Part shown: positions 1 through 64,000 of the stretch, one piece after another
How the letters are laid out: every line of letters begins with the position of its first letter
Numbering within the stretch: the stretch's first letter is position 1
The notes under the pieces: generated by a model
The model's database searches: none
What the model saw: the letters and a program-made list of their open reading frames with translations, nothing else
What the model was told of the DNA's origin: nothing
Translations under genes and position numbers: made by a program
From: an uncultured Alphaproteobacteria bacterium
Lineage (GTDB): Bacteria > Pseudomonadota > Alphaproteobacteria > RF32 > CAG-239
Length of the DNA: 64,000 nt
Assembly: GCA_944391395.1 (NCBI GenBank)
Contig: CALXTI010000006.1
Location: 2,503-66,502 of the forward strand
Direction of reading: 5' to 3'

Positions 1-467
1 ACGACAAAATGCTTTTACAGCAGGCAACGATGGATTTATATCGGCGGGAAAAAATTAATCCGGCTTCGGGATGCCTGCCTTTGTTTATACAAGTTCCGGT
101 CTTTTTCTCATTGTATAAGGTTTTAAATATATCCATTGAAATCAGGCACGCGCCGTTTGTCGGCTGGATTAAGGATTTGTCGGCGCCTGATCCACTGACG
201 ATTTCAACTTGGTCGCACATACCCTTGCCGGGGTTGATTGATATTGGTGTTTGGCCGATTTTAATGGGTGTTACCATGTGGATTCAACAAAAACTTAACC
301 CCGCTCCGGCTAACAAAGACCAAGCAAGGATGTTTGCGCTTATGCCGCTGATTTTCACCTTTATGTTGGGGCATTTTGCATCCGGTTTGGTCATATACTG
401 GACATTAAGCAACGTCTTGTCCATCTTGCAACAAAGAGCCATTATGCGTAAATATGGAGTAAACTGA
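1..467 (+). CDS. yidC: Membrane protein insertase YidC, C-terminal part. The CDS is truncated at the window start.
   Basis: The conserved YidC motif [25 protein letters not shown] and C-terminal TM helices are present. The reading frame is open from the window edge. The stop overlaps the engB start (ATGA). Confidence 0.85.
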
Positions 468-1105
468 TGAAACACGCCCCTATATTTGATAAAGAAACTT
501 TGGAAAAAGGCAGCAAGCTTTTTACTCGGCCCGCCCGTTTCCTTTTAAGCGTCGCCAATCTGTCACAACTTCCGGAAGGCGATAAAAAAGAAGTGGCATT
601 TGTCGGGCGCTCAAATGTGGGAAAATCAACACTTATCAATGCTTTGTTTAATAATAAAAACATGGCCAAGACTTCTTCAACTCCGGGAAGAACGCAACAA
701 TTAAACTTCTTTGACCTTGACAATCAATTATATCTTGTGGATTTGCCAGGTTACGGATATGCAAAAGCCCCGACTGCCGAAGTCAAAAAATGGCAAGATA
801 TGATTTTTATTTACTTAAAAGGACGGGCTAATTTACAACGGGTTTTTCTATTGGTGGACTGTCGGCACGGTCTGAAACGTGTCGATACGGATGCCATGAC
901 GATGCTGGATAAAGCCGCCGTCCCTTATCAAATCGTCTTTACCAAAAGTGATAAAATAAGCTATAAAGAACTGGTTAAAGTTGTAAACGAAGCGCAAATC
1001 ATCCTTAAAAATCATCCGGCGGGAAATCCGCTTGTTTTGGCAGTCAGCGCTGAAAAACAACAAGGCGTGGAAAATGTTCGCGCCGAAATTGCCAAATTGT
1101 TATAA
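467..1105 (+). CDS. engB: Ribosome biogenesis GTP-binding protein EngB/YihA
   Basis: G1 motif GRSNVGKSTLINAL and G3 DLPGYG are present. The start overlaps the yidC stop, and yidC-engB is a conserved synteny. Confidence 0.85.
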   Translation: MKHAPIFDKETLEKGSKLFTRPARFLLSVANLSQLPEGDKKEVAFVGRSNVGKSTLINALFNNKNMAKTSSTPGRTQQLNFFDLDNQLYLVDLPGYGYAKAPTAEVKKWQDMIFIYLKGRANLQRVFLLVDCRHGLKRVDTDAMTMLDKAAVPYQIVFTKSDKISYKELVKVVNEAQIILKNHPAGNPLVLAVSAEKQQGVENVRAEIAKLL

Positions 1106-1111
1106 GCTTAC

Positions 1112-1140
1112 AAAAAAACCGCTCAAAGCGGTTTTTTATT
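1112..1140. terminator. Bidirectional intrinsic terminator between convergent engB (+) and virB11 (-)
   Basis: A7-ccgc-tcaaa-gcgg-T6 hairpin, with an A-run on one side and a T-run on the other. Confidence 0.6.
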
Positions 1141-1171
1141 TTGCCTGAATGAGCGATTTTGCCTGAACAAG

Positions 1172-2143
1172 CTATGTAACCTCGGTAATGGCGCGCAGGT
1201 TTCCGTCGCGGTTAATTTGCACTACCCTGAGTTTATGGCGCATTTCTTCAATCGTTTTGGCACGATCGATCGTCGGATATGTATGCAAAATACGATCGGT
1301 GAAAGCTTGATATGCGGCTTCCGAACTTTCCGCATGGATGGTCGCCAGGCAGTTATCGTGACCGGAACCCATCAACTCCCATAAGGCACCGGCGTTGCTG
1401 GTCGAAATCTCACCGCCGATAATGGCGTCCGGCGTAAAACGGACGACCAAGTCAATGATTTTTGCATAATCCATTTCGTTCGTTTGCTCGGTACGGGACA
1501 ATACCAAATGCACACGATTTGGGTGCGGGACAATCAATTCCCGCGTATCTTCGATTGTTACAATACGTTTGTGAATGTCCAAAATTTTGAGCAGATTGTT
1601 CAAAAACGTCGTCTTACCGGTTGAAGTTGCACCACTGACCAGAATATGGTCGCCGCGTTTAATGCTCAACAGCAAGCGTTCATAAGGATCTTCCGGGTCT
1701 TTTATCTGTTTCAAAGGATTTATCTTATGCAGACCTTTGCCTTGAGCCAAGCCATAGTCTTCCAGACCGAACGCCACATCATCGCTATGAACGCGGATGG
1801 TCAAGGCAACACCGCCGGTTAAATCGCCTTCGTCATACATGACGTTACGCCCGGCAATCGCTGAAAAACGATGGTCGCCCGGTATAGTGGCGTAAACAAC
1901 CGGTGAACCGGATATCGGATCAAACGGCAGCTCATAAGTGTTGGCAACGATATAAAGCAAATCCGTTAAATATTCTTTGGTCAGTTTTTCATCTTTGTAC
2001 ATTACCCACGGATAAGCTCTTTTACCGCGCAAACGCAGCCAGATTTGCTCCGAACGATTGATTGCAACCTCTTCAATGTTTTCCTGATTATACCAATAAG
2101 CCAACGGGCGCAAAACAGATTCCAAAACCGTAAATGTACTCAT
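1172..2143 (-). CDS. virB11: T4SS ATPase VirB11
   Basis: Walker A GATSTGKTTFLNNLL lies in a VirB11/TrbB-type ATPase core. It is the last gene of the vir operon. The RBS is AAGGA. Confidence 0.9.
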   Translation of the reverse strand: MSTFTVLESVLRPLAYWYNQENIEEVAINRSEQIWLRLRGKRAYPWVMYKDEKLTKEYLTDLLYIVANTYELPFDPISGSPVVYATIPGDHRFSAIAGRNVMYDEGDLTGGVALTIRVHSDDVAFGLEDYGLAQGKGLHKINPLKQIKDPEDPYERLLLSIKRGDHILVSGATSTGKTTFLNNLLKILDIHKRIVTIEDTRELIVPHPNRVHLVLSRTEQTNEMDYAKIIDLVVRFTPDAIIGGEISTSNAGALWELMGSGHDNCLATIHAESSEAAYQAFTDRILHTYPTIDRAKTIEEMRHKLRVVQINRDGNLRAITEVT

Positions 2144-2158
2144 TATCCTTATCCTTTA

Positions 2159-5100
2159 TCAAAACAATTGCGCCGAAGTATTGTTGCTGCCGGCCGTTGA
2201 TGAAGGCGGCGGCGGGGTCGCGCCGGCAGATGTTACGGGCGGAATATTGACCGCGGACGATGGCTTTTTCTGACCGGATGTGGAAGTGTCGTCAATAAGC
2301 GGCATGGTCGCCCGGACATCTTCTGCATTTTCATCCAGATATACCACGCCGCTGGCACCCGGTGAGGTGCCGGTTGTGGTATTGCTGCTGCCGCCGGCAC
2401 TTCCACCGGCGCCACTATTGTCGCTACCGCCGCCTCCCGTTCCCGTCGGATTCCTATCATCAATAAATACCGTCGGTTTCTGTAAATCCTGCAAAGCTTC
2501 TTCTTCGCTGCGTTCAGGCGTTCTTACCCACAAATCTTCTTTCGGATAAATTATCAAGCGCGTACCTGCCGGAACATACGTTACCGCTTCAATATCGGTT
2601 TTATCCTGCAAAATTTGCTCAAACATTGTATCCATGTTATCCAAAAAGTTCTGACGGGCATCTTCGGCAGCTTCAGCGCGGGCGTTTTCAACTGTATTGC
2701 CGTCACTGTCGGTACTGGTTTCGCCGCTGGCGGCAACATAAGCGACAGCACTGCTTAAAAGGTTGGTAACCATCGGCAAAGTATACTTCTTGAGAAGTTG
2801 CTCGTCTAAATAACCCAAAGCTCCGGAACGTCCTTGCGCATCGCCGGTTTGTGCCGAAGAGAACTCAAAAGCCGAACCGTCCGGACGAATCAAACGTGTC
2901 CAGGTGATGGAAACTCTGACCGCACCGCCGCTCGTTCCTCCTCCGGAACCGCCGGAAGAAGTACCCATGACGCGGCTGCCGGCCGGAATAATAATGTTCC
3001 GCCCTTCTTCCGCATAAACATTCCGCTCAACAATTGCCGTTACCGGAACATCTCCGCCGCTGCTGCTGGACATGATTGTTCTGGCCAAAACCGCCGGAAT
3101 CGGCTTGTCTGCCAAAATCATCTCACTCATGTCAACTCGCCAAGACGATATCTGACGCGGCACACCTTCCCAATAATTCTGTCTGCCGTCGAAATCTTCT
3201 CTGCTGACATTCGTTGATAACTTGCCGACGGTGATTTCACCTCGGCGAGCGGCCTGAGCAGCCGCTAATGCCTGCGCACGAACCGGGTCATAACGTTCGC
3301 CCGGACCAAATCCGCCACCCGGGCCCAAGTTGGTCGGTGCCGTTCCGGTGCCATATGCACCTCCGGATCCAAACGTTCCGGCCGGAACAAACATCTGACC
3401 GGCTTTGACATTTTTGGCTTCTTCAATACCGATTAAATTTCCGTCATCGTCCATAATTAAGCCGTCCGGCATTCTTTTGCCTAACAAGTTGCCTAATTTA
3501 TCAATGACATCATTATTCATTAAGATATCACCCAAATAGTTGCCATCCGGAGTTAAGGCTATACCCACGGTCTTTAGTCCATATTCACCGACGTCTTCTT
3601 GCGGTGTCGGAACGGCATCAACCTTGATTTGTCCGGTCGGCGGCGTCGCCCATTCCGCAGGTTTAACCGGCTCCGGTTTATGCACGTTGTAATATTGCAG
3701 TTCGCGCGCCGTTGCCAATAAATTTGCATCATCATCTCTGATTTCGCCGCTGCCGGTGATATGGCCTATTGTTTCGCCTTTTGTATCAACCACTTCTCCG
3801 GTTAAGAGCAATTCACCGATAACTTGATTGTCTTTATCGCGAATAAAGTAATCCCGATTGCCGCGACCAATTAAAGCGTAATTCTTATCAACCAAGAAAC
3901 CTTTATCGGCTTTGCCTAAATTTCCGCCCGAAAAGTTGGCAACCCGTCCGTCTCTGGTTAAATAACCTATCGTATTGCCGTTTTCATCGTAAATATAAAA
4001 ATCATACAAAGCATAACCTATCGGTTTATTATCGGCCACAACCGTACCGTCATGGCGAACTTGTCCCAAGACATCGTTTTTATCGCTGACGACATTACCG
4101 TTTTCCAGAATTCGGCCTAAGAAATTATTGTCATTGTCAAAAGCCACTTTGTATTTGAACAAAAGTCCTAAAATTTCCCCTTCATTTGAAATCGCCGTAT
4201 TATCCGGTCTGACATAACCTATTGTCTCGCTTTTATCATTAATTAATCTGCCATTTAAATCACTGCGGCCGATAATCATGTTTTCAAAATTAATGACCGG
4301 CAACGGCTGCGCAAGTCCGCCAATAAAATGATTATCGGCATTATAGAACCTGCCGTCGCGACGGATGCAACCCAAATTTTCCTGAGCGTAATTAAGCACG
4401 CGGCCGGATATGTTGATTGTGCCGAGAGATTTTCCGTCAAAGTCCGTCACATTACCTGTTTCGACGCCGAAACCAACCACATTGCCGACCTCTGAAATCG
4501 CTTGTCCGTTGGTTAAAATCTTGCCTAAAATAACATCACGGCTGTTACGGATTTCACCTTTGGTGCCGATAACGCCTAAGAATGAACACTCATCGTTTAC
4601 AACGCCTTTAAAATCAATAACTTTACCAATAACGGAATTATTCGTATCTGCCACTGTTTCGGCATCAAGCATAGCTCCTATTTTGTTTCCGGAATAATCA
4701 TAAACATCTCCTTTGAAATCGGCATAGCCTAGCATGTTGCCATTGATGCCGACGGCAAGCAACGCTTTTCCGGCCGTACCGATAACCGGCATTTTGTTGT
4801 CATTTATATCTGCCGAACTTGAAACAAGAGCATATTCCGGCAAAATCTTAGCAATCGGCTCGTGTTTTTCATTCAACAACAAATTATTTTCCGCGGCGTA
4901 ACCTATGTTTGCACCTTCGTTTGTTTTGAAAAACAGCGGATTAATACTCGCGGCGACAACATTGTTTTCCGAATCCACAACCGCTCCGAACTGAGTCAGT
5001 TTATAATTCCGCTCTGCCGGGATGCCTTGCAAATCGCCGTTCAATCCGACATAACCTTCCACCGCGCCGTTTTCTTGATACAGCGCTTCCAAGCCAACCG

Positions 5101-6439
5101 TGTGGCCAATCAACAAATTATCCGCCGAGTAAACATATCCGAACGGCGAAATTTTGGATTTAATACCTTTGTCGGAAAAATCGGAACCTATGCCGCTTAA
5201 ACCTATCAAATTGTTGCTGTTGTCAAAAACCAGCAGATTATCCATGCCGGCGCCCAAAAGTCGACCTATGTTGTCATACATCAGTCTGCCCTTGGCGTAT
5301 CCCAAAGGCGTTCCCGTTGTAGATATAACCGTGCCGTTACGCAAAGATTGCGCAATCAGATTTCCCACATAATCAAACACCGGACCGGATTTAATAATCT
5401 GACCGATAATTTCGCCATCGGCATTCCAAACAAAACCTTTGGCACCGACGGTTCCGACCGTTTCACGCGCTTTGGCAATTTTGCCGCCCGGCATTAAACG
5501 TCCGAGGTATTTCCCTTGTAAATCCGTTGCCGTGGCTGCTATATCCAAGCTAAAACCTATAACCGAACCTTGTTCGTCAACCACTTTATCATCGGCACGC
5601 AAACGGGCAACAGTCTTTCCTTCATTAATAACTTCTCCGTTGTATGCTATCAGTCCCAAATAATTTCCGTAATTATCAAATGCGTAACCGTTAGTTACCA
5701 TTTTACCTATAACACGGTCGTTCTCGTCATAAACATATCCGTTGGCATGCACAAAACCTATGGCTTGGGAGGCAAAATCCGTAACGCGTCCGCCCGGCGT
5801 TACACTGCCGATAAAATTTCCTTCCGGCGAAATAACCATTTTTGCCGAAATCAACTTTCCATCCAAACCAAACCCGTTTCCGGTATTGCGGTAAGCGTAT
5901 CCTAGCGGTGAGATAAAGCCTATGTTTTGCCCCTCCATGCTAATGTATGATCCGTCGCCGGTCAAACGTCCGACCGTTTTGCCGGCATCGTCGTAGACCA
6001 AGCCCGGATATAATACGGAGCCGAGGATATTATATGAATCGTCAACCACCAAAGCGTTGGGCAATACTTTACCGACAATCTTTCCGGAAGGAAGTCGCAC
6101 GGAACCATCGTTGTTCACCCTTCCCAACAATTTGTTATCATTGCCGACCGCTATCCCTTGAGGAATAACGCCGCCGATAAGCTCTCCTTTTGCATTCACG
6201 ATAAAGCTGTCTGCAGTTACATTGCCGATGATGGCGTTATCAAAGCTGACAACCGTACCATCAGGGATAACCTTACCAATCAAATCACCGTTAAAATCTA
6301 TGGCCGTAATTTCCTGCGCATACACCGGTTTAACCGCCAATAAAATTGCGGCAAGGCTTATGTTAAACCATAACGCTATTTTTCCGACTTTGCCAAACAC
6401 CTTAATTCCTCCGATTTTGCGCAACATCCTGTAAAGCAT
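2159..6439 (-). CDS. virB10: Giant VirB10/TrbI-family protein (1426 aa). It has a signal peptide or TM anchor, about 900 aa of degenerate ~17-aa tandem repeats, a C-terminal VirB10/TrbI barrel domain, and a Gly/Ser/Pro-rich tail.
   Basis: The C-terminal region (VPVTAIVERNVYAEEGRNIIIPAGSRVMGT...VRVSITWTRLIRPDGSAFEF...LLSSAV) is characteristic of the TrbI/VirB10 family. The N-terminus MLRKIGGIKVFGKVGKIALWFNISLAAILLAVKPVYAQ looks like a signal peptide. An alternative GTG start at 6400 is preceded by GGAGGA and lies 1 nt after the stop of the upstream gene. That start would remove the 38-nt overlap. Confidence 0.8.
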   Translation of the reverse strand: MLYRMLRKIGGIKVFGKVGKIALWFNISLAAILLAVKPVYAQEITAIDFNGDLIGKVIPDGTVVSFDNAIIGNVTADSFIVNAKGELIGGVIPQGIAVGNDNKLLGRVNNDGSVRLPSGKIVGKVLPNALVVDDSYNILGSVLYPGLVYDDAGKTVGRLTGDGSYISMEGQNIGFISPLGYAYRNTGNGFGLDGKLISAKMVISPEGNFIGSVTPGGRVTDFASQAIGFVHANGYVYDENDRVIGKMVTNGYAFDNYGNYLGLIAYNGEVINEGKTVARLRADDKVVDEQGSVIGFSLDIAATATDLQGKYLGRLMPGGKIAKARETVGTVGAKGFVWNADGEIIGQIIKSGPVFDYVGNLIAQSLRNGTVISTTGTPLGYAKGRLMYDNIGRLLGAGMDNLLVFDNSNNLIGLSGIGSDFSDKGIKSKISPFGYVYSADNLLIGHTVGLEALYQENGAVEGYVGLNGDLQGIPAERNYKLTQFGAVVDSENNVVAASINPLFFKTNEGANIGYAAENNLLLNEKHEPIAKILPEYALVSSSADINDNKMPVIGTAGKALLAVGINGNMLGYADFKGDVYDYSGNKIGAMLDAETVADTNNSVIGKVIDFKGVVNDECSFLGVIGTKGEIRNSRDVILGKILTNGQAISEVGNVVGFGVETGNVTDFDGKSLGTINISGRVLNYAQENLGCIRRDGRFYNADNHFIGGLAQPLPVINFENMIIGRSDLNGRLINDKSETIGYVRPDNTAISNEGEILGLLFKYKVAFDNDNNFLGRILENGNVVSDKNDVLGQVRHDGTVVADNKPIGYALYDFYIYDENGNTIGYLTRDGRVANFSGGNLGKADKGFLVDKNYALIGRGNRDYFIRDKDNQVIGELLLTGEVVDTKGETIGHITGSGEIRDDDANLLATARELQYYNVHKPEPVKPAEWATPPTGQIKVDAVPTPQEDVGEYGLKTVGIALTPDGNYLGDILMNNDVIDKLGNLLGKRMPDGLIMDDDGNLIGIEEAKNVKAGQMFVPAGTFGSGGAYGTGTAPTNLGPGGGFGPGERYDPVRAQALAAAQAARRGEITVGKLSTNVSREDFDGRQNYWEGVPRQISSWRVDMSEMILADKPIPAVLARTIMSSSSGGDVPVTAIVERNVYAEEGRNIIIPAGSRVMGTSSGGSGGGTSGGAVRVSITWTRLIRPDGSAFEFSSAQTGDAQGRSGALGYLDEQLLKKYTLPMVTNLLSSAVAYVAASGETSTDSDGNTVENARAEAAEDARQNFLDNMDTMFEQILQDKTDIEAVTYVPAGTRLIIYPKEDLWVRTPERSEEEALQDLQKPTVFIDDRNPTGTGGGGSDNSGAGGSAGGSSNTTTGTSPGASGVVYLDENAEDVRATMPLIDDTSTSGQKKPSSAVNIPPVTSAGATPPPPSSTAGSNNTSAQLF

Positions 6440-9400
6440 AACCTGCTACATTTTTATCCAAATTAACAAATGAACCGTTGTTTTTCAAATATCCGATATT
6501 TTCTCCGGAAGAACCGGATACTTTCCCGCCCGCTTCCAAACGTCCGACGTAATCACCGTTATCCGAAAGAACGGCGGTGCCTATTTTGTATATCGTCCCG
6601 AAAACATTGTTTTGATTATCTATCGCCAAACCGCCTGACAGCACTTTGCCGATAACGACATTGCCGCTGTTCCTGATTGTTCCGTCAAAGCCGACATAAC
6701 CGGCCACTTGGTCTTGATTGTTAATCACAATATCTCCCGAAACCGTTTCTCCGATTAGACGGCCTTCCGAGTTGACCGCTTTGCCGTCGGAATACACTTT
6801 GCCGATAACGACATTGTTGGTATTGATTACGGAACCGTCCGGCATAACCGTTCCTATTATCTTGCCGCCAAAATCTATCACCACACCTCTTCTTAACACG
6901 CTCAAGCCTTTATCCGTCGAGCCACCGGGCAAAACGGCCGTCATTACTTTGCCCGTTAAATCGGCAACATCGCCGATGGCATTCGTATAACCGCTGTAAT
7001 TGCCAAACATGTCTATCATTAATGCCATCGGAACAACTTCTCCCAGGACATTTTTTTCAGCATCAAGAATTAAGCCGTCTCCGCTTTCGTATCCGGTTGT
7101 CTGACCTGATGCGCTCACCACGTTTCCGTCGGCTTTGACATATCCAAGATACGAACCATCGTAACCGATGGCTGCCCCGGGTACCACAACGCCGCCGGCA
7201 TACAAACCTTTGTCATTCAGCCACCTGCCTTTGGCATCTATGCGGCCAAGATATTCGCCAAAACGCGTCAGCACTCTGCCGTCCGGATTGACGAACCCGA
7301 CTTTTTGACCGGACGTGTCAACAACGGCTCCGGTCGGAAGAACTTTCCCGACATTGCCGGAATAAAAACTCAAACCGTCTCCGTATATTTTATCAACAAC
7401 AACGCCTTTCCCGTCATAAACGTTGCCGTCGGCAAAAAGTCTTCCCAAAATATCACCGTTGGAATTAACGACAATGTTTCTTTCAGGAAATGCAACCCCG
7501 ATAATTTTATTGTTGCCGTTAACAATGTATTTATGCAGCAGCAAACGGGCGTCAGGATATTGTTTGAGTATCAAAGAGCCGTCATTTTCGAAAGTGTTTA
7601 AATATGTTCCGTTGAGGTCAAAAGCATAAAACTTATCAATCAAATTTCCCTGATAGGCGCCATCTTCATTAAAGACTTCGCCGTCTTCATTGCTGCAACC
7701 GATGGGCAGCATGGCTCCCGACACGACCGTTCCTCCCGGCGTCATGCGACCGATTGTTTGTCCCTCTGCGTTGACGGCTGTTTTATATTGTGCAACTTTG
7801 CCGATAATGTCGCCGTTGTCATTCAAAACCGTTCCGTCAGGATTAACACAACCGACATATCGCTTATTGTCCGTTTGCACGATGCCTTGCTCGTTTGCCG
7901 TTCCCAAATAATTACACTGACGGTCAAAAACTCTCCCTACCGGTACGACGTTGCCTAAGAACTGACCGTTTACATTATAAACACCGCCGTCCGGATAAAT
8001 GCTATAAGGCATTTCTTGCCCGTTCTTTGTAATCGTACCGTCTTGGTTGAGCTGGCCGACATTGCTGCAGCCCCAGCCGACAATCGTTCCGCCTCTTAAA
8101 CCGCGGGCAATTATTTTTGACCCATTCGCATCACGAATTAACGTATTGGGCAATATGCGCCCGAAGACCTGACCTTTTTCATTAACAATCTCGCCGGTTG
8201 ACGAAACAGCGCCCAAAATTGTTCCCGCAGGTGTTACCGGTATCAATTCCATCCGGACGACAGAACCGATTTTTACGGCTTGATTGCTGATGATGTTGCC
8301 GTCTTTATCTACATGGCCGATGACTTCGCCGTTTCTGCCGATGACTTCGCCTTTGCTGTTAATGTAACCGATAACGTTGCCGTTTTCGTCAAGCGCCAAA
8401 TTGACATATTCACCGGCACGACCGATAATATTGCCATTTTTATCAACGACCGTACCATCTTCCAACATTCGGCCGATAACATTGCCGTTGGCATCCAAAA
8501 TTGTTCCGTCTTCCAAAATCTGACCGATTTTGTTACCGTTAAAATCAATAATATTGCCGTTTTCATCAATGTAGCCTATCGGATTGCCGTTCTCGTCATA
8601 ATACAAACGTCTTGAAGGACCCATTTTGCCGATTTGTTCGCCGCTTAATTTGTAAGCATCACCATTTTCATCAACATAGCCGACAACATTGCCGTTCTCG
8701 TCGACAATAGAATTATCCGGCATTACCACGCCTATCGGATTGCCGTTTTCATCAACGGCGGTTTGGCCGGAACGACTGACATAACCGATAACGTTGCCGT
8801 TCATGTCGACGACCTCGCCGTTTTCATTCATACGGCCGATAACGTTGCCTTCCATATCCACAACCGTTCCGTCTTCCAAAACCCGGCCGATGATATTGCC
8901 GTTTTCGTCATAAACATAGCCGGCATCAACCCCTCTGCCAATGATGTTTCCCACGCTGTCGACAATGGTGCCGTCGGCATTTAAATGTCCTATCGGGTTG
9001 CCGTTAAAATCAACCGCCTGTCCATCGGCCGTGACATAGCCGATAACATTACCGTTTTCGTCATAAATCAGTTTTTTATTGCCGGCAACGCCGATGATAT
9101 TGCCGTTTTCATCAACGATGAGACCGTCTTCGTTTACGCGACCGATGATATTGCCGTTTTCGTCCCGAACGTAGCCGTCTTCATCAATATAACCTATAAC
9201 TTCGCCGTTCGGTCCGTACGCAATCCGCGTTTTGGTCTCATCGGCCGTCACTTTGCCAATGACGTTGCCATCTTTGTCAAGCACTTGATTGTTGGTATTG
9301 ATGATGCCTAATTCGTTACCATTCAAGTCTACCGCACGGCCGTCCGGCGTAATATAACCGATAATATTGCCGTTTTCGTCCCGGATGACCATGCCTTCGC

Positions 9401-10028
9401 CCAAATCAGACCCCGGCGCCGTGGCACAGAAATTGCAATCTTCTTTGCTGATGGCATTGCCGTCAACCGGAATCTTTTGCGCTTTGGCGTTTTGAGCGCT
9501 GACATTTGTTTCGTGCCAAGAAACAATAAAATTGTTTTGGACGTTCCCGGCAACAACCGGCGCCCAGTTCATGGTAATGTTACAAGTCTGATTGCCGCGA
9601 AGTTCCGCGCTTGTGCAACCATCGCTGTATGTGAAACCGTCAAAGGGCGGTTCGGCCAGTTTTACCGAAACAATGCGAATGGCGGCTTTGCCGTTGGTGC
9701 CTATCGTAAGCACGTTTTTGGCTTCCGTTCCCAAAACAACCTGTCCCATATTGACCGGGTTCGGCGTTGTGGTTATCGGCAATTCGCCTTCTTCAACGTC
9801 TTCAAACTCAATATTGTCCATTAACGGATTGACATTATTTCCCAAATTTAGAGCGTCGTCATCTTCGGTAAAAACAGGCTCTTCATATTCCGTCGTCGGC
9901 GCTCCGCTGGAAAACAAAAGCAGAAGTCCAAACAAAAACACGACAAAGGAAGTGATACCAACGATTAAAATAATACGATTGGTTTTACGAACATACCTTT
10001 CCGAATGGGTTAAGACTTCTTTGCTCAT
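6402..10028 (-). CDS. Membrane-anchored tandem-repeat protein (1208 aa). It has an N-terminal cytoplasmic segment, one TM helix, and then dozens of 17-aa repeats with consensus DENGNIIGxVxxDGxVV that degenerate toward the C-terminus.
   Basis: The TM segment is IILIVGITSFVVFLFGLLLLF. Counting residues gives a repeat period of 17 aa, which equals 51 nt. The gene is located between virB9 and virB10. Mirror-image antisense ORFs in the track (DNIAVF...) are a side effect of the nucleotide periodicity. Confidence 0.7.
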   Translation of the reverse strand: MSKEVLTHSERYVRKTNRIILIVGITSFVVFLFGLLLLFSSGAPTTEYEEPVFTEDDDALNLGNNVNPLMDNIEFEDVEEGELPITTTPNPVNMGQVVLGTEAKNVLTIGTNGKAAIRIVSVKLAEPPFDGFTYSDGCTSAELRGNQTCNITMNWAPVVAGNVQNNFIVSWHETNVSAQNAKAQKIPVDGNAISKEDCNFCATAPGSDLGEGMVIRDENGNIIGYITPDGRAVDLNGNELGIINTNNQVLDKDGNVIGKVTADETKTRIAYGPNGEVIGYIDEDGYVRDENGNIIGRVNEDGLIVDENGNIIGVAGNKKLIYDENGNVIGYVTADGQAVDFNGNPIGHLNADGTIVDSVGNIIGRGVDAGYVYDENGNIIGRVLEDGTVVDMEGNVIGRMNENGEVVDMNGNVIGYVSRSGQTAVDENGNPIGVVMPDNSIVDENGNVVGYVDENGDAYKLSGEQIGKMGPSRRLYYDENGNPIGYIDENGNIIDFNGNKIGQILEDGTILDANGNVIGRMLEDGTVVDKNGNIIGRAGEYVNLALDENGNVIGYINSKGEVIGRNGEVIGHVDKDGNIISNQAVKIGSVVRMELIPVTPAGTILGAVSSTGEIVNEKGQVFGRILPNTLIRDANGSKIIARGLRGGTIVGWGCSNVGQLNQDGTITKNGQEMPYSIYPDGGVYNVNGQFLGNVVPVGRVFDRQCNYLGTANEQGIVQTDNKRYVGCVNPDGTVLNDNGDIIGKVAQYKTAVNAEGQTIGRMTPGGTVVSGAMLPIGCSNEDGEVFNEDGAYQGNLIDKFYAFDLNGTYLNTFENDGSLILKQYPDARLLLHKYIVNGNNKIIGVAFPERNIVVNSNGDILGRLFADGNVYDGKGVVVDKIYGDGLSFYSGNVGKVLPTGAVVDTSGQKVGFVNPDGRVLTRFGEYLGRIDAKGRWLNDKGLYAGGVVVPGAAIGYDGSYLGYVKADGNVVSASGQTTGYESGDGLILDAEKNVLGEVVPMALMIDMFGNYSGYTNAIGDVADLTGKVMTAVLPGGSTDKGLSVLRRGVVIDFGGKIIGTVMPDGSVINTNNVVIGKVYSDGKAVNSEGRLIGETVSGDIVINNQDQVAGYVGFDGTIRNSGNVVIGKVLSGGLAIDNQNNVFGTIYKIGTAVLSDNGDYVGRLEAGGKVSGSSGENIGYLKNNGSFVNLDKNVAGYALQDVAQNRRN
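8250..9330 (-). repeat. Most regular core of the 51-nt in-frame tandem coding repeat array. A degenerate array extends from about 2900 to 9350 across both giant genes.
   Basis: Near-identical 20-25-nt cores recur every 51 nt. Examples are ccgataacgttgccgttttcgtc and ccgatgatattgccgttttc. Confidence 0.7.
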
Positions 10029-10044
10029 TGTTCTCCTATCCGTT

Positions 10045-11664
10045 TTATTGCACCCTTACAACGCTGCAGAAAACACCGTTGCGGCCAAGCTGGCTGCAAA
10101 TATTGTCGCCGGCATCAATCGATGAAACCGGACCTATCCTTAAATGGAACAGTTCCTTTCCCTGTCCGTCAGCCGGAGCGTCAACCGAGTAAAACGGTTG
10201 ATACGAGCTTAAAACTGAAGAATATTTCCTTGAAAGCTCGCTCCACAGATTTTCCAAATTGCTGACATCGGCATCCGTTCCGAGTTCAACCGAGATGCTG
10301 GCGGCATCGCTCCCTTCAAAGCCACTGCCATAGCGATATTTTGCAAAAACATCTTCATCATCGCCGGACATTGTTTTACTTTGATGCGGCAGCCGATGCA
10401 TTTTGCTGTAATCTATCCCATCATCGGCATCGCCGGCATATTTCGGCGACAACAATTCGCCGTCCGGGCCGACCCGCATTACGTTTTCGCCGACGACCTC
10501 ACCTTCCGTACCTTGACCTATGTTTCTTCCGTTTTGGGTTGAACCATTGTCATATCCCGAATTACGGGAAGAACGATTGGCAGCTGTCGCCGAAGAAGCT
10601 GCCCCTCCCGGAATTGCCGGCGGAACATCCCAATCATTCGTTTCGGCGTATGTAACATTATCCAATCCTTCGGCATCGTCACGACGCATTTTCAGGCAAA
10701 CAATACGCTTGCCGTTGCGCAACACCATGTCGCCGACACCTTCGACAATAATCAAACGATTGTTCGGCCCTTTCGTTCTGAAACCGACCGGCGTTTCAAC
10801 CCGTTCGACAATCAAGGTAACAATCGGACGTTGTATCATATTCAACGCCTTTTCACCCAAATCAATATAAGTGAAAATGTCATCATGCCAGACGCGTTCC
10901 GGCGCAATCACAACGTCATCCGGATTTGGCACATAAATTTCAATATCAAAGCGAAATTGAGACGGATCAAGCGGAATGCTTTTTATCCAATCTTCTTTTT
11001 GGAAACGTTTGGTAAAAGTTGAATCAACGGAATGATTATTGTTTCCGCGGTAAGAACTGGCATTAACGTGTCCGCCGCCGGAGCCGCTGCCAAGGCTTCC
11101 GACGGTGCTACCATTTTTTCCCGAATCAACCACTTCTATGTCAATAATCGAGTTAGTCAAACGTTCTGTATTCACCCCTTCGCTGCGAGCATAGAAAACA
11201 TATTTGTTGCCGGAACGGCCAAAAACAATGATGTTGGTGTCCACACCGACCATCGCGCCCTGCTTAGGATACAAAAGCAAAGTGCTGGGACCGGAAATTC
11301 TGCCGTCAAAGGTTTTGCTGTCGCCGATGTAGACGTCTTCAACCAATTCCCATTCCGGAAAATTAACCAACGTTATCATGCCTTCACGCAATCTTATCGG
11401 CAAGACCAAATCCGGCGTCCAGTAATAACGCGAATACGCCGGCTTGCTTTGCCCTTCGCCCAAATTTTGCAAAGGATCAAGCCATGCGCTTTGCATCATG
11501 CCCAGAGAGCTGATGCCTGTATAGCCCATGTTCATCGGCTGATACATTCCCTGGCTTTGATCCGCGTTTTGATTCAAGCTGTCTATTGTTGCCTGCCCGT
11601 TAGCCGCAAGCGGGATTGCGGCAAAAGCAAGAGCTGAAAAAATTTTTGTCAGATAACGTTTCAT
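10045..11664 (-). CDS. virB9: VirB9/TrbG-family protein with a C-terminal extension (539 aa). The extension is glycine/serine-rich and ends in a SPOR-like segment.
   Basis: It has a signal peptide MKRYLTKIFSALAFAAIPLAANGQ. Both VirB9 N- and C-domains are present (for example DDVVIAPERVWHDDIFTYIDLG). The C-terminus ELFHLRIGPVSSIDAGDNICSQLGRNGVFCSVVRV resembles a SPOR peptidoglycan-binding repeat. Confidence 0.75.
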   Translation of the reverse strand: MKRYLTKIFSALAFAAIPLAANGQATIDSLNQNADQSQGMYQPMNMGYTGISSLGMMQSAWLDPLQNLGEGQSKPAYSRYYWTPDLVLPIRLREGMITLVNFPEWELVEDVYIGDSKTFDGRISGPSTLLLYPKQGAMVGVDTNIIVFGRSGNKYVFYARSEGVNTERLTNSIIDIEVVDSGKNGSTVGSLGSGSGGGHVNASSYRGNNNHSVDSTFTKRFQKEDWIKSIPLDPSQFRFDIEIYVPNPDDVVIAPERVWHDDIFTYIDLGEKALNMIQRPIVTLIVERVETPVGFRTKGPNNRLIIVEGVGDMVLRNGKRIVCLKMRRDDAEGLDNVTYAETNDWDVPPAIPGGAASSATAANRSSRNSGYDNGSTQNGRNIGQGTEGEVVGENVMRVGPDGELLSPKYAGDADDGIDYSKMHRLPHQSKTMSGDDEDVFAKYRYGSGFEGSDAASISVELGTDADVSNLENLWSELSRKYSSVLSSYQPFYSVDAPADGQGKELFHLRIGPVSSIDAGDNICSQLGRNGVFCSVVRVQ

Positions 11665-11684
11665 ATCTTAATACACCTTTTTAC

Positions 11685-12431
11685 TTATTCCGCCTCATTG
11701 TGCGAAAGCGAATACCTGGTTACGGTAAACCCGACCGGATTGTTCAAGCGTTCGCCATACTTAACAACTTTTTTTCGATACATAATCCTTAAAGAGGCTG
11801 TCCAGTAGTTGACTTCCGGAGCCGCAGAATCCGGATACATATCCCGGGTTTCATACTCCACTTGCCACAAACCTCTGCCCAATTCATTGACGGTCATAAT
11901 CCGCACCATGCGATTTAATCCCCTGGTTCTGATAATATCCAGAGCCTGATTGGCCGTGCGGTCGATAAACGCCTGATAAACCGTCGGCGTTGACATTTCC
12001 TGCAACGGTCCGCCCGGCATCCAGCGAGATTCCATCTCCTGAACGTCATTGGTGAAAGCGCTTCTTAAAAGCACATACTCACGTACAAAAACTTCCGTAA
12101 TGGCTTTTTGATCTTCCATATTGGAAAGCGGTACAATATCATACACCTGTTCTTCCTTGTTTTCAAAAGTCAAAAGAAAAGGCTCTATCCGATACAAGGG
12201 AAGAAGTTGGGCAATCGCCAAAATTAAAACAAAATTGCAACACAAACTGATGGCCACGACCACGGCAAATGCACGAGCCGTCCATAAATATCTTTTTTCA
12301 CTTGCGTTGACGACAATCTCGTCTTCTTCACGACGACGCGGCTGAGGCCGACGAACAACTTTCCGCGGCATGGCGTTTCCGTTGCCGAGCAAACGTTGTT
12401 CCGTGTTGTTTATGCCTAAACGATCCGCCAT
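11685..12431 (-). CDS. virB8: VirB8 (bitopic, NTF2-like periplasmic domain)
   Basis: It has an N-terminal TM helix. The REYVLLRSAFTND motif and the C-terminal NPVGFTVTRYS signature are shared with the paralog at 12774-13532. Confidence 0.8.
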   Translation of the reverse strand: MADRLGINNTEQRLLGNGNAMPRKVVRRPQPRRREEDEIVVNASEKRYLWTARAFAVVVAISLCCNFVLILAIAQLLPLYRIEPFLLTFENKEEQVYDIVPLSNMEDQKAITEVFVREYVLLRSAFTNDVQEMESRWMPGGPLQEMSTPTVYQAFIDRTANQALDIIRTRGLNRMVRIMTVNELGRGLWQVEYETRDMYPDSAAPEVNYWTASLRIMYRKKVVKYGERLNNPVGFTVTRYSLSHNEAE

Positions 12432-12438
12432 AATACAC

Positions 12439-12627
12439 CTATATCGTTGCTACAAACCAATCCGGAAGTGTTTTTGGTAATTCTATTTCAATGCATGCGC
12501 ATGGCGAAAGTTTCAGTTCGTTCACATCTTTACCTATGCCGACCGGTTCCGGCTCATAATACGAACCAAACAGCCCGCATGCCGATAAAATCAGAATAGC
12601 AATCAACAAAACAACTTTTTTATACAT
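12439..12627 (-). CDS. virB7: Small lipoprotein, a VirB7-like candidate (62 aa)
   Basis: The signal peptide has a lipobox (LLIAILILSAC-G). Its small size and position between two virB8 genes and upstream of virB9 match the rvh-type order. Confidence 0.5.
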   Translation of the reverse strand: MYKKVVLLIAILILSACGLFGSYYEPEPVGIGKDVNELKLSPCACIEIELPKTLPDWFVATI

Positions 12628-12773
12628 TGCAATGTTCCTTTTATATATGTCCAGACATTATCACATTAAACTTTTTCTTTTTAAAAGTCTAACATGAAGC
12701 TCTTACATCCCCAACTTATCAACAAGTTAGAAGAATGTTTTATGGTATCATAAATGAAAAAGATTAATATAAA

Positions 12774-13532
12774 TTAAAGAATTTCAACTTCCGTTTGAGA
12801 ATATCTTGTCACGGTAAAGCCTAAAGGATTCATCAAGCGTTTTGACATGAACAGGCGCTCAGGCACGAAAAATGCCGTAACAGAAGCCGTCCAATACTTT
12901 GTAACAAGAACCAAACTTCCGGTTGCATCGTTACGAACATCGGGCGACAGGTCATAAGTGCGAAAATCAACTTTCCATACCGGACTTTTTTCGCCGCCGA
13001 CTTTGCCGATGGATATAATTTCCACATCACGCACGATTTTGTCTCGAAGCAATCTGTTGAGTTCTTGTTCACGACCTTTGTCGAACTCGGCAAAAACTTG
13101 CGAAGACGACATATATGCGACCATGCCGCCGCCAAACCACCGGGTTTGCATTTCTCGTTCATCGCTTAGCACCGTGTTGCGCAAAATAACATACTGACGG
13201 ATAAAGTTTTCCATCATCTGCCTTGAAGACGCCATATCGGGTGCAATCGGCTCATAACGTACCATTGTATCGGAGCTGTCTTGCCGGATAATCAAAAACG
13301 GTTCCACCATCACTTCCGGAGCTAGGCGAAACAACACCAATGAGGCACTGGCAAAAAAGCCCAAAGACAGAATGGCAAACAAAATCACCAACCGCGACAA
13401 CCAGCAATAATAGCTCTCTTTAGCGCCTTTTAATTCAGGGCTTTGATCCGTCACATACTCAAAATGCGTTTGCGGTGCATTGGCATCGGTAATTGCCAGT
13501 GTTTTATTGCCATTTCCCAGTTGTTCTACCAT
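12774..13532 (-). CDS. virB8: VirB8 paralog
   Basis: It has a TM helix, the IRQYVILRNTVLSDEREMQTRW motif and the C-terminal NPLGFTVTRYS signature. It is a paralog of the gene at 11685-12431. Confidence 0.8.
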   Translation of the reverse strand: MVEQLGNGNKTLAITDANAPQTHFEYVTDQSPELKGAKESYYCWLSRLVILFAILSLGFFASASLVLFRLAPEVMVEPFLIIRQDSSDTMVRYEPIAPDMASSRQMMENFIRQYVILRNTVLSDEREMQTRWFGGGMVAYMSSSQVFAEFDKGREQELNRLLRDKIVRDVEIISIGKVGGEKSPVWKVDFRTYDLSPDVRNDATGSLVLVTKYWTASVTAFFVPERLFMSKRLMNPLGFTVTRYSQTEVEIL

Positions 13533-13543
13533 TTTTTGTCCTG

Positions 13544-16500
13544 TTATTCATAAACTATGCAATACGGTTCTTCAAAATTATTTAAATTATCTTCAAACAC
13601 GTCTTGCGCTTCTTTATCATATTCATCGCGCGCGGCATTGTCGGCCTGCTTGCTTTTAATTTTTTCCGCAAGCTCGCTGTCGCCTGCCATGTTGTCGTTT
13701 AGCTGCACCAGCTCATCGCTGTCCATCTGCAACGCACCGGCAATATTATCGACTTTGGTTAATTTTTCTTCCAAAACATCGTTGAGCGGCTGAATCGATT
13801 GTATAATGTTTACAGATTCTTCAACATAGTCGTTTTTGGCAGAATCAAGCGCCGACATAATTTCATTATAAGTATCATCGTCCGAAAGGTCAAAGTCTTC
13901 TGCCGGTTTATATTCGACATCCTCAAGTTGTTCCTTGATTTTCTGCCGAGTGTTTTCTACTTTGACATCCAGCTGATCCAAATTGTCCTGATAGAGCATC
14001 TCCTGTTCGATAAAATCCAAGAAATTGCCAAATTGATTACGCGTCAACAATTCTTTTTTATAAATATCCTCCAACGCCAAATCTTCTTCGCTCACATCAC
14101 CGGCCGTTTCCAGATTTTCGTAAAATTCCATAATCTTTTGTACACGGTCGCTAAAAGTCAGGCCATCTTTATAAGCCAAGACGGTCGCCAGTTCACTCGT
14201 CAATTCTTTTTCCGGAACTTTGTTTAAAGTGCCGCTCACGCTGCCGTCAACAAGATGAACCTGAACAAAGTAACTCACTTCACCTGTTAGCTCATTTACA
14301 TGACGCGTGATGCTGATTGAATTGATGTCGGGACAAACCCGGTTGATATTGCCGGTAGCGCCGGAGACATGATACTGACCGTTGCGGATTGTAACATCAT
14401 ATTTGCCGGTTGTGCAGGGATATCCCGGTTTGATGGCATCAAGCGCGGCCGAATTATGCGATAAGATTTTTTCAATATCGACATCTCTTTCCACAAAACC
14501 TTTCCGACCTAAAATCCGCTGCCAAATTCCCGGTAAATCTTGCCCCATGTCAAGGAAATCTTCTCTTGTCGTCATCCAGGTGTCTGATTTGATAATATCG
14601 GCAAAATCGACCGTGTCAAAATGTATGATTTCACGCAGCGGCGCCGTCGGCGTCGTGGCAATAATTTCGGGCGCCATAAAGTCTCGCGGCTTGGGCGGCA
14701 ACCCGACGAAATATTCATCATCGCTTTTATAACACGCATCACCCGGACAAATTTCGGCAAACGCGGCTTGCGTGATTATTTCTTCGGCAATGCCGTTAAT
14801 CGCCGATGGACTGCCCAAAAGCGACAATAACGTTCCGGTTATGGAAATATCAATTTCGGGACGCTGCATATTATTCAACATACGTTTATGAATAGCGACA
14901 ATTTCGTTGTGATAATCGCTTTCGAAACGATTGTTTTCCATGTTATCAATAGCTTCGGCCGCATTTCTGATTTCTGCCAACATCTGACTGCGGACGCGTT
15001 CCGCCGCATTATCCGAAACATTAATCATAGCGCTCAGAATCGAGCGGGTAACACTGTTTGCCCCCGTGGTCGTTCTTAAAATGCCGGAAAGAAAATCGCT
15101 CTCGCCAAGCGTTTGAGACGAAACATCGTTTTGAAGAGCAAGCAAAGCATTTTTTACCGTGGCAAGGCTTTGTGCTTCCAAGCTTGACGCATCAGCGGCA
15201 AAATCGTTTTTGGCGCGGGTGATTTCTTCTTCTTTATCCGCCAATTCGATTTTAAGTTCATCAATGCTTTCACGCTGTGTTTCTATGCCCGGCAAAACGC
15301 TTTCCGCCGTTTGTTCAGCTTCGGCAATCGCGGTATCGGATTCAGCCATTGATGATTCCGCCGTCGCTTCAAAATTGCTCATGGAACCCGGAGATTTTGC
15401 CTTACGTTCCTGCGAAATTTCAATGACGACTTTTTGCCCTTCTATGTTTCCTTCGGCGGAGGCCTTATCTTCCATAGCCGTATTATAGGTTGTCTTCAAA
15501 TCATTTAAGGCTATGTTTTCGTTGTCAAGATTTTCATATATGGAAGTTTTCTGGTTGTTCAACGAAGCCATCTTGGCGTTAAAAGAGTTGCGCAAGCCGT
15601 CGATTGCTTTGTCAACATTATCCTGAACCTCCTCAATATTTGCAAACGCCTGAGAAATTGACGCATTTTCTTTAAGTGCGTTTTCCAGTTTTTCCAAAAC
15701 CCGGCTGTTATATTCTTTGATGTCTGAAAAACTGAGCGTTTCGCTTATCATGCCTTTGGAAGGAATCATGTCGTTGATTTTTTGCGCAAGTTTGATAACA
15801 GAGGGACGCAAATCCATCGCTTTGACATAAATTTCCATGTTTTTATATTTTTCATTCAAATACTGATCATAAACAAGCTTTACATCATCCCACATGGGGT
15901 ATTCGGCTTTTACCGCCCCCCATTCCGACGTGCCGGCGACCATATCTTTGCCAAGTTGTTTGGCGGCTTCGGCGCCGATTTGCCAGGAAATCAAGCCCTG
16001 TTCCCGAATAGTTGCTTCCGTTTTCGGCTCATCACTCGGACGCAGCAAAGAACTGTCCGCCGTGCCTGATGACGCCTCAGCGCCGTACTGCTCGTTTAAA
16101 GAGCTTAATTGCGAAACATCCGCCTCTACGCTTTCATCGGTCATGCTGGCGGCAAAGTCCTCCATTCCGAGATCAAGCGTTTTTTCTGCTTTGGCGGCTT
16201 TGTACGCCGAAATCAGCCATCCGGAAAAGCCCTCGCGGCTTGAATAATCGGTTACATCATAGCTGCTGCAAATTTTAGATTTGTTGTCTGCGCATAAAAC
16301 ATCTCCCGGCAACAGATTTTTCAATGTTTCCGAGGTTAATTGGCGGTCCGTATCACATGAAATCGTGCGGCCGTTCCTTTTGCAGCCGCGGCCATACCAC
16401 ATTTCCACCGGGTCCGTATAATAGTTGCCGACATAATTTACGTTGCAGCTTTCGGATTTCAGCAGCTGTTCCACGGCTTTTTCGTGCAAGGCTTTCATTT

Positions 16501-17728
16501 TGTTGTATTCAATAAAAATCTTGCGATATTCCGGCAACTGCTGTTTCAAGTTGTGCACTTTCAAGGCTTTTTGCAAATATTGATACGCGTTGTTGGCAAG
16601 CATGGACGATTGAAACTGCTCGGCCGTTCCGGCAAAAGGCGATTTAACGTTATAAGATTTGGGCTGGACGCTTTCCAGATTTGGGTCCGGTTGTTCGGCC
16701 GCGGCATTGTTGCCGGTCAAAACCATTCCGCCAAAAGTTTCAACTTTGGCAGAAGCGTTTTCGCCTGAGGCTTTGGCGGTTGCCGCGGATGTCGAGGCCG
16801 CAGTGGTCGCGGCGGTTGCGGCAGTCGGAGAAGCCATGGCGGTCGCAGCGGTTGTGGCGGTTTTGGCCGAAAACATCTGAGCAAAAGCCATCGGGCGGGT
16901 TTGGGAATATATCAAGACATCGTTAGAACTTACTTTTTCGCCGTCGGCGGTTTCTTCTTCGGTTTCCTCAATCGGCTCAATTCCCGCCAACACGGCTTGA
17001 GCCACTCCATACTGTGCTTTCAAAGCCATTAATTCTTCGGTGATTTTGAGCATGGAATCATATATGACGTTCAGTTTGTAGTAGTTGCTCCAGACGCCCA
17101 ATTCTTCTTCGGAGGAAGATGCGCCGGCGCAGCTGCTGGCGTTGGAACTCTCACCTTTAACATAACATGTGCTTAACTCGTCATATTCGGCTTTCAAGGC
17201 GGCCATTTTTTCTTCCAAATCGCGGACGGTGATGTAGGCTTCTATCATGGCGTCGTTGCCGAATTCCACGGCTTTGTCGCGATAAGCCTGTTTGACGGCA
17301 CGTTCGTTTTCGGGATATTTTTCCAGAATATCCGCCGGATAAGTCAAAAACAAGGTATGAAAAGCCTCAACGATTGATTCTTCGTTCGTGATGTCGGCGA
17401 TTTTACATTTTTCAATGGTGCGGACGCTGGCCAAATTCGGCTTGCCCTCTTCTTTGCCGAACAAGGTTTCCTGCAATTTGAGTTTGACCTTGTCGGCAAA
17501 ACTTTTGAGTTTGCCGATTGTTTCGCTTTGGAGTTTTTGCAGATTATCTTGCACGGTCAAAGCCTGCGCACTGTATGCCTCCACGGTTTCCGCAGCGTCG
17601 GTTAAAAAGTCGATGGTCGGACTAAGTGGCGTCGGCGGAACGGGAGATTGCGCTTTGGCAACATCAATCCTCAACAGCGCGGCAAAGCCTGCCAGCAAAA
17701 TCCATATGTACAAATTATGTTTTTTCAT
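13544..17728 (-). CDS. Secreted 1394-aa protein. It is coiled-coil-rich with Ala/Thr-rich low-complexity tracts and has no recognisable catalytic domain. It sits where virB6 would normally be in the operon.
   Basis: It has a signal peptide MKKHNLYIWILLAGFAALLRIDVAKAQ and no internal TM helices. It shares an RPMAFAQM(F/A)S(A/F)KT motif with the 622-aa protein. Confidence 0.6.
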   Translation of the reverse strand: MKKHNLYIWILLAGFAALLRIDVAKAQSPVPPTPLSPTIDFLTDAAETVEAYSAQALTVQDNLQKLQSETIGKLKSFADKVKLKLQETLFGKEEGKPNLASVRTIEKCKIADITNEESIVEAFHTLFLTYPADILEKYPENERAVKQAYRDKAVEFGNDAMIEAYITVRDLEEKMAALKAEYDELSTCYVKGESSNASSCAGASSSEEELGVWSNYYKLNVIYDSMLKITEELMALKAQYGVAQAVLAGIEPIEETEEETADGEKVSSNDVLIYSQTRPMAFAQMFSAKTATTAATAMASPTAATAATTAASTSAATAKASGENASAKVETFGGMVLTGNNAAAEQPDPNLESVQPKSYNVKSPFAGTAEQFQSSMLANNAYQYLQKALKVHNLKQQLPEYRKIFIEYNKMKALHEKAVEQLLKSESCNVNYVGNYYTDPVEMWYGRGCKRNGRTISCDTDRQLTSETLKNLLPGDVLCADNKSKICSSYDVTDYSSREGFSGWLISAYKAAKAEKTLDLGMEDFAASMTDESVEADVSQLSSLNEQYGAEASSGTADSSLLRPSDEPKTEATIREQGLISWQIGAEAAKQLGKDMVAGTSEWGAVKAEYPMWDDVKLVYDQYLNEKYKNMEIYVKAMDLRPSVIKLAQKINDMIPSKGMISETLSFSDIKEYNSRVLEKLENALKENASISQAFANIEEVQDNVDKAIDGLRNSFNAKMASLNNQKTSIYENLDNENIALNDLKTTYNTAMEDKASAEGNIEGQKVVIEISQERKAKSPGSMSNFEATAESSMAESDTAIAEAEQTAESVLPGIETQRESIDELKIELADKEEEITRAKNDFAADASSLEAQSLATVKNALLALQNDVSSQTLGESDFLSGILRTTTGANSVTRSILSAMINVSDNAAERVRSQMLAEIRNAAEAIDNMENNRFESDYHNEIVAIHKRMLNNMQRPEIDISITGTLLSLLGSPSAINGIAEEIITQAAFAEICPGDACYKSDDEYFVGLPPKPRDFMAPEIIATTPTAPLREIIHFDTVDFADIIKSDTWMTTREDFLDMGQDLPGIWQRILGRKGFVERDVDIEKILSHNSAALDAIKPGYPCTTGKYDVTIRNGQYHVSGATGNINRVCPDINSISITRHVNELTGEVSYFVQVHLVDGSVSGTLNKVPEKELTSELATVLAYKDGLTFSDRVQKIMEFYENLETAGDVSEEDLALEDIYKKELLTRNQFGNFLDFIEQEMLYQDNLDQLDVKVENTRQKIKEQLEDVEYKPAEDFDLSDDDTYNEIMSALDSAKNDYVEESVNIIQSIQPLNDVLEEKLTKVDNIAGALQMDSDELVQLNDNMAGDSELAEKIKSKQADNAARDEYDKEAQDVFEDNLNNFEEPYCIVYE

Positions 17729-17738
17729 CGCCTTCTCC

Positions 17739-26963: not shown

Positions 26964-28778
26964 ATGCACGGGCAAGGTGTAAAAAATTTTATTTTGAGCT
27001 TTTTGTTCTCTTTATTGGCCGTTGTCGGCGTCAATAAAGTGTTTACATCTGCGCCGGAAGATACCGCGACATCAGCAAAATCTCCGCTTAAAACACAAAG
27101 CATTTCTTTGTTTTCCGTGCCGGCGGACAGCCAAAAAAAGACGGTAAACAATACGATTGACGTTAGTGAAATCGACAAGTTGACCGCATCCGTTTTGAAC
27201 AACATTCCCGACACGGAAGAAGCTCCGGAAGTTGCCATCGGCAGTTTGCCGCCGCCCCCGCCGGATGCGACACAGCATGTTATCACCACCGCAGATTTGC
27301 CCGAGCTTACACCGACTTTGGAAAACACGGCCGATTTAATCAATTCTCAAGCCGAAATGAAAAAGAAATCAACGTCGGATTTGCCCAAAGCCGTAAAAAA
27401 CAAAGTCAACACCGATTTGGCCGCAGCACAGGAAATCGTTTTAGAAAAAGAAAACGTTATCACGGTGGCCAAGGTCGATAACGACTATGAAAAAAGCGGG
27501 ATTGTTTACGCCGATATCAGCGATACTTTTGAAACCGAAACAGCAGAGCCGGCAAAAGAAAGCAATGTTGTTTATGCTCCGGGAACGGATGACGACACTG
27601 CCCCAAAAGAAAAAATTCTTCTTGCCGAAAGCAAACCGGCACTGCCGGACATTAATAAGAGCAATGTTATAGAAGAAGGCGGCATACCGCTCACGGAAGG
27701 CAGTGAAACGCTCCATTCGCATATTAATGTTGCACAAAGTGCAAATGCGGCGCAAATTGCCATGCTTGAGCCGAACAATCTGGTCAGCACAATCGAAACG
27801 GACGATTTTACGGAAGAAAAAACCTTGGCCGAAGCCGATTTGAAACAAAACGAATGGACGCAGATGTCTGAACAAAGCGAAAACGACAGTCCCTGGGTGG
27901 TGGCAAAAGGAAATAAATTTGCAAAAAATCAGGCTGTGGTGGAATATTTTGCCGAAGAAGAACAAAAAGCGGAAGTGCGCGCAGCAGAAGACAATCTTGC
28001 ACAAAAGGCCGCAAAAAGCGATGAAAAGAAAGTTACCGAAGCCTTGAAACCGGAAGGAAAAGCCGAGAGCGAAAAGGAAACAAAGGTCGCGTATCAGATG
28101 ATTCAAAACCTGCTTATTCCCATTCCGGAAGACATTATGAACGATACAAACCTGACACCGCAGTTGACAGCATCTCCGGATGACAAAAAGGCGGACGACA
28201 CAGAAAAAGAGGCGGAGAAAAACGCCGCTAAAAAAACCGCCGTCGACGAGAGCAAGCTTAATGATGACGAAAAACAAAGCGGATTGTTCAAAAGCATCGC
28301 TTCTTGGTTTTCAAGCGATAAAGACGGCGAACAAAACGGTTCTCAGCCGACAACGAAAAAAACGGCAAAAAAGAAATCCGGCATAGATTTCTTCGGATTT
28401 GTGTCCGGTGACGACAACGGCCAAGGTACAACACAGATTTTGCCGGCAGAGCTTCGGCTTTCTTTCCAACCGAACCGCGCCGAGATATCCGGGCAGACAT
28501 TGCGTTGGATACACGCTTTTGCCGACAGCGCCCGCGATAACGATGATATGTATATCGAAATCCGGATTGACGGCACCAGCTCTTTTGCTTTGCAAAAAAA
28601 ACGCCTCAATTTGCTCAGCACCATTTTAGCCAATCGAGGCGTGGATTTCAGAAAAATAAATATTGTTTTCACTTCGCGTGAGCCAAATTCATTTATTATT
28701 AGGAACATTCGGTTTAACAATGATGAGGAGGTTGTGGTCAATCAAAACAGCAATAACGCCTATTATCGACCTTGGTAA
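26964..28778 (+). CDS. Membrane-anchored acidic low-complexity protein of 604 aa with a compact ~110-aa C-terminal domain. It is the first gene of the pilus operon and its function is unknown.
   Basis: The N-terminal TM helix is FILSFLFSLLAVVGV. A long E/K/D/T-rich region follows. The C-terminal domain is LRLSFQPNRAEISGQTLRWIHAF... Confidence 0.5.
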   Translation: MHGQGVKNFILSFLFSLLAVVGVNKVFTSAPEDTATSAKSPLKTQSISLFSVPADSQKKTVNNTIDVSEIDKLTASVLNNIPDTEEAPEVAIGSLPPPPPDATQHVITTADLPELTPTLENTADLINSQAEMKKKSTSDLPKAVKNKVNTDLAAAQEIVLEKENVITVAKVDNDYEKSGIVYADISDTFETETAEPAKESNVVYAPGTDDDTAPKEKILLAESKPALPDINKSNVIEEGGIPLTEGSETLHSHINVAQSANAAQIAMLEPNNLVSTIETDDFTEEKTLAEADLKQNEWTQMSEQSENDSPWVVAKGNKFAKNQAVVEYFAEEEQKAEVRAAEDNLAQKAAKSDEKKVTEALKPEGKAESEKETKVAYQMIQNLLIPIPEDIMNDTNLTPQLTASPDDKKADDTEKEAEKNAAKKTAVDESKLNDDEKQSGLFKSIASWFSSDKDGEQNGSQPTTKKTAKKKSGIDFFGFVSGDDNGQGTTQILPAELRLSFQPNRAEISGQTLRWIHAFADSARDNDDMYIEIRIDGTSSFALQKKRLNLLSTILANRGVDFRKINIVFTSREPNSFIIRNIRFNNDEEVVVNQNSNNAYYRPW

Positions 28779-28859
28779 TAAGTGTTTTGTTAAGCTTGAT
28801 TATTTAATTTGCAACCTATATGATTGGAAAATATTATGTGTGACAAAGGGGATTTGAAC

Positions 28860-29603
28860 ATGAATAAAAAACTATTTTTACTGGTCTGCTTAGCGGGCAT
28901 GGCAGGCTGCGCACACCAAAACTCCACATACACAGCGCCATGCACGGGGCCAAATTGTCCGGCTCGGGTTGTCGCCGCGGAGGATGTTGTGCTGCCGCCG
29001 GACGATTATATCTGCCAAACAACAAATGATCCGGAATTATGTCCGTCCGACCCGTTTGTCAATTATACCGGGACCGCTGCCGACTTCAGAGAATACGGCG
29101 AAAGAACGCCGCGTGATTCAATGATTTCGCAGGCAGGCGCCGGAAACAACCTTGCCGCATCCATTCCGCCATCAATCGAAGATGAAGTTATTGAATACGA
29201 AGAACAAATCAATCCGGAAGGGGATTTGACGGCAATCGCCGAAGAAACCGTCGAAGAAGATGTTTCCGAAACGGATGAGGACGGCGTAAGCGGCAACATA
29301 GAAGATGAAGAGGGCATGGAAGATATTGAAGATCCCGTCCAAGACTGGCTGGCCGAAGAAGGGCAAAATTTAAAGGCCTTGTTGACGGATTGGAGCGAAA
29401 AGTCAGGTTGGCGCCTGGTTTGGAACACAAACCGCAATTATGTTTTGAGCGCCGGCGCCATGTTCAGAGGACGCTTTGCCGATGTCAGCTCGGCTTTAAT
29501 CAGAGCTTTTGCCAGAGCGCGCCCGGCACCGATTGCAACGTTTTATAAAGGAAACCGTGTTTTAGTGGTTGAAACAATGGAGGATGAGAATGCGTATGAA
29601 TAA
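28860..29603 (+). CDS. pilL: PilL-like lipoprotein with a TcpQ-like C-terminal domain
   Basis: It has a lipoprotein signal MNKKLFLLVCLAGMAGC with a GGGGA RBS upstream. It has an acidic linker and a C-terminal GWRLVWNTNRNYVL... motif typical of the TcpQ/PilL family. The longer ORF in the track starts at 28824. Confidence 0.55.
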   Translation: MNKKLFLLVCLAGMAGCAHQNSTYTAPCTGPNCPARVVAAEDVVLPPDDYICQTTNDPELCPSDPFVNYTGTAADFREYGERTPRDSMISQAGAGNNLAASIPPSIEDEVIEYEEQINPEGDLTAIAEETVEEDVSETDEDGVSGNIEDEEGMEDIEDPVQDWLAEEGQNLKALLTDWSEKSGWRLVWNTNRNYVLSAGAMFRGRFADVSSALIRAFARARPAPIATFYKGNRVLVVETMEDENAYE

Positions 29604-31242
29604 AATTATCAATTTGGCTATTGGAACGACCGTAGCCGGGCTGATGGCAGCCTGCTCCGTTTCAACCGATTTGGACGCAACATTGGAGCGCGAGGTTGAA
29701 AACACGGTCGCGCTAAAAGAAGAGGCAAAAATGCCGACCACGCCCGCACCGACGGACGTTATCCGAGTAAAAGACGATATCTGGCTCGGCGATACCAGTG
29801 AGGTTGAATATGAAGGCGACCCCGTGCCGAGTTATCTGGAAGCTGCCGACGGTATCACCTTAATCAGCAACCGACCGATTACTTTGTTTGAAATCGGCGA
29901 TATGATTAATAAAATCACATCGTTGTCCGTTCGTTACGATCAGGAACTGGAAGACGATTCCAAAAGCCTGGCCGACGGCAACGCCCCGAGTTTGGAAACA
30001 ATCGGCGCCCAGTGGACGGACAGCACGAAAATGTTGGTTTCATACAAAGGTCCTTTGAGCGGACTTTTGGATGAAGTATCCAACCGTTTCGGCATTTGGT
30101 GGAAATATGAAAACAAACAAATTTATTTCTACAAATACATCACCAAAACCTTTGTATTGTACACTCTTCCGACCAAACCGACCTTATCGGTCAACGTCGG
30201 CGGTTCGTCCACCGAAGGTAGTGCCGGCTCTTCATCGGTATCTTTAACAAATACCGCCAATATTGATTTGTGGACCAACGTTGAGGCTTCCATCAAATCA
30301 ATGATCAGCGACGGCGCACAATTAACTATGGACCAATCCAACGGTACCATTACCTTAACCGGCACACCGACCGACATTCGCAAAGTGGCAAAATTTGTTA
30401 ACGAACAAAATGTCCGGCTTTCGCGCCAAGTCGCCATCAGCGTTAAGGTTCTGCAGGTATCGATTACCGACAGCGACCAATACGGCTTGAACTTGGGCGC
30501 CGTGTTTAACGGTACCAGAGCCGGCGGCGGTATCAGCGGTAGTCACATTACTGACTTGGGATTTGCCAGCCCTGGTAGCGGTTTGGGTGCTGAAATTACT
30601 GAAAACTTGTCAATGGCGATTGTTTCCGGTAGCTGGACGCTGCAAGGCGCTATTCAAGCTTTGTCTGAACAAGGTACGACCACGTTGGTTACCAGCGGTA
30701 CGGTAACGACCCTGAACAACAAGCCTGCGCCTATTCAAGTGGTTCGGACGCAGAATTATATTTCCGAAATCACCAAAACAAACTCCGGCAGCGACGGCAG
30801 TTATTATGACCTGTCAACGGAAACCGAGGAAATTGAAACAGGCTTTACGCTTGATGTTTTGCCGAGAATTTTGGAACACGGACGCTTAATGTTGATGTTT
30901 AACATGACGCTTTCGGACTTAATCGAATTGGAAAGAGTTGACTTGGGCGGTTCCGGTAGCGGTGAAGGTTCGGAAGAAATCAGCGGTCAATATATTCAAA
31001 ACCCGATTATCGAAACTCGCGGCTTTACGCAGGAAGTTGCGTTAAAATCCGGCGAAACATTGATTTTGAGCGGTTATGAACGTGTTGAAAACACCGCCAA
31101 CAAGTCAGGCGTCGGCTCGGCTGACAATTCTCTCTTGGGCGGCACGGCGACGGCTGAAAAAACCAGAAGTATTTTGGTGATTATGCTGACACCTGTCGTG
31201 TTAGACACGCCGTTGTCACCGGAATCAAGAATGACTTACTAA
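29569..31242 (+). CDS. pilN: Type IVb pilus secretin, a lipoprotein of the PilN/BfpB/TcpC type
   Basis: It has a lipobox (GLMAAC). The C-terminal secretin domain reads TLVTSGTVTTLNNKPAPIQVV...VLPRILEHGRLMLMFNMTLSDL. The probable start is the internal Met at about 29596. Confidence 0.8.
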   Translation: MKQWRMRMRMNKIINLAIGTTVAGLMAACSVSTDLDATLEREVENTVALKEEAKMPTTPAPTDVIRVKDDIWLGDTSEVEYEGDPVPSYLEAADGITLISNRPITLFEIGDMINKITSLSVRYDQELEDDSKSLADGNAPSLETIGAQWTDSTKMLVSYKGPLSGLLDEVSNRFGIWWKYENKQIYFYKYITKTFVLYTLPTKPTLSVNVGGSSTEGSAGSSSVSLTNTANIDLWTNVEASIKSMISDGAQLTMDQSNGTITLTGTPTDIRKVAKFVNEQNVRLSRQVAISVKVLQVSITDSDQYGLNLGAVFNGTRAGGGISGSHITDLGFASPGSGLGAEITENLSMAIVSGSWTLQGAIQALSEQGTTTLVTSGTVTTLNNKPAPIQVVRTQNYISEITKTNSGSDGSYYDLSTETEEIETGFTLDVLPRILEHGRLMLMFNMTLSDLIELERVDLGGSGSGEGSEEISGQYIQNPIIETRGFTQEVALKSGETLILSGYERVENTANKSGVGSADNSLLGGTATAEKTRSILVIMLTPVVLDTPLSPESRMTY

Positions 31243-31257
31243 CGGAAAGGAAAAACC

Positions 31258-32553
31258 GTGCTGGAAGATGCTAATTTAGATGAAAACTATTCCGGGGGAG
31301 AAAATAATTCCCCGGAAAGAGATGAAGCCAAAGCCTGGGGCACCAGCTTTAATATCGGCAGTGTGGCTTATGCTGCCAGCCTCTTCTGGCAGCCTTTGCA
31401 AAACCGGGATGATCCGTTTACGGAAATTATCGAGGCATCGGAAAATGTCTTGGAAGGGGCTGATTTATTCTGCCTAAAACCCGGAAAATCACCGCAATTC
31501 GGCCTTTGTGTTTCTTACCAAGGATATAAGAAAAAAATGCCGGCGGCGGCGGTTATGGTTGCAACGGCTTTATCCGACCGTTCGTCCTTTTTGGCGGTAT
31601 TCAAAGTAAACAACGGATGGTGGTATGTCTGCGCCAGAAACGATATCATCCTTTCCGACGGTGATATGCTGTTTTTGAATGAAGAAGATGCCAAAGAACA
31701 GTTTATGTCGATGTTGGCCGTTCCGGATTGGGGACGCAAAATCGCTCCGGCGGAATGGGGAATCGACGAAACCGAAGAAATGTCCCTTGAGGACATGGTC
31801 GACAAAGGCGCCACGGCTTATTTACAAAAAATACGCGCTTTGCGCGGTCCGAAACTGTTTGCCGTTGTGGCCGCCATTGCCGTTATCGCCATATGGCTGG
31901 TTTCGACATTAATCAATTCGATTTTCTTAGCACCGCCCAAAAAACCAATTATTGCACCGGTTCCGGTCAAAAAAATCGAACAGGCGCCACCACCGCCCGA
32001 ACCCAAACCCTGGGAAAGCATTCCTGATCCGCAGGCCATGCTGGATAAATGCTTTCAGGCAACTCAAGATGTGGTCAGCATTGTTGTCCCGGGATGGAAA
32101 ATAGAAGGCATCACCTGCACTTCAAGCGGTTTGGTGACTTCATGGAAACGTGAAATCGGGCGACTTTCATGGATGGATCACGCTCTTGATAATTCAGGCG
32201 TCACATTTTCCAGCCGGTCGATTTCCGACCGCGGCGACAGCGTCGTTGTTTCCGTCCCGATTACGGATGTGAAGACATTAAATTCTCCGCCGGAGAAAAA
32301 CGGGGTGGATTTGGTCAACATGCTTAACGATTTGTTCCAGGCTTTCCAGATGAATATAAATATGCGAACGGAATCTTGGACCTCTCCGCAAAAAAATGTC
32401 TATCGTTCGGTCAAGTTTACTTTCACATCCAATCATGATCCGAAACAATGGAAAGATTTGTTAATGAATTTTTCAGGACTTAAGATTAATACTATTAAAT
32501 ATGATATAAACAGCCATAACTGGTATTACGAAGGAGCGATATATGTATTATAA
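31258..32553 (+). CDS. Bitopic inner-membrane pilus-assembly protein, PilO/BfpC-like (431 aa)
   Basis: It has a central TM helix LFAVVAAIAVIAIWLVSTLI. It lies between the secretin and ATPase genes, as pilO does in R64/ICE pil operons. Confidence 0.4.
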   Translation: MLEDANLDENYSGGENNSPERDEAKAWGTSFNIGSVAYAASLFWQPLQNRDDPFTEIIEASENVLEGADLFCLKPGKSPQFGLCVSYQGYKKKMPAAAVMVATALSDRSSFLAVFKVNNGWWYVCARNDIILSDGDMLFLNEEDAKEQFMSMLAVPDWGRKIAPAEWGIDETEEMSLEDMVDKGATAYLQKIRALRGPKLFAVVAAIAVIAIWLVSTLINSIFLAPPKKPIIAPVPVKKIEQAPPPPEPKPWESIPDPQAMLDKCFQATQDVVSIVVPGWKIEGITCTSSGLVTSWKREIGRLSWMDHALDNSGVTFSSRSISDRGDSVVVSVPITDVKTLNSPPEKNGVDLVNMLNDLFQAFQMNINMRTESWTSPQKNVYRSVKFTFTSNHDPKQWKDLLMNFSGLKINTIKYDINSHNWYYEGAIYVL

Positions 32554-34075
32554 GCTTTTATATAAAAATTTACTCACTGCGGCTTTGGTTTCGTTTATCA
32601 CTTTAAATGCAGCCAAACCCTGTGAAGCTCAAGGCGTTGTCTCTCTGGTTGAAGACAATGAAACGGCTGCACCCGAAAATAATGCCAACGAGGCTGCATT
32701 GCCTTCGGCTGATTTGTCCATGGATACGGAATTGCCGAACACATTGCCGAACGACGATGTTATTCCTTTGGACAATGCCGCTTTGATTTCACCGGCACCG
32801 GCAACCGAAGCTCCGGCTCCGGTTCCGGCTCCTGCGGTACAACCGGCAACGGAAAATGCTGCTGCCGGCACAAATGCCGCACCGGCTCCGGATAGTTTTA
32901 ACCAGGACATGGATTTTTCTTTGGGCATTGAAAATGATGTTCCTGCCGCTCCCGCCGTCCAGCCCGGCGCCGCAAATACAACAAAAAACAATCCTTTAAT
33001 GGCTCCTGCCGCGGAACAAAAAGCACCGGCACCTAAAAGCATTGAGGAATACGGTGATGACGTATTGGCAAAAATTGACAATGATTTGTTCAGCCAAATG
33101 TCTGATATTGAAAAACAGACGACTTTGCTGACTTTGGAACTGCGGCGTGAAAAAATCCGCAATGAAATCGAAGCTATCAGAGCTCAACGCGAAAGAGCCG
33201 AAGAAGAAAAAATCGCAGCGGAAGAAGAAAAGAAACGCAAAGAGTTTGAGTGGAAAAAAGAACAAGAAGCAAAAGTGTTAAAAGAACAGCAGCTCTTGAA
33301 GGAAAAAGAAATAGAGTTGGAAAAGCTCAAACAAAAGAAAGTGTTAAATGCTTATATGAACCGCATGTTGGAAGAAAATCAGAAATGGATTGCCGAAAAC
33401 GCGGAAATCTATAAACAAATGCGCCAGGTTGAGGCCGACAGAAAATCTCTGGTCGAGAATTTCAAACAAAAACTTGAAGCGTTAAACACTTTGTCAAACA
33501 AAGCCATTCAGTCAGCCAACAACGCCAAAAGCAACCATGACCGCACATTGGCAAGTTTGACCGCGCAAAACATTCAGTTAAAGAAACGGATTGAAGCCGA
33601 AGCTCTGGCTGCCAAAAACCGTCAGGAGAACCCCTTCGGCAATGAAGGCGGTGAAGGCGGCAACAAAAATGCAGCCGTAACGACTTCCATTGACGCAAAA
33701 ATCGTTCCGATAAACATATCCAAAGAATACGCCATTATGGACATTACCGGTCAAGGTGATGACTTGGTGGCCAAACTGATTAACAAAGAAGGTGAATCTT
33801 TCTTGGCACGAAAAGGAACTATTTTACAAACCGGTCATGCCATTGAAGCCATTACGCCAAATTATATTCAATTTGATCGCAACGGCTTGAAAGATTATCT
33901 ATATACAAGCGGCAGTGCCATGACCATGGAACCGGAAAACATGGAAGGTACGGCCACGACAAACGCCAAAGCGCCAAGAAAACCGGCGGCTGCCGCAGCA
34001 CCTAAAAAAGCCTCAAGCGGAATCGCTTCCGAGCGCGGTGTTCCTTCTTTGGGAGCCGGTATGTTTGTGAAATAA
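32543..34075 (+). CDS. Secreted Ala/Pro-rich coiled-coil protein with a C-terminal PilP-like domain (510 aa)
   Basis: It has a signal peptide and a long charged K/E-rich coiled coil. The C-terminal segment AKIVPINISKEYAIMDITGQGDDLVAKLINKEGESFLARKGTIL resembles the PilP/GspC HR domain. Confidence 0.4.
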   Translation: MYYKLLYKNLLTAALVSFITLNAAKPCEAQGVVSLVEDNETAAPENNANEAALPSADLSMDTELPNTLPNDDVIPLDNAALISPAPATEAPAPVPAPAVQPATENAAAGTNAAPAPDSFNQDMDFSLGIENDVPAAPAVQPGAANTTKNNPLMAPAAEQKAPAPKSIEEYGDDVLAKIDNDLFSQMSDIEKQTTLLTLELRREKIRNEIEAIRAQRERAEEEKIAAEEEKKRKEFEWKKEQEAKVLKEQQLLKEKEIELEKLKQKKVLNAYMNRMLEENQKWIAENAEIYKQMRQVEADRKSLVENFKQKLEALNTLSNKAIQSANNAKSNHDRTLASLTAQNIQLKKRIEAEALAAKNRQENPFGNEGGEGGNKNAAVTTSIDAKIVPINISKEYAIMDITGQGDDLVAKLINKEGESFLARKGTILQTGHAIEAITPNYIQFDRNGLKDYLYTSGSAMTMEPENMEGTATTNAKAPRKPAAAAAPKKASSGIASERGVPSLGAGMFVK

Positions 34076-34090
34076 CAGGGTTGTCGAAAA

Positions 34091-35755
34091 ATGGCTACTC
34101 AGACAGAAAACAGCAAAGAAAATAAGACTGGAGGCTCTGCGCCTTCCGGTTCTTATTTGGCTGAAAGCGAAGCAGAACAGGGGAAAAAGAAAAACATACT
34201 GGAAGAATTGTTTGCCAATAACAATAGACTTCTGACTTTGCCCGGTTCCGACATTTCCATCAATGATGAAACAAGACGTCTGGTGGCTTTATTTTCCGAC
34301 GGCACTTACTTGGTGTCAAAAGATCATCGTTTTGACGGTCCGGTTTACAACTTCGAAAAAACCATTAAAAGAAGAAAAATTCCGATTAAAGCTCCGGAAT
34401 ATGTCAGTCAAAATGAGATTACCGCCATTTATGCTTTTGCCGAGCGCGGTTCGGGTGTGGCTAACGTCGACAGCGAAACCCACGATCAGATGCAGATGCA
34501 AATCGACTTTATTAATGTCATTGCCCGCGCTTCTGCACAAAAAGTTTCTGATATTCACGTTATTGTTGCGGATTCGGCAGTCATTATGTTCCGTGTCAAC
34601 GGCATGATGCAGCGACAAATGGAATATAACAAGGAATGGGGCGAAGCTTTTGTCCGCGCCGCGTTTGCTTCCGCCGATATTTCCGATTCAAACTATGCGC
34701 AAAATGAATTTCAGGGCGCACAAAAATTAGGCGCCACGCCATTGCGCGGTTCAAACGGCAAATTGATGCTGCCGCACAATGTGTTGGCCATTCGTTTGCA
34801 ATTCAACCCGATTGCGTTTGGTTCGCAATATCTGGTCATGCGTTTGTTGTACGCCGATGACAATCCGGACGGCAGTTCGGATTTAAAATCTTTGGGCTTT
34901 GGCGAACGGGAAGAAAACTTATTTTACCGTTTACGCGCCGTGCCGGTCGGATTGAATATCGTTGCGGGACCAACGGGTTCCGGCAAATCCACAACCTTGC
35001 AAAGAAACATGATTAAGCTCTTGCAAGAAAAAAATTATGAAATTAACTTAATTACGGTGGAAGATCCGCCGGAATACCCTATTCCGGGAGCGCGGCAAAT
35101 GCCGGTGACCAACGCCAACACCGAAGAGGAAAAAGAGGCCGAATTTACAAAAGCCTTGAACGCGGCTTTGCGTTCCGACCCGGACGTGATGATGGTTGGT
35201 GAGATTCGTTCGCTTTCCGCCGCCGAATTGACATTTAAAGGCGCATTGTCAGGCCACGGCGTATGGTCCACATTGCACGCCAACTCAGCACCGGCCATTA
35301 TTACCCGTTTGCGCGATATGGGTATTCAATCTTACATGTTGGGCGATCCGGAATTGATTAAAGGACTCATCTCGCAACGTCTGTTCCGCAAGCTTTGTCC
35401 TTATTGCCGGAAATCTATTAAAGAACGTATGAACGACCCTTCTTTTGAACGTTTAAAAACCGCGTTAGGCGATTTTGGCATTGAAAACACTTTCGTCCGC
35501 GGCGAAGGTTGCAAATATTGCGGTTATAAAGGTTTTAGCGGCCGTATGTCGGTGCCGGAAATTATTTTGCCGGACGCCATGTTCCTGCAGCTGATGATAA
35601 GCGGCGACACCAAACGCGCCATCGACTATTGGACCAGCGAACTGGACGGCCGGCCTTTGCGTGATGCGGCTTTGGAAAGAATGCTAAAAGGGTATATTGA
35701 TTTAGATGAAGTTGAACGCTGGTGCGGATTGCTTGATCAGCGTCCGGTTTACTAG
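34091..35755 (+). CDS. pilQ: Type IV pilus assembly ATPase of the GspE/PilB family (PilQ-like)
   Basis: Walker A is GPTGSGKSTT, and there is a tetracysteine CPYC...CKYCGYKG motif. It is 554 aa. Confidence 0.85.
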   Translation: MATQTENSKENKTGGSAPSGSYLAESEAEQGKKKNILEELFANNNRLLTLPGSDISINDETRRLVALFSDGTYLVSKDHRFDGPVYNFEKTIKRRKIPIKAPEYVSQNEITAIYAFAERGSGVANVDSETHDQMQMQIDFINVIARASAQKVSDIHVIVADSAVIMFRVNGMMQRQMEYNKEWGEAFVRAAFASADISDSNYAQNEFQGAQKLGATPLRGSNGKLMLPHNVLAIRLQFNPIAFGSQYLVMRLLYADDNPDGSSDLKSLGFGEREENLFYRLRAVPVGLNIVAGPTGSGKSTTLQRNMIKLLQEKNYEINLITVEDPPEYPIPGARQMPVTNANTEEEKEAEFTKALNAALRSDPDVMMVGEIRSLSAAELTFKGALSGHGVWSTLHANSAPAIITRLRDMGIQSYMLGDPELIKGLISQRLFRKLCPYCRKSIKERMNDPSFERLKTALGDFGIENTFVRGEGCKYCGYKGFSGRMSVPEIILPDAMFLQLMISGDTKRAIDYWTSELDGRPLRDAALERMLKGYIDLDEVERWCGLLDQRPVY

Positions 35756-35768
35756 GAGTTTGTAAATT

Positions 35769-36887
35769 ATGGCAGAAAAAAAACGAGCAACATCCTTTAA
35801 CAAAGCAATGCGTTCCTTAAACTCTATTGAAGTTTATTACGCAAAGATGATTTGTAATTTTTCCAATGAAACCAGATTGAAAATTTATCGTAAACTGGCC
35901 GCTTTGATGCGCAACCGATTTTCTTTGATGGATGCTTTGGATATGTTGCACGACGGTATCACCAACGGCGGTAAAAATCCAAGCGAGCCGATGGCCATCG
36001 CTCTTGCCAGCTGGGGACGCGCCTTGCAAAACGGTTTGCCTTTTTCCGATGCGCTTAAAGGATGGGCGCCGAGCCGCGAACGACTGATGCTTTCCGTGGG
36101 TGATGTTTCCGATTTGGAAAGTGCTTTGTTAAACCTGATTAAAGTAACCGAGGGTTCTACCAAAATGGTTCGCCCGATTATCGGCGCCATATCATATCCG
36201 TCATTTTTGTTTATGATGTCTATTGTCATTATTTGGGCTATCGGCGCTTACATGGTGCCGCCGATGATTGACGCTGCTCCGGATGTGCGTTGGGTCGGAA
36301 CCGCCCGTACATTGGTCGATATTTCCGACTGGATTAGGGTTAACTGGCTGGTCGCTTTTGTTTCTTTCCCGATTGTTATGCTTGTGGTTTATGTTACAAT
36401 CGGTATTTGGACCGGACCGATACGCGCCGCCATCGACAATATTCCGCCATGGTCGTTGTATAAGGTTTTTATCGGCATTACTTGGTTGCTGGCTTTGTCG
36501 GCTTTGGTGAAAGGCGGTGTGCCGGTTTCAACGGCTTTACAATCTTTGCGGCGAGATTCAAACGCTTATCTTAAAGAACGTATCGATAAAACGCTTGCTT
36601 TCATTAAAAACGGTGATAACCTCGGACAAGCTTTGATGAAAACCGGCTTGAATTTTCCGGATAAAGAAATCATTGCAGACTTAAAAATTTATTCGGAATT
36701 GGATAACTTTGAAGAAGCTCTGGAAAAACTTGCCGACGATTGGTTAGAAGAATCCGTTTACATGATTGAACAAAAAGCTTCTTTGTTAAACATGGCCGCT
36801 TTGCTGGCGGTGGCCGGCGTTATCGCCTGGGCGGTGTTCGGCGTGTTTGAAATGCAAGATCAAATCACCAGCGCCATGGGAGGTTAA
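35769..36887 (+). CDS. pilR: Pilus platform protein of the GspF/PilC family (PilR-like)
   Basis: It is a polytopic membrane protein of the size and layout expected for the GspF family. It lies immediately after the ATPase gene. Confidence 0.8.
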   Translation: MAEKKRATSFNKAMRSLNSIEVYYAKMICNFSNETRLKIYRKLAALMRNRFSLMDALDMLHDGITNGGKNPSEPMAIALASWGRALQNGLPFSDALKGWAPSRERLMLSVGDVSDLESALLNLIKVTEGSTKMVRPIIGAISYPSFLFMMSIVIIWAIGAYMVPPMIDAAPDVRWVGTARTLVDISDWIRVNWLVAFVSFPIVMLVVYVTIGIWTGPIRAAIDNIPPWSLYKVFIGITWLLALSALVKGGVPVSTALQSLRRDSNAYLKERIDKTLAFIKNGDNLGQALMKTGLNFPDKEIIADLKIYSELDNFEEALEKLADDWLEESVYMIEQKASLLNMAALLAVAGVIAWAVFGVFEMQDQITSAMGG

Positions 36888-36888
36888 A

Positions 36889-37482
36889 ATGCAAATCCGT
36901 TTGGCGGATAAATTAAAGCAAAGTTCCGCAATGCTCCTGAATTTTTATCATGGTAAATATTTTTGGAGCTTTGCGGCAACGTTGGTCATCTTGTCGGTCG
37001 TGGTTTTGTTTGTGTGTCTGCCGGGACAAGACACGCGTTTTAACGCCGCACATCAAGAGTTATCCGTTTTGGTAAAGAACATTCGCAATCATTATAAAGT
37101 TCGGCCTGATTATTGGGGTTTGAACACCTCTAATGCCATCAAAAACAACTTGGTGCCGGTAGATATGCAACATGATGATAAAATCATCAGCGCTATCGGT
37201 CGGGAAATTATTCTCGGGCAAGATATAAACGGCAGCATGGTCATGCCGGGACAACGCAACTTTATGATAACGATACCTAATTTAAGCAAAGCCGCCTGTA
37301 TAGAGATGATTTCCAGACCTTTCAGTCAAGAGGAGCATTTAGGGTTGTTGAAAGTATCTCTTTTGGCTGCGGACAATTTGCAAGAATTTGAATGGGGCGG
37401 TAAACTTTCTTTGCCCATAGAAAAAAAGACGGCAAAGGAGTTTTGCAAAAATCAAAACACTATCAGTTGGATATTTGAATAA
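36889..37482 (+). CDS. Candidate type IVb prepilin (PilS-like) or small membrane protein
   Basis: It has a GGGAGG RBS. A charged ~22-aa leader ends in Gly (..NFYHG) and is followed by the hydrophobic helix KYFWSFAATLVILSVVVLFV. It occupies the position of pilS after pilR. The in-frame ORF extends upstream to 36847. Confidence 0.3.
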   Translation: MQIRLADKLKQSSAMLLNFYHGKYFWSFAATLVILSVVVLFVCLPGQDTRFNAAHQELSVLVKNIRNHYKVRPDYWGLNTSNAIKNNLVPVDMQHDDKIISAIGREIILGQDINGSMVMPGQRNFMITIPNLSKAACIEMISRPFSQEEHLGLLKVSLLAADNLQEFEWGGKLSLPIEKKTAKEFCKNQNTISWIFE

Positions 37483-37501
37483 AAGAGTATCTCATAATCA
37501 T

Positions 37502-37530
37502 AAAAAAATCCGGATATTTCCGGATTTTTT
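37502..37530. terminator. Bidirectional intrinsic terminator between the pilS candidate (+) and pilT (-)
   Basis: The hairpin is A7-tccgga-tatt-tccgga-T6. Confidence 0.6.
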
Positions 37531-37544
37531 ATATTTCTTGCAAA

Positions 37545-38504
37545 TTAAATATCTTCAAACAGCGGTCGTCCCTGTGCCATACGAGTCATTTGCGTTTCAA
37601 TCGGCGTTGCCAAGTTTAATTTACCGCTTTTGATAATGCTTCTGACCTGGCATCCTTTAGTGGTATCCGGATTGGCAAACAGAAAACGCAATACCGGCGT
37701 TTTATGACCAACACCACGCAAAGACTGATGCAACACGGCAAGCATGCCGCGGGACAATAAATCATACGCCAGAGATTCGCTCATATCCGCCGATGATGCA
37801 TATTTCACGACCGAATTTATGGCATCCGGAATATTATTGGCGTGAATCGTGGATAAGACAAGGTGGCCGGAAGTCGCGGCACGCAGGCACTCGCTGGCGG
37901 CATCCGGCGTACGGATCTCGCCGACCATAATATAACGCGGTTTGGAACGCAAGGCGGATTTTAAGGATTCGCCCCAGTTATTATTAATCGGTTGTGTTTG
38001 TTTGCATAAACCAAAAGAACCGTTTAACGCGGTATATTCACCGTCAAGCGGCATTTCGGACGGGTCTTCAATCGTATAGGCAAAGCCGCCTTCCCGAACC
38101 AAAAATTCTTTTAACAATGCCGAGATGGATGTTGTTTTACCCGAACCTGTCGCACCGGCCCACAAAATCAGCCCCGAGGCTTTGCATAAGCCGTTAAGAT
38201 ACGTCGCCAATTCTTTGCGATAGCCCAAGGTGCTAAAATCCGGCACAACTTTCGGCATTTTACGAATACAGTATTGAACGCCGGTGATGGTCATGGTTCT
38301 TTCTACACGGAAAAACACATTTTCATATAATACCGAATAACTGGAATTTCCTTCATACGAATCTTCCACCAATTTATAAAATTCCTCAAAATCGGAGGCC
38401 ACAAATATCTGCAATCCGTTTTCCGTTAAATCATCTGGGATGTATGCCACTTTTTCCGGTGTGATGTAAATATCCGAGAAAAATATATCATTGATTTTGA
38501 CCAT
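37545..38504 (-). CDS. pilT: PilT/PilU-family pilus retraction ATPase
   Basis: Walker A is GATGSGKTTSISALL. It is 319 aa with a PilT-type core. Confidence 0.85.
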   Translation of the reverse strand: MVKINDIFFSDIYITPEKVAYIPDDLTENGLQIFVASDFEEFYKLVEDSYEGNSSYSVLYENVFFRVERTMTITGVQYCIRKMPKVVPDFSTLGYRKELATYLNGLCKASGLILWAGATGSGKTTSISALLKEFLVREGGFAYTIEDPSEMPLDGEYTALNGSFGLCKQTQPINNNWGESLKSALRSKPRYIMVGEIRTPDAASECLRAATSGHLVLSTIHANNIPDAINSVVKYASSADMSESLAYDLLSRGMLAVLHQSLRGVGHKTPVLRFLFANPDTTKGCQVRSIIKSGKLNLATPIETQMTRMAQGRPLFEDI

Positions 38505-38586
38505 CTTTTGCCGTCCTCACGTTTATTTTTTAATTTAATTTTATTATTACAAAATTATTTAAGCAAAATCAAGTTACGGAAATATT

Positions 38587-38614
38587 AAAAAATCCGGAAA
38601 ATTCCGGATTTTTT
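38587..38614. terminator. Hairpin terminator downstream of trxA (-). It is near-identical to the element at 37502-37530.
   Basis: The hairpin is A6-tccgga-aaat-tccgga-T6. Confidence 0.55.
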
Positions 38615-38637
38615 AATATTTAAACGTTCATAATCGC

Positions 38638-38952
38638 TTATTTGTGGGAATTAAGCCATGAAACAATGGCTGCCTGAGAATTGAAACCCACCTTGACATC
38701 TACTTGTTTGCCGTCTTTGAACAAAAACATGGTCGGGATGCTGCGTATTCCGTATTGAGCCGCCGTATTGGGAGATTCATCCACATTCATTTTGCAAATT
38801 TTCACACCATCGCCCATTTCTTTGGAAACTTCTTCCAACACCGGGCCAAGTTGGCGGCACGGCCCACACCATTCCGCCCAAAAATCCACCAAAACCAAGC
38901 CTTTGGAATTTAACACTTCGCTTTGAAACTGACTGTCATTAATAGAAAGCAT
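38638..38952 (-). CDS. trxA: Thioredoxin
   Basis: The WAEWCGPCRQL active site is present. It is 104 aa. Confidence 0.9.
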   Translation of the reverse strand: MLSINDSQFQSEVLNSKGLVLVDFWAEWCGPCRQLGPVLEEVSKEMGDGVKICKMNVDESPNTAAQYGIRSIPTMFLFKDGKQVDVKVGFNSQAAIVSWLNSHK

Positions 38953-39053
38953 GCTCTTTTCCTTTCAAAAATTATTCTTTATTCTTTATATAAAATATAT
39001 AATGTTTCTGTCTTTTATATTAAAGACAAATATTCTAAAAACAACCTTAATTT

Positions 39054-42000
39054 TTAAGAAATTTGCATTAAATTTGCCGAGTTCGTCCACAAAATGAACG
39101 TTTCCACCGGAAGACCGGGATAAATTTTTTCAATCAATTGTTTATAAACGGCTAATTGTTTTTTGTACACCGGCGGCACGTCTTTGATTTCTTCCGCCGG
39201 CGGGCAGTTGGTCTTGAAATCGACAATCATGATTTTGTCTTCAGTGATTATCAGTCGGTCAATCTGCGCCGAAATTATCCGGCCGTCAACCTCACCCATC
39301 ACCGGAACTTCCGCTTGCGAACCGGCGCCGAAAATAAATTTAAACCTATTGTCTGCGAACAAACGCAAGATTTCTTTCTTGATGCGGCAGCAAAATTCCG
39401 GCGGCATATCCGCAGCATTCTTTTGTAAAAAAGTTTCGATTAAGTTGTCTTTTGCCGCTATATCGGCTTGCGGCGGTAAAAATTGCAGCAAACGGTGCAT
39501 CAACAAACCGCGGCGGTAATATTTTCCGTTGTCGGCAAGCGGCGAAACAGCCGGTAAATCAGCATCTTCATCTTCCGGATGCGAGGGAGTATACGGTCTG
39601 GATAGAGGTGTTTCCACGACGGCAGGCAGCCACAACCAATCGGCTGGCGGTGTGTTTTCCATGTTAAACTTTTGTGTTTTTTCTTCTTTATCCGCCTCAC
39701 CGCTTTGCTGACAGGAATATGCCAAAGCGCCGTCTTCCGCCGGCATACCGATTTGTTCCAACGCCGTGCGGCATAATGTATACCATGAACGGGAATCTGC
39801 ATCTTTGGCACCTTTATAGCCACAGATGTACAAACAATCTTCAGCCCGGGTTAAGGCGACATAAAGCAAACGGCGGTATTCATCAAAAGCCTTAGTTTTG
39901 TTTTGTTCATGCAAAGTATTGCACGTATCGTCATAACCACCGGCCGATAACGGATAATATGCCATGTCGTTTTTATCCAGCAGCAAACCGGCACCGCGTT
40001 TGACATTCGCCACGCGCACGGTATCCGGCAGAAAAACTATCGGCGCCTGCAAACCTTTGGAACCATGAACCGTCATAATCCGCACCGCGTCGTCTTCCGA
40101 TTGTTCCAATTCACGCTTAACTTCTATATCATCGGCGCTTATCCATGAAATAAAAGTCTGCAAATCGGGAATATGCTCTTCTTCAAACCGCAATGTTAAA
40201 TTAATGAACTCATCCAAAGCATCTTCAGCTTCTTCCCCAAGGCGGGCAATAAATTTTTTGCGACCGCCCAAAGTGGTCAAAATTTCATTATAAAGCTCGA
40301 ACGGACGAGCATAATCGGCTTTGTTCAACAGCTCAGAAAGCGTTGCCGCCGCTTGTTGATACGCGGCATCAGTATTGAGGCGGCTCCATAAAGAAACACC
40401 GTCGCGATTATAACATAGTTTAAACAAATCATCATCAGTCAAATCAAACAACGGTGATTTCAAGACTTCGGCCAAGCTTAAATCATCTTGCGGCAACAAA
40501 AGAAAACGCCCGAGAGAGAGCAAATCTTCCACCGCAATTTGCTGCAAAAGTTTTAACTTATCCACGCCGGTAACGGCGACACCCGCTTTTTTACACTCCC
40601 GCACAAACTCTTCCAAAAAAGCATTGCGACGCTGCACCAAAACCATAAAATCGCCATACCGCAGCGGACGCCCTTTGGATTCTAACATCTCACCATCTTT
40701 TACCATCCGGGAAATTTTTCGGGCGATTTGAGCGGCCAACTTGGCGCTGGCGGAAATTTTGCCGCGGCGTTCCACCGGCGGATACCACGAATCGTCGCTT
40801 TCTTCTTCTCCTTCGGTCAAGGGCCAGATTTCCACCCGGCCGGCAGCCCCCAAACGGTACGGGATATGCTCCACTTTTTCTTCACCGATGACCACCCCGG
40901 ACATTGCTTCCGGACAAGCGAACAAGTCATTGACCGTTTCCAACACCGCACGGGTGGAACGGAAAGAAACATCCAAACGCACTTTGGCAAAATCCGGCGC
41001 CGTATCGGCAAAATAGCGGTGCATACGGTCAAATTCTTCAGGATCGGCGCCCTGAAAACTATAAATAGACTGTTTGCGGTCGCCGACGGCAAAAACCGTT
41101 CGTTTTTCATCTTTCTGACCGCGGCCGGCAAAAAATTCGCCGGTAACGGCTTTGACAATCGCCCACTGTCCGGGAGATGTGTCTTGCGCTTCGTCAATCA
41201 ACACATGGCTGATGCCGCCGTCCAATTTGAACAGCACCCATTCCGCGACACCATCACTTTCCAGCAATCGCCGCGTCAATACAATCAAATCTTCATAATC
41301 AAGGCGGGCGTACCTTTGTTTATAGGCTTTATAATCCAAAGCCAGTTTTTCTGCCACGGTTATCACCGCTGCCGTTGATGCAAACAAACGAATCCGCCGC
41401 AAGTGATTGTCAAAAGCGGAAATATCCTGGGCCAAACGCTGCATTTCCGTTATAATTTCCGGATAAGCTTTAACCGCCGCTTTGCAGGCCAGGTTATCAT
41501 AAATTTTACCGTCTTTGTTATAAAAAACGCTTTTGTATTTGGCAAAATCAGCATTTTGCATGGCTTCGGTCAGTTTCGCGCTTTTTTCTTTATCGGTTTT
41601 TCCGCTTTGCGCCAATGCGGCGGCAATCTTTTTTAACAACGCCATATCCAAACCGGAAAAAAATTCAGCTTGTGCTTCTTCTTCCGTTTCGTCTTGCTTG
41701 AGGTTTAAACGGCGGCGCAATTCGTTTAAGAACGATGTCAAATCGGGATAATGCGCCAACATATCGATTAATTTGTTACGATTATCCGCCAAAGTTTTTA
41801 ACAATTCCGGAAATTTGAATTCACGAACGTTGCGTGTCAGATAGGCAATCGCCTGCCCGATTTTTGTTTCGGGGGCTTGCTCCACCTGTGCTATCAGGTT
41901 GTTGCAGATGTTATCTAAAGCTTCGGCCGTCATGCGGTCGTCCATCACCGAAAAATACGGCGAGATACCGGCCTCCAGCGGAAAACGTTTCAAAATTTCC

Positions 42001-42428
42001 TGGCAAAAACTGTGTATGGTCTGGATTTTCATGCCGCCGGGGATATCCAGCAAAACGGCAAACAATGTGCGAGCGCGGGCGGACAAAACGGCATACTTTT
42101 CAGAATCGGAGCAATCGTCCGATAAATTTTCCAGCTCTTCTTTTAATTTATCATCGGAAACAACCGCCCATTTTGCCAAGCGGGCAGAAATACGGGCGTT
42201 CATTTCCACGGCGGCGGCTTTGGTATAGGTCAGGCACAAAATCCTTTCCGGACTGACGCCGTTTAACAACAAGCGCAACACTCTGTCGGACAAAACCTTG
42301 GTTTTGCCGGTGCCGGCGGAGGCTTCCACCCATACCGAAAATTCGGGATTTGCAGCCTCGCCCTGTTGCCGACGGGCAATTTGTTTTAGCTTATCCTGTT
42401 CTTGTTTTATTTTCGGATTTTCTGCCAT
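39054..42428 (-). CDS. addA: Double-strand break repair helicase-nuclease AddA
   Basis: It has a UvrD-like helicase N-terminus with Walker A (AGTGKT) and a C-terminal PD-(D/E)XK nuclease domain. It is 1124 aa and sits in the addB-addA-trxA synteny. Confidence 0.85.
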   Translation of the reverse strand: MAENPKIKQEQDKLKQIARRQQGEAANPEFSVWVEASAGTGKTKVLSDRVLRLLLNGVSPERILCLTYTKAAAVEMNARISARLAKWAVVSDDKLKEELENLSDDCSDSEKYAVLSARARTLFAVLLDIPGGMKIQTIHSFCQEILKRFPLEAGISPYFSVMDDRMTAEALDNICNNLIAQVEQAPETKIGQAIAYLTRNVREFKFPELLKTLADNRNKLIDMLAHYPDLTSFLNELRRRLNLKQDETEEEAQAEFFSGLDMALLKKIAAALAQSGKTDKEKSAKLTEAMQNADFAKYKSVFYNKDGKIYDNLACKAAVKAYPEIITEMQRLAQDISAFDNHLRRIRLFASTAAVITVAEKLALDYKAYKQRYARLDYEDLIVLTRRLLESDGVAEWVLFKLDGGISHVLIDEAQDTSPGQWAIVKAVTGEFFAGRGQKDEKRTVFAVGDRKQSIYSFQGADPEEFDRMHRYFADTAPDFAKVRLDVSFRSTRAVLETVNDLFACPEAMSGVVIGEEKVEHIPYRLGAAGRVEIWPLTEGEEESDDSWYPPVERRGKISASAKLAAQIARKISRMVKDGEMLESKGRPLRYGDFMVLVQRRNAFLEEFVRECKKAGVAVTGVDKLKLLQQIAVEDLLSLGRFLLLPQDDLSLAEVLKSPLFDLTDDDLFKLCYNRDGVSLWSRLNTDAAYQQAAATLSELLNKADYARPFELYNEILTTLGGRKKFIARLGEEAEDALDEFINLTLRFEEEHIPDLQTFISWISADDIEVKRELEQSEDDAVRIMTVHGSKGLQAPIVFLPDTVRVANVKRGAGLLLDKNDMAYYPLSAGGYDDTCNTLHEQNKTKAFDEYRRLLYVALTRAEDCLYICGYKGAKDADSRSWYTLCRTALEQIGMPAEDGALAYSCQQSGEADKEEKTQKFNMENTPPADWLWLPAVVETPLSRPYTPSHPEDEDADLPAVSPLADNGKYYRRGLLMHRLLQFLPPQADIAAKDNLIETFLQKNAADMPPEFCCRIKKEILRLFADNRFKFIFGAGSQAEVPVMGEVDGRIISAQIDRLIITEDKIMIVDFKTNCPPAEEIKDVPPVYKKQLAVYKQLIEKIYPGLPVETFILWTNSANLMQIS

Positions 42429-42433
42429 GGCGT

Positions 42434-45376
42434 CTATTCCTCTCCATCCTCATCTTCACGTACGGACCATTCCTTAACTCTTGCTAAATGTTCATAATCG
42501 GAATATTTCGGCAAATGTTTCGGGTTTGGACGCGCCAAATAAGGCGTGGTATCAAAATCAAAAGCATGAATGAGTTTTTTTAACTTTTCTTCGGTATCTG
42601 CCAGCAATTTTCCGTTTTCAAGCGGAACTTCAACACCTTTGACACCCAACTGCCAATATAATAATTTCTCAACTTCCGCCGGCGGCAGTTTTTTTCCTTC
42701 TTTATCGCAAAACCCGCCGTTTTGGGCAATCAGCCCTTCTATCGGCAGCTGCGGCGCATAACCGGCTTTGACTTCTTTGGGTTTGCGCGGTTCGCCGGTT
42801 TTATAATCAATAATATTTACCATACCTTCAGAAGTAACATCTATTCTGTCGGCACGAGCCTCAACCGTAAACTTTCCGGCGGGAGCATCCCATTCCATTT
42901 GTCCGCGCACTTCACTAAAAACCTGCGCCACATGCGGACGATATTCACTTTCGGTTTGCAGCAGCCATTCCGCCGTTTTTTCAAACTTCGGCCACCAGAA
43001 GGCTTTAACCTCCGGTGCAATATCACTGTTTCGGAACTCCGCCGAACCAATAGAAAGCAGTTCATCTTTGGCGTTTATCGGCAGTTGGCACGGATAGCGC
43101 CGGTTAAAAATTTCCAAGACACGATGCACGATATTTCCATAATCACTGGGCGACAATTTCATATCCAACTCGTTCAACGGTTTTAAATGCAAAATTTTGG
43201 AAGCATATATTTCATACGGGTCACGCATAAGAGTTTCTATCGTGCTGGCCGACAAGCAACGCGGGCGCGCGCTTACGGGCGGACACGGCGCCGGCGCCTC
43301 TATGGCAACATATTTTTCCGGACGGTATAATTGAGATGCTAAATGCAAATATGCGGTGCTCTCCAATAAACCAAGCGGAAAACCGCAAGCCGTCCAGACG
43401 GTTTCCAAACGCAAAAGCCAACGTGATTTGTTCATCGGCGTGCCGTTGACACGGGCAGCGCGGGTTAAATAGACTTCCGGCGCGCACAAAAGTTGGCTGA
43501 AATCCGCCGCCATAATGCCGACCGAGGTTTCCGGCAAAGACATGCCGAGATCTTTTTTCATCGGGCGGGAAAGCCACGGGTCTCCGCTTGAAAGCGCCGG
43601 CCAGACGCCCTCGTTGACCTCGCCGACAATAACTCTGTCATAATGATTGAAACGTGCCTCAATCGGACCCAAAATTTTAAGACGCGGATGCGTACCGTAT
43701 CCGGCTCGGACGGTTTGACCGGACATCAAAACCGTTAATAAAGCGGCATATTGCGCCGGTTCAATTTTGCCCAATGTTTCGGCTTGAGGTAAAAGCCGGT
43801 TGAAAAAAGCCGATGCCGCGCGGCCGTCATCACCGCTCCATAACATTTTTTCAGTCGTTTGTTTTGCGTCGGAAGATAAATCCAAAACCGTCGCCAGTTT
43901 TTCAGCCACGGTTAGATGCGTCTGCAACATTTTTGCAAAATCAACTTCCGGTTCGGCATACAAAACTTGTAACGGCGCAACCGTTTGTTGTATTTGGCGC
44001 AGACAATTTTGTAATTGTTCGGGGATTTCACGGTGTATGCCGGAATAAAGCGGGCGACGTTTAGCAAGCTCCCATTCTCTGATTTTGCGGCGCAGGTCGT
44101 TTTTATCCATTCCTAACCGGGTAAATGGATTTTTTGCCAATGACAACCAAGCGGCATCCAAAGTATTGTTTTCAACGGCAAACGGTATCAGCCGCAAAAA
44201 AATTCCGGTTGGCGACAGGTGCAACGGGCGGCCGGCCGAATCGTCTATTTTAATATTCCAACGTTCCAATTCCGAGGCAACACGGCGCGCCAGCTCTCTG
44301 TCCGCAGTTACCAATGCGGCGGTTTTTTCCGGCGTGTTTAACGTATCTCGCAGCATCACAGCGATGACTGCCGCTTCTTCGCGCATATCTTCGCAGTTAA
44401 CTGTTTTTAAGCCCGCAATGGATTTGGGCGAAAGCCGAGTGTTTTGCAGGTTTCGCCATTCGGAAGTTGCCGGCGCCGGACACATGACTTCCGACACGAA
44501 ATGTTCCCGCGACGGATTTGGCGACGGCAGAACATCCGGCACATCTTCTCGGGCGATTTGCAAAAATTCCAACAGTTTTTTTTGCGCATAACACGGGTGG
44601 CTTTCATCAATTTGCTCCCAATTATCCGAAGACAAATATTTATCTACGCCGTAAAGATAGACCTCACCGTTTTCAAGTTGTAAAATCGTTTTCAACAATC
44701 GGCGATATGCCGGAAAATCCGCGGTGATTCCGGCGGCGACAATCTTACCGCGCGGCGGATTTTTTTGCCAGATTTCTGCCTGCGCCGCCAATAAAATATT
44801 TTTTCTTTGCGCCGAATCCGCCGCCTGTCTTTCTGCCAAAATCTGCGGCCAATAATCGGTGATGATTTGTAAAAAACGTAATGTTTCCTGCCAATGAGCA
44901 GCATATTGTTCCGGCACCAAATCTTTTAATTTGGCAAAAGAAATTTGTTCGTTATAAGATATATCTATCAGTTTGGCCAAATCCGAAGCTAACGAAACCG
45001 CCTGACTAATGGTCATTTCCGGCAAACCGTATTCGGCCGGTTTGGACACAATCAAACGGGCGAAAATAAACAGCCGTTCAAAATCGTCAATCGCGGCAGG
45101 CAAGCCGTGTATCAATTCCGGCGCACCAACGGAACATAAGCTGATTTCATCTTCCTCCAACTCGCCAATCGGTAAAATCTTCGGCAACAATGTCGGTTTC
45201 AAACCGTTGCAACGCACAAAAGCATCTTGCAACGATAAGCAGGCACGGCGATTGGGCAGCAAAAACACCACGTCGGCCAACAAAGCCGGATTTTTTTCAT
45301 ACAGGCGGCTAAATTTTTCAGCCAGCACATCCGTAAAAGAACAACTTTGCGGAATATTGAAAATTTTTCCGGCCAT
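42434..45376 (-). CDS. addB: Double-strand break repair protein AddB
   Basis: It is 980 aa, lies immediately upstream of addA, and has a C-terminal nuclease-like region. Confidence 0.75.
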   Translation of the reverse strand: MAGKIFNIPQSCSFTDVLAEKFSRLYEKNPALLADVVFLLPNRRACLSLQDAFVRCNGLKPTLLPKILPIGELEEDEISLCSVGAPELIHGLPAAIDDFERLFIFARLIVSKPAEYGLPEMTISQAVSLASDLAKLIDISYNEQISFAKLKDLVPEQYAAHWQETLRFLQIITDYWPQILAERQAADSAQRKNILLAAQAEIWQKNPPRGKIVAAGITADFPAYRRLLKTILQLENGEVYLYGVDKYLSSDNWEQIDESHPCYAQKKLLEFLQIAREDVPDVLPSPNPSREHFVSEVMCPAPATSEWRNLQNTRLSPKSIAGLKTVNCEDMREEAAVIAVMLRDTLNTPEKTAALVTADRELARRVASELERWNIKIDDSAGRPLHLSPTGIFLRLIPFAVENNTLDAAWLSLAKNPFTRLGMDKNDLRRKIREWELAKRRPLYSGIHREIPEQLQNCLRQIQQTVAPLQVLYAEPEVDFAKMLQTHLTVAEKLATVLDLSSDAKQTTEKMLWSGDDGRAASAFFNRLLPQAETLGKIEPAQYAALLTVLMSGQTVRAGYGTHPRLKILGPIEARFNHYDRVIVGEVNEGVWPALSSGDPWLSRPMKKDLGMSLPETSVGIMAADFSQLLCAPEVYLTRAARVNGTPMNKSRWLLRLETVWTACGFPLGLLESTAYLHLASQLYRPEKYVAIEAPAPCPPVSARPRCLSASTIETLMRDPYEIYASKILHLKPLNELDMKLSPSDYGNIVHRVLEIFNRRYPCQLPINAKDELLSIGSAEFRNSDIAPEVKAFWWPKFEKTAEWLLQTESEYRPHVAQVFSEVRGQMEWDAPAGKFTVEARADRIDVTSEGMVNIIDYKTGEPRKPKEVKAGYAPQLPIEGLIAQNGGFCDKEGKKLPPAEVEKLLYWQLGVKGVEVPLENGKLLADTEEKLKKLIHAFDFDTTPYLARPNPKHLPKYSDYEHLARVKEWSVREDEDGEE

Positions 45377-45389
45377 GGCAAATTTCCCG

Positions 45390-45977
45390 TTATTTTAAAT
45401 CGTGAAGAAAAGAAACAAATTTTTGTAAAGCTCGACCACGATGCGAAATTTTATTTTTAACACCAACGCCTAATTCGGCAAAAGTTTCTTCATACCCGTC
45501 CGGCACGAACAACGGATCAAAGCCAAAACCGCCGGAGCCCTGTTTTTGCATGGCTATTTTGCCGTCAACCCGACCTTCAAAACTTTGATACGAGCCATCG
45601 GGATGTCCTAAAACCAACACGCAGGCAAAATAAGCCGAACGGTCGGGATTGCCGCATTCTTTCAATTCCGCCAAAAGTTTATCCATGGCTTTATCAAAAT
45701 CGCGGTTCGGTGCATAGCGGGCGGAATAAACTCCGGGACGACCGTTCAAAGCATTGACGCATAAACCGGAATCGTCGGCAAGGCAGGATTTTCCCGTTAA
45801 TTTGGCTATGGTTAGAGCCTTTAGGGCGGCGTTTTCTTCAAACGTGGCGCCGGTTTCTTCGACCTCCGGCAAATCAATATCATCGGCGGACAACACCTTT
45901 ATGTTAAAAGGCGTCAGCATTTGTTTGATTTCCGCAATTTTACCGCGGTTGTGGCTGGCAAATATCAATTCTTCCAT
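45390..45977 (-). CDS. rdgB: dITP/XTP pyrophosphatase (RdgB/HAM1)
   Basis: The HAM1 family N-terminus FASHNRGKIAEIKQML and a conserved C-terminus are present. Confidence 0.85.
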   Translation of the reverse strand: MEELIFASHNRGKIAEIKQMLTPFNIKVLSADDIDLPEVEETGATFEENAALKALTIAKLTGKSCLADDSGLCVNALNGRPGVYSARYAPNRDFDKAMDKLLAELKECGNPDRSAYFACVLVLGHPDGSYQSFEGRVDGKIAMQKQGSGGFGFDPLFVPDGYEETFAELGVGVKNKISHRGRALQKFVSFLHDLK

Positions 45978-45987
45978 TTTCGAATCC

Positions 45988-46698
45988 TTATAAACCCAGT
46001 GCTTTTTTCTGTAATTTTATCAATTCGGCAACGCCGTTTTTAGCCAAATTAAAAAGTTTACCGAATTGTTCTTCGGAAAAGGGCTCGCCTTCAGCGGTAC
46101 CCTGAATTTCAACAATTTTTCCGCTTTCGGTCAAAACAAAATTGGTGTCGGCACGCGCTGAAGAATCTTCCTCATAGTCCAAATCCAACATACATTCTTC
46201 ACCTTCCAAACCGCAGGATACCGCCGCCACAAATTCGCGAATCGGATTGCCCGGGATTTTTCCTTCCGTCGCAAGTTTTTGCAGCGCCCGATACAACGCC
46301 ACAAAAGAACCGGTTACAGACGCCGTGCGTGTTCCGCCGTCGGCTTGCAAAACATCACAATCTATCTGGATTAAAAAACCCGGCAACAAATTCAAATCCG
46401 TTACCGCTCTTAAAGAACGACCGATTAAACGCTGAATTTCATGCGTGCGGCCGGACGGGCCACGTGTTTCGCGGGCAACTCTGGTTTTGGTAGAGCGCGG
46501 TAAAAGAGCATATTCGGCCGTTATCCAGCCTTTGTTCTGACCATTGAGCCACGCCGGTAGTTTGTCATCAACCGATGCCGTGCATAAAACATGCGTATTG
46601 CCACATTTTATCAAGCATGAGCCTTCGGCATACGGATTGATGTCCGGAACAATTTCTATTGGCCGCAAACTTTCTTTCGGCCGCCCATTATGACGCAT
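45988..46698 (-). CDS. rph: Ribonuclease PH
   Basis: It is 236 aa. The protein reads as RNase PH (EGSCLIKCGNTHVLCTA...ADGGTRTASVTG). Confidence 0.9.
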   Translation of the reverse strand: MRHNGRPKESLRPIEIVPDINPYAEGSCLIKCGNTHVLCTASVDDKLPAWLNGQNKGWITAEYALLPRSTKTRVARETRGPSGRTHEIQRLIGRSLRAVTDLNLLPGFLIQIDCDVLQADGGTRTASVTGSFVALYRALQKLATEGKIPGNPIREFVAAVSCGLEGEECMLDLDYEEDSSARADTNFVLTESGKIVEIQGTAEGEPFSEEQFGKLFNLAKNGVAELIKLQKKALGL

Positions 46699-47263
46699 TT
46701 TTGTTCTCCGTATGATAAAAATTTTCTATGGCGCGCATGACTCTTGCCACCGTATTGTCCACTTTTTCATCCTTGGTTTCCACCACGATATCCGCCGTGG
46801 AATAATACGGATATTCTTCCTTGATATAATTCTCAAGTTTTTCTTTCAAGCGCGAATCGGCACCCATTAAGAAAGGACGATGTTTACGGCCGGCGGTGCG
46901 GTTATAAAGCGTGTCAATGTCAGCTTTAAGCCAAATGGTCAACGCATGGAGCTTGGCCATTTCGCGCGTTTGTTCGGCGACAAAAGAGCCGCCGCCCGAT
47001 GCCAACACGCAAGGCTCACCTTGTAACAAGCGTTTCATTACCCGCATTTCGCCGGCGCGGTATTCTTCCGGACCAAAACACTTTAAAACATCTATCAACG
47101 ACAAGCCTGCGGCTTTTTCAATTTCTTGGTCGCCATCAACAAAAGGCAAATTAAGCCTTTGCGCCAACCTTTTGCCGACGCTGGTCTTACCGCTGCCCAT
47201 CAAGCCGACCAGAAGGATTATTTTATTTATATTTTTTATCATTCTTCTTAACACTTCTTTCAA
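46688..47263 (-). CDS. aroK: Shikimate kinase
   Basis: The P-loop GLMGSGKTSVGKRLA and the FVDGDQEIE motif are present. Confidence 0.8.
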   Translation of the reverse strand: MKEVLRRMIKNINKIILLVGLMGSGKTSVGKRLAQRLNLPFVDGDQEIEKAAGLSLIDVLKCFGPEEYRAGEMRVMKRLLQGEPCVLASGGGSFVAEQTREMAKLHALTIWLKADIDTLYNRTAGRKHRPFLMGADSRLKEKLENYIKEEYPYYSTADIVVETKDEKVDNTVARVMRAIENFYHTENKNAS

Positions 47264-47432
47264 AATTATTATGCTAAATAATATAAATGTTATCCGGATT
47301 TATCAACATTTTTTATAAGGTATTTTACCATGAGGCAAAAAAATTATAAATGGGTCTACTATCTTGTGATTATCGCCGTGCTGGGCGGTGTGTTTTATAT
47401 CGCCGCCAAAGACATTACGCCGATAAAACATC

Positions 47433-48380
47433 ATGTCGAACAGGACGTTGCCATTGAATACAAAAAATAATCAATATAAAAAACATCTGGCATGGTTTTT
47501 GGACATGATGGCCGCCGAAAAAGGCGCCGCCGACAACACCCTGGCCGCTTATCGGCATGATATTAATCAATTTTTTGCGTTTACGGGCATTGAATCGCCC
47601 GAGCAAATTTCCGTCAAGGATATATCTTTTTACATCAACAAATTAGGCGAAAAAGCATTTGCACCAAAAACTCAGGCGCGAAAACTTTCGGCATTGCGTG
47701 AATTTTGCCGCTTTTTATTTTCCGAAAAAATTTTAAAAGACAATCCGACTGCCAACATTCTTACGCCGAAACAAGAAAAACCCCTGCCCAAATTTCTCAC
47801 ACCGCAACAAATACGGCAGTTGGTCGAGCGGGCACAAAATCATAAAAGCCTTTCCGGAAAACGAATCGGCGTGATGATTCAGCTAATGTTTGCCACCGGC
47901 TTGCGTGTTTCCGAACTGGTTGCCTTGCCGGAAAACGCCATTAATTATAATAAACATCAATTAAGCGTGTACGGAAAAGGCAGCAAAGAGCGGCTTATTC
48001 CGATTTCGCAATCCGCAATAGAGGCGATTTTGGATTATACAAACAAAACACGTGATAATTTTATCGCCAAGGGTAAAAAATCGCCATGGTTGTTTCCGTC
48101 AAAAACCGCAACCGACGGCCATATTACCCGTGACGCTTTTTTCAAGGAATTAAAGAAACTTGCCGCGGAATGCGGTTTTGACACGCGTCTGATATCGCCA
48201 CACACGCTGCGCCATTCGTTTGCCACCAATCTTATCAATCATCAGGCGGACTTGCGTTCGGTACAAAAAATGCTCGGACACGAAAGCGTGGCCACAACCG
48301 AAATTTATACACACATTACCTCACAAAGGTTGATGGACACCGTCAAACAAAAACATCCTCTGCAACGGTTGAAAATTTAA
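47433..48380 (+). CDS. xerD: Tyrosine recombinase XerD (XerC/D family)
   Basis: The catalytic R..HTLRHSFATNLINHQADLRSVQKMLGHESVATTEIYTH motif ends with the tyrosine. Confidence 0.8.
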   Translation: MSNRTLPLNTKNNQYKKHLAWFLDMMAAEKGAADNTLAAYRHDINQFFAFTGIESPEQISVKDISFYINKLGEKAFAPKTQARKLSALREFCRFLFSEKILKDNPTANILTPKQEKPLPKFLTPQQIRQLVERAQNHKSLSGKRIGVMIQLMFATGLRVSELVALPENAINYNKHQLSVYGKGSKERLIPISQSAIEAILDYTNKTRDNFIAKGKKSPWLFPSKTATDGHITRDAFFKELKKLAAECGFDTRLISPHTLRHSFATNLINHQADLRSVQKMLGHESVATTEIYTHITSQRLMDTVKQKHPLQRLKI

Positions 48381-48415
48381 TTTGCACTTTTGATATTTTT
48401 GATTACATTTAAGTT

Positions 48416-48937
48416 ATGAAAAAACAAAAAAGTATTATCAGCAAAGAACATCTATGCCACGGTTTGGAAGCTCTTTCCGCCGGCATGGCGCCTTTTGTTA
48501 AGAAATTGCTCGGTAATAAAGGCATGGCAGAAATTGACCTGATTGCCAACTGGAAAAACATTGCCGGTGAAGAAACGGCGCAATATTCTTTGCCGCAAAA
48601 AATCGAATTTAAACGCGGCAATGAAAATAACGGCACATTATACCTTTTGGTTGCAAATGGGGCTTATGCTTTGGATATTCAACACAAAACCCCTTTGCTT
48701 TTAGAAAAAATCAACACTTTTTTCGGATATTGCGCCGTAGCAAAAATCAAAATCATTCAGGACAATTCTTTTATACATACTCCGTCCGTTGCCGAATTTG
48801 AAGATAAACAAGAGAAAAAACTTGTAACGCCGGAAGAAGAAACTTATATTCAAGGCATAACGGAAAATGTAAAAAATCCGGATTTGAAAGCCCGACTGAA
48901 AAGTTTGGGCGAAAGCATATTTAAAAATAATAAATAG
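48416..48937 (+). CDS. DUF721/DciA-like protein
   Basis: It is 173 aa and its pattern is compatible with the DUF721 family. I could not confirm this without a search. Confidence 0.4.
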   Translation: MKKQKSIISKEHLCHGLEALSAGMAPFVKKLLGNKGMAEIDLIANWKNIAGEETAQYSLPQKIEFKRGNENNGTLYLLVANGAYALDIQHKTPLLLEKINTFFGYCAVAKIKIIQDNSFIHTPSVAEFEDKQEKKLVTPEEETYIQGITENVKNPDLKARLKSLGESIFKNNK

Positions 48938-48946
48938 GAGGTCTTC

Positions 48947-49678
48947 GTGGAAAAATTTATCCGCCGTCTAAGCGCTGTTATCACCAGTGTGCTAATCTAC
49001 GTCATTTGCGCATATGGTTATTTATCACTCAAAGGTTTTGTTTTTCACGACGGAACCTTTACTTTGGTTCAACCGGCACAGGCACAAATATCGGCTGCCG
49101 ATAATTCGCAGGGCATTGCCGTTAAATTAGAAGATAACGTAGCGTTGAATTTTAAACCGGCGGAAATTATCGGCAAATCAGACGCTCCGCTTACGATGTA
49201 TGAGCTTTCTTCTCTGGGATGTACACATTGCGCGCATTTTCATCTAAATATCCTGCCCCGTCTTAAAAAAGATTTTATTGACAACGGCAAATTGAAAGTC
49301 GCTTTTATTAATTTTCCTTTAGACCGCAAATCCATGCAAGGTGCCATGCTTTCAGAATGCGTGCCTTTGCAAAACCGGCAAAATTTCTTAAAAATGGTGT
49401 TTGAAAATCAACGTGAATGGATGCTTTCCTTCAACACGGAAAAAATTTTGAAAAGCTACGCTTTGGCCAACGGATTGAATAAAACAGACGCCGCTAAATG
49501 TCTTGAAAACGATACTTTGGCTCAACAAATTCTCAACGACAGACAAGAAGCCATCGACAAACTCAAAATGCAAGGAACGCCGGCTTTTTTGATTGCACAT
49601 AACGGGTTGTATGAAATTATTTACGGCGTGCCGAATTATGAAGAATTGAAAAATTATCTGACCGGTTTGTTATCATAA
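48947..49678 (+). CDS. DsbA-like periplasmic thiol:disulfide oxidoreductase
   Basis: It has a signal or TM segment and a thioredoxin-fold CxxC site (SLGCTHCAHF). Confidence 0.7.
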   Translation: MEKFIRRLSAVITSVLIYVICAYGYLSLKGFVFHDGTFTLVQPAQAQISAADNSQGIAVKLEDNVALNFKPAEIIGKSDAPLTMYELSSLGCTHCAHFHLNILPRLKKDFIDNGKLKVAFINFPLDRKSMQGAMLSECVPLQNRQNFLKMVFENQREWMLSFNTEKILKSYALANGLNKTDAAKCLENDTLAQQILNDRQEAIDKLKMQGTPAFLIAHNGLYEIIYGVPNYEELKNYLTGLLS

Positions 49679-49682
49679 AATC

Positions 49683-49997
49683 GTGGAGCGCAAATTGAAA
49701 GAACCGGAAGATATTAAAAATATTAATCTGCGTATTCGCGATTTTAAGACGAAGCACATTGATATTTCCAAAGTTTCGGAATCGCAAAAAAACACTTATT
49801 CACAAACGGCAGTAGGCTTTCAGATAAGTGTGGAGCTGCTTTCCGGCGTGCTTATCGGCGCCGGAATCGGTTATTTGTTGGATAATTTGTTTTCCACACG
49901 GCCGTGGCTGGTTGCTATTTTTACAATTTTGGGCGGTGCCGCAGGTGTTTTAAACATTTATAAAACATTTCGGGTGGAAAATAAGCCCAAGGAGTAA
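49683..49997 (+). CDS. atpI: ATP synthase protein I (AtpI-like). The start codon is GTG.
   Basis: It is a small two-TM protein immediately upstream of atpB. Confidence 0.5.
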   Translation: MERKLKEPEDIKNINLRIRDFKTKHIDISKVSESQKNTYSQTAVGFQISVELLSGVLIGAGIGYLLDNLFSTRPWLVAIFTILGGAAGVLNIYKTFRVENKPKE

Positions 49998-50003
49998 TTA
50001 AAA

Positions 50004-50726
50004 ATGGCAAGTCCTTTGGAACAATTTAACGTTAAACCGCTTATTCCGCTCAACATCGGCGGATATGACGTTTCGTTTACAAATTCTTCCCTGTTTATGG
50101 TTTTGGCCGTTGCCGCCGTTGTGATTATTTTGGGTTTTTGCCTAAGGAAACGGACAATCGTGCCGGGAATGGCGCAACTTGTGCCGGAAACGGTGTATAA
50201 TTTTATCCGAAATCTTTTGTTAAACTGTGCCGGGAAAGATGGTTTGAAATATTTTTCATTTATTTTCAGCATATTTTTGTTTATCGCTTTCGGTAATCTG
50301 TTGGGCTTGTTTCCTTACAGTTTTACTTTCACTTCACATTTGGCGACGGTCGGAACTCTGGCGGTGTTTGCGTTGTTATTTAATATCGTTGTCGGTTTTT
50401 ATACCAAAAAATGGGGATATTTGCGAACCTTTTTGCCTAAAGGGATTCCGTGGCCGTTGGCGCCGCTGGTGGTGCCGATTGAGGCTATATCGCTTTTATC
50501 CAAACCGTTCAGCCTGACCGTTCGTTTGGTTGCCAACATGACGGTCGGACACATTATGTTAAAGATTTTGGCCGGATTTGTCGTTACATTAGGCTTGGCC
50601 GGCGCCGTGCCGCTATTATTTGATGCATGTATTATTATTTTTGAAATATTTATTGCAGTCTTACAGGCGTTTATTTTTACCGTGTTAAGCTGTATTTATT
50701 TGAGTGATGCCATTCACTATCATTAA
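50004..50726 (+). CDS. atpB: F0F1 ATP synthase subunit a
   Basis: It is polytopic, and the conserved arginine region is LSKPFSLTVRLVANMTVGH. Confidence 0.9.
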   Translation: MASPLEQFNVKPLIPLNIGGYDVSFTNSSLFMVLAVAAVVIILGFCLRKRTIVPGMAQLVPETVYNFIRNLLLNCAGKDGLKYFSFIFSIFLFIAFGNLLGLFPYSFTFTSHLATVGTLAVFALLFNIVVGFYTKKWGYLRTFLPKGIPWPLAPLVVPIEAISLLSKPFSLTVRLVANMTVGHIMLKILAGFVVTLGLAGAVPLLFDACIIIFEIFIAVLQAFIFTVLSCIYLSDAIHYH

Positions 50727-50747
50727 CTTTAAGGAAAGGAAAATTTT

Positions 50748-50969
50748 ATGGAACCGTTAGCTTATGTTTCTGCTGCTTTGTGCGCTTTATCCATGATGGC
50801 CTCCGCCTGGGGGGTCGCAAAACTCTGGATGACAATTATTGAAACCGTCGGACGTAATCCGCAGGTAAAGAAAGATGTTGATATTTACGGTTGGGCCGGA
50901 TTTGCCGCTATTGAGGCCATTGCATTGTACGCCCTGGTTATTGCCCTTGTTATCTTAACGGGTAATTAG
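50748..50969 (+). CDS. atpE: F0F1 ATP synthase subunit c
   Basis: It is a 73-aa proteolipid of subunit c size and hydrophobic profile. Confidence 0.9.
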   Translation: MEPLAYVSAALCALSMMASAWGVAKLWMTIIETVGRNPQVKKDVDIYGWAGFAAIEAIALYALVIALVILTGN

Positions 50970-50970
50970 T

Positions 50971-51435
50971 ATGCCTCAACTTGATCCCTCAACATATTTA
51001 TCACAAATTTTCTGGCTGTTGTTAACTTTTCTCAGCCTGTGGTTTTTTATGTCGTGGTTTATTATTCCGAGGATTGAAGATATTTTGGAACAACGTCGCC
51101 GTAAAATTGACGGATATATTCAAAAAGCCGAAAAAATCAACAAACAGGCGCTTCAATCCTTGGAAAAGTACGAAAAGGCTTTGAAAAAAGCTAAAAACAA
51201 GGCTGATGAACGAATCGAGCAAAACAAAAACGATTTGGCAAAAATCATTTCTGAAAAACATACGGAAATTGAGGATATCCTTAACCGCAAAATCGCCGAT
51301 AACGAATACACGCTGACCAAACAACGTCAGGAAACGCTGGCTACCGTCGAGCTTGTTTCGGAGCAGTTGGCAAACAGTATTTTACTTAAATTCGGCATTC
51401 AAAAAAATGCGGAATCTCCTTCTGATAAGGAATAA
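50971..51435 (+). CDS. atpF2: F0F1 ATP synthase subunit b'
   Basis: It has an N-terminal TM helix and a long charged helix. It is the first of two b-type genes, which is the alphaproteobacterial arrangement. Confidence 0.75.
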   Translation: MPQLDPSTYLSQIFWLLLTFLSLWFFMSWFIIPRIEDILEQRRRKIDGYIQKAEKINKQALQSLEKYEKALKKAKNKADERIEQNKNDLAKIISEKHTEIEDILNRKIADNEYTLTKQRQETLATVELVSEQLANSILLKFGIQKNAESPSDKE

Positions 51436-51438
51436 GTT

Positions 51439-52074
51439 ATGATAAATCAGACGGCAAATTATCCGATTTTAATCTCTGAAAACAATGTTTCGGCAAATGT
51501 GCCGGCAGAAGTTGAGGCAATGGTTGTTCAGACCGAAGACTTGTCGGTTGTTTCTCCGCACGGTGAAGAAATTTTTTACAAGAGTGCTGAATTCTGGGTT
51601 GGTTTTGCTTTTATTTTGGTCGTGGTCTTTCTTTTCAAGCCTCTGAAGAAAGCTATCAAATCTATGCTTTTGAAACGCCGCGGTGAAATTATCGACCAAA
51701 TTTCACAAGCAGAACAATTACGCGATGACGCCCAAAAACTTTTAGCTCAATATGAAAAAAAGTTTTTACACGCCAAAGATGAAGCTGATGAAATTTTAAA
51801 ACGTTCGGAAAAAGAAATTGAAACGCTGAAAAACGAAGAATTGCAAAAGTTAGAACAAGATCTGGAAATCCGTCGCAAAGAAGTTGAAAACAGCATCAAT
51901 CTTTCGATTGAAAAAGTTAAAAACGAAATTAATCAAAAAATTGCCGAACTGACCATGCAAAAGGTCAAAAATCATATTTCTTCCGATTTAAGCGAAAAAG
52001 ATCATGAAGTTATAATTGATAAATCTTTGGATGAGCTTAATCATAAAATTTTGAAAATCATTTCGACTAAATAA
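51439..52074 (+). CDS. atpF: F0F1 ATP synthase subunit b
   Basis: It has a TM helix and a charged coiled-coil stalk. It is the second b-type gene. Confidence 0.75.
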   Translation: MINQTANYPILISENNVSANVPAEVEAMVVQTEDLSVVSPHGEEIFYKSAEFWVGFAFILVVVFLFKPLKKAIKSMLLKRRGEIIDQISQAEQLRDDAQKLLAQYEKKFLHAKDEADEILKRSEKEIETLKNEELQKLEQDLEIRRKEVENSINLSIEKVKNEINQKIAELTMQKVKNHISSDLSEKDHEVIIDKSLDELNHKILKIISTK

Positions 52075-52164
52075 AATAATAAATTCGAATTTTATAGTTT
52101 GGAATGACACCAATGTGGGCATCCGCCCGCCGATTGTGATTTATCCCCAAAAGACTCTTTAAAA

Positions 52165-52191
52165 TTGCAAAAAAAAAAAACGGTTTAGAAT
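52165..52191 (+). promoter_or_regulatory. Candidate sigma70-type promoter for the pilin-like gene, with an A12 homopolymer in the spacer
   Basis: The -35-like element is ttgcaa at 52165-52170 and the -10-like element is tagaat at 52186-52191. The spacer is 15 nt and consists mostly of the A12 run at 52169-52180. Confidence 0.3.
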
Positions 52192-52234
52192 ATCGGGAAA
52201 ATAGATATTTTTTTGCTTTTTTTAGGAGAAAATT

Positions 52235-52855
52235 ATGCGGGAAAATGGTAGAAGTATGATAGAGATGCTCGGGGTACTCGCTATCGTTGGGGTGTTGAGC
52301 GTTGGGGCGATGTCGGGTTACGCAAAAGCCATGCTTAAGTATAAGCTCAACAAGCAGACTGAGCAAATCGGCAGCATCCTGGATTATGCTTCGCTATATT
52401 CCGAAGAATTGCGGGAATCCCGTGTATGGTATGCCGCCGAGCTGATGAACAAACTTGGCGCCATTCCGCCAGAAATGATTGATGAAAATGACAGAGAATA
52501 TATTTATGACGTCTTCGGCAACAAAATTCTCCTCACATTCACAGGCAGTAGCGGCGAACATTATAAAGGTATGAAAATAAACATCGGCGATAGCACTCGG
52601 GATATTTGCATCAACTTATTTCAAATGGCAAAACTCCGTAGCGGTTTAATATGGCAGACCCTGTTTACGCGCTCAACCGAAGATGTTTCAGGCGAATTTG
52701 CCAACCGGGTTTTTGGCGATGCTTATTGCCCAAGAGTTAGAACCTGTCTTAAAGATTTAACCATGGACAAGATGGACGAGCTTTGCAGCGCCTGCACCGG
52801 TACAAACGAGTGTAGTTTCTCTATCTTATGGGATTATCAGGGAAGTAAAAATTAA
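52235..52855 (+). CDS. Type IV pilin or pseudopilin-like protein (206 aa)
   Basis: It has a class III prepilin N-terminus: a short leader MRENG, then RSMIEMLGVLAIVGVLSV with Glu at +5. There are several C-terminal cysteines (CPRVRTC, CSACTGTNEC). The RBS is AGGAG. Confidence 0.6.
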   Translation: MRENGRSMIEMLGVLAIVGVLSVGAMSGYAKAMLKYKLNKQTEQIGSILDYASLYSEELRESRVWYAAELMNKLGAIPPEMIDENDREYIYDVFGNKILLTFTGSSGEHYKGMKINIGDSTRDICINLFQMAKLRSGLIWQTLFTRSTEDVSGEFANRVFGDAYCPRVRTCLKDLTMDKMDELCSACTGTNECSFSILWDYQGSKN

Positions 52856-52880
52856 TACAAACCCACAAAACAATAAGACA

Positions 52881-52910
52881 CTACAAAAATCTCCCGTAAA
52901 AACGGGAGAT
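52881..52910. terminator. Hairpin terminator between the pilin-like gene (+) and ftsH (-)
   Basis: The hairpin is atctcccgt-aaaa-acgggagat. On the minus strand it is followed by a T-run. Confidence 0.5.
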
Positions 52911-52936
52911 TAAACATAAAGAAAATAATTTTTCAT

Positions 52937-54802
52937 TTACACTTCCGGCACTGATGCTTTGGTGCGTTTTTCCTCGCTGACCGGCGTTTCATTATCGCGA
53001 TTGATTTTTTCGCCCGCTAACACGGCTTTGATTTCATCACCGGTTAAGGTTTCATATTCAATCAAAGCTTCGGCCAAAGTTTCCCAATCTTTGCGCTTTT
53101 CTTTCAAAATCTGGGTGGCGTTGTGGTAGCCGTCAAGCACCAAACGTTTGATTTCGGCATCCACCAGACGCGCCGTTTCATCGCTCATGTTTTTGTTTTG
53201 CGTCACGGAACGACCCAAAAACACTTCACCGGAATTTTCCGAATATAAAACCGGCCCCAACGTGTCGCTCATGCCCCATTCGGTTACCATGGAACGCGCC
53301 AAGTTGGTGGCGGCGTTGATGTCCGCCGAAGCGCCTGAGGTAACTTGGTCATAACCGAATTTTAATTCTTCGGCCACTCGGCCGCCCATCAAAATGGTCA
53401 GTCTCGAAAGCATTTTGGCACGGGTGTAAGAATATTGATCTTTTTCCGGCAACTGCTGTACCATGCCTAAAGCCCGACCTCTCGGAATAATCGTCGCTTT
53501 ATGTATCGGGTCGGTTTCCTTAACATTGAGCGAACAAATGGCATGACCGGCTTCGTGATATGCCGTCAGCATTTTTTCTTTTTCATCCATGGCCATGGAT
53601 TTGCGTTCGTTGCCCATCAACACTTTGTCTTTAGCCTCATCGAAATCCTGCGCGGTTACTTTACGCTTGTTCTTGCGCGCCGCCAACAAAGCCGCCTCAT
53701 TAACCAAATTGGCCAAATCAGCGCCGGAAAAGCCCGGCGTGCCGCGAGCCACTACCGCCAGATTAACATCTTTGGCCAACGGAACTTTACGAACATGAAC
53801 TTTCAAAATTTCTTCACGACCTTTAATGTCCGGATTGCTGACCGTTACCTGCCGGTCAAAACGCCCCGGCCGTAAAAGCGCCGGGTCCAGAACATCGGGT
53901 CGGTTGGTGGCGGCAATCAAGATTACATTTTCATTTTCATCAAAGCCGTCCATTTCCACCAACAGTTGGTTTAAGGTTTGTTCCCGTTCGTCGTTGCCGC
54001 CGCCCAAACCGGCGCCGCGATGCCGCCCGACGGCGTCAATCTCGTCAATAAACAACAGGCAAGGCGCATTTTTCTTGGCTTGGGCAAACATGTCGCGTAC
54101 GCGCGACGCCCCGACGCCGACAAACATTTCCACAAAATCCGAACCGGAAATGGAAAAAAACGGCACATCAGCCTCACCGGCAACGGCTTTTGCCAACAAG
54201 GTTTTACCGGTGCCCGGAGGGCCTACCAACAAAACACCTTTCGGGATTCTGCCGCCCAAACGCGAAAATTTTTGCGGATCTTTTAAGAAATCAACAACTT
54301 CTTCCAACTCTTGTTTGGATTCATCAGCGCCGGCGACATCGGCAAAAGTAACTTTTTTGTTGTTTTCCACCAATCGGGCGCGCGATTTGCCAAAGCTCAA
54401 AGCCTTGTTGTTGCCGGAGTTGGCCTGACGCATAAAGAAAATCCAGACGCCGACCAAAAGCAGCATCGGAAACCACGAAATAACAATGCCCCAAAACGTG
54501 CTGCCGGAAGTATCAATCGGCTTTGCCGTTACTCTCACGCCGTTTTGACGCAATGTTTCAATCATGGTCGGGTCGTTGGGCGCATAAGTATAAAACTCCC
54601 GTCCGTCAACTGTCGTCCCATAGACATCGGGGCCGGAAACCGTAACTTCAACAATCTTTTTGTTTTCGGCTTCGTTCATAAAATCCGAAAACGCCAAGGT
54701 GTCCGTATTGGCATTTTGACGTTTCGTGCCAACCGCACTTAAAAAAGAAGTCAGGACAAAAAAGATTAAAACCCAAACAAGAAAATTTCTACCAAATTTC
54801 AT
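52937..54802 (-). CDS. ftsH: ATP-dependent zinc metalloprotease FtsH
   Basis: The AAA Walker A is GPPGTGKT, the second region of homology is present, and the zinc site is HEAGH. Confidence 0.95.
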
Positions 54803-54897
54803 TAAACAAATCCTTTAAGTTTATTTTCTTTTTCCATATATAAGGTGTTTTGTAAGAAAACTCAAGAGCGTTTGTCGGTTTGCACACTTTAGCGGAT

Positions 54898-55815
54898 TTA
54901 AGCATTACGCAGCTTGAAAACGCCGTTTTCATAACCTTGAATTGTTTTGTCGGTATCCGCCCTTTCCAGCCGGCATTCGGCATACGCCACATATTCTTTT
55001 TCGCGCTCAATCCCCAGATAATGGCGACCAAGCTTTTTGGCCGCGACGGCAGTGGTACCCGACCCCAAAAACGGGTCAAAAACCAAATCTCCGGGATTGC
55101 TGGAAGCCAATATCAGTTTGGCAATAAGTTTTTCCGGCTTTTGCGTCGGGTGCGGCGTGTTTTCAGGCATCGACCAAAAAGGAATCGAGATGTCCGTCCA
55201 AATGTTGGAAGGATGCGTTAAACGAATTTTCTCACCTTCTTTGGTCTCCCAGTCTTTAGGCAGGCCTTTGGCATCACGGTACGGCGCAATCACTTTTCGC
55301 ATAATCTTTACAGCATCCAGATTAAAAGTGTAAACCTCCGATTTGGTAAAAAACCATATGTCTTCAAGGCAATTTTTCCAATTGTTTAAGGCGCCGCGCC
55401 CTTTTTCCCGCTCCCAGGAAATCCGGTTTTGCAAAATAAAATATTTTCCGGCTATTTCGGGAATCGCCAAAGATGTTTTCCAATCCGCGCATATATAAAC
55501 ACTGGCATTGTCTTTTAACAGGCGCACGGTTTTTTTGAGCCAGGAATCAAGCCATTTTTGATATTGCTTAAAATCCATGGCCTTAAATTGCTTGCCAGCA
55601 AACACTTTGGTTAAGTTGTAAGGAGGGTCGACAATCATTAAATCCACACAGCCGTCGGGAAGATAATTTAATGCCCGCAAAGCATCTTGCCAGATTATCT
55701 TGTCCCTGATTTCTTCCGGAGCCGCTTTGGCCGAAAGTTTGACCGCGCGGGCGGCAAAATGATTTTGTTGCCGCAGATTGAGTTCTAAAGTTTGATTGCG
55801 GGGAGCTTTGGCCAC
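54898..55815 (-). CDS. Beta-class N6-adenine (or N4-cytosine) DNA methyltransferase, CcrM-like, with no adjacent restriction enzyme gene
   Basis: Motif IV (DPPYNL) is near the N-terminus and motif I (FDPFLGSGTTAVAA) is C-terminal to it. This is the beta-class order seen in CcrM and M.HinfI. Confidence 0.75.
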   Translation of the reverse strand: MAKAPRNQTLELNLRQQNHFAARAVKLSAKAAPEEIRDKIIWQDALRALNYLPDGCVDLMIVDPPYNLTKVFAGKQFKAMDFKQYQKWLDSWLKKTVRLLKDNASVYICADWKTSLAIPEIAGKYFILQNRISWEREKGRGALNNWKNCLEDIWFFTKSEVYTFNLDAVKIMRKVIAPYRDAKGLPKDWETKEGEKIRLTHPSNIWTDISIPFWSMPENTPHPTQKPEKLIAKLILASSNPGDLVFDPFLGSGTTAVAAKKLGRHYLGIEREKEYVAYAECRLERADTDKTIQGYENGVFKLRNA

Positions 55816-55820
55816 AGCGG

Positions 55821-56135
55821 CTAATCCTCACCGAATTTGCAATTTACCAGATTGGAAATCGCTTTTAAGGCGTCTTCAGCCTGCGGACCGCTGATGTTGA
55901 CGTGAATAGTGGTGCCTTTGGAGGCCGCCAGCATCATCAGCCCCATAATGGAACAACCGCTGACCGTCTGGCCGATGCGTTCAACTCGAACATCGGCATT
56001 AAATTGTTCGGCACATTTGACGAATGCCGCCGCCGCACGGGCGTGCAGACCTTTCTGATTTTGAATTTTTAAATCAGCCGAAAAAATTTTATCGGCATTT
56101 TTTGTTGTTAGTGATGATGATTTTTCTTTGTTCAT
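55821..56135 (-). CDS. ptsH: HPr-family phosphocarrier protein (NPr/HPr)
   Basis: The active-site region is GLHARAAAAF. Confidence 0.75.
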   Translation of the reverse strand: MNKEKSSSLTTKNADKIFSADLKIQNQKGLHARAAAAFVKCAEQFNADVRVERIGQTVSGCSIMGLMMLAASKGTTIHVNISGPQAEDALKAISNLVNCKFGED

Positions 56136-56137
56136 TT

Positions 56138-56536
56138 TTATTGCCCTAATAACTGCGACGCAATGTTGATGTACTTTTTACCGGCCTCCTGGGCGCCTAA
56201 AACGCTTTCTTTTAACGAACGGTCTTTTCTTAAAGTCGCAAGCTTGATTAACATCGGCAAGTTGGCGCCGGCGAGTATTTCGACGTTTGCTTTATCCATA
56301 ATTGAAATTGCCAGATTGGAAGGCGTGCCGCCAAACATATCGGTTAAAACCACAACACCTTTGCCGGTATCCACCTGTTGAACCTTATCCAAGATTTCGG
56401 TACGGCGCTTTTCCATATCATCCTCGGGACCGATGCATACAGCCGCAACTTGCTGCTGCGGGCCGACAACATGCTGCATCGCCGATAAAAATTCTTCGGC
56501 CAGACGACCGTGCGTTACCAATACCAAACCAATCAT
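56138..56536 (-). CDS. PTS EIIA component, mannose/fructose family
   Basis: The N-terminus MIGLVLVTHGRLAEEFL contains the active-site His region. Confidence 0.75.
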   Translation of the reverse strand: MIGLVLVTHGRLAEEFLSAMQHVVGPQQQVAAVCIGPEDDMEKRRTEILDKVQQVDTGKGVVVLTDMFGGTPSNLAISIMDKANVEILAGANLPMLIKLATLRKDRSLKESVLGAQEAGKKYINIASQLLGQ

Positions 56537-56952
56537 GCTTTTTGACCGCCCGTCCAGGATTTTACGGCGCCGAAAGAACGAATGACGTCTTCTCGGCTTT
56601 TGGCTTTAACCAATTCATCGGCGCGGGTTTGGCGCCCGTTGAACACAATTTCTTCAACATTGTCAACCGGAACACCGTAAACGCGTTCGACAACATCGCC
56701 GCTTAACTCGACAATCATCACAAATTCGGATTCCGCCAAAACATTTTTGGTTTCCGGATCAATATTGTCCAAACGGACGGCCAACCAGTCATCCCGTTTC
56801 AAAAGTGCGGTTTTTTTACCGTCAAACTCCAAAACCGGTTGGGACGGCGTGCCAGCTCTGGCGTCAATAAAGATGGCCAGTTCGCCGTATTTGTTTTCAA
56901 TGATTTCATAAAAATCTTGTTTTTCAATGAGGGTATAATATTGAGTTTCCAT
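56533..56952 (-). CDS. Hypothetical 139-aa protein. It occupies the position where alphaproteobacteria usually carry hprK, but it has no P-loop.
   Basis: The ORF is translationally coupled to the EIIA gene. It lacks the GxSGxGKS motif. Confidence 0.4.
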   Translation of the reverse strand: METQYYTLIEKQDFYEIIENKYGELAIFIDARAGTPSQPVLEFDGKKTALLKRDDWLAVRLDNIDPETKNVLAESEFVMIVELSGDVVERVYGVPVDNVEEIVFNGRQTRADELVKAKSREDVIRSFGAVKSWTGGQKA

Positions 56953-57028
56953 CGATAACCTCTGCTATATTGTTAATTTTTGATTATGATAATACATCTG
57001 TTTCAAACTGTCAATTTACACTTGCAAA

Positions 57029-64000: not shown

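What the first reader, a model, noticed from the sequence alone, without database searches (positions are those of the whole stretch)
2159..6439. Giant VirB10 (1426 aa) with about 900 aa of tandem repeats N-terminal to the TrbI barrel, analogous to CagY
Canonical VirB10 is about 380-450 aa. Here the proline-rich periplasmic linker is replaced by dozens of ~17-aa beta-strand-like repeats. In this gene the N-terminus also looks like a cleavable signal peptide rather than a cytoplasmic TM anchor. The only well-known VirB10 homologue with a giant repeat region is Helicobacter CagY, where in-frame repeat recombination tunes T4SS function and immune evasion. The 51-nt DNA periodicity here would allow the same mechanism.
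Basis: partly seen in the sequence, partly recalled or inferred. Interest (0 to 1): 0.85.

Follow-up and report, generated by a model that had tools for sequence, protein, structure and literature searches.

The report
Outer half of a split giant VirB10
This gene is a real, very large VirB10 protein of a type IV secretion system in uncultured human-gut Alphaproteobacteria, but it is only the outer-membrane half of a VirB10 that has been split into two genes, and its ~55 beta-hairpin repeats are a fixed, strongly conserved scaffold, not a CagY-like variable region.

Summary
The ORF (2159-6439, minus strand) is real. Its likely start is the GTG at 6400, giving 1413 aa. The C-terminus is a genuine VirB10/TrbI barrel with the helical antenna. 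The gene lies between virB9 and virB11 in a chromosomal T4SS locus.

The N-terminal ~870 aa are about 52 beta-hairpins of 17 aa, with 3 more after a short Pro-rich linker. They score as Pfam beta-flower (PF21785). AlphaFold models them as one rigid body (pLDDT 89, pTM 0.82), and no solved structure resembles it.

The CagY analogy fails:
- The DNA has no repeats beyond chance (longest 12 nt).
- 14 of 15 listed strain variants are 1413 aa.
- Orthologues are collinear.
- dN/dS in the array is 0.07-0.09.

The N-terminus is a cleavable signal peptide because the membrane anchor sits on the upstream gene (6402-10028, 1208 aa). That gene's tail, TM helix and Ig-like domain match the N-termini of single-chain relatives of 1498-2406 aa, one of which occupies the same virB9-virB11 slot. 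In a TrbI tree the split forms nest inside the single-chain giants.

This is a new variant of a known kind: a naturally split VirB10 with a beta-hairpin array. How the array works is inferred, not shown.

The parts
2159..6400 (-). Gene for the outer-membrane (C-terminal) half of the split giant VirB10. The likely product is 1413 aa from the GTG at 6400; the maximal ORF reaches the ATG at 6439 (1426 aa).
   Evidence: ORF. GGAGG lies 7 nt upstream of the GTG. Database orthologues are called at 1413 aa.
6317..6400 (-). Sec signal peptide (MFGKVGK-IALWFNISLAAILLAV-KPVYA|QE).
   Evidence: A conserved AxA-type site immediately precedes the conserved mature start EITAIDF in 18 of 19 representatives. 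Hydrophobicity is lower than in TM anchors of single-chain relatives. Cleavage itself is inferred.
3695..6316 (-). Main beta-hairpin (beta-flower) array, aa 42-915, about 52 hairpins of 17 aa.
5915..6316 (-). First eight hairpins of the mature protein (aa 42-175). This is the most conserved part of the array and the candidate docking surface.
   Evidence: Column conservation is 0.81 against 0.47-0.50 in mid-array. dN/dS is 0.006-0.015. The docking role is inferred.
3572..3694 (-). Short Pro-rich, disordered linker (aa ~916-956). In a sister clade this is the site of an inserted 58-aa cassette region.
   Evidence: pLDDT is below 50 here. Sequence. Sister-clade cassettes.
3422..3571 (-). Three further hairpins (aa 957-1006) next to the barrel.
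   Evidence: Six strands with pLDDT 77-89. Conservation 0.79.
3119..3421 (-). Gly-rich disordered linker followed by a conserved helix (aa 1007-1107).
   Evidence: disordered at model residues 71-107, helix at 113-132. The near-invariant NLGPGGGFGPGERYDP motif is seen.
2531..3118 (-). VirB10/TrbI beta-barrel domain (aa 1108-1303), including the two antenna helices (aa 1213-1237 and 1253-1280, coordinates 2600-2803).
   Evidence: Pfam and NCBIfam, PDB sequence hits, model, Foldseek to VirB10 C-terminal domains.
2162..2446 (-). Disordered Gly/Ser/Pro-rich C-terminal tail (aa 1332-1426) ending in the conserved ...AQLF-COOH.
   Evidence: pLDDT below 50. A terminal L-[FY] is found in 17 of 19 split and an aromatic end in 14 of 17 single-chain giants, against 2 of 20 ordinary VirB10.
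6402..10028 (-). Gene for the inner-membrane (N-terminal) half of the split VirB10, 1208 aa. It has a cytoplasmic tail and TM helix (aa 1-40, 9909-10028), an Ig-like domain (aa ~86-167, 9528-9773) and a beta-flower array (aa ~215-1200, 6429-9386).
   Evidence: Pfam Bflower_2 E=3e-77, plus weak ASH and choice-of-anchor-D hits. The N-terminal 210 aa match residues 1 to ~200 of 7 of 7 single-chain giants, E 6e-27 to 2e-13. Conserved in all 12 related loci.
6398..6412 (-). Junction of the two halves: GGAGG (6408-6412) inside the last codons of the upstream gene, TAA (6402-6404) and GTG (6398-6400).
   Evidence: Sequence read. Translational coupling is inferred.
1172..2143 (-). virB11 ATPase, immediately downstream.
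   Evidence: NCBIfam TIGR02788 E=1.4e-42 and Pfam T2SSE.
10045..11664 (-). virB9 (CagX domain) with a C-terminal SPOR domain, immediately upstream of the pair.
   Evidence: Pfam CagX E=1.2e-10 and SPOR E=2.4e-4, 21.8 bits against a cut-off of 21.
11685..13532 (-). virB8 (12774-13532), a 62-aa lipoprotein that is VirB7-like by position and lipobox (12439-12627), and a second virB8 (11685-12431).
   Evidence: Pfam VirB8 hits on both. The lipobox LILSAC is visible. The VirB7 identity is inferred; there is no family hit.
21660..24146 (-). virB4 ATPase at the head of the same minus-strand cluster.
   Evidence: Pfam CagE_TrbE_VirB E=8.7e-18.

Best explanation
The ORF encodes the outer-membrane half of a type IV secretion system VirB10 that has been split into two adjacent, probably translationally coupled genes.

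This half is exported by a cleavable Sec signal peptide. Its C-terminal TrbI barrel and two-helix antenna assemble with VirB9 and VirB7 into the outer-membrane cap, as in other T4SSs. Its ~55 beta-hairpins (beta-flower family) form a rigid periplasmic body. That body takes the place of the flexible Pro-rich linker of ordinary VirB10.

The cytoplasmic tail and the inner-membrane anchor that every ordinary VirB10 carries are on the upstream gene product (1208 aa). That product has its own beta-flower array.

Inferred, not shown: the two halves re-form the inner-to-outer-membrane bridge non-covalently, using the extremely conserved first eight hairpins of this protein and the conserved C-terminal end of the upstream one. 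In the oligomeric machine the arrays would build an enlarged periplasmic cylinder or cage, as the repeat region of DotG is thought to do.

The array of this half is a fixed structural element under purifying selection, not a recombination-driven variable region.
For: Identity as VirB10:
- TrbI domain, barrel and antenna in the model, and structural matches to VirB10 C-terminal domains only.
- The order virB8-lipoprotein-virB8-virB9-[pair]-virB11 is conserved in 11 of 11 genome loci and in L013-L015.

Split:
- Single-chain relatives of 1498-2406 aa have Bflower_2 plus TrbI.
- Their N-termini (S-x-x-Y-x-K-K-S-N-R tail, TM helix, Ig-like domain) match the first 210 aa of the window's upstream protein at the same position, in 7 of 7 tested, E 6e-27 to 2e-13.
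- One of them, P0164, sits as a single gene between CagX/virB9 and virB11.
- There is a clean dichotomy of N-termini: signal peptide plus EITAIDF, or tail plus TM.
- In an NJ tree of the TrbI domain the giants are monophyletic and the split clade nests inside the single-chain forms.
- GGAGG-TAA-GTG junction.

Rigid array: pLDDT 89.1 and pTM 0.82 over 991 residues.

Fixed, constrained array:
- No DNA repeats beyond chance.
- Constant length among strains and species.
- dN/dS 0.07-0.09, and 0.006-0.015 for the first eight hairpins.
- Conservation is highest at the new N-terminus, and both ends of the upstream protein are nearly invariant.

Precedent: DotG couples the outer-membrane complex to the cytoplasmic complex through a cylinder, and interacts with the bitopic protein DotF (PMC6761968).
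Against: - No experiment and no complex model shows that the two halves bind each other. I could not inspect model coordinates, so the shape and length of the array are unknown.
- The upstream half varies from 1146 to 2446 aa between species. That is hard to reconcile with a rod of fixed length spanning the periplasm, so the geometry must be something other than a simple end-to-end strut.
- The break is not a simple cut. The first 120 mature residues match best residues ~350-470 of single-chain giants, so duplication or expansion accompanied the split.
- The tree is neighbour-joining without bootstrap.
- Signal-peptide cleavage is inferred from sequence rules only.
- virB6, virD4 and a relaxase were not found in the window, so the substrate and role of the system are unknown.
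Confidence: 0.72

Rival explanations
1. One reading: a CagY-like contingency locus. The 51-nt periodic repeats recombine in frame, changing repeat number and so tuning T4SS activity or evading host immunity.
For: - The protein is a giant repeat-bearing VirB10 from a host-associated (gut) bacterium.
- In a sister clade a 58-aa cassette is present in 1, 2 or 3 copies, and one allele has a larger segmental duplication. The extra copy in the 3-copy allele is a recombinant mosaic with 53-nt and 31-nt exact runs.
- The upstream partner gene varies from 1146 to 2446 aa between species, and in L009 and L007 it has 102-nt tandem repeats at up to 83% identity.
Against: For this gene:
- TRF finds nothing.
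- The longest exact repeat is 12 nt, equal to the codon-shuffled expectation.
- Median identity between units is 33% at the nucleotide level and 18% at the amino-acid level.
- 14 of 15 listed strain variants are 1413 aa, with no indel in the array.
- Orthologues are collinear, with position-specific conservation.
- dN/dS is 0.07-0.09.

In the sister clade, the common 2-copy allele (146 blocks) has cassettes 86% identical in protein but only 69% in DNA, with no exact run longer than 8 nt. The 3-copy allele is on 1 contig.
Confidence: 0.05
2. The two ORFs are really one gene, broken by a sequencing or assembly frameshift or by recent pseudogenisation. Alternatively, they are fused during translation by programmed frameshifting in the 38-nt overlap.
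For: The ORFs overlap or abut in different frames. Single-chain homologues exist.
Against: - The same split is seen in 11 species-level genomes and in several independent metagenome assemblies.
- Every downstream half begins with a canonical signal peptide and AxA site. A mere frameshift would not create that.
- A GGAGG-spaced GTG start follows the stop codon.
- Both halves are under strong purifying selection.
- In the sister clade the genes abut without any overlap, so no frameshift site is conserved.
Confidence: 0.04
3. The beta-hairpin array is mainly a ligand-binding module rather than a structural bridge. It would anchor the machine to peptidoglycan or to membrane lipid.
For: [quoted passage not shown]
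- The neighbouring VirB9 carries a peptidoglycan-binding SPOR domain.
- The hairpins locally resemble YD/RHS repeats (weak RHS/YD hits on the upstream protein).
- Tolerance of large length changes in the upstream half fits an avidity module better than a strut.
Against: - No function has been shown for any beta-flower protein.
- The position-specific conservation and the high pTM of this array suggest one defined architecture rather than interchangeable binding units.
- This reading is compatible with the main explanation and does not exclude it.
Confidence: 0.15

Closest known systems
Canonical VirB10 / TrbI (A. tumefaciens VirB10, pKM101 TraF, R388 TrwE, X. citri VirB10, H. pylori ComB10)
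   Same: C-terminal beta-barrel with a two-helix antenna. The gene lies between virB9 and virB11.
   Different: - 1413 aa, against about 400-630 aa for the nearest ordinary relatives.
- No cytoplasmic tail or TM anchor on this polypeptide; it has a signal peptide instead.
- The Pro-rich linker is reduced to about 30 aa and replaced by ~55 beta-hairpins.
- It scores below NCBIfam's curated VirB10 and ComB10 cut-offs (92.5 against 220 bits; 113 against 300).
- It has a long disordered tail ending in an aromatic residue.
Helicobacter pylori CagY
   Same: A giant VirB10 homologue with a very large repeat region N-terminal to the VirB10 domain. The CagY C-terminal domain is a structural match.
   Different: - cagY has many direct DNA repeats whose recombination gives in-frame variants between strains and during infection (abstracts of PMC2194252, PMC3585145 and PMC5954226, seen). 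Here there are none beyond chance and no strain variation.
- Similarity to CagY is confined to the TrbI domain.
- CagY is a single membrane-spanning chain (PMC10706595 abstract); this protein is one half of a split pair.
Legionella / Coxiella DotG (IcmE)
   Same: A VirB10-domain protein enlarged by a repeat region, with length differing between species (about 1000 to over 1500 aa). It is thought to form the periplasmic cylinder and to work with a second bitopic inner-membrane protein, DotF (PMC6761968). The DotG dome is a structural hit.
   Different: The DotG repeat is a 10-aa motif [KR]xAG[FY][STND]xxx[LI] (bioRxiv 10.1101/2023.03.22.533729), which has 0 matches here. DotG keeps its own TM anchor. 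DotF is not a piece of VirB10, whereas the partner here is homologous to the N-terminus of single-chain giants.
Single-chain beta-flower VirB10 giants (P0160, P0164, P0189, P0200 and others, 1498-2406 aa; unnamed metagenomic proteins)
   Same: The same TrbI subfamily (43-54% identity in the domain for most, 35% for P0200), the same beta-flower array, the same Gly-rich linker, the same aromatic C-terminus, and (P0164) the same gene neighbourhood.
   Different: They are one polypeptide with tail, TM helix, Ig-like domain, array and TrbI. The window's lineage has these parts on two polypeptides, and the second has acquired a signal peptide.
Beta-flower fold proteins (Pfam PF21784/PF21785, Durairaj et al. 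2023, PMC10584680)
   Same: It passes the Pfam threshold by a wide margin (184.5 against 38 bits). The hairpin unit carries a [DNEQ]xxG tip motif, enriched here at 43 observed against 28 +/- 4 expected. No similar PDB structure was found, as the authors also reported.
   Different: The described examples are single small domains of about 96 aa, some being lipoproteins. Here about 55 hairpins are arrayed in one rigid body and fused to a secretion-system domain. I could not check whether they close into discrete 5-fold flowers.

Membership tests
VirB10 / TrbI family | C-terminal TrbI beta-barrel domain detectable by profile | tested here: met
   Pfam PF03743, E=3.7e-31, 108.9 bits against a cut-off of 35, covering 2-186 of 188 profile positions. 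PDB hits to ComB10, TrwE, VirB10, CagY and TraF.
VirB10 / TrbI family | Helix-loop-helix antenna projection inserted in the barrel (forms the outer-membrane pore) | tested here: met
   The model has two long helices at aa 1213-1237 and 1253-1280 with a low-confidence loop between them. The fold matches VirB10 C-terminal domains with TMt 0.54-0.69. Membrane insertion itself was not tested.
VirB10 / TrbI family | N-terminal cytoplasmic segment and a single inner-membrane TM anchor on the same polypeptide | tested here: not met
   This ORF has a signal-peptide-like N-terminus with a conserved AxA site. The tail and TM helix are on the upstream ORF 6402-10028, which is homologous to the N-termini of single-chain giants.
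VirB10 / TrbI family | Extended Pro-rich periplasmic linker | tested here: not met
   Only about 30 Pro-rich residues remain (aa ~920-950). The array has 2.4% Pro.
VirB10 / TrbI family | Gene located with virB8, virB9 and virB11 in a T4SS locus | tested here: met
   Synteny is conserved in 11 of 11 loci.
VirB10 / TrbI family | Score above NCBIfam curated equivalog cut-offs (VirB10, ComB10, TrbI) | tested here: not met
   92.5 against 220 bits, 113.1 against 300, and 41 against 386. It is a divergent member, not an equivalog of any named subfamily.
CagY-type variable-repeat VirB10 | Extensive direct DNA repeats that can recombine in frame | tested here: not met
   TRF finds none. The longest exact repeat is 12 nt, against 11.3 (maximum 13) in codon shuffles.
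CagY-type variable-repeat VirB10 | Repeat-number variation among strains of one species | tested here: not met
   14 of 15 listed cluster members are 1413 aa. The exception has no indel in the array.
CagY-type variable-repeat VirB10 | Sequence homology of the repeat region to the CagY repeats | tested here: not met
   With aa 940-1426 as query, CagY matches only query residues 174-292, which lie in and just before the TrbI domain. For the main array, Pfam assigns only beta-flower-type families.
DotG / IcmE | 10-aa repeat motif [KR]xAG[FY][STND]xxx[LI] | tested here: not met
   0 matches. The motif is taken from bioRxiv 10.1101/2023.03.22.533729.
Beta-flower (Pfam PF21785 / clan CL0395) | Profile match above the gathering threshold | tested here: met
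   Bflower_2 at 184.5 bits against 38, in 8 stretches. Bflower at 58.4 against 25.
Beta-flower (Pfam PF21785 / clan CL0395) | Beta-hairpin petals with a semi-conserved [DNEQ]xxG tip motif | tested here: met
   About 104 alternating short strands. 43 motifs against 28.4 +/- 4.1 in shuffles.
Beta-flower (Pfam PF21785 / clan CL0395) | Hairpins closing into discrete 4-, 5- or 6-fold shallow barrels | not testable with these tools
The pTM of 0.82 says only that the whole array is one rigid body. Foldseek shows local YD/RHS-like hairpins with a different global shape (TM 0.07-0.10).

The most novel reading that the evidence does not exclude
A whole lineage of T4SSs, common in human-gut Alphaproteobacteria, has replaced the flexible VirB10 linker by about 1500-2000 residues of beta-hairpin array per protomer. 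In one clade it has cut VirB10 into an inner-membrane half and an outer-membrane half that are held together only non-covalently. If so, the oligomer would contain a multi-megadalton periplasmic structure built from a fold with no solved representative. It would also be a natural test of whether VirB10's envelope-spanning, energy-sensing role needs a continuous polypeptide.
Probability: 0.35. Interest if true: 0.8.

Novelty: new variant of a known kind. Interest (0 to 1): 0.6.

Why it matters
VirB10 is the one T4SS subunit thought to span the whole cell envelope and to pass signals from the inner-membrane ATPases to the outer-membrane pore. A lineage in which this subunit is naturally split would be useful in three ways:
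- It would test whether that coupling needs covalent continuity, since the outer half here has no membrane anchor.
- It gives the beta-flower fold, so far known only from predictions and without a function, its first clear cellular context.
- It flags an unstudied, unusually elaborate secretion machine in Alphaproteobacteria that recur in human-gut metagenomes. One allele of the sister clade is listed in 146 blocks of the assembly collection.

It also corrects an attractive but wrong analogy: this repeat array is conserved scaffolding, not an antigenic-variation device.

Tried and rejected
- CagY-like recombination. Tested with TRF, direct-repeat search, longest exact repeat against codon shuffles, cluster-member lengths and dN/dS. 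Rejected for this gene.
- The 1552 / 1559 / 1569-aa series in the sister clade looked like single-hairpin (17-aa) steps. In fact 1552 against 1569 is only a choice of start codon, and 1559 is a 10-aa deletion in an EAEA..RLAAE stretch.
- A simple mid-array cut as the fission point. The junction query did not map to one contiguous place in single-chain giants. The mature N-terminus matches their residues ~350-470.
- AFDB search of the model was not possible because the library was unavailable.
- A larger alignment for the C-terminal model failed, so a smaller one was used.
- The exact sequence of the upstream protein is not in the protein collection, so its strain-level length variation could not be read.
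- NCBIfam gave no names for the small or unknown proteins of the locus.
- Literature searches for VirB10 with RF32, type IV secretion with RF32, split or fission VirB10, and beta-flower found no description of this architecture.

Full report
**1. What is in the sequence**

A 1426-codon ORF runs from 6439 to 2159 on the minus strand. The upstream ORF (10028-6402) ends ...CGG AGG AAT TAA. A GTG follows two bases later, at 6400. The GGAGG inside those last codons lies 7 nt upstream of that GTG. Gene callers in public assemblies start the protein there, giving 1413 aa. I take 2159-6400 as the gene. Residue numbers below follow the 1426-codon ORF.

**2. The C-terminus is a true VirB10 domain**

- Pfam TrbI matches aa 1108-1303 at E=3.7e-31, over almost the whole profile.
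- NCBIfam finds ComB10, VirB10 and TrbI models, all below their curated equivalog cut-offs.
- phmmer against the PDB finds ComB10, TrwE, X. citri VirB10, CagY and TraF.
- An AlphaFold model of aa 940-1426 shows, in order: three hairpins, a disordered Gly-rich stretch, a helix, a beta-barrel (pLDDT 81-97), two long helices separated by a low-confidence loop (the antenna), and a disordered 95-aa tail.
- The top 24 Foldseek hits of that model in the PDB are all VirB10-family C-terminal domains, including F-plasmid TraB and the DotG dome. Probability is 1.0 and TM-score per target is 0.54-0.69.

**3. The repeats**

- Protein autocorrelation peaks at lag 17.
- Written in rows of 17, the unit xxGxxIGxVxxDGxVxD is visible from aa 42 to about 915 and again at 957-1006.
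- Pfam assigns the region to Bflower_2 (PF21785; E=5e-55, 8 stretches) and Bflower (PF21784). This is the beta-flower fold, described from AlphaFold models in 2023. It is built of beta-hairpin petals with a [DNEQ]xxG tip, has no known function and no similar PDB structure (PMC10584680).
- AlphaFold with 45 orthologues models aa 40-1030 at mean pLDDT 89.1 and pTM 0.82, with about 104 short strands. A pTM that high over 991 residues means one rigid body, not beads on a string.
- Foldseek reports local similarity to YD/RHS shells (teneurins, Rhs, Tse5), but TM-scores are only 0.07-0.10. The hairpins are of a similar kind and the global shape is different.
- I could not view coordinates, so the shape and length of the array remain unknown.

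**4. The CagY analogy fails for this gene**

- Tandem Repeats Finder reports nothing in the gene.
- Identity at DNA lag 51 is 34%, against a 29% background.
- The longest exact direct repeat in the repeat-coding DNA is 12 nt. Codon-shuffled versions give 11.3 on average and 13 at most.
- Hairpin units are a median 18% identical in protein and 33% in DNA.
- Of 15 listed members of the protein's 90%-identity cluster, 14 are exactly 1413 aa. The one exception is collinear through residue 1146 and differs only in a TrbI loop and at the C-terminus.
- Orthologues from 51 to 100% identity are 1368-1445 aa. They align collinearly, so each hairpin has its own conserved identity.
- Against three relatives, dN/dS is 0.07-0.09 for the array, 0.006-0.015 for the first eight hairpins, 0.05-0.14 for TrbI and 0.17-0.28 for the tail. 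dS is saturated, so these values are rough.
- This is the pattern of a constrained scaffold, not of a contingency locus or an immune-evasion target.

**5. Where the membrane anchor went**

The N-terminus is a signal peptide. In 18 of 19 representatives a variable basic and hydrophobic stretch ends in small residues at -3/-1, directly before the conserved EITAI(D/N)F.

The upstream gene (6402-10028, 1208 aa) begins with a 17-residue basic tail and a strong TM helix, followed by an Ig-like domain and about 985 aa of the same kind of hairpins (Bflower_2 E=3e-77).

A full HMMER search with the TrbI domain against 1.84 billion representatives gave these results:
- The closest relatives are all giants.
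- One group (1407-1888 aa) starts with the signal peptide and EITAIDF.
- The other group (1498-2406 aa) is single-chain, and the four members I scanned have Bflower_2 plus TrbI.
- Ordinary VirB10 of about 400-630 aa appear only at much weaker scores.

The single-chain giants start with S-x-x-Y-x-K-K-S-N-R, a TM helix and an Ig-like domain. The first 210 residues of the window's upstream protein, which are not repetitive, match residues 1 to ~200 of 7 of 7 of them, at E 6e-27 to 2e-13. One of them, P0164 (2363 aa), lies as a single gene in the order virB8, 58-aa gene, virB8, CagX/virB9, giant, virB11. That is the window's gene order with one gene where the window has two.

In a neighbour-joining tree of the TrbI domain (221 columns, 56 sequences), the giants are monophyletic and the split forms are a single clade nested within the single-chain forms. 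The simplest reading is one fission of an already giant VirB10, after which the outer half acquired a signal peptide. The break was not a plain cut: the first 120 mature residues match best residues ~350-470 of the single-chain proteins (48% identity to P0164). Duplication or expansion of the array therefore accompanied the split.

**6. Conservation around the split**

- All 11 species-level genomes recovered, and three further metagenome loci, keep the pair in the same place.
- The outer half's most conserved array segment is its new N-terminus (0.81 column conservation, against 0.47-0.50 in mid-array).
- The inner half keeps its first 41 and last 30 residues almost invariant, while its length ranges over 1146, 1207/1208, 1225, 1370/1371, 1632 and 2446 aa.
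- The longest versions of the inner half contain 102-nt (two-hairpin) tandem repeats at up to 83% identity. The expandable array is therefore the inner-membrane half, between species.
- Part of the conservation at the junction may come from the overlap and the embedded ribosome-binding site.

**7.

In a sister clade (about 44-48% identical; 1503-1711 aa), the Pro-rich linker is replaced by a short helical stretch and by 58-aa cassettes.
- The cassettes occur in 1, 2 or 3 copies, and one allele has a larger duplication.
- They are 84-95% identical in protein but only 69-80% in DNA.
- In the common 2-copy allele the longest shared exact run is 8 nt.
- The extra copy in the rare 3-copy allele is a mosaic of the other two.

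Rearrangements do happen there, but rarely. The window's gene has no such cassette.

**8. Context**

The locus is chromosomal.
- Housekeeping genes nearby: yidC, engB, addAB-like, xerC/D-like, dciA, atpB, ftsH, a DNA methylase and accD.
- On the minus strand from 26442 to 1172: three VirB2-like genes; a small hydrophobic ORF where virB3 would be expected; virB4; four secreted coiled-coil proteins without family hits (622, 237, 436 and 1394 aa); virB8; a 62-aa lipoprotein; virB8; virB9 with a SPOR domain; the split virB10; and virB11.
- No virB6, virD4 or relaxase was found in the window.
- The relatives are all uncultured Alphaproteobacteria MAGs, several named as human-gut genomes (HGM16767, MGYG-HGUT-00610).
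- Duplicated virB8 genes recall the Rickettsiales rvh systems (PMC2653234). I did not test that relationship.

**9. How it most likely works**

Shown:
- The VirB10 C-terminal domain with its antenna.
- The signal-peptide-like N-terminus.
- A rigid, conserved hairpin array.
- A partner gene that carries the missing VirB10 N-terminus.

Inferred:
- The outer half is exported and cleaved. Its barrel joins VirB9 and VirB7 in the outer-membrane cap.
- Its array meets the array of the inner-membrane half in the periplasm, through the highly conserved ends. This restores the envelope-spanning VirB10 function without a covalent link.
- In a 14-fold or similar oligomer the arrays could form an enlarged cylinder or cage, as proposed for the DotG repeat region.

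The large length differences of the inner half argue against a simple fixed-length strut. A peptidoglycan- or lipid-binding role for the hairpins is a live alternative and could coexist with the bridge.

**10. Novelty and verdict**

The proteins are in public databases, named at most 'TrbI/VirB10 family protein'. I found no paper describing a beta-flower VirB10 or a split VirB10.

This is a new variant of a known kind. The VirB10 assignment is correct, the CagY-type mechanism is not supported, and the more interesting fact is the split.

Noticed in passing
window 6402-10028 (-); L009 4970-12292; L007 6600-11494: The inner-membrane partner gene differs greatly in length between species (1146, 1207/1208, 1225, 1370/1371, 1632 and 2446 aa), while its first 41 and last 30 residues are almost invariant. 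The longest versions carry 102-nt (two-hairpin) tandem repeats at up to 83% identity. In the window its longest exact repeat is 23 nt, above the shuffled maximum of 15.
   Followed up: partly
L013 8752-9267; L014 about 8830-9190 (proteins P0038, P0070, P0049, P0040): A sister clade of the VirB10 half has 58-aa cassettes (YVIGDDGYLRDANGNIIGR...) in 1, 2 or 3 copies between the main array and the barrel. They are 84-95% identical in protein but only 69-80% in DNA. The third copy of the rare 3-copy allele is a recombinant mosaic.
   Followed up: yes
window 2162-2176 (-), the last residues of the protein: The giant VirB10s end in an aromatic residue after a long disordered tail (...AQLF, ...PRLF, ...ARMF): 17 of 19 split forms and 14 of 17 single-chain forms, against 2 of 20 ordinary VirB10. 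This recalls the C-terminal signal of outer-membrane proteins. It is unexplained.
   Followed up: partly
window 10045-11664 (-): VirB9 (539 aa) carries a C-terminal SPOR (peptidoglycan-binding) domain, which just passes the Pfam threshold (21.8 against 21 bits).
   Followed up: no
window 13544-21577 (-): Four secreted, acidic, coiled-coil-looking proteins (622, 237, 436 and 1394 aa) lie between virB4 and virB8, where virB5 and virB6 would be expected. None hits any Pfam or NCBIfam family. The 1394-aa and 436-aa ones were found wherever the related loci reach that far, but the 1394-aa one evolves fast (30-64% identity).
   Followed up: partly
window 24506-26442 (-): There are three VirB2-like pilin genes in a row. 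One is 387 aa, with a long Gly/Asn/Asp-rich C-terminal extension. Its TrbC/VirB2 hit is just under the Pfam threshold (27.1 against 27.9 bits).
   Followed up: no
window 28824-37482 (+), and 37545-38504 (-): A type IVb-pilus or Tcp-like cluster (TcpQ, secretin, PilO-like, T2SSE ATPase, T2SSF platform, and a further ATPase on the other strand) lies directly beside the T4SS locus.
   Followed up: no
window 12439-12627 (-): A 62-aa lipoprotein (lipobox LILSAC) lies between the two virB8 genes and is conserved in all related loci (74-95% identity). It is VirB7-like by position only.
   Followed up: partly
L001-L011 against window 1172-2143: VirB11 is 93-99.7% identical across genomes in which the VirB10 half is 56-80% identical and the 1394-aa protein 30-64%. 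Evolutionary rates are therefore very uneven within one operon.
   Followed up: no

What the first reader, a model, noticed from the sequence alone, without database searches (positions are those of the whole stretch)
2900..9350. Novel 17-residue (51-nt) tandem repeat family with consensus D-E-N-G-N-I-I-G-x-V-x-x-D-G-x-V-V
Counting residues between successive DENGN motifs gives a strict 17-aa period in the region encoded at about 8.2-9.3 kb. Toward both protein C-termini the repeat degrades to a G-x-x-I-G-x-V ... D/N-G pattern. It is reminiscent of WG/KWG-type beta-hairpin repeats but is not an obvious known family. At the DNA level, 20-25-nt near-identical cores recur dozens of times. They are substrates for slipped-strand or recombinational expansion and contraction. 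The predicted result is a long periplasmic or surface beta-solenoid or fibre that could span a thick cell envelope or reach a host membrane.
Basis: seen in the sequence. Interest (0 to 1): 0.8.

Follow-up and report, generated by a model that had tools for sequence, protein, structure and literature searches.

The report
Hairpin-repeat arrays in a split giant VirB10
The 17-residue repeat is real but belongs to a repeat family already in the databases. It forms the large periplasmic bodies of two neighbouring type IV secretion proteins in an uncultured gut alphaproteobacterium, and together these two look like the halves of a giant VirB10 that related bacteria still make as one protein.

Summary
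The 17-aa (51-nt) period is real. Lag-17 identity is 0.36 against 0.09 for shuffles, and the consensus is D-E-N-G-N-[VI]-I-G-x-V-x-x-D-G-x-V-V.

The repeat is not a new family. It scores far above threshold for Pfam Bflower_2, Bflower (the beta-flower fold of 2023) and DUF3659, and weakly for YD/Rhs repeats. Each unit is predicted to be one beta-hairpin.

The DNA copies are only 60-76% identical and Tandem Repeats Finder finds no array. Thirteen population variants of the VirB10 gene (99.0-99.9% identical) all have the same length. This is not a slippage or contingency locus.

The two genes lie between virB9 and virB11.
- Gene A (6402-10028) has a conserved cytoplasmic tail, a membrane helix, an Ig-like domain and about 59 hairpins.
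- Gene B (2159-6439) has a cleavable-looking signal peptide, about 51 hairpins, a Pro-rich linker and the VirB10/TrbI barrel.

This layout is conserved in more than 50 gut Alphaproteobacteria species. Ten relatives encode one fused protein of 1498-2363 aa with A's N-terminus and B's C-terminus. A plus B is therefore a split giant VirB10.

Each protein has a block of fixed length and a block of variable length. AlphaFold2 predicts a confident all-beta fold for B's block (pTM 0.83) with no solved counterpart. It is a new variant of repeat-expanded VirB10 proteins such as CagY and DotG.

The parts
6402..10028 (-). Gene A, 1208 aa: inner-membrane-anchored hairpin-repeat protein, the N-terminal half of a split giant VirB10
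   Evidence: ORF. Pfam Bflower_2 2.9e-77, DUF3659 1.4e-37, Bflower 2.9e-35. It lies between virB9 and virB10 in more than 50 species. Its N-terminus matches the N-terminus of the fused giant VirB10 proteins.
9906..10028 (-). A residues 1-41: conserved cytoplasmic tail (MSKEVLTHSERYVRKTNR) plus a single membrane helix (19-37)
   Evidence: Hydropathy gives one segment with KD 2.93. The tail is nearly invariant among orthologues. Blastp to the N-termini of the fused giants gives E from 5e-12 to 8e-4 for eight of the ten; P0272 and P0325 had no hit below 1e-3 for this 60-aa segment.
9528..9773 (-). A residues 86-167: Ig-like (ASH / choice-of-anchor-D type) periplasmic domain. The CNFC motif follows at about residue 198
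   Evidence: Pfam ASH 5e-4 and NCBIfam choice_anch_D 1.4e-5, both below their cut-offs. The domain is conserved in the fused giants, E 1e-8 to 4e-16.
8238..9422 (-). A residues 203-597: idealised 17-aa hairpin units (22 consecutive units at 203-581). This block varies in length between species (331-817 aa)
   Evidence: AF2 of A 196-640 gives pLDDT 84.4 and one hairpin per unit. Indels of +17, -51 and -102 aa between close species fall here.
6405..8237 (-). A residues 598-1208: diverged hairpin block of fixed length (609-624 aa in 41 species, about 36 hairpins)
   Evidence: Lag-17 identity 0.205. Length SD 3.8. Conserved Cys and Gly columns.
2159..6439 (-). Gene B, 1426 aa (1413 aa if it starts at 6400): VirB10 homologue with a giant hairpin-repeat N-terminal region
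   Evidence: Pfam TrbI 3.7e-31 (108.9 bits, cut-off 35) and Bflower_2 5.1e-55. NCBIfam ComB10 and VirB10 hits are below their cut-offs. virB11 lies immediately downstream.
6317..6439 (-). B residues 1-41: predicted cleavable Sec signal peptide (..VYA|QEITAIDF..). There is no inner-membrane anchor of the canonical VirB10 kind
   Evidence: In 53 orthologues position -1 is A (47) or S (5), position -3 is A (31) or V (15), and position +1 is Q (43). The n-region net charge has a median of +4. Identity is 0.19 before the site and 0.80 after it. This is inferred; no dedicated predictor was available.
3704..6316 (-). B residues 42-912: diverged hairpin block of fixed length (866-872 aa in 37 species, about 51 hairpins)
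3563..3703 (-). B residues 913-959: Pro-rich disordered linker. In other species an idealised-repeat block of up to 1018 aa sits here; in this window it is about minimal (47 aa)
   Evidence: AF2 pLDDT is below 50 at model residues 880-914, which are B 921-955. The segment ranges from 45 to 1018 aa. Consensus repeats are seen in the alignment columns of other species.
3149..3562 (-). B residues 960-1097: three to four further hairpins, then a Gly-rich linker (fixed at 132-147 aa)
   Evidence: strands at model residues 916-965.
2504..3130 (-). B residues 1104-1312: VirB10/TrbI C-terminal barrel domain
   Evidence: Pfam PF03743, profile positions 2-186 of 188. It is 39-54% identical to the same domain of the fused giants.
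2162..2503 (-). B residues 1313-1426: low-complexity Gly/Ser/Thr/Pro-rich tail ending in ..AQLF
   Evidence: Sequence. Seven of the ten fused giants also end in F.
10045..11664 (-). VirB9/CagX homologue with a C-terminal SPOR domain, immediately upstream of A
   Evidence: Pfam CagX 1.2e-10 and SPOR 2.4e-4.
1172..2143 (-). VirB11-type ATPase, immediately downstream of B
   Evidence: Pfam T2SSE 4.5e-22. Conserved position in all loci.
11685..13532 (-). Two VirB8 paralogues (11685-12431 and 12774-13532) flanking a 62-aa lipoprotein ORF (12439-12627, lipobox LSAC), which is VirB7-like by position
   Evidence: Pfam VirB8 8.9e-22 and 6.2e-15. ORF sequence. Gene calls in L001.

Best explanation
**What the repeat is**
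The 17-residue unit is a single beta-hairpin: a 5-residue strand, a DG turn, a 3-residue strand, and a DxNG turn. It belongs to the sequence families Pfam calls beta-flower (PF21785, PF21784) and DUF3659, and it is locally similar to YD/Rhs hairpins.

**Where it sits**
In this window it builds the periplasmic bodies of two adjacent subunits of a VirB-type type IV secretion system. The organism is an uncultured gut alphaproteobacterium.
- Gene A supplies a conserved cytoplasmic tail, one inner-membrane helix, an Ig-like domain and about 59 hairpins.
- Gene B supplies a signal peptide, about 51 hairpins, a Pro-rich linker, a few more hairpins and the VirB10/TrbI outer-membrane barrel.

**What A and B are to each other**
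Related genomes encode all of these parts in one polypeptide of 1498-2363 aa at the same operon position. A and B are therefore the two halves of a giant VirB10. They arose either by fission or by duplication followed by reciprocal loss.

**Proposed mechanism (inferred, not shown)**
- The hairpin arrays form a large, rigid, all-beta periplasmic scaffold around or beneath the VirB7/9/10 outer-membrane core.
- The fixed-length diverged blocks (about 611 aa in A and about 869 aa in B) provide the specific contacts. These contacts re-join the inner-membrane half to the outer-membrane half without a covalent bond. A canonical VirB10 makes this link within one chain.
- The idealised blocks are tolerant, length-variable extensions. 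They grow and shrink by whole hairpins, often three at a time, over evolutionary time and not within populations.
For: **Shown**
- Periodicity and consensus.
- Family membership by HMM, far above the cut-offs.
- One hairpin per unit in two AF2 models: pLDDT 84.4 with pTM 0.59, and pLDDT 89.9 with pTM 0.83.
- TrbI domain in B, and the virB8-virB8-virB9-A-B-virB11 order. This order is conserved in loci from more than 50 genomes, all uncultured gut or rumen Alphaproteobacteria MAGs.
- Ten fused proteins combine an A-type N-terminal region with repeats and a B-type TrbI domain. The Ig domain matches in all ten (E 1e-8 to 4e-16). The tail-plus-helix segment matches in eight (E 5e-12 to 8e-4). TrbI matches in all ten (E 1e-38 to 1e-71). 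In the three fused genes whose contigs were looked up (P0037, P0044, P0068), the gene directly follows virB9 and there is no separate A gene.
- B's N-terminus has a signal-peptidase-I signature, and conservation switches at the predicted cleavage site.
- A has a single strong membrane helix.
- There are fixed and variable blocks. A's C-terminal block is 609-624 aa. B's N-terminal block is 866-872 aa. The variable blocks are 331-817 aa and 45-1018 aa.
- Indels between close species are 17, 51 and 102 aa.
- Within the population sampled there is no length change.

**Established knowledge**
VirB10-family proteins with large variable repeat regions N-terminal of the TrbI domain are known: DotG with pentapeptide repeats and CagY (PMC6761968; PMC5954226).
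Against: - No experiment or co-folding shows that A binds B.
- A and B lengths do not co-vary between species (Spearman -0.06, n=50). This gives no sign that the variable blocks pair with each other or jointly measure a fixed distance.
- The signal-peptide call rests on sequence rules and conservation, not on a trained predictor. An uncleaved signal anchor is not excluded.
- The model coordinates could not be inspected, so the shape of the arrays is unknown. They could be a rod, a ring segment, stacked six-strand modules or closed 'flowers'.
- A's C-terminal block and B's N-terminal block both align best to the same region of the fused proteins. The exact evolutionary route is therefore ambiguous.
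- The substrate and role of this secretion system are unknown.
Confidence: 0.6

Rival explanations
1. CagY-like reading. The repeat arrays are displayed on the cell surface or on a pilus-like sheath and contact host or target cells. Copy-number change by recombination tunes or hides the secretion system.
For: VirB10 homologues with variable repeats (CagY, DotG) have been argued to be host-exposed (PMC6761968; PMC2194252 and PMC5954226). Array length varies greatly between species: A is 1101-1702 aa and B is 1330-2366 aa. The bacteria live in animal guts.
Against: The arrays lie between a membrane helix or signal peptide and the TrbI barrel. In canonical VirB10 that region is periplasmic. DNA repeats are only 60-76% identical, with at most 3 exact 20-mers, and there is no TRF array. 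There is no length variation among 13 B variants at 99.0-99.9% identity, among 23 contigs carrying identical A, or among A orthologues down to 85% identity. The largest blocks have strictly fixed length, which is the opposite of an antigenic-variation region.
Confidence: 0.15
2. Cell-wall reading. The hairpin arrays mainly bind peptidoglycan or another envelope polymer. They anchor or position a very large secretion machine in the wall rather than linking A to B.
Against: No recognised peptidoglycan-binding domain lies in A or B themselves. The annotation of relatives is untested. This reading does not explain the split or the strictly fixed block lengths. It is compatible with the best explanation and does not exclude it.
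Confidence: 0.15
3. Rhs/YD reading. The arrays fold into a closed YD-repeat shell that encapsulates a cargo or toxin delivered by the secretion system.
For: Pfam RHS_repeat 1.8e-12 and TIGR01643 YD_repeat_2x 4e-12 hit A. Foldseek's top PDB hits for the A model are Rhs shells such as 8uy4 (E 3e-18), 8qja and teneurins.
Confidence: 0.03
4. This is a new repeat family at a hypermutable locus whose 51-nt units expand and contract by slipped-strand mispairing.
For: The 51-nt periodicity is real. Unit-sized indels exist between species.
Against: The family is already in Pfam. DNA identity between copies is too low for slippage and TRF finds nothing. No polymorphism is seen within the population sampled.
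Confidence: 0.03

Closest known systems
Beta-flower fold families (Pfam PF21785 Bflower_2 and PF21784 Bflower, clan CL0395; Durairaj et al. 2023, PMC10584680) and DUF3659 (PF12396)
   Same: Strong HMM matches (A: 256, 122 and 128 bits; B: 184, 58 and 36 bits). The unit is a short beta-hairpin 'petal' with a [DNEQ]xxG turn motif, as the paper describes. The protein is bacterial and extracytoplasmic.
   Different: Described beta-flowers are small domains of about 100 aa that form closed 8-, 10- or 12-stranded barrels, often around a C-terminal helix. Here 36-59 hairpins run on without helices. The confident model's local matches are six-strand modules of about 50 aa. The family had no functional context; here it is part of a secretion machine.
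Helicobacter pylori CagY (VirB10 homologue with 5' and middle repeat regions)
   Same: It is a VirB10/TrbI C-terminal domain preceded by a very large repeat region, in an expanded type IV secretion system. Its size is about 1900 aa (from my own knowledge), comparable to the fused relatives.
   Different: CagY repeats are alpha-helical modules (PMC2581425). They are encoded by highly similar DNA repeats that recombine in-frame during infection (PMC2194252, PMC5954226). Here the repeats are beta-hairpins, the DNA copies are diverged, no population polymorphism is seen, and the protein is split into two genes.
Legionella DotG/IcmE and its partner DotF/IcmG (type IVB)
   Same: DotG has a TrbI C-terminus and a highly variable middle region of repeats, with sizes from about 1000 to more than 1500 aa. 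[quoted passage not shown] This is functionally analogous to A. A Micavibrio DotG-like protein in locus L059 even carries weak Bflower-type repeats.
   Different: DotG repeats are pentapeptide repeats. The system here is VirB-type (VirB8, VirB9/CagX, VirB11), not Dot/Icm. A is derived from VirB10 itself, and no similarity between A and DotF was tested.
Rickettsiales vir homolog (rvh) type IV secretion system
   Same: virB8 is duplicated and there is a virB8-virB9-virB10-virB11 cluster in an alphaproteobacterium (PMC2653234). A small lipoprotein ORF lies between the two virB8 copies here.
   Different: That paper does not describe a giant or split VirB10. Here virB9 is single, no virD4 follows virB11, and no multi-helix VirB6-like protein was seen among the unknown ORFs.
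YD/Rhs repeat shells (Rhs effectors, TcB/TcC, teneurins)
   Same: There is local hairpin sequence and 3Di similarity (the motif YxYDxxGNxIG here against the YD motif).

Membership tests
Beta-flower (Pfam PF21785 / PF21784) | Sequence match to the family HMM above Pfam's gathering score | tested here: met
   A: Bflower_2 256.2 bits (cut-off 38, 12 stretches) and Bflower 121.6 bits (cut-off 25). B: 184.5 and 58.4 bits.
Beta-flower (Pfam PF21785 / PF21784) | The repeat unit is a beta-hairpin 'petal' with a semiconserved [DNEQ]xxG motif at the tip (PMC10584680) | tested here: met
   Consensus D-E-N-G with G4 invariant, and a second turn D-G. DSSP of both AF2 models shows strand5-turn-strand3-turn per 17 aa.
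Beta-flower (Pfam PF21785 / PF21784) | Closed shallow barrel of 8, 10 or 12 strands with 4-, 5- or 6-fold symmetry, as a domain of about 100 aa | tested here: inconclusive
Beta-flower (Pfam PF21785 / PF21784) | Many members enclose a C-terminal hydrophobic helix or carry a lipoprotein signal | tested here: not met
   No helix of 4 or more residues occurs in either model. A has a membrane helix and B has a signal-peptidase-I-type signal, with no lipobox. This feature is common in the family but not obligatory.
DUF3659 (PF12396) | HMM match above the gathering score | tested here: met
   A: 127.8 bits (cut-off 24.8, 4 stretches). B: 36.1 bits. NCBI names some orthologues 'DUF3659 domain-containing protein'.
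VirB10 / TrbI family | C-terminal TrbI barrel domain | tested here: met
   B residues 1108-1303 match PF03743 at 108.9 bits (cut-off 35), covering profile positions 2-186 of 188.
VirB10 / TrbI family | Gene lies between virB9 and virB11 in a VirB-type operon | tested here: met
   The order is virB9 (10045-11664), A, B, virB11 (1172-2143). The same order is found in more than 50 loci.
VirB10 / TrbI family | N-terminal cytoplasmic tail and inner-membrane helix in the same polypeptide, so that the protein spans both membranes | tested here: not met
   B has a cleavable-looking signal peptide instead. The tail and helix are on A. The fused relatives do meet this feature.
VirB10 / TrbI family | Pro-rich extended region N-terminal of the barrel | tested here: met
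   B 921-955 (KPEPVKPAEWATPPTGQIKVDAVPTPQ..) is predicted disordered, with pLDDT below 50.
NCBIfam equivalogs T4SS_VirB10 / T4SS_ComB10 | Score above the curated cut-off | tested here: not met
   92.5 bits against 220 for VirB10, and 113.1 bits against 300 for ComB10. B is a divergent member, not an equivalog.
CagY-type recombining repeat region | Highly similar direct DNA repeats that yield frequent in-frame length variants within strains or hosts | tested here: not met
   DNA copies are 60-76% identical, exact 20-mers occur at most 3 times, and there is no TRF array. There are no indels among 13 close B variants.
YD / Rhs repeat proteins | YD-repeat HMM match | tested here: inconclusive
   Whole-protein scores for A pass (PF05593 47.8 bits against 22; TIGR01643 46.1 against 15.8), but no single stretch is significant on its own.
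YD / Rhs repeat proteins | Closed shell fold with an Rhs core, autoprotease and C-terminal toxin | tested here: not met

The most novel reading that the evidence does not exclude
A clade of gut Alphaproteobacteria has a structurally new class of type IV secretion machine. The covalent VirB10 bridge between the inner and outer membranes is replaced by two separate proteins. Their hairpin arrays (about 51 and 59 hairpins per chain, and presumably many copies per machine) assemble into a giant all-beta periplasmic cage or stalk with a fold not seen in any solved structure. This would also give the first functional role to the beta-flower/DUF3659 repeat.
Probability: 0.3. Interest if true: 0.75.

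Novelty: new variant of a known kind. Interest (0 to 1): 0.55.

Why it matters
- VirB10 is the one subunit that spans both membranes of a type IV secretion system and is thought to transmit energy to the outer-membrane gate. A natural lineage in which it is enormously expanded and then cut into an inner-membrane half and a secreted outer-membrane half is a ready-made test of how much that covalent link matters.
- It adds a third, beta-hairpin solution to the alpha-helical CagY repeats and the pentapeptide DotG repeats as ways of enlarging VirB10.
- It gives a concrete cellular context to the beta-flower/DUF3659 repeat, which so far is known only from predicted structures.
- The hosts are widespread, uncultured gut Alphaproteobacteria of humans, mice, ruminants and poultry. 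Nothing about their secretion systems turned up in the literature I could search.

Tried and rejected
- **Tandem Repeats Finder on 1-14000 at minimum score 30.** It found no period-51 array. The repeat is visible in protein and in autocorrelation, but not as a DNA tandem array.
- **Apparent 17-aa length polymorphism among near-identical VirB10 clusters (1552/1553 against 1569/1570 aa).** The alignment shows only end gaps. These are alternative start calls, not repeat indels.
- **Sequence search of the PDB with A.** No hits.
- **Foldseek against AFDB50.** The library was unavailable, so I could not compare directly with the published beta-flower models.
- **Word-index homologue search with A's N-terminal 205 aa.** It returned almost only contig-end fragments. 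The exhaustive representative search was needed to find more fused giants. Most of its other hits are unrelated multi-Ig proteins that match only the Ig-like domain.
- **Test for compensation or co-variation between A and B lengths.** None (Spearman -0.06, p=0.67).
- **Mapping the fission point by BLAST of the fixed blocks against the fused proteins.** It is ambiguous because both blocks align best to overlapping regions.
- **Literature searches.** 'RF32' plus type IV secretion found nothing. 'VirB10' plus 'YD repeat' found one unrelated genome paper. DUF3659 found one unrelated fungal lipid-droplet preprint.
- **Exact look-up of A in the cluster table.** It failed, although 23 contigs carry the identical protein.

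Full report
**1. The observation**

The region holds two long minus-strand ORFs. A is 6402-10028 (1208 aa). B is 2159-6439 (1426 aa, or 1413 aa from the start at 6400 used by public gene calls).

Protein autocorrelation puts lag 17 first everywhere in the repeat regions:
- A 215-590: identity 0.362, against 0.093 +/- 0.014 for shuffles.
- A 590-1208: 0.205.
- B 40-900: 0.185.
- B 900-1426: no signal.

An iterated unit HMM recovers 22 consecutive units at A 203-581. Its consensus is D-E-N-G-N-[VI]-I-G-[YR]-V-x-[EP]-D-G-T-V-V, with the two glycines of NG..IG invariant.

At the DNA level, lag-51 identity is 0.465 in 8260-9390, against 0.31 for other in-frame lags. A control gene (virB4) shows no peak. 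No other ORF in the window carries the repeat.

One sub-claim fails. The DNA copies are only 60-76% identical. The commonest exact 20-mer occurs three times, and Tandem Repeats Finder finds no period-51 array. The repeats span about 3410-9422 rather than 2900-9350.

**2. The repeat is a known family**

| Model | A (bits) | B (bits) | Cut-off |
|---|---|---|---|
| Pfam Bflower_2 (PF21785) | 256 | 184 | 38 |
| Pfam Bflower (PF21784) | 122 | 58 | 25 |
| Pfam DUF3659 (PF12396) | 128 | 36 | 24.8 |

YD/Rhs repeat models also hit A weakly at whole-protein level, but with no individually significant stretch.

The beta-flower families were created in 2023 from AlphaFold database models. They describe small shallow barrels built from beta-hairpin 'petals' with a [DNEQ]xxG turn motif, and their function is unknown (PMC10584680). 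The family is, however, only structurally predicted and functionally dark. No PDB chain is a sequence homologue.

**3. Genomic context: a type IV secretion operon**

B's C-terminus is a VirB10/TrbI domain (PF03743, 108.9 bits against a cut-off of 35, covering almost the whole profile). The gene order on the minus strand is:
- a VirB2/TrbC-like pilin (24506-25669)
- VirB4 (21660-24146)
- four proteins with no family match, including a 1394-aa one
- VirB8 (12774-13532)
- a 62-aa lipoprotein ORF (12439-12627)
- VirB8 (11685-12431)
- VirB9/CagX with a C-terminal SPOR domain (10045-11664)
- A
- B
- VirB11 (1172-2143)

Duplicated virB8 in a virB8-9-10-11 cluster recalls the Rickettsiales rvh system (PMC2653234). 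I do not claim membership of that system.

**4. Organism and conservation**

The exact A protein lies on 23 metagenome contigs. A scan of species-representative genomes found 54 loci with full-length relatives. All are uncultured gut or rumen Alphaproteobacteria MAGs from human, mouse, deer, goat and chicken. Examples are 'Azospirillum sp. 51_20', UMGS149 and Candidatus Scatocola faecigallinarum (NCBI order Rhodospirillales). From memory these correspond to the GTDB RF32/CAG-239 group; I did not test this.

Synteny is invariant: p436, p1394, VirB8, VirB8, VirB9, A, VirB10, VirB11. A ranges from 1101 to 1702 aa and B from 1330 to 2366 aa. All the other components keep their lengths.

**5. A and B are two halves of a giant VirB10**

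B orthologues begin with a poorly conserved, positively charged, hydrophobic leader that ends in an AxA-type site. In 53 orthologues:
- Position -1 is A in 47 and S in 5.
- Position -3 is A in 31 and V in 15.
- Position +1 is Q in 43.
- An almost invariant sequence, QEITAIDFNGDLIGKVIPDG, follows the site.
- Identity to the window sequence is 0.19 before the site and 0.80 after it.

This is the pattern of a cleaved Sec signal peptide. It is not the cytoplasmic tail plus membrane helix of a canonical VirB10.

A starts with a nearly invariant cytoplasmic tail (MSKEVLTHSERYVRKTNR) and one strong membrane helix (residues 19-37, KD 2.93). An Ig-like domain follows.

Ten proteins of 1498-2363 aa from other MAGs and metagenomes combine both ends in one chain:
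- The Ig domain matches A's in all ten (E 1e-8 to 4e-16).
- The tail-plus-helix segment matches in eight (E 5e-12 to 8e-4).
- Hairpin repeats follow.
- The C-terminal TrbI domain matches B's in all ten (E 1e-38 to 1e-71).

In the three whose contigs I fetched, the fused gene directly follows virB9. Where the contig continues, virB11 follows it, and there is no separate A gene.

The split state is therefore a derived arrangement of a giant VirB10. The route could be fission or duplication with reciprocal loss. I could not decide between them, because A's C-terminal block and B's N-terminal block both align best to overlapping parts of the fused proteins. The summed length of A plus B (2549-3805 aa) exceeds the length of the fused proteins.

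**6. Fixed and variable blocks**

I measured block lengths between conserved anchor motifs.

| Protein | Block | Length range | Note |
|---|---|---|---|
| A | idealised block | 331-817 aa | variable |
| A | diverged C-terminal block | 609-624 aa | SD 3.8, 41 species |
| B | diverged N-terminal block | 866-872 aa | SD 1.4, 37 species at 41-98% identity |
| B | variable segment | 45-1018 aa | 47 aa here: just the Pro-rich linker. In other species it is filled with idealised 17-aa units |
| B | segment before the TrbI domain | 132-147 aa | fixed |

The fixed-block lengths are close to multiples of 51 aa: 611 is about 12 x 51 and 869 is about 17 x 51.

Between close species, A shows indels of +17 aa (at 84% identity) and of -51 and -102 aa (at 94-95% identity) inside the idealised block. 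In B, lag 51 beats lag 34. The AF2 model of A has a longer strand about every 51 residues. Together these point to a three-hairpin super-unit.

Within the population sampled there is no length change:
- Thirteen B variants at 99.0-99.9% identity are all 1413 aa with no indels. One further cluster member differs only in the C-terminal part.
- A orthologues down to 85% identity keep exactly 1208 aa.

An apparent 17-aa polymorphism among database clusters turned out to be an alternative start-codon call. A and B lengths do not correlate (Spearman -0.06).

**7. Predicted structure**

AF2 of A 196-640, with 27 orthologues, gives pLDDT 84.4 and pTM 0.59. AF2 of B 42-1010, with 32 orthologues, gives pLDDT 89.9 and pTM 0.83.

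Both models are all-beta. Each unit is strand5, turn, strand3, turn. B's first 872 residues contain 103 strands, and strand autocorrelation is r = 0.71 at lag 17. The only disordered stretch is the Pro-rich linker, B 921-955.

Searches against solved structures:
- Foldseek with the A model ranks Rhs/YD shells first (E down to 3e-18). The TM-scores are 0.08-0.10, so the likeness is local hairpin similarity only.

The arrays are thus predicted with confidence, but their global fold has no solved counterpart. Two limits apply. I could not view the coordinates, and the AFDB library was unavailable. I therefore cannot say whether the arrays close into 'flowers', stack as six-strand modules or form a superhelix.

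**8. Mechanism (inferred)**

In canonical systems VirB10 is anchored in the inner membrane, crosses the periplasm through a Pro-rich region, and ends in the barrel that lines the outer-membrane core (established knowledge of the family). By that topology, everything between the anchor or signal peptide and the barrel is periplasmic. Conserved cysteines in the Ig domain and in the fixed blocks fit an oxidising compartment.

I propose three things:
- The arrays form a large rigid periplasmic scaffold.
- The fixed-length diverged blocks carry the specific contacts that re-join A (inner-membrane half) and B (outer-membrane half).
- The idealised blocks are tolerant extensions that drift in length by whole hairpins.

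The closest functional analogues are DotG with its partner DotF, and CagY (PMC6761968; PMC5954226, PMC2581425 and PMC2194252). This case differs from them in repeat type (beta-hairpin against pentapeptide or alpha-helical), in the lack of recombinogenic DNA repeats, and in the split. A Micavibrio DotG-like protein with weak Bflower-type repeats (L059) suggests that hairpin insertions into this family have arisen more than once.

**9. Rivals**

- Surface display with antigenic variation is disfavoured by the topology, the diverged DNA copies, the fixed blocks and the absence of polymorphism.
- Peptidoglycan anchoring is possible and is compatible with the main model. [quoted passage not shown]
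- An Rhs-type shell is rejected on structure and domain content.

**10. Verdict**

'Novel family' and 'slippage substrate' are not supported. What is really there is more specific: a giant, hairpin-repeat-expanded VirB10 that is split into two genes in a widespread clade of gut Alphaproteobacteria. I found no description of it in the searchable literature. I rate it a new variant of a known kind, of moderate interest.

Noticed in passing
window 10045-11664 (-): The VirB9/CagX homologue carries a C-terminal SPOR (septal peptidoglycan-binding) domain at residues 465-537 (Pfam E 2.4e-4). The same combination appears weakly in the fused-type relative L085.
   Followed up: partly
window 24506-25669 (-): A 387-aa protein has an N-terminal TrbC/VirB2 pilin-like region with three hydrophobic segments. 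Its long C-terminal part hits 'bacterial collagen, middle region' below the cut-off. This would be an unusually long pilin-like protein.
   Followed up: no
window 13544-17728 (-): A 1394-aa protein with no Pfam or NCBIfam match and one N-terminal hydrophobic segment is conserved at the same operon position in all related loci. Its length varies from 1172 to 1573 aa. The neighbouring 622-, 237- and 436-aa ORFs are also unassigned. Hydropathy shows no multi-helix VirB6-like protein among them.
   Followed up: partly
window 12439-12627 (-): A 62-aa ORF with a lipoprotein signal (LSAC lipobox) lies between the two virB8 paralogues. By position and size it is a likely VirB7 analogue. Small ORFs are called at the same place in related loci.
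   Followed up: partly
window 28824-38504: A type IVb pilus-like cluster lies next to the secretion operon. It has a TcpQ-like protein, a secretin, R64 PilO-like protein, a T2SSE ATPase, a T2SSF platform protein, a bundlin-like pilin, and a second T2SSE ATPase on the opposite strand (37545-38504).
   Followed up: no
L059 7180-11436 (Micavibrio MAG): A 1418-aa DotG/IcmE-like protein (TrbI C-terminus, downstream of two DotI and one DotH genes) has a repeat region 38% identical to A 214-578 and a weak Bflower hit. This would be hairpin repeats in a type IVB VirB10 homologue.
   Followed up: partly
window 2162-2503 (-) and the C-termini of P0234, P0244, P0272, P0302, P0315, P0325, P0037: B and most of the fused giants carry a low-complexity Gly/Ser/Pro/Gln-rich tail after the TrbI domain that ends in a C-terminal phenylalanine (..LF, ..IF, ..MF). 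This is reminiscent of an outer-membrane-protein C-terminal signal. Its meaning is unknown.
   Followed up: no
window 1-2143 and 26964-28778: No VirD4 coupling protein or relaxase was found among the ORFs scanned. virB11 is followed directly by housekeeping genes on the other strand (engB at 467-1105, and the end of yidC at 9-467). The substrate type of the system is therefore open.
   Followed up: partly
window 39054-45376 (-): An AddA/AddB-type helicase-nuclease pair is present (UvrD helicase plus PD-(D/E)XK nuclease; PD-(D/E)XK nuclease). These are ordinary chromosomal genes, which indicates that the secretion operon sits in the chromosome and not on a plasmid fragment.
   Followed up: no
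A 598-1208 and B 42-912 (window 6405-8237 and 3704-6316): The fixed blocks are close to whole multiples of 51 aa (611 is about 12 x 51; 869 is about 17 x 51). They contain a few cysteines that are invariant or nearly invariant across species. I did not test whether this reflects a defined number of three-hairpin modules with disulfides.
   Followed up: partly

What the first reader, a model, noticed from the sequence alone, without database searches (positions are those of the whole stretch)
6398..10028. Second giant repeat protein (1208 aa, TM-anchored) translationally coupled to VirB10, possibly a split gene
The upstream gene provides what VirB10 lacks: a cytoplasmic N-terminus, a single TM helix and the most regular part of the repeat array. 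Its stop TAA (6404-6402) is followed after 1 nt by a GTG (6400-6398) preceded by GGAGGA in the VirB10 frame. The ATG-extended VirB10 ORF would instead overlap it by 38 nt. Together the two proteins look like one ancestral ~2600-aa VirB10 cut in two. The alternative is a frameshift or assembly error in a repeat-rich region.
Basis: seen in the sequence. Interest (0 to 1): 0.8.

Follow-up and report, generated by a model that had tools for sequence, protein, structure and literature searches.

The report
Naturally split giant VirB10 gene
In a large group of uncultured gut Alphaproteobacteria, the type IV secretion protein VirB10 – normally one chain that bridges the inner and outer membranes – has been inflated by beta-flower repeats and then permanently cut into two tightly coupled genes. 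This offers a natural test of whether that bridge must be a single polypeptide.

Summary
A 1208-aa ORF (10028-6402, minus strand) ends in TAA at 6404-6402. One base later a GTG (6400-6398) starts a 1413-aa VirB10 ORF, with GGAGGA 6 nt upstream.

It is neither an assembly error nor a pseudogene:
- Six independent metagenome contigs carry the identical junction.
- All 82 related loci examined, 80 of them species-level genomes, have the same two-gene layout.
- Both genes show dN/dS of about 0.03-0.13.

- The upstream protein's N-terminal module (cytoplasmic tail, transmembrane helix, ASH/PapD-like Ig domain) is homologous to the N-terminus of ordinary ~700-aa VirB10 proteins (hhalign 98.5%, E 3e-15).
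- A sister lineage encodes one uninterrupted 1498-2462-aa protein: N-module, beta-flower array, TrbI domain.

One correction: the downstream half is not bare. It begins with a variable but typical Sec signal peptide (Ala or Ser at -1 in 83/83), followed by the conserved sequence QEITAIDFNG.

Best reading: an ancient, fixed gene fission that yields an inner-membrane VirB10-N and an exported VirB10-C. This is a new variant of a known kind. How the halves reassociate is unknown.

The parts
6402..10028 (-). virB10-N: 1208-aa upstream gene, the N-terminal half of a split VirB10 (stop codon included)
   Evidence: ORF. The exact protein occurs on 22 metagenome contigs. Orthologues of 1039-1839 codons in 82 loci all end EVA(K/Q/M)N(R/Q)RN*. 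dN/dS is 0.03-0.11.
9909..10028 (-). Cytoplasmic tail (aa 1-17, motif LTHSExYVKKTNRIIL) and single transmembrane helix (to about aa 40)
   Evidence: AF2 helix aa 8-40, block-mean pLDDT 82-94 over aa 11-40. The motif is conserved in all orthologues. It aligns with KKSxSDIKTRRTNIIL plus the transmembrane helix of ~700-aa VirB10 proteins.
9450..9776 (-). Periplasmic ASH/PapD-like Ig-type beta-sandwich (aa 85-193) with conserved Cys residues
   Evidence: AF2 pLDDT above 90. Foldseek against PDB finds CEP192, HYDIN and OCRL ASH/PapD-like domains at E about 1e-7. Weak Pfam ASH and NCBIfam choice-of-anchor D hits. Homologous to the same domain in single-chain VirB10.
6435..9386 (-). Beta-flower repeat array of VirB10-N (aa ~215-1198). 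It is regular in aa ~215-590 and degenerate afterwards.
   Evidence: Pfam Bflower_2 2.9e-77, DUF3659 1.4e-37, Bflower 2.9e-35. AF2 of aa 949-1208 gives short beta-hairpins throughout. There are no DNA-level tandem repeats.
6407..6412 (-). Shine-Dalgarno GGAGGA for virB10-C, embedded in the Arg-Arg-Asn codons that end virB10-N
   Evidence: Sequence. GGAGGA lies within 20 nt of the start in 80/83 loci. The two Arg codons are almost always CGG AGG. The last 7 aa of A are predicted disordered.
6402..6404 (-). TAA stop of virB10-N
   Evidence: The stop position after ...NRRN is conserved in 83 loci, as TAA 46, TAG 19, TGA 18.
6398..6400 (-). GTG start of virB10-C, 1 nt after the stop
   Evidence: The gene caller used it in six assemblies. 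A start at 0-4 nt is conserved in 80 of 82 related loci, whereas the ATG at -38 is not.
2159..6400 (-). virB10-C: 1413-aa downstream gene. It comprises a signal peptide, a beta-flower array, a Pro-rich linker, the TrbI/VirB10 barrel domain and a low-complexity tail ending AQLF.
   Evidence: Orthologues are 1411-2106 codons. dN/dS is 0.07-0.13.
6317..6400 (-). Predicted Sec/SPase I signal peptide of VirB10-C (aa 1-28, MFGKVGKIALWFNISLAAILLAVKPVYA|QE)
   Evidence: Across 83 loci the presequence is 22-35 aa and poorly conserved. It has K/R in the n-region, a hydrophobic core, Ala (80) or Ser (3) at -1, and Ala (55) or Val (19) at -3. The conserved mature start (Q/E/I/A/V)EITAIDFNG follows.
2531..3118 (-). 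TrbI/VirB10 C-terminal beta-barrel domain (aa ~1095-1290 of the GTG product)
   Evidence: Pfam PF03743 3.7e-31. NCBIfam ComB10 and VirB10 hits are below the equivalog cut-offs. PDB: ComB10 2bhv 4e-19, TrwE 7o3j 2e-7, VirB10 6gyb, CagY, TraF.
10045..11664 (-). Upstream neighbour: VirB9/CagX homologue with a C-terminal SPOR domain (operon context)
   Evidence: Pfam CagX 1.2e-10 and SPOR 2.4e-4. The same gene precedes the single-chain VirB10 in L092.
1172..2143 (-). Downstream neighbour: VirB11-type ATPase (operon context)
   Evidence: Pfam T2SSE 4.5e-22. It has the same position in all related loci.

Best explanation
The 1208-aa gene and the VirB10 gene are the two halves of a VirB10 that was first enlarged and then split.

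Evolutionary sequence (inferred):
- The ancestor was a single bitopic VirB10: cytoplasmic tail, transmembrane helix, periplasmic ASH-like Ig domain, linker, and a C-terminal TrbI barrel that forms the outer-membrane core.
- A beta-flower hairpin-repeat array expanded in the periplasmic linker. This produced single chains of about 1500-2460 aa, which still exist in a sister lineage.
- On the stem of the window's clade, the gene was cut inside the array. A stop codon arose after ...NRRN. Those last codons double as the ribosome-binding site GGAGGA. A start codon (mostly TTG or GTG) lies 0-4 nt downstream. The new second gene acquired a Sec signal peptide.

Proposed working model:
- Ribosomes finishing virB10-N re-initiate on virB10-C, giving roughly equimolar products.
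- VirB10-N stays anchored in the inner membrane, with its conserved cytoplasmic tail available to the T4SS ATPases.
- VirB10-C is exported by Sec, most likely cleaved at Ala|Gln, and its TrbI domain assembles with VirB9 and VirB7 in the outer-membrane core.
- The two halves then reconnect non-covalently in the periplasm, presumably through their beta-flower arrays, to restore the link between inner and outer membranes.

Shown here: the gene structure, its conservation, homology of both halves to single-chain VirB10, and purifying selection.

Inferred only: translational coupling, signal-peptide cleavage, reassociation of the halves, and any role of the repeats.
For: Against an artefact:
- The junction is identical in six independent assemblies.
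- There are no DNA-level tandem repeats that could collapse in assembly.

Conservation of the split:
- All 82 related loci (80 species-level genomes plus L007 and L008) have two ORFs. Upstream ORFs of 1039-1839 codons end EVA(K/Q/M)N(R/Q)RN*. A start follows 0-4 nt later in 80 of the 82.
- The relative reading frame of the two ORFs is 0, +1 or +2 in different species.
- Nine of the ten homologues whose sequences were read (13 were found with the C-terminal 260 aa) end ...NRRN.

Both genes are functional:
- dN/dS is 0.03-0.13 for both genes.

The upstream protein is the VirB10 N-terminus:
- hhalign of its N-module against the first ~220 aa of nine ~700-aa VirB10 proteins gives prob 98.5%, E 2.8e-15, over 173 collinear columns.
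- It aligns end to end (aa 1-1196) with aa 8-1272 of a single-chain giant VirB10 (E 7e-165).

Single-chain relatives exist:
- Four gap-free contigs carry one ORF of 2292-2462 aa between virB9-SPOR and virB11.
- Eight cluster representatives of 1498-2363 aa have N-module + Bflower + TrbI in one chain.

Polarity of the change:
- In an NJ tree of the C-terminal domain rooted on the ~700-aa outgroup, the split clade and the single-chain clade are each monophyletic in 50/50 bootstraps.
- Both the outgroup and the sister clade are single-chain.

Signal peptide:
- The statistics over 83 loci fit the -3/-1 rule.

Operon structure:
- No terminator-like site lies at either end of these two genes.
Against: - There are no expression, proteomic or interaction data. 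These organisms are uncultured.
- Signal-peptide cleavage is predicted from heuristics only. An uncleaved presequence would leave VirB10-C anchored in the inner membrane by itself.
- Positional homology inside the repeat arrays cannot be resolved, so the exact ancestral cut site is unknown.
- The summed length of the two halves (2621 aa here) exceeds that of the single-chain relatives. This needs extra repeat expansion, or a partial duplication.
- In evolution generally, gene fusion is more frequent than fission (my own knowledge). The polarity therefore rests on the outgroup comparison and on a simple NJ tree.
- My scan for related genomes used a pattern specific to the split-type N-terminus. 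The finding that all loci are split is therefore conditional on that pattern.
Confidence: 0.8

Rival explanations
1. Fusion rather than fission. The ancestor had a separate TM-Ig-beta-flower accessory gene between virB9 and virB10, and the sister lineage fused the two genes secondarily, losing the stop codon and signal peptide.
For: Gene fusions are generally more common than fissions (my own knowledge). Only a simple NJ tree supports the branching order. Positional homology within the arrays cannot be resolved.
Against: - The N-module (tail, transmembrane helix, ASH-like domain) already sits on the same chain as the TrbI domain in the more distant ~700-aa VirB10 proteins, which have no beta-flower repeats.
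- The single-chain state is therefore found in both the outgroup and the sister clade.
- Single-chain forms are diverse, with at least 8 clusters at 50% identity. The split clade is monophyletic in 50/50 bootstraps.
- A fusion scenario also requires canonical VirB10 to have lost its own N-module first.
Confidence: 0.08
2. Partial tandem duplication. The 5' part of a giant single-chain virB10 (N-module plus array) was duplicated. The downstream copy then lost its tail and Ig domain and kept a remodelled hydrophobic segment.
For: The combined length of the two halves (2621 aa; across the clade about 2450-3500) exceeds that of single-chain relatives (1498-2462 aa). Both halves carry long arrays of the same repeat type.
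Against: - A and B are only ~25% identical, in many alternative registers. That is the background similarity of the repeats, with no collinear high-identity block.
- B's presequence shows no trace of the KKTNRIIL motif or the Ig domain.
- More events are required than for a simple fission.
Confidence: 0.07
3. Artefact or decay. A sequencing or assembly frameshift in a repeat-rich region, or a recent pseudogenising mutation of a single virB10.
For: Repeat arrays do break many assemblies. Most database homologues are truncated at contig ends or carry scaffold gaps.
Against: - The junction is identical in six independent assemblies with SNP-level strain differences.
- The same architecture is present in all 82 related loci (80 of them species-level genomes), with all three relative frames represented.
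- A conserved signal peptide follows the start codon.
- dN/dS is well below 1 in both genes.
- There are no DNA-level tandem repeats.
Confidence: 0.01
4. Programmed recoding. A ribosomal frameshift or stop-codon readthrough at the junction produces a single fused VirB10 in addition to, or instead of, the two products.
For: An internal SD-like GGAGGA next to a stop codon resembles elements that stimulate frameshifting in prfB and dnaX (my own knowledge). In about 10 species the two ORFs are in the same frame, separated only by the stop.
Against: - The frame offset between the ORFs differs among species (0, +1, +2), and the spacer varies from -4 to +19 nt. No single recoding event is conserved.
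- No proper slippery heptamer precedes the stop (sequences).
- A fused product would contain an internal signal peptide with a conserved AxA cleavage site.
Confidence: 0.03

Closest known systems
Canonical VirB10 / TrwE (R388) / TraF (pKM101) / ComB10
   Same: The C-terminal TrbI beta-barrel domain is shared (PF03743 3.7e-31; ComB10 2bhv 4e-19, TrwE 7o3j 2e-7). There is a Pro-rich segment before it. The gene sits between virB9 and virB11. The inner-membrane N-terminal anchor is found here on VirB10-N.
   Different: Canonical VirB10 is one bitopic chain of ~380-450 aa. [quoted passage not shown] Here the anchor and the barrel are on separate polypeptides. The barrel half has a predicted cleavable signal peptide. 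About 1800 aa of beta-flower repeats are inserted.
CagY (Helicobacter pylori Cag T4SS)
   Same: It is a giant VirB10 orthologue (1927 aa) with a very large repeat region between the membrane anchor and the VirB10 domain. The C-terminal domains are homologous. It belongs to an 'expanded' T4SS.
   Different: - CagY is a single chain.
- Its repeats are unrelated in sequence; nothing outside the C-terminal domain matches.
- CagY's middle repeat region consists of DNA-level direct repeats that recombine during infection to tune secretion (PMC5954226, PMC3585145). Here the repeats are degenerate at the DNA level, and gene length is invariant among seven strains.
DotG (Legionella Dot/Icm VirB10 homologue)
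   Same: It is another repeat-expanded VirB10 homologue whose C-terminal domain forms the outer-membrane channel (PMC12857230).
   Different: It is a single chain. Its repeats are pentapeptide-type rather than beta-flower (my own knowledge, not tested here).
Single-chain beta-flower VirB10 of the sister lineage (e.g. L092:5852-12730, GCA_002437805.1, P0223-P0297)
   Same: It has the same N-module, the same repeat family, the same TrbI domain and ...LF terminus, and the same operon order: virB8, small ORF, virB8, virB9-SPOR, virB10, virB11.
   Different: It is one uninterrupted ORF of 1498-2462 aa with no internal stop, SD, start or signal peptide. The C-terminal domain is only 39-46% identical to that of the split clade. 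As far as I could find, these proteins are undescribed in the literature.
Beta-flower fold families PF21784 / PF21785 (Durairaj et al. 2023, PMC10584680)
   Same: The repeats match the Pfam models strongly and carry the [DNEQ]xxG hairpin-tip motif.
   Different: The fold was described from small (~100 aa) stand-alone or lipoprotein domains of unknown function. Here tens of hairpins form arrays of more than 1000 aa inside a T4SS core subunit. Whether they close into discrete flowers was not established.

Membership tests
VirB10/TrbI family (PF03743) | C-terminal TrbI beta-barrel domain | tested here: met
   Downstream protein: PF03743 E 3.7e-31, 108.9 bits against a cut-off of 35. phmmer against PDB: ComB10 4e-19, TrwE, VirB10 Xac, CagY, TraF. 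NCBIfam VirB10 and ComB10 equivalog scores are below their cut-offs, so it is a divergent member.
VirB10/TrbI family (PF03743) | Bitopic topology: N-terminal cytoplasmic tail and transmembrane helix on the same polypeptide as the barrel | tested here: not met
   The barrel-bearing product starts with a 28-aa presequence with an AxA site. The tail and transmembrane helix homologous to those of single-chain VirB10 are on the separate upstream protein.
VirB10/TrbI family (PF03743) | Operon position between virB9 and virB11 | tested here: met
   VirB9/CagX at 10045-11664 and VirB11 at 1172-2143. The order is the same in related loci.
VirB10/TrbI family (PF03743) | Outer-membrane-spanning antenna helices; 14- to 16-fold core complex with VirB7 and VirB9 | not testable with these tools
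   The C-terminal domain was not modelled and no multimer prediction is available.
VirB10 N-terminal module (tail + TM + ASH-like domain) as found in ~700-aa VirB10 of Rickettsiales-labelled MAGs | Collinear homology of the first ~200 aa | tested here: met
   hhalign A3 vs A4: prob 98.5%, E 2.8e-15, 173 columns. Pairwise BLASTP is only E 0.006. AF2 plus Foldseek give an ASH/PapD-like sandwich.
Beta-flower repeats (Pfam clan CL0395; PF21785, PF21784) | Match to the family HMMs above the gathering score | tested here: met
   A: Bflower_2 256 bits, Bflower 122 bits. B: 184.5 and 58.4 bits. The cut-offs are 38 and 25.
Beta-flower repeats (Pfam clan CL0395; PF21785, PF21784) | Closed 4-, 5- or 6-fold barrel of beta-hairpins, often enclosing a C-terminal helix | tested here: inconclusive
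   The AF2 model of aa 949-1208 is all short hairpins (mean pLDDT 75), with no helix and a disordered tail. Closure into discrete flowers was not examined. Foldseek against PDB gave no confident match, with TM-scores of 0.21 or less.
CagY-type antigenically or functionally variable repeat VirB10 | DNA-level direct repeats that allow in-frame recombination and length variation within a species | tested here: not met
   TRF finds one 43-nt hit in 7.9 kb. Seven strains of this species have identical gene lengths. Length varies only between species.
Translationally coupled gene pair | Stop and start within a few nucleotides, SD inside the upstream ORF, no intervening promoter or terminator | tested here: met
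   The gap is 1 nt here and 0-4 nt in 80 of 82 related loci. GGAGGA is present in 80/83. No terminator-like site lies at the junction. Actual coupling of translation cannot be tested with these tools.
Sec / signal peptidase I signal peptide | Positive n-region, hydrophobic h-region, small residues at -3 and -1; sequence variable but features conserved | tested here: met
   In 83 loci: length 22-35 aa, 1-7 K/R, median maximum Kyte-Doolittle score 2.6, Ala 80 or Ser 3 at -1, and A/V/L/T/G/S at -3. This is my own heuristic, not SignalP. Cleavage itself is not testable here.
Programmed ribosomal frameshift or readthrough site | Conserved frame relationship and slippery or recoding signal | tested here: not met
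   The relative frame is 0, 1 or 2 and the spacer is -4 to +19 nt among species. No X_XXY_YYZ heptamer is present.
Rickettsiales vir homologue (rvh)-like T4SS layout | Duplicated virB8 flanking a small virB7-like gene, followed by virB9-virB10-virB11 | tested here: met
   Two VirB8 ORFs (12774-13532 and 11685-12431) flank a 62-aa lipoprotein ORF (12439-12627, lipobox LSAC). Other rvh hallmarks (multiple VirB6 paralogues, a second virB9, virD4) were not found or not recognisable, so I do not claim membership.

The most novel reading that the evidence does not exclude
Across a clade matching at least 152 species-level genomes of gut and rumen Alphaproteobacteria, the only T4SS subunit thought to bridge inner and outer membranes covalently works as two separate polypeptides. 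One is an inner-membrane VirB10-N. The other is a Sec-exported, signal-peptide-cleaved VirB10-C. The link between them, and any energy or signal transmission across it, would be re-established non-covalently through two beta-flower arrays of ~1000 aa each. This would show that chain continuity of VirB10 is dispensable. It would also assign the beta-flower fold, whose function is unknown, a first role as a periplasmic connector or scaffold.
Probability: 0.45. Interest if true: 0.75.

Novelty: new variant of a known kind. Interest (0 to 1): 0.62.

Why it matters
[quoted passage not shown] A lineage in which evolution has cut this chain, while a sister lineage keeps it intact, is a ready-made natural experiment. 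Both lineages are under purifying selection. The question it addresses is whether covalent continuity is needed for channel gating and energy sensing.

The finding has three further consequences:
- It adds a second, independent example of a repeat-inflated VirB10 besides CagY and DotG, built from a different fold.
- It places the recently named beta-flower fold, which has no known function, in a defined molecular machine.
- It warns that both genes are systematically fragmented or mis-called in metagenome-assembled genomes.

These bacteria are common, uncultured members of human and animal gut communities, so their chromosomal T4SS may matter for interactions with the host or other microbes.

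Tried and rejected
- Rfam scan of the window: no hits.
- Protein-database searches with the N-module, the VirB10 C-terminal domain and the C-terminus of A. They returned almost only fragments truncated at contig ends, so they could not by themselves decide between one ORF and two.
- Loci L007, L008, L089 and L090 are scaffolds with runs of N inside the arrays. L091 is cut at the contig end and is uninformative.
- Mapping the cut site onto the single-chain protein with sliding 150-aa BLAST windows failed. Every window hits the most regular repeats, and only the two termini are collinear.
- A vs B comparison for signs of recent duplication: only ~25% background repeat similarity.
- The first attempts at an NJ tree failed: one script error and one time-out with 79 sequences. 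The tree was redone with 27 sequences.
- The synonymous-only SNPs in gene A among L001-L006 are partly a consequence of the exact-protein look-up. I therefore relied on between-species dN/dS instead. dS is saturated, so the ratios are rough.
- The Foldseek search of the repeat model against PDB gave no meaningful match.
- Literature searches found nothing on the subject. The terms were 'VirB10 gene fission', 'VirB10 split two genes', 'RF32 type IV secretion' and 'DUF3659'.
- The frameshift/readthrough, pseudogene and assembly-error readings were considered and rejected (see rival explanations).

Full report
**1. Observation**

On the minus strand, an ORF runs from ATG 10028-10026 to TAA 6404-6402 and encodes 1208 aa. 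After one base, GTG 6400-6398 opens an ORF that ends at 2159 and encodes 1413 aa. GGAGGA sits at 6412-6407, 6 nt before the GTG. The longest-ORF ATG at 6439-6437 overlaps the upstream gene by 38 nt.

**2. Genomic context**

The two genes lie in a chromosomal type IV secretion operon next to engB, yidC, rnpA and rpmH. The order along the minus strand is:
- a borderline VirB2-like ORF
- VirB4
- four ORFs with no family hit
- VirB8
- a 62-aa lipoprotein (VirB7-like)
- VirB8
- VirB9/CagX with a SPOR domain
- the 1208-aa gene
- the VirB10 gene
- VirB11

**3. The two proteins**

The 1208-aa protein has four parts.
- A 17-aa cytoplasmic tail and a transmembrane helix. AF2 predicts a helix at aa 8-40.
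- A disordered acidic linker.
- A confidently modelled beta-sandwich at aa 85-193. It matches ASH/PapD-like domains at Foldseek E about 1e-7.
- About 1000 aa of hairpin repeats. They match Pfam Bflower_2 (E 2.9e-77), DUF3659 and Bflower.

This beta-flower fold was only named in 2023 and has no known function (PMC10584680).

The downstream protein has the same repeat type (E 5e-55). It also has a Pro-rich segment and a TrbI/VirB10 domain. The domain scores are PF03743 E 3.7e-31, ComB10 2bhv E 4e-19, and hits to TrwE, Xanthomonas VirB10, CagY and TraF.

**4. Not an artefact**

- The exact 1208-aa protein is encoded on 22 metagenome contigs.
- Six of them, from different samples and two projects, differ from the window by 19-26 SNPs over the 7870-nt pair. 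All six have the identical junction and identical gene lengths.
- Tandem Repeats Finder finds essentially no DNA-level repeats in the 7.9 kb. The protein repeats are therefore old and degenerate, and assembly collapse is unlikely.

**5. Conservation of the split**

I scanned one genome per species with an alignment of the VirB10 N-terminus.
- It matched 152 genomes. The best 80 were retrieved. All are gut, rumen or faecal Alphaproteobacteria MAGs, labelled for example 'uncultured Azospirillum sp.' or Candidatus Scatocola.
- In all 80, and in two further metagenome loci, there are two ORFs.
- The upstream ORF is 1039-1839 codons long. It always ends EVA(K/Q/M)N(R/Q)RN, followed by a stop.
- The last codons read AAyCGGAGGAAy, which is the SD GGAGGA. 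It is present within 20 nt of the start in 80/83 loci.
- A start codon lies 0-4 nt after the stop in 80 of the 82 related loci. It is TTG in 50 loci, GTG in 28 and ATG in 5, of the 83 including the window.
- The two ORFs are in relative frame 0, +1 or +2 in different species. That excludes a conserved recoding signal or a shared recent frameshift.
- The ATG at -38 exists only in the closest relatives, so the GTG is the real start.

Other evidence agrees.
- A database search with the C-terminal 260 aa found 13 homologues. Of the ten whose sequences were read, nine end in ...NRRN.
- The AF2 model of that region ends in a disordered tail. This is consistent with the invariant NRRN codons being constrained at the RNA level as a ribosome-binding site.
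- Between-species dN/dS is 0.03-0.11 for the upstream gene and 0.07-0.13 for the downstream gene. dS is saturated, so these values are rough.

**6. The signal peptide**

In 83 loci, the residues between the start codon and the conserved (Q/E/I/A/V)EITAIDFNGDLIGKVIP are poorly conserved in sequence. They always have the same features:
- length 22-35 aa
- 1-7 Lys/Arg near the N-terminus
- a hydrophobic core
- Ala (80) or Ser (3) at -1
- Ala (55), Val (19) or another small or aliphatic residue at -3

This is the classic signature of a Sec signal peptide cleaved by signal peptidase I. It rests on my own heuristic, not on SignalP, and cleavage is inferred.

**7. What the upstream gene is**

More distant, ordinary-sized (~700 aa) VirB10 proteins from MAGs labelled Rickettsiales are 23-31% identical to the window's protein in the C-terminal domain. 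On the same chain, at their N-terminus, they carry three elements:
- a tail motif, KKSxSDIKTRRTNIIL
- a transmembrane helix
- a Cys-containing beta domain

I compared a profile of the N-modules of the upstream proteins with a profile of the first ~220 aa of nine of these VirB10 proteins. The result was probability 98.5%, E 2.8e-15, over 173 collinear columns. The pairwise BLASTP E-value is only 0.006. The 1208-aa protein therefore begins with the VirB10 N-terminal module.

**8. Single-chain relatives**

- A UBA genome (GCA_002437805.1) and a human-gut scaffold suggested one long ORF, but both contain N gaps.
- A metagenome scan with a unique segment of that ORF returned four gap-free contigs. 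Each has a single ORF of 2292-2462 aa. The ORF begins MNEELLSSSDRYLKKSN plus a transmembrane helix, continues through Bflower_2 (E 1e-124), and ends with a TrbI domain and ...PVPELF. It is flanked by VirB8, VirB8 and VirB9-SPOR upstream and by VirB11 downstream.
- The window's upstream protein aligns end to end (aa 1-1196) with aa 8-1272 of such a protein (E 7e-165).
- A profile search of 1.84 billion representatives found eight more single-chain proteins of 1498-2363 aa. Each has the N-module at residues 1-~205 and TrbI near the C-terminus.
- In an NJ tree of the C-terminal domain rooted on the ~700-aa proteins, the split clade and the single-chain clade are each monophyletic in 50/50 bootstraps.

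Both the outgroup and the sister clade are single-chain. The most parsimonious history is therefore a single fission on the stem of the split clade, after the repeat array had expanded.

**9. Mechanism proposed**

Shown here:
- two conserved genes under purifying selection
- the upstream one carries the VirB10 anchor module
- the downstream one carries the VirB10 barrel behind a signal-peptide-like presequence
- a junction with the architecture of translational coupling

Inferred only:
- Terminating ribosomes re-initiate at the weak TTG/GTG start with the help of the embedded SD, giving matched amounts of both halves.
- VirB10-N remains in the inner membrane, with its conserved tail facing the ATPases.
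- VirB10-C is exported and cleaved, and joins VirB9 and VirB7 in the outer-membrane core.
- The two beta-flower arrays reconnect the halves non-covalently and may build an enlarged periplasmic structure.

I have no evidence on whether the arrays interact, nor on what they bind. The SPOR domain on VirB9 and the lipid- or cell-wall-related annotations of some beta-flower proteins (PMC10584680) are only hints.

**10. Rival explanations**

- Secondary fusion in the sister lineage is unlikely. The N-module is already on the VirB10 chain in the outgroup.
- A partial tandem duplication is not excluded. It is suggested by the larger summed length of the two halves. However, A and B share only background repeat similarity (~25%).
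- Recoding and artefact explanations are rejected (sections 4 and 5).

**11. Comparison with what is known**

- CagY is a repeat-expanded VirB10 (PMC5954226, PMC3585145) and DotG is another VirB10 homologue (PMC12857230); DotG's repeat expansion is from my own knowledge. Both are single chains with unrelated repeats.
- CagY's repeats are recombinogenic at the DNA level. That is not the case here.
[quoted passage not shown] It mentions no split form (PMC12857230).
- Full-text searches found no description of a split VirB10, or of beta-flower repeats in a T4SS.

I therefore rate this a new variant of a known kind.

**12. Caveats**

- All data are from metagenomes of uncultured organisms.
- The genome scan was seeded with the split-type N-terminus. 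It shows that the split is widespread and stable, not that it is universal.
- The tree is a simple NJ tree.
- Signal-peptide cleavage, translational coupling and reassociation of the halves are predictions.

Noticed in passing
window 10045-11664 (-): The VirB9/CagX homologue carries a C-terminal SPOR (peptidoglycan-binding) domain. The same fusion occurs in the single-chain lineage (L092:4311-5855).
   Followed up: partly
window 12439-12627 (-): A 62-aa ORF lies between the two VirB8 paralogues. It has a lipoprotein signal and lipobox (MYKKVVLLIAILILSAC...), so it is probably the VirB7 equivalent. The layout virB8, virB7-like, virB8, virB9, virB10, virB11 recalls the Rickettsiales rvh arrangement.
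   Followed up: partly
window 24506-25669 (-): A 387-aa ORF has a borderline TrbC/VirB2 pilin match at its N-terminus (27.1 bits against a cut-off of 27.9) and a collagen-like low-complexity tail. It may be an unusually long pilin.
   Followed up: no
window 13544-21577 (-): Four ORFs inside the T4SS operon (1394, 436, 237 and 622 aa) have no Pfam or NCBIfam hit. Candidates for VirB6, VirB5 and VirB3 are not recognisable. No VirD4 coupling protein was recognised among the larger ORFs of the window that were scanned.
   Followed up: no
window 2159-2170 (-) and 74 related loci: VirB10-C ends in a conserved ...(P/A)xLF in 72 of the 74 loci where the end could be read (PQLF 43, PALF 13, AQLF 10, PELF 5, IELF 1). 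The loci with PELF are the single-chain lineage (L089, L092-L095). This could be a terminal sorting or assembly signal.
   Followed up: partly
83 loci, junction region: The start codon of virB10-C is TTG in 50 loci and GTG in 28. ATG occurs in only 5. The weak starts fit dependence on coupling to the upstream gene.
   Followed up: yes
L090 (GCA_002437805.1, DJRO01000005.1) 4321-8790: In this public genome, a 1489-aa antisense ORF was called as the gene on the strand opposite the giant VirB10. Most database entries for both genes are truncated at contig ends or scaffold gaps inside the repeat arrays. MAG annotations of this locus are therefore systematically unreliable.
   Followed up: partly
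window 28824-36887 (+): A type IVb pilus or T2SS-like cluster lies close to the T4SS operon: a TcpQ-like protein, a secretin, a PilO-like protein, a T2SSE ATPase and a T2SSF platform protein.
   Followed up: no
window 39054-45376 (-): An AddA/AddB-type helicase-nuclease pair (UvrD helicase plus PD-(D/E)XK domains). This is ordinary housekeeping context and confirms a chromosomal location.
   Followed up: no
Search of protein representatives output: The N-module profile also hits many unrelated giant proteins that carry 4-35 tandem ASH/choice-of-anchor-D-like domains. The Ig-type domain of VirB10-N therefore belongs to a widespread bacterial surface-protein domain class.
   Followed up: no

What the first reader, a model, noticed from the sequence alone, without database searches (positions are those of the whole stretch)
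26964..38504. R64/ICE-type type IVb thin-pilus gene cluster divergent from the T4SS
The cluster reads, in order, PilL-like lipoprotein with a TcpQ-like C-terminus, lipoprotein secretin (PilN/BfpB/TcpC type), a bitopic PilO-like protein, a PilP-like protein, a GspE-family ATPase with a tetracysteine motif, a GspF-family platform protein, a candidate long-leader prepilin, and a convergent PilT-like retraction ATPase. This gene order is characteristic of IncI1 R64 thin pili and of PAPI-1/SPI-7-type ICE pil operons, which support mating or host attachment. Here it is paired with a P-type, rvh-like T4SS rather than an I-type system. No prepilin peptidase, PilV adhesin, integrase or relaxase is visible, so the block may be a domesticated remnant of an integrated element.
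Basis: partly seen in the sequence, partly recalled or inferred. Interest (0 to 1): 0.8.

Follow-up and report, generated by a model that had tools for sequence, protein, structure and literature searches.

The report
Gut alphaproteobacterial type IVb pilus machine
This is an intact, strongly conserved type IVb pilus assembly-and-retraction gene cluster in the chromosome of an uncultured gut alphaproteobacterium, next to a type IV secretion system; the gene read as its prepilin is a pilin look-alike with no cleavage site, and the real prepilin lies 15 kb away.

Summary
The cluster is real. Window 26964-38504 holds nine genes, not eight. They are a previously unrecognised OmpA-like peptidoglycan-binding protein, a TcpQ-domain lipoprotein, a PilN/BfpB lipoprotein secretin, PilO2/BfpC, a PilP-like protein, a BfpD-like assembly ATPase with CxxC...CxxC, a GspF-type platform, a pilin-fold protein (ORF8), and a convergent BfpF-like retraction ATPase.

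Two corrections apply. The first 1.8 kb is not PilL. ORF8 is not a prepilin: it has no conserved Gly(-1)/Glu(+5) in about 76 species. The canonical bundlin-like prepilin (MRENG|RSMIEMLGVLAIVGVLS) is at 52235-52855, and in about half of the related species it sits directly after ORF8 in one to four copies.

The motor proteins are closer to EPEC BFP and to a Bosea plasmid cluster than to IncI/R64.

The block is not a decaying remnant. The ATPase has relatives in 251 species genomes. All 80 loci examined keep the gene order, and 56 of 68 informative loci keep divergent VirB2 genes upstream. dN/dS is 0.01-0.24, with the motors more constrained than the flanking addAB.

No prepilin peptidase, PilV, PilM, relaxase or coupling protein is in the window.

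Verdict: a new variant of a known kind, of moderate interest.

The parts
26443..26963 (.). AT-rich 520-bp divergent intergenic region between the first virB2 paralogue (- strand) and ORF1 (+ strand). Presumed to hold the promoters of both operons.
   Evidence: Read from the sequence. The consensus promoter scan finds no more sites than chance, so the promoter role is inferred from geometry only.
26964..28778 (+). ORF1, 604 aa. It has an N-terminal hydrophobic anchor or signal, a long acidic and lysine-rich variable linker, and a conserved C-terminal OmpA/MotB/Pal-like domain (about aa 496-583). Predicted to tie the machine to the peptidoglycan.
   Evidence: No Pfam or NCBIfam hit. Present as the first gene wherever the contig reaches that far (75 of 80 related loci; the other five contigs end before it). 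The C-terminal domain is highly conserved, with invariant R155, D157 and R168 (numbering of the 225-aa fragment in alignment A2). In the AF2 model the domain has pLDDT above 90 and a b-a-b-a-b-b topology. The top 50 Foldseek hits in the PDB are all OmpA-like domains, such as OprF, MotB and Pal.
28860..29603 (+). PilL/TcpQ/BfpG-like outer-membrane lipoprotein. The lipobox is LAGMAG|C. The open frame runs from 28824 and public gene calls start at 28836.
   Evidence: PF10671 TcpQ, 58.8 bits, at residues 173-250. blastp gives 45% to the Bosea TcpQ protein, 30% to BfpG (E 1e-16) and 26% to IncI PilL. The lipobox was read from the translation.
29599..31242 (+). PilN/BfpB-family lipoprotein secretin. 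The lipobox is GLMAA|C. The open frame runs from 29569.
   Evidence: TIGR02520 at 277.8 bits (cut-off 287.65) and PF00263 Secretin. Essentially all listed plasmid hits are annotated as PilN family, at about 30% identity. Identity is 32% to Hydrogenophaga PilN, 28% to BfpB and 31% to IncI PilN.
31258..32553 (+). PilO2/BfpC-type bitopic inner-membrane protein. It has a cytoplasmic actin-like N-domain, one transmembrane segment and a periplasmic domain.
   Evidence: PF06864 at 78.8 bits. The PDB sequence search hits the BfpC N-domain at E 1.9e-5. blastp gives 28% to Bosea PilO2 (E 1e-36) and 25% to BfpC over the full length (E 5e-21). The fold and role of the family are described in PMC3984277.
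32543..34075 (+). PilP-like periplasmic protein, 510 aa. It has a signal peptide, a Pro/Ala-rich stretch, a roughly 200-aa charged segment that looks like a coiled coil, and a conserved C-terminal PilP-like domain.
   Evidence: TIGR03021 pilP_fam at E 0.0025, 18.8 bits, below the cut-off. The lineage profile matches Hydrogenophaga PilP at 69.5% (E 4e-5) and IncI PilP at 25%. The gene sits in the position of pilP or bfpU. The assignment is probable but not proven.
34091..35755 (+). Assembly (extension) ATPase of the PilQ(R64)/BfpD type. It has Walker A GPTGSGKST and the tetracysteine motif CPYC-x29-CKYC.
   Evidence: PF00437 at 225 bits. The best PDB match is BfpD at 304 bits over the full length, against GspE at 172 and PilB at about 150 or less. 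Identity is 37% to Bosea, 35% to BfpD and 31% to IncI PilQ. Identity is 73-98% across the 80 best of 251 matching species genomes. dN/dS is 0.013-0.024.
35769..36887 (+). Polytopic platform protein of the PilR(R64)/BfpE/GspF family.
   Evidence: PF00482 at 91 bits, two stretches. Identity is 34% to Bosea, 32% to BfpE (E 1.5e-63) and 24% to IncI PilR. dN/dS is 0.018-0.034.
36889..37482 (+). ORF8, 197 aa. A type IVb pilin paralogue with a non-canonical N-terminus: a basic stretch of about 20 aa, one transmembrane helix, and no conserved Gly(-1) or Glu(+5). It is translationally coupled to the platform gene.
   Evidence: A GGAGG sequence sits inside the end of pilR and the ATG lies 1 nt after the pilR stop codon. 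The N-terminus is not conserved and carries no class III motif in about 76 species or in the roughly 110 best-scoring representative clusters. The globular domain is conserved, with two Cys. hhalign gives 96.9% to bundlin, 76% to IncI PilS, and 99.5% (E 4e-23) to the lineage's canonical prepilins. The AF2 model has pLDDT 83, and the top 16 PDB fold hits are all type IVb pilins.
37503..37530 (.). Perfect 12-bp hairpin flanked by an A-run and a T-run, lying between the two convergent genes. Read as a bidirectional intrinsic terminator that closes the operon.
   Evidence: AAAAAATCCGGATATTTCCGGATTTTTT, found by the terminator scan.
37545..38504 (-). BfpF/PilT2-type small hexameric ATPase, 319 aa. 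It has Walker A GATGSGKTT, no tetracysteine motif and no N-terminal domain. Predicted to be the retraction motor, with its own transcription unit.
   Evidence: PF00437, with the PilT family as the best NCBIfam match but below its cut-off. PilT is the best PDB match. The full-length alignment gives about 32.5% to EPEC BfpF (E 4e-38), 35% to Bosea and 32% to the Hydrogenophaga in-operon ATPase. Found within about 8 kb downstream in 44 of 73 informative loci, on either strand. dN/dS is 0.016-0.029.
52235..52855 (+). Canonical class III prepilin, 206 aa, MRENG|RSMIEMLGVLAIVGVLS. It is bundlin/PilS-like, monocistronic, and the probable major pilin of this machine.
   Evidence: Found through relatives. 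The same family sits immediately downstream of ORF8 in 37 of 73 informative loci, in one to four tandem copies. tblastn places it at 52241-52837 in the window. The translation and RBS are. hhalign gives 98% to BfpA (E 2e-13), 96% to IncI PilS and 97% to the Hydrogenophaga pilin. The Pfam N_methyl match is only weak. A hairpin lies downstream at 52888-52911.
1172..26442 (-). Context only: a divergently transcribed P-type T4SS. It comprises three VirB2, VirB4, a 1394-aa protein without family hits, two VirB8, VirB9 with a SPOR domain, a 1208-aa beta-flower/RHS protein, a 1426-aa VirB10 and VirB11. No VirD4 or relaxase was found.
   Evidence: Pfam and NCBIfam hits. VirB2 genes lie upstream of ORF1 in 56 of 68 informative related loci.

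Best explanation
The block encodes a complete, functional type IVb pilus (T4bP) assembly-and-retraction machine of the BFP/R64 (PilO2/BfpC-containing) clade. It is fixed in the chromosome of an uncultured gut alphaproteobacterial lineage, the group that includes CAG:495 and Candidatus Scatocola.

Proposed mechanism:
- The lipoprotein secretin forms the outer-membrane pore with its TcpQ/BfpG-like lipoprotein partner.
- ORF1 ties the complex to the peptidoglycan through its OmpA-like domain.
- PilO2 and the PilP-like protein bridge the inner membrane and the secretin.
- The BfpD-like ATPase, working on the GspF-type platform, polymerises a bundlin-like pilin. That pilin is encoded outside the operon, at 52235-52855.
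- A prepilin peptidase encoded elsewhere in the genome processes the pilin.
- The separately transcribed BfpF-like ATPase retracts the filament.
- ORF8, a pilin paralogue that cannot be processed at a class III site, most likely stays anchored in the inner membrane. There it would act as a pilin-shaped assembly factor, either a template for priming or a basal anchor.

Because the cluster stays next to a P-type T4SS across the lineage, the pili most likely make and tighten contact with the cells or surfaces on which that T4SS acts.

What is shown: gene identities, homologies, conservation, selection, and the absence of a class III signal in ORF8. What is inferred: peptidoglycan binding by ORF1, the role of ORF8, the existence of a peptidase elsewhere, and cooperation with the T4SS.
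For: -
- The secretin's plasmid homologues are annotated as PilN family.
- The ATPase matches BfpD far better than GspE or PilB, and PilO matches BfpC.
- Full-length similarity to BfpG, B, C, D, E and F, and to Bosea and Hydrogenophaga plasmid T4bP clusters with the same gene order.
- The small ATPase aligns end to end with BfpF.
- The canonical prepilin family has a nearly invariant G|RSMVEMLGVLAIIGVLS. It is homologous to bundlin and PilS and physically linked to ORF8 in 37 of 73 loci.
- ORF8 has a pilin fold without a class III signal and is translationally coupled to the platform gene.
- ORF1 has a predicted OmpA-like fold. As a precedent, an OmpA-like module occurs in the Hydrogenophaga junction protein.
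- The ATPase has relatives in 251 species genomes, and all 80 loci examined keep the gene order wherever the contig allows.
- dN/dS is 0.013-0.24 for every gene, and the motors are more constrained than the flanking addAB.
- VirB2 genes lie upstream in 56 of 68 loci.
- The flanks are housekeeping genes.
- In PAPI-1 and Burkholderia Tfp7 the operon also lacks a peptidase, and pilT2 is a separate ATPase gene in Tfp7 (PMC3984277).
Against: - No prepilin peptidase, minor pilin, PilV, PilM/BfpL or lytic transglycosylase was found in the window or in the 80 related loci, about 1.5 Mb in total. Full competence of the machine therefore rests on genes that were not seen.
- The organism is uncultured, and no expression or imaging data exist.
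- The PilP assignment is weak.
- ORF1's peptidoglycan binding rests on a predicted fold at 12-20% identity.
- dS is near saturation, so the dN/dS values are rough.
- Linkage to the T4SS shows co-inheritance, not cooperation. The closest plasmid T4SS (Microvirga) has no T4bP beside it.
Confidence: 0.75

Rival explanations
1. The block is a domesticated but decaying remnant of an integrated conjugative element. On this reading the pilus no longer assembles, because the peptidase, adhesin and prepilin have been lost.
For: No peptidase, PilV, PilM, relaxase, coupling protein or element integrase is in the window. The gene in the prepilin slot lacks a cleavage site. The nearest homologues of both the T4bP and the T4SS are on plasmids, so an origin in a mobile element is plausible.
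Against: All nine genes are intact and syntenic in the 80 species examined. dN/dS is 0.013-0.24, and the motor genes are more constrained than the flanking addAB. A canonical, highly conserved prepilin exists, in the window at 52235-52855 and adjacent to ORF8 in half of the relatives. PAPI-1 and Burkholderia Tfp7 also lack an in-operon peptidase, and in P. aeruginosa PilD processes PilS2 instead.
Confidence: 0.07
2. The machine is the mating-pair stabiliser of an active conjugation system. The adjacent T4SS would transfer DNA and the thin pilus would hold donor and recipient together, as in R64 and PAPI-1.
For: The R64 and PAPI-1 homologues have this role (PMC3984277; PMC5297154, listed). The T4SS's closest plasmid relatives carry a MobA/MobL relaxase and VirD4. 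The T4SS and T4bP are divergently arranged and co-inherited.
Against: No relaxase, VirD4 or element boundaries are present in the 64 kb. The flanks are core housekeeping genes. The position is the same in many species, as expected for vertical inheritance rather than a mobile element. No PilV shufflon adhesin is present.
Confidence: 0.12
3. The machine works mainly as a T2SS-like secretion piston or short periplasmic pseudopilus rather than as a surface pilus. ORF8 would be a non-extrudable pseudopilin.
For: ORF8 is anchored and cannot be processed at a class III site. From general knowledge, not tested here: type IVb systems such as TCP and CFA/III also secrete soluble proteins (TcpF, CofJ).
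Against: A dedicated BfpF-like retraction ATPase is conserved. The canonical pilins are the size of type IVb major pilins, evolve fast and occur in tandem arrays of one to four copies, as expected for exposed filament subunits. The secretin, ATPase and platform score far below the T2SS family cut-offs.
Confidence: 0.06

Closest known systems
Bundle-forming pilus (BFP) of enteropathogenic E. coli, bfpA-G-B-C-U-D-E-F-P-H-I-J-K-L on the EAF plasmid pMAR2
   Same: The core order is the same: TcpQ-like lipoprotein (BfpG), lipoprotein secretin (BfpB), PilO2-type bitopic protein (BfpC), a periplasmic protein, extension ATPase (BfpD), platform (BfpE), retraction ATPase (BfpF). Similarity runs over the full length: BfpD 35% (E 6e-98), BfpE 32%, BfpF 33%, BfpB 28%, BfpC 25%, BfpG domain 30%. 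Both pilin families of this lineage are closest to bundlin (hhalign 97-98%).
   Different: No BfpP peptidase, BfpH transglycosylase, BfpI/J/K minor pilins, BfpL, or recognisable BfpU is present. The major pilin gene does not lead the operon. An extra OmpA-like gene comes first. A pilin paralogue without a cleavage site lies between the platform and retraction ATPase genes. The retraction ATPase is convergent and has its own transcription unit. The cluster is chromosomal and sits beside a T4SS.
R64 thin-pilus variant of type IVb pili (IncI pilI-V; PAPI-1 pilL2N2O2P2Q2R2S2T2V2M2; Burkholderia pseudomallei Tfp7)
   Same: The order L/TcpQ-N-O-P-Q-R-S is shared. PilN, PilO2 and TcpQ are recognised by family models. 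As in PAPI-1 and Tfp7, the operon has no peptidase, and as in Tfp7 the PilT2-type ATPase is a separate gene. Tfp7 is also chromosomal.
   Different: Sequence similarity to the IncI proteins is lower than to BFP: PilQ 31%, PilR 24%, and PilO barely detectable by blastp. PilM (PF07419) and the PilV adhesin or shufflon are absent. The PilS slot is occupied by a pilin without a class III signal. No conjugative backbone is present.
Plasmid T4bP clusters of Bosea sp. RAC05 (pBSY19_1) and Hydrogenophaga sp. BPS33 (pBPS33-1)
   Same: These are the closest annotated relatives of the core. Bosea: ATPase 37% (E 4e-110), platform 34%, small ATPase 35%, PilO2 28%, TcpQ domain 45%. The Hydrogenophaga cluster directly abuts virB4...virB9-virB10, includes an in-operon 321-aa ATPase (32% identical), and has an OmpA-like module just upstream of TcpQ-PilN.
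   Different: The plasmid clusters keep a PilV adhesin. Hydrogenophaga also keeps an annotated PilM and a normal class III major pilin, while Bosea has a 199-aa PilM-like protein without family hits. Their PilP is short in Hydrogenophaga (129 aa) and a 307-aa unannotated protein in Bosea, against 510 aa here. The T4SS of this window is most similar to a different plasmid family (Microvirga, Sphingosinicella, Erythrobacter) that has no T4bP beside it.

Membership tests
Type IVb pilus, R64 thin-pilus variant (Pil L-V) | PilN-family lipoprotein secretin | tested here: met
   TIGR02520 scores 277.8 bits, 10 bits under the equivalog cut-off of 287.65 but far above every other secretin model (MshL 118, GspD 49). 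The lipobox GLMAA|C is present. Plasmid homologues are annotated as PilN family.
Type IVb pilus, R64 thin-pilus variant (Pil L-V) | PilO2 (PF06864) bitopic protein | tested here: met
   PF06864 scores 78.8 bits against a cut-off of 26.7, over residues 39-410. The lineage profile matches Hydrogenophaga PilO2 at 98.4% and IncI PilO at 96%.
Type IVb pilus, R64 thin-pilus variant (Pil L-V) | PilL/TcpQ-domain lipoprotein upstream of the secretin | tested here: met
   PF10671 scores 58.8 bits against a cut-off of 27. hhalign to IncI PilL gives 82.5%. The lipobox is present.
Type IVb pilus, R64 thin-pilus variant (Pil L-V) | PilP | tested here: inconclusive
   TIGR03021 scores 18.8 bits, below the cut-off of 34.65. 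hhalign gives 69.5% to Hydrogenophaga PilP and 25% to IncI PilP. The gene position fits, but the protein is 510 aa rather than about 150.
Type IVb pilus, R64 thin-pilus variant (Pil L-V) | PilS prepilin with a class III signal (Gly-1, Glu+5) following pilR in the operon | tested here: not met
   The gene after pilR has a pilin fold but no conserved Gly-1 or Glu+5. A canonical PilS/bundlin-like prepilin exists 14.7 kb away at 52235-52855.
Type IVb pilus, R64 thin-pilus variant (Pil L-V) | PilM, PilU prepilin peptidase, PilV adhesin and shufflon, PilT lytic transglycosylase | tested here: not met
   phmmer with the IncI, Hydrogenophaga, Bosea and BFP proteins found nothing in the window or the 80 loci. 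The only polytopic membrane ORFs in the window are the platform protein and AtpB. Sensitivity is limited to single-sequence searches. PilU is also absent from PAPI-1 and Tfp7.
Type IVb pilus, R64 thin-pilus variant (Pil L-V) | Carried on a conjugative element (I-type or GI-type T4SS, relaxase) | tested here: not met
   The flanks are housekeeping genes, there is no relaxase or VirD4, and the neighbouring T4SS is P-type. Burkholderia Tfp7 is also chromosomal, so this feature is not universal for the family.
Bundle-forming pilus (BFP) type | BfpG-B-C-D-E-F homologues in that order | tested here: met
   blastp E-values run from 1e-16 to 6e-98 with full-length alignments. BfpD is the top PDB match at 304 bits. 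The BfpC N-domain matches at E 1.9e-5.
Bundle-forming pilus (BFP) type | Bundlin-like major prepilin | tested here: met
   The canonical prepilin family matches BfpA at hhalign 98%, E 2e-13, over 175 columns including the N-terminus. It is not located at the head of the operon.
Bundle-forming pilus (BFP) type | BfpP, BfpH, BfpI/J/K, BfpL, BfpU | tested here: not met
   There are no phmmer hits. hhalign of the PilP-like and ORF8 profiles against BfpU, BfpL and BfpI/J/K gives below 15%.
Type II secretion system | GspD secretin, GspE ATPase and GspF at equivalog level; GspC, L and M; pseudopilins G-K | tested here: not met
   GspD scores 48.6 against a cut-off of 351, GspE 227 against 630, and GspF 59.6 against 424. 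No class III pseudopilin set is present.
Tad/Flp (type IVc) pilus | CpaF/TadA-type ATPase, RcpA secretin, TadB/C platform pair, Flp pilin | tested here: not met
   No CpaF appears among the PDB hits at E 1e-10, whereas BfpD scores E 1.6e-89. The TadA-family model scores 48 bits against a cut-off of 373. Some public records label homologues 'TadA', which is an annotation artefact.
PilT/BfpF retraction ATPases | Small (about 320-370 aa) hexameric secretion ATPase without the N1 domain or the tetracysteine motif, encoded with a pilus system | tested here: met
   The protein is 319 aa with a Walker A motif and no CxxC pairs. It aligns with BfpF over 99% of its length at about 32.5% identity. PilT is the best PDB and NCBIfam family, although below the type IVa PilT cut-off (108.6 against 319). 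Retraction activity itself cannot be tested here.

The most novel reading that the evidence does not exclude
ORF8 may define a new class of type IV pilus component. It would be a pilin-fold protein that has swapped its class III signal for an uncleavable signal-anchor, is made in step with the platform protein, and stays in the inner membrane. There it would prime, template or terminate and anchor the filament. In this lineage it would replace the minor-pilin, PilM and BfpL functions. Together with the peptidoglycan-binding ORF1 and the co-inherited, heavily elaborated P-type T4SS, it would form one integrated contact-and-injection apparatus. That apparatus would be the core lifestyle organelle of a widespread group of uncultured gut Alphaproteobacteria.
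Probability: 0.3. Interest if true: 0.65.

Novelty: new variant of a known kind. Interest (0 to 1): 0.45.

Why it matters
The host lineage is a common but uncultured group of Alphaproteobacteria in the guts of humans, ruminants, rabbits and birds, and nothing is known of its lifestyle. No paper describing this system was found.

The lineage keeps a dynamic BFP-like pilus and an elaborate T4SS side by side, under stronger constraint than the flanking recombination-repair genes addAB. This points to a contact-dependent way of life, directed at other microbes or at the host, and it identifies the genes to test.

For pilus biology, the cluster offers a natural case of a pilin paralogue without a prepilin-peptidase site, conserved in a fixed operon slot across more than 100 sequence clusters. 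It also offers a dedicated OmpA-like anchoring protein. Both bear on how type IVb machines are primed and fixed in the cell envelope.

For annotation, homologues of the assembly ATPase are labelled 'TadA' or 'GspE' in public records, and ORF1 and ORF8 are labelled 'hypothetical'.

Tried and rejected
1. My first class III motif regex (G[FMLIV..][ST][LIVF]..E) found nothing in the window or the loci. This was a false negative, because the lineage's pilins start G|RSMVE. Clustering the ORFs downstream of ORF8 revealed them. The early idea that the lineage has no cleavable pilin at all was dropped.

2. Pfam, NCBIfam and hhalign against the other cluster proteins gave nothing for ORF1, including at relaxed thresholds. 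Only structure prediction followed by fold search resolved it.

3. I tested whether ORF8 is a homologue of PilM or BfpL. hhalign gives below 1% to the IncI and Hydrogenophaga PilM and below 15% to BfpL and the Bosea 199-aa protein. Homology is rejected, although an analogous role remains possible.

4. I searched for a prepilin peptidase, PilV, minor pilins and a lytic transglycosylase using phmmer. I also screened the window for polytopic ORFs carrying GxGD. Nothing was found.

5. I tested whether the T4SS and T4bP were inherited as one plasmid block. The best plasmid VirB4 relatives (Microvirga and others) have a relaxase and VirD4 but no T4bP, so there is no support for this.

6. The dN/dS calculation suffers from dS near saturation (0.6 to above 2). 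I use it only as evidence that the ratios are well below 1.

7. Consensus promoter scans were no better than chance and were not used.

8. Literature searches for RF32, CAG-239 and BFP accessory proteins returned nothing specific to this system.

Full report
**What is at the coordinates**

Window 26964-38504 contains eight co-directional genes on the + strand and one convergent gene.

- A TcpQ-domain protein (PF10671, 58.8 bits).
- A secretin whose best model by far is NCBIfam TIGR02520, 'PilN family type IVB pilus formation outer membrane protein'. It scores 277.8 bits, 10 bits under the equivalog cut-off, and the next secretin model scores 118.
- A PilO2 protein (PF06864, 78.8 bits).
- A T2SSE ATPase (225 bits).
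- A T2SSF platform (91 bits).
- A second, small T2SSE ATPase.

Both outer-membrane proteins have lipoboxes (LAGMAG|C and GLMAA|C). The large ATPase carries CPYC-x29-CKYC, read directly from the translations. The PilP call is weaker: TIGR03021 gives E 0.0025, below its cut-off, and hhalign gives 69.5% to a plasmid PilP.

**Correction 1: the first gene is not PilL**

It has no Pfam or NCBIfam match.

Across related species it keeps an N-terminal hydrophobic segment, a long variable acidic linker and a very conserved C-terminal domain of about 90 residues. An AlphaFold2 model of that domain has pLDDT above 90 and a b-a-b-a-b-b topology. Its 50 best Foldseek matches in the PDB are all OmpA-like peptidoglycan-binding domains, including OprF, MotB and Pal.

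I therefore read ORF1 as a peptidoglycan tether for the machine. The fold assignment rests on a prediction, and binding is inferred. There is a precedent. In Hydrogenophaga plasmid pBPS33-1, the protein just upstream of TcpQ-PilN combines a CagX/VirB9-like domain, a weak OmpA domain and two TcpQ domains.

**Correction 2: the 'long-leader prepilin' is not a prepilin**

ORF8 (36889-37482) starts 1 nt after the platform gene's stop codon, behind a GGAGG sequence. Its N-terminus is a basic stretch followed by one transmembrane helix.

In about 76 related species this N-terminus is not conserved and has no conserved Gly(-1) or Glu(+5). The same holds for the roughly 110 best-scoring clusters found with a profile search of 1.84 billion representative proteins.

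The rest of the protein is a genuine type IVb pilin domain.
- It has two conserved cysteines.
- hhalign gives 96.9% to bundlin and 76% to IncI PilS.
- The AF2 model has pLDDT 83, and its top 16 PDB fold matches are all type IVb pilins, including S. typhi PilS, TcpA and CofA.

**The real prepilin**

I clustered the ORFs that lie downstream of ORF8 in the related loci. This exposed a family of canonical prepilins with a nearly invariant G|RSMVEMLGVLAIIGVLS. They sit directly after ORF8 in 37 of 73 informative loci, in one to four tandem copies.

My earlier, stricter regex had missed these genes.

In the window the family has a single member at 52235-52855 (MRENG|RSMIEMLGVLAIVGVLS). It has its own ribosome-binding site and lies between the ATP-synthase b' gene and ftsH. 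The family is homologous to bundlin (98%, E 2e-13), to IncI PilS (96%) and to the globular domain of ORF8 (99.5%, E 4e-23), but not to ORF8's N-terminus.

ORF8 is therefore a paralogue of the major pilin that has lost the class III signal.

**Which kind of pilus system**

That test fails to refute.
- The assembly ATPase matches BfpD at 304 bits over its full length. GspE scores 172 and PilB about 150 or less. No CpaF appears at E 1e-10.
- The secretin's plasmid homologues are annotated as PilN family.
- PilO matches the BfpC N-domain.

However, 'R64/ICE-type' is only approximate. By blastp, the ATPase, platform, PilO and small ATPase are closer to a Bosea plasmid cluster and to EPEC BFP than to IncI/R64. 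For the ATPase the scores are 334, 300 and 166 bits. For the platform they are 237, 199 and 107 bits.

The order TcpQ-secretin-PilO2-periplasmic protein-ATPase-platform-small ATPase equals bfpG-B-C-U-D-E-F.

The small ATPase aligns over 99% of its length with BfpF, annotated in pMAR2 as the BFP retraction ATPase, at about 32.5% identity. It is also 32% identical to the in-operon ATPase of the Hydrogenophaga cluster. A published comparison shows two further parallels. PAPI-1 and Burkholderia Tfp7 also lack an in-operon peptidase, with PilD doing the processing in P. aeruginosa. In Tfp7, pilT2 is a separate ATPase gene (PMC3984277).

**Organism, conservation and selection**

Exactly the same ATPase sequence occurs on many gut-metagenome contigs. 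A genome scan found relatives in 251 species genomes, and the 80 best were kept as loci.

Most of these are labelled uncultured Alphaproteobacteria. They come from humans, ruminants, rabbits and chickens, and include 'Proteobacteria bacterium CAG:495' and Candidatus Scatocola. NCBI places Candidatus Scatocola in Rhodospirillales. From memory, not tested here, GTDB calls this group order RF32.

All 80 loci keep ORF1-L-N-O-P-Q-R-ORF8 wherever the contig allows.

Amino-acid identity to the window by gene:

| Gene | Identity range |
|---|---|
| Assembly ATPase | 73-98% |
| Platform | 68-98% |
| Small ATPase | 67-97% |
| Secretin | 55-96% |
| ORF1 | 29-68% |
| ORF8 | 29-61% |

Against the four closest species, dN/dS is 0.013-0.04 for the motors and the secretin, 0.10-0.24 for ORF8 and 0.13-0.18 for ORF1. 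The flanking addAB genes give about 0.1. dS is near saturation, so I use only the conclusion that the ratios are well below 1.

The window's flanks are core genes: yidC, engB, trxA, addAB, rph, aroK, a Xer-type recombinase, dciA, atp genes and ftsH.

This is a fixed, vertically inherited chromosomal system, not a decaying remnant. An ancient origin in a mobile element remains plausible, because the nearest annotated homologues are on plasmids.

**Link to the T4SS**

A P-type T4SS lies divergently upstream. It comprises three VirB2, VirB4, two VirB8, VirB9 with a SPOR domain, a giant VirB10 and VirB11.

VirB2 genes lie upstream of ORF1 in 56 of 68 informative loci and downstream of the pilin genes in three more. 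No VirD4 or relaxase is in the window.

The pairing has a plasmid precedent in Hydrogenophaga. However, the T4SS's own nearest plasmid relatives (Microvirga and others) carry a relaxase and VirD4 and have no T4bP. There is thus no sign that the two systems arrived as one block.

**Operon structure**

The genes are tightly packed or overlapping. A perfect hairpin flanked by A and T runs (37503-37530) separates ORF8 from the convergent ATPase and looks like a bidirectional terminator.

**What is missing**

No prepilin peptidase, PilV, PilM/BfpL, BfpI/J/K or lytic transglycosylase was found in the window or in about 1.5 Mb of related loci by phmmer. The only polytopic membrane ORFs in the window are the platform protein and AtpB.

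The near-invariant cleavage site of the canonical pilins implies a peptidase elsewhere in the genome. This is an inference that I could not test.

**Mechanism proposed**

- The secretin and its TcpQ lipoprotein form the outer-membrane pore.
- ORF1 anchors the complex to the peptidoglycan.
- PilO2 and the long PilP-like protein link the inner-membrane motor to the secretin.
- The BfpD-like ATPase and the platform polymerise the bundlin-like pilin.
- The BfpF-like ATPase retracts the filament.
- ORF8 remains membrane-anchored as a pilin-shaped assembly factor. Whether it primes assembly or acts as a basal anchor is speculative.
- The pili most likely establish and tighten contact for the neighbouring T4SS. 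The target, whether host or microbe, is unknown.

**Verdict**

The system is a new variant of a known kind, a BFP/R64-clade type IVb pilus, and is of moderate interest. The interest lies mainly in the conserved uncleavable pilin paralogue, the OmpA-like component, and what the T4bP-T4SS pair implies about an unstudied gut lineage.

Noticed in passing
window 2159-17728 and 24506-25669 (- strand): The adjacent T4SS is unusually elaborate. It has a 1426-aa VirB10 and a 1208-aa protein packed with beta-flower (PF21785) and RHS repeats, a VirB9 with a C-terminal SPOR domain, duplicated VirB8, and a 1394-aa protein with no family hit. It also has three VirB2 paralogues, one of them 387 aa long with a collagen-like tail.
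   Followed up: partly
L039 13465-15467; L041 13430-15429; L047 13457-15516; L071, L073, L077 (same region): Many relatives carry tandem arrays of two to four canonical prepilin genes directly after ORF8. The N-termini are identical and the globular domains diverge. This looks like a reservoir for pilin variation.
   Followed up: partly
window 52169-52180: A run of 12 A's lies about 55 nt upstream of the prepilin start codon, in its presumed promoter region. It is a possible slipped-strand phase-variation tract.
   Followed up: no
L013, L040, L045, L058: Genome records titled Lachnospiraceae bacterium, [Ruminococcus] gnavus and Bacteroidaceae bacterium hold this alphaproteobacterial locus at 76-90% ATPase identity. 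These assemblies appear to be mislabelled or mis-binned.
   Followed up: no
L085 9920-11623 (Hydrogenophaga plasmid pBPS33-1): A single 567-aa protein at the junction of the virB and pil operons combines a CagX/VirB9-like domain, a weak OmpA domain and two TcpQ domains. It hints at physical coupling of a T4SS and a type IVb pilus on that plasmid.
   Followed up: partly
L062 about 17-20 kb, L068 16764-17450, L071 18797-20269 and about 20 other loci: Three ORF families recur downstream of the pilus cluster in about 22 species. From their sequences they look like a von Willebrand A-like protein, a protein-kinase-like protein and a PP2C-like phosphatase. This may be a signalling module; no family scan was run on them.
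   Followed up: no
window 34091-38504 compared with 39054-45376: The pilus motor proteins are far more conserved between species than the flanking addA and addB genes. In L009, for example, the ATPase is 93% identical against 60% for AddA.
   Followed up: partly
window 48947-49678 (+): A DsbA-like thioredoxin-fold protein (PF13462, PF01323) is encoded 10 kb downstream. It could oxidise the cysteine-rich pilins, since the window prepilin has eight Cys, but it may simply be a housekeeping gene.
   Followed up: no
window 57029-57916 (-) and 17739-21577 (-): Several sizeable ORFs have no family assignment: a 295-aa ORF and, inside the T4SS operon, ORFs of 436, 237 and 622 aa. The T4SS ones show only weak matches to charged, helix-rich families.
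   Followed up: no

What the first reader, a model, noticed from the sequence alone, without database searches (positions are those of the whole stretch)
52165..52855. Orphan type IV pilin-like gene with an A12 homopolymer in its promoter spacer, a possible phase-variation switch
A 206-aa protein with a classic prepilin N-terminus (Gly cleavage site, Glu at +5, hydrophobic helix, C-terminal cysteine pairs) sits alone between the atp operon and ftsH. It is about 15 kb from the pilus cluster, which lacks an unambiguous major pilin. Its putative promoter has a -35-like ttgcaa and a -10-like tagaat separated by a 15-nt spacer dominated by A12 (52169-52180). Slipped-strand change in the A tract would alter spacer length and expression. 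This is the classic fimbrial phase-variation mechanism of Haemophilus and Neisseria.
Basis: partly seen in the sequence, partly recalled or inferred. Interest (0 to 1): 0.65.

Follow-up and report, generated by a model that had tools for sequence, protein, structure and literature searches.

The report
Switchable pilin gene family promoter
The gene encodes a pilus subunit that is one of dozens of scattered copies per genome in uncultured gut bacteria, and each copy carries the same promoter with a slippage-prone run of A's, which probably lets the cell vary which subunits it makes.

Summary
ORF 52235-52855 is a canonical prepilin (leader MRENG, Glu at +5, six conserved Cys). A12 (52169-52180) lies between TTGCAA and TAGAAT and is the longest homopolymer in the window; the next longest is 8.

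The gene is not an orphan. It belongs to a very large dispersed family restricted to uncultured gut Alphaproteobacteria:
- More than 3,400 protein clusters at 90% identity.
- At least 567 genomic copies, with 9-15 or more per MAG among the best 80 hits.

Its predicted fold matches type IVb major pilins (TcpA, CofA).

Each paralog is a "promoter + gene" module. About 100 nt upstream travel with the gene into unrelated genomic contexts. The promoter plan is GANTC-N7-TTGC-A(n)-N5/7-TAnAAT. The TTGC-to-(-10) distance is 17 in 72% of copies (A12+5 or A10+7) and off-mode in 28%.

At three of six loci, samples encoding identical or >=90%-identical proteins differ only in tract length (A12/A13, A9/A10), while other homopolymers nearby stay fixed.

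Slipped-strand control of promoter spacing is therefore plausible and partly supported. It is not proven, and which length is ON is unknown.

The type IVb machinery 15 kb upstream has only a bundlin-like gene that lacks the prepilin motif, so this family is its likely subunit source.

The parts
52134..52164 (+). Conserved upstream block of the promoter module (TTGTGATTTATCCCCAAAAGACTCTTTAAAA). Homology among paralogues begins here.
   Evidence: Identity to paralogues in unrelated contexts is 71-85% for -100..-1, against 12-33% further upstream. Consensus.
52153..52157 (+). GACTC, a GANTC (CcrM-type) motif at a fixed position 12 nt upstream of TTGC.
   Evidence: Present at the same offset in 48 of 56 unique family promoters (GACTC x45, GAATC x3). 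A CcrM-like methylase gene lies at 54898-55815. Any functional role is inferred only.
52165..52170 (+). -35-like hexamer TTGCAA. The TTGC part is the conserved anchor.
   Evidence: Read directly. TTGC is conserved in both promoter sub-types.
52169..52180 (+). A12 homopolymer in the promoter spacer, the proposed slipped-strand element.
   Evidence: Longest homopolymer in the window. Family tract lengths range 7-13, with modes at 12 and 10. Between-sample polymorphism is shown.
52181..52185 (+). CGGTT, the non-A remainder of the spacer.
   Evidence: A12+5 and A10+7 (CGCGAGC sub-type) both give TTGC-N17-(-10). The distance is 17 in 54 of 75 copies.
52186..52191 (+). -10-like hexamer TAGAAT.
   Evidence: TAGAAT, TATAAT or TAAAAT is conserved across the family. 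In the 23 long-leader copies with a resolvable start, the start codon lies 31-44 nt after it; in the window's short-leader copy it is 43 nt.
52192..52234 (+). Presumed 5' UTR with two T7 runs (52208-52214, 52217-52223) and the RBS AGGAGA (52224-52229).
   Evidence: No Rfam match.
52235..52855 (+). Prepilin gene, 206 aa: leader MRENG, mature N-terminus RSMIE..., variable central region, six invariant Cys.
   Evidence: ORF. Family alignment A1. AF2 pLDDT 83 and pTM 0.78. Foldseek matches TcpA, CofA and the ETEC type IVb pilus with E 2e-5 to 5e-3.
52888..52911 (-). GC-rich hairpin between the convergent pilin and ftsH genes. It scores as the ftsH terminator and may also stop pilin transcription.
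   Evidence: It is not part of the paralogue module, because downstream flanks are unrelated among paralogues.
28824..37482 (+). Inferred partner: a type IVb pilus machinery operon. It encodes a TcpQ-like protein, a PilN-family secretin, PilO, a 510-aa unknown protein, an assembly ATPase, a platform protein, and a bundlin-like protein without a prepilin motif (36889-37482).
   Evidence: Pfam and NCBIfam hits. The bundlin-like family lacks a conserved G/E5. The same operon order is conserved in a distant relative.
37545..38504 (-). PilT-family ATPase next to the machinery operon, a possible retraction motor.
   Evidence: PF00437 and TIGR01420, both below the equivalog cut-off.

Best explanation
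The ORF encodes a type IVb-class prepilin. It is one member of a very large, fast-diverging gene family that is scattered around the chromosomes of an uncultured clade of gut Alphaproteobacteria.

Each member is a self-contained module of about 100 nt of conserved promoter and leader plus the gene. The promoter has a fixed plan: GANTC, 7 nt, TTGC, an A tract, 5 or 7 nt, then TAnAAT. The A tract fills most of the spacer.

I propose the following mechanism:
1. Replication slippage adds or removes single A's.
2. This changes the distance and helical phase between the TTGC/-35 region (or an activator site there) and the -10.
3. Transcription of that one paralogue is raised or lowered as a result.
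4. Each paralogue has its own tract, so a population expresses shifting subsets of pilins.
5. A prepilin peptidase encoded elsewhere processes these pilins, and the PilN/PilO/ATPase/platform type IVb machinery at 28.8-37.5 kb polymerises them.

Shown here: the motif, the predicted fold, the family and its module structure, the conserved spacing, and tract-length polymorphism.

Inferred: that the element is the active promoter, that tract length controls expression, which length is ON, and that the nearby machine is the one used.
For: Pilin identity:
- G-1, E+5 and a hydrophobic helix.
- The AF2 model (pLDDT 83) matches only type IVb major pilins above noise.

Family:
- 3,465 clusters at E<=1e-3.
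- 351 clusters at 50% identity with E<=1e-30.
- More than 567 genomic copies, and the best 80 come from 14 MAGs.

Module:
- Paralogues next to pyk, dnaG, rplL, hda, htpG, hipA and atpF share the promoter but not the flanks.

Promoter:
- 60 of 70 copies with full upstream sequence have the architecture.
- The TTGC-to-(-10) distance is 17 in 54 of 75 copies, 16 in 12, 18 in 3 and 13-15 in 6.
- Two sub-types, A12+5 and A10+7, reach the same spacing.
- Every MAG holds a mixture of lengths.

Mutability, with controls:
- dnaG locus: A12 in 10 samples and A13 in 2. In a 7-sample, 2.6-kb alignment with 59 substitution columns, the tract is one of only two indels, and none of the 7 other homopolymers of 7 or more varies.
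- hda locus: the A12/A13 difference is the only indel in 5.7 kb that contain 12 homopolymers.
- rplL locus: A9 in 2 samples and A10 in 4.

Machinery:
- The type IVb operon is in the window and conserved in the clade.
- Its bundlin-like gene lacks the prepilin motif.
- This is the only canonical prepilin N-terminus in the 64 kb.
Against: - No read-level, TSS or expression data exist. All length differences are between assembly consensus sequences.
- The tract is stable at two other loci (A10 in 10 of 10 and in 2 of 2 samples) and in the one orthologue of the window gene (A12).
- At the more divergent rplL locus, other intergenic homopolymers also vary.
- A sharply conserved modal length argues for stabilising selection, and could mean the tract is simply a fixed structural element.
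- A 15-nt TTGCAA/TAGAAT spacer is outside the usual sigma-70 range, so the true -35 or the sigma factor is uncertain.
- No terminator is predicted between atpF and the gene, so read-through from the atp operon is possible.
- No prepilin peptidase is present in the window.
- The leader of this copy (5 aa) is short for a type IVb pilin.
Confidence: 0.55

Rival explanations
1. The A tract is a fixed architectural part of a family-specific promoter. It might act as a rigid or bent spacer, or as a regulator or nucleoid-protein site, possibly working with the conserved GANTC. The occasional +/-1 variants would then be ordinary mutational noise or decaying copies, not an adaptive switch.
For: - The spacing is sharply conserved (17 in 72% of copies) across paralogues as low as 31-40% identical to the window protein and across two sub-architectures.
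- A10 is invariant in 12 of 12 samples at two loci.
- The orthologue L001 keeps A12.
- A GANTC sits at a fixed offset in 48 of 56 promoters.
Against: - A homopolymer of 10-12 is the most mutable way to fill a spacer. Its retention in hundreds of copies, in a genome otherwise depleted of long runs, suggests that mutability itself is tolerated or selected.
- The consensus length flips between hosts at 3 of 6 loci while other homopolymers and the rest of the promoter stay identical.
Confidence: 0.3
2. The protein is not a filament subunit of the neighbouring type IVb machine. It could instead be a pseudopilin or a substrate of another type IV filament or type II secretion system encoded elsewhere, or a minor or tip pilin.
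For: - NCBIfam gives only weak hits to GspH and ppdD-type pseudopilins, and one source names a homologue PulG.
- The leader is short and the gene is not in the machinery operon.
- No peptidase is present in the window.
Against: - Those HMM hits cover only the N-terminal helix, with E 0.05-0.17.
- The globular domain of the model matches TcpA and CofA and nothing else above noise.
- The mature size of about 200 aa is typical of type IVb major pilins (own knowledge).
- No type II secretion system or type IVa genes were found in the window.
Confidence: 0.1
3. The tract-length differences are sequencing or assembly errors at a long homopolymer, and the 'promoter' is irrelevant because the gene is read through from the atp operon.
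For: - All sequences are short-read metagenome assemblies, and one variant (L010) lies at a contig end.
- No terminator is predicted after atpF.
Against: - 10 of 10 independent assemblies agree on A10 at one locus, and 10 of 12 agree on A12 at another, so the error rate is low.
- The variants lie inside long contigs.
- The promoter module accompanies the gene in many unrelated contexts where no upstream operon exists.
Confidence: 0.05

Closest known systems
Vlp variable lipoprotein system of Mycoplasma hyorhinis
   Same: Both are multigene families of surface proteins. Each gene has a highly conserved 5' region and a homopolymeric A tract in the promoter spacer whose length sets ON/OFF independently, giving combinatorial expression. 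The family and its combinatorial expression are described in PMC4198240 and PMC11868660; the poly(A)-in-spacer detail is from my own knowledge of Citti & Wise 1995.
   Different: Vlp proteins are lipoproteins of a wall-less bacterium, encoded by about 7 clustered genes with an A tract of about 17. Here the products are type IVb pilins that need an assembly machine, there are dozens of copies dispersed among housekeeping genes, the tracts are A10-A12, and switching has not been demonstrated.
Bordetella pertussis fim2/fim3/fimX serotype switching
   Same: Major fimbrial subunit genes lie away from the assembly operon. Each has a homopolymer (poly-C) between an upstream activator site and the -10, so slippage changes which subunit is made (own knowledge).
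   Different: Those are chaperone-usher fimbriae with a C tract, BvgA dependence and three genes. No activator is known here.
Promoter-spacer repeats in Haemophilus influenzae hifA/hifB and Neisseria meningitidis porA/opc/nadA
   Same: A simple repeat between -35 and -10 alters spacer length and transcription.
   Different: Those are single loci with TA, G or C repeats. They are not a large paralogous pilin family with one shared promoter module.
Neisseria pilE/pilS pilin antigenic variation
   Same: Both diversify the type IV major pilin while keeping a conserved N-terminal helix and a variable globular part. There are also signs of recombination among copies: the window's first 150 nt are 94% identical to paralogue L002 but only 85% identical to orthologue L001.
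   Different: Neisseria has one expressed gene plus promoterless, 5'-truncated silent cassettes and uses gene conversion. Here every copy is full length with its own promoter.
Type IVb major pilins TcpA, CofA and BfpA
   Same: The predicted fold matches (TM 0.5-0.63, Foldseek probability 0.97-1.0). They also share a mature size of about 200 aa, a non-Phe +1 residue and C-terminal disulfides.
   Different: Those are single-copy genes inside the machinery operon with leaders of 15-30 aa. This copy has a 5-aa leader, Arg at +1 and three predicted disulfides. There is no detectable sequence similarity beyond the N-terminal helix.
R64/ICE-type thin pilus (PilL-PilV) with the PilV shufflon
   Same: The machinery in the window is of this PilN-secretin/PilO/PilQ/PilR type. 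R64 also varies a pilin (PilV) to change specificity (own knowledge).
   Different: R64 varies the C-terminus of one minor pilin by site-specific inversion. Here there are many separate major-pilin-like genes and no shufflon or recombinase at the locus.

Membership tests
Type IV pilin (class III signal peptide protein) | Short basic leader ending in Gly, Glu at +5, then about 20 hydrophobic residues | tested here: met
   The sequence is MRENG|RSMIEMLGVLAIVGVLSVGA. E10, L12, V14-I17, G19, L21 and S22 are invariant or nearly so in 44 homologues.
Type IV pilin (class III signal peptide protein) | Match to the N-terminal methylation-site models (PF07963, TIGR02532) above the curated cut-off | tested here: not met
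   Scores are 15.6 bits against a cut-off of 21.2, and 11.8 against 16.3. These models are built around GFxxxE pilins, so failing them weakens but does not exclude membership.
Type IV pilin (class III signal peptide protein) | Long N-terminal helix packed on an antiparallel beta-sheet (pilin fold) | tested here: met
   The AF2 model has helix 13-54 plus a 5-6-stranded sheet, with pLDDT 83. The only Foldseek PDB hits above noise are pilins. This is a prediction, not a solved structure.
Type IV pilin (class III signal peptide protein) | Cleavage and N-methylation by a prepilin peptidase, and polymerisation into a filament | not testable with these tools
   No A24 peptidase motif is present in the window. 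A type IVb assembly operon is present.
Type IVb major pilin (TcpA/CofA/BfpA class) | Type IVb-specific globular fold and a mature length of about 180-200 aa | tested here: met
   The top 8 Foldseek hits are TcpA, CofA and the ETEC type IVb pilus. The mature length is 201 aa.
Type IVb major pilin (TcpA/CofA/BfpA class) | Long leader peptide (15-30 aa) and a non-Phe +1 residue | tested here: inconclusive
   The +1 residue is Arg, which meets the criterion. The leader of this copy is only 5 aa, which does not. Many paralogues have open leaders of 25-85 aa from an ATG at the same distance after the -10.
Type IVb major pilin (TcpA/CofA/BfpA class) | Encoded within the pilus biogenesis operon | tested here: not met
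   The gene lies 14.7 kb from the operon, between atpF and ftsH. Paralogues are dispersed.
Simple-sequence-repeat contingency locus (transcriptional phase variation) | Repeat tract placed where its length affects expression (promoter spacer) | tested here: met
   A12 lies between TTGCAA and TAGAAT. The same placement is found in 60 of 70 family members. That this element is the active promoter is inferred.
Simple-sequence-repeat contingency locus (transcriptional phase variation) | Tract length varies among closely related genomes more than control sequence does | tested here: met
   Three of six loci are polymorphic among samples. At two of them the tract is the only varying homopolymer. The window's own locus has only one comparator, and that is A12.
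Simple-sequence-repeat contingency locus (transcriptional phase variation) | Within-population length heterogeneity, and reversible ON/OFF expression tied to tract length | not testable with these tools
   This needs raw reads, a TSS and expression data. None is available here.

The most novel reading that the evidence does not exclude
An uncultured clade of gut Alphaproteobacteria runs a combinatorial surface-variation system built on type IVb pili. Dozens of full-length major-pilin genes are scattered among housekeeping genes. Each is independently switched by slippage of an A tract in a shared promoter module, possibly gated further by CcrM methylation of a conserved GANTC. All feed one conserved pilus machine that has lost its own canonical pilin. 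This would be a Vlp-like strategy in a Gram-negative commensal, and a third route to pilin antigenic variation besides gene conversion and DNA inversion.
Probability: 0.35. Interest if true: 0.8.

Novelty: new variant of a known kind. Interest (0 to 1): 0.65.

Why it matters
Promoter-repeat phase variation is textbook biology, and so is pilin antigenic variation. Known pilin variation, however, works by gene conversion (Neisseria) or DNA inversion (Moraxella, the R64 shufflon). A family of dozens of complete type IVb major-pilin genes per genome, each with its own slippage-prone promoter, does not appear in the literature I could search.

If the switch is real, three things follow:
- A prevalent but uncultured gut lineage would be under strong pressure to vary a surface filament, from immunity, phage or changing receptors.
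- There would be a large natural library of type IVb pilin variants on one scaffold.
- There would be a simple sequence marker (tract length) for reading pilin expression states directly from metagenomes.

It also explains a practical nuisance. MAG contigs of this clade often break at the conserved 5' ends of these genes.

Tried and rejected
- **PDB search by sequence profile.** It returned only sub-threshold matches to the N-terminal helix of other pilins. The fold search was needed instead.
- **Rfam on 51900-53000.** No match, so there is no known RNA element in the leader.
- **Standard sigma-70 scan.** It does not call the element because the spacer is 15. It also finds no terminator between atpF and the gene.
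- **Other promoter types, checked by eye on the sequence (my inspection, not a tool).** None fits:
  - sigma-54: there is no GG 12 nt upstream of the GC.
  - sigma-28: the TAAA-N15-GCCGATAA pattern is absent.
  - ECF GGAAC/CGTT and the CtrA box TTAA-N7-TTAA are also absent.
  - An alternative -10 at TAAAAT (52160-52165) would leave the best -35 candidate 20 nt away.
- **The cluster's bundlin-like ORF as the 'missing' major pilin.** Its homologues carry PF05307 or PF08805, but the N-terminus is variable and has no Gly/Glu5. It is unrelated to the family by hhalign (probability 0.7%).
- **A second TTGC-A8/9 tract upstream of a 295-aa ORF in L011-L016.** It proved to be an ordinary TTGAAA-N17-TAGAGT promoter, not the family module.
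- **Source annotations for homologues.** None carries a name.

Full report
**1. The observation**

- An RBS (AGGAGA, 52224-52229) precedes an ATG at 52235. The ORF runs to 52855 and encodes 206 aa.
- The N-terminus is MRENG|RSMIEMLGVLAIVGVLSVGA. It has a Gly at residue 5, Glu at +5 of the presumed mature protein, and a hydrophobic helix.
- There are six cysteines in the C-terminal half.
- Upstream lie TTGCAA (52165-52170), A12 (52169-52180), CGGTT and TAGAAT (52186-52191). The spacer is 15 nt.
- The gene lies alone between atpF and the convergent ftsH.

The tract is unusual for this DNA.
- Runs of A number 152, 67, 24 and 4 for lengths 5-8. There are none at 9-11, and then this single 12. No T run exceeds 8, and there are no C or G runs of 7 or more.
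- Long runs are depleted relative to a first-order Markov expectation: 5 A-runs of 8 or more against 16 expected.

**2. What the protein is**

- Curated sequence models touch only the N-terminus, and below threshold.
- A sequence-profile search of the PDB gave only sub-threshold helix matches.
- An AlphaFold2 model built on 44 homologues is confident outside the membrane helix (pLDDT 83, pTM 0.78).
- Its only Foldseek PDB matches above noise are type IVb major pilins: V. cholerae TcpA, ETEC CofA and an ETEC type IVb pilus (E 2e-5 to 5e-3, TM 0.5-0.63).
- The mature size is 201 aa and the +1 residue is not Phe, which fits that class. The 5-aa leader does not.

**3. It is not an orphan**

Family size:
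- A homology search found 3,465 clusters at 90% identity.
- An exhaustive profile search found 351 clusters at 50% identity with E<=1e-30 and 2,307 with E<=1e-10.
- The best 80 copies come from 14 MAGs, which were recovered from human, reindeer and roe-deer gut or rumen. Thirteen are labelled Alphaproteobacteria or Proteobacteria and one is labelled Lachnospiraceae. Single MAGs contribute 9-15 loci.

Family features:
- The first ~50 residues are almost invariant, the middle is highly variable, and six Cys are invariant.
- Copies lie singly next to unrelated housekeeping genes: pyk, dnaG, rplL, hda, htpG, hipA, and in this window atpF.
- Many sit at contig ends, as expected if the conserved 5' part breaks assemblies.

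**4. The promoter travels with the gene**

- Homology between the window copy and its paralogues starts about 100 nt before the ATG and stops at the stop codon. Identity is 71-85% in the promoter and leader, against 12-33% further upstream and 11-40% downstream.
- Of 70 copies with 330 nt of upstream sequence, 60 carry TTGC-A(>=7)-N-TAnnnT.
- There are two sub-types: A(n)+CGGTT+TAGAAT with mode n=12, and A(n)+CGCGAGC+TAAAAT with mode n=10. Both place the -10 exactly 17 nt after TTGC.
- That distance is 17 in 54 of 75 copies, 16 in 12, 18 in 3 and 13-15 in 6. Every MAG holds a mixture.
- In the 23 long-leader copies with a resolvable start, the start codon lies 31-44 nt after the -10. In the window copy it is 43 nt.
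- A GANTC motif sits 12 nt upstream of TTGC in 48 of 56 unique promoters.

Taken together, the element looks like a family-specific promoter whose spacing is under selection.

**5. Is the tract mutable?**

I compared the same locus, encoding identical or cluster-mate (>=90% identical) proteins, across independent metagenomes.

| Locus | Tract lengths seen | Control |
|---|---|---|
| dnaG-linked paralogue (promoter identical to the window's from -100 to the -10) | A12 in 10 samples, A13 in 2 | 7-sample, 2.6-kb alignment with 59 substitution columns: the tract is one of two indels, and none of 7 other homopolymers of 7 or more varies |
| hda-linked | A12 x2, A13 x2 (one at a contig end) | The only indel in 5.7 kb with 12 homopolymers |
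| rplL-linked | A9 x2, A10 x4 | These sequences are about 6% divergent, and other intergenic runs vary too |
| htpG-linked | A10 in 10 of 10 | none |
| hipA-linked | A10 in 2 of 2 | none |
| atpF-linked (window and its orthologue L001) | A12 in both | none |

The tract is therefore the most length-variable site in these regions, yet it stays mostly at its modal length at the consensus level.

**6. Mechanism**

The best reading is slipped-strand modulation of promoter geometry at each paralogue independently. This gives variable subsets of expressed pilins.

Which length is ON cannot be decided here.
- For the modal length being active: it is maintained across hundreds of diverged copies and across two sub-architectures.
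- Against: the TTGCAA/TAGAAT spacing of 15 nt is outside the usual sigma-70 range. The between-sample variants at A12-type loci are all +1, which would give 16.
- An activator-dependent promoter, with a site in the conserved AGACTCTTTAAAATTGC block, would reconcile both points, as in Bordetella fim genes (own knowledge).

The main rival is that the tract is a fixed structural element and the variants are noise.

**7. Link to the pilus machine**

- The window encodes a type IVb operon: a TcpQ-like protein, a PilN-family secretin, PilO, an unknown 510-aa protein, an assembly ATPase and a platform protein. A PilT-family ATPase lies alongside.
- The last gene of the operon is bundlin-like, and its homologues carry PF05307 or PF08805. 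Its N-terminus is variable and has no Gly/Glu5 motif.
- The operon has the same gene order in a relative whose bundlin-like protein is 43% identical.
- The finding's gene is the only canonical prepilin N-terminus in the 64 kb, and no prepilin peptidase motif is present.
- That the dispersed family supplies the filament subunits is therefore a reasonable inference, not a demonstration.

**8. Comparison with known systems, and novelty**

- The logic is closest to the Mycoplasma hyorhinis Vlp family (PMC4198240, PMC11868660) and to Bordetella fim2/fim3.
- The protein is closest to TcpA and CofA.
- The purpose resembles Neisseria pilE/pilS variation, but the means differ.
- Literature searches found no description of this family, and no source names these proteins.

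I classify the finding as a new variant of a known kind.

Noticed in passing
window 52153-52157, and the same offset in L001-L096 promoters: A GANTC (CcrM-type) site lies 12 nt upstream of TTGC in 48 of 56 unique family promoters (GACTC x45, GAATC x3). A CcrM-like methylase gene is at window 54898-55815, and GANTC is under-represented in the window (101 against about 250 expected). This could be an epigenetic or cell-cycle input.
   Followed up: partly
L006 (7896), L035, L037, L064, L065, L069, L081, L087, L089 and others: Many paralogues have open leader peptides of 25-85 aa between the same promoter and the G|RSMVEML site. Some leaders are built from palindromic DNA repeats such as GACACTCCGGTCAAGCCGGAGTGTGACA, with compensatory arm changes, encoding motifs like DTPVKPECD. 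Leaders this long are unusual even for type IVb pilins.
   Followed up: partly
window 52235-52384 compared with L001 and L002: The first 150 nt of the window gene are 94% identical to paralogue L002 but only 85% identical to the syntenic orthologue L001. The rest of the gene is 97% identical to L001. This suggests gene conversion among paralogues in the conserved 5' region.
   Followed up: partly
L219, L223, L224 and L236 compared with their sister loci: Identical pilin genes and promoters are joined to different upstream flanks in different samples. The break lies at the 5' edge of the promoter module (about 35-45 nt before TTGC). This suggests recombination or module movement at that boundary.
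   Followed up: no
L047 (about 1190-1310): One paralogue has an A20 tract, and the TTGC anchor is replaced by ATATA. This is an extreme expansion or a decayed promoter.
   Followed up: no
window 1172-25669: A type IV secretion system is present, with several unusual parts: a VirB11-like ATPase; a 1,425-aa VirB10/TrbI protein and a 1,207-aa protein, both full of beta-flower/DUF3659 repeats; VirB9; two VirB8 copies; VirB4; a VirB2/TrbC-like pilin fused to a collagen-like tail; and several large ORFs with no Pfam match.
   Followed up: partly
window 36889-37482: The last gene of the type IVb operon has a bundlin/PilS-like domain. Its family has a variable N-terminal anchor without the Gly/Glu5 prepilin motif, so it looks like a pilin-derived protein that is probably not polymerised.
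   Followed up: yes
window 52208-52214 and 52217-52223: Two T7 runs lie in the presumed 5' UTR just before the RBS. The corresponding T runs differ in length among paralogues.
   Followed up: no
L028, L035, L036, L049, L050, L065, L069, L073, L079, L086 (assembly CAVBCV01): A genome labelled 'Lachnospiraceae bacterium' carries at least 10 copies of this family, which is otherwise found only in MAGs labelled Alphaproteobacteria or Proteobacteria. The label or the binning is probably wrong.
   Followed up: no
L233-L241, about 110 nt after the pilin stop codon: A 12-bp duplication polymorphism (TAACGGAGAAAA) lies between the pilin and dnaG. It is the only other indel in that 2.6-kb comparison.
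   Followed up: no
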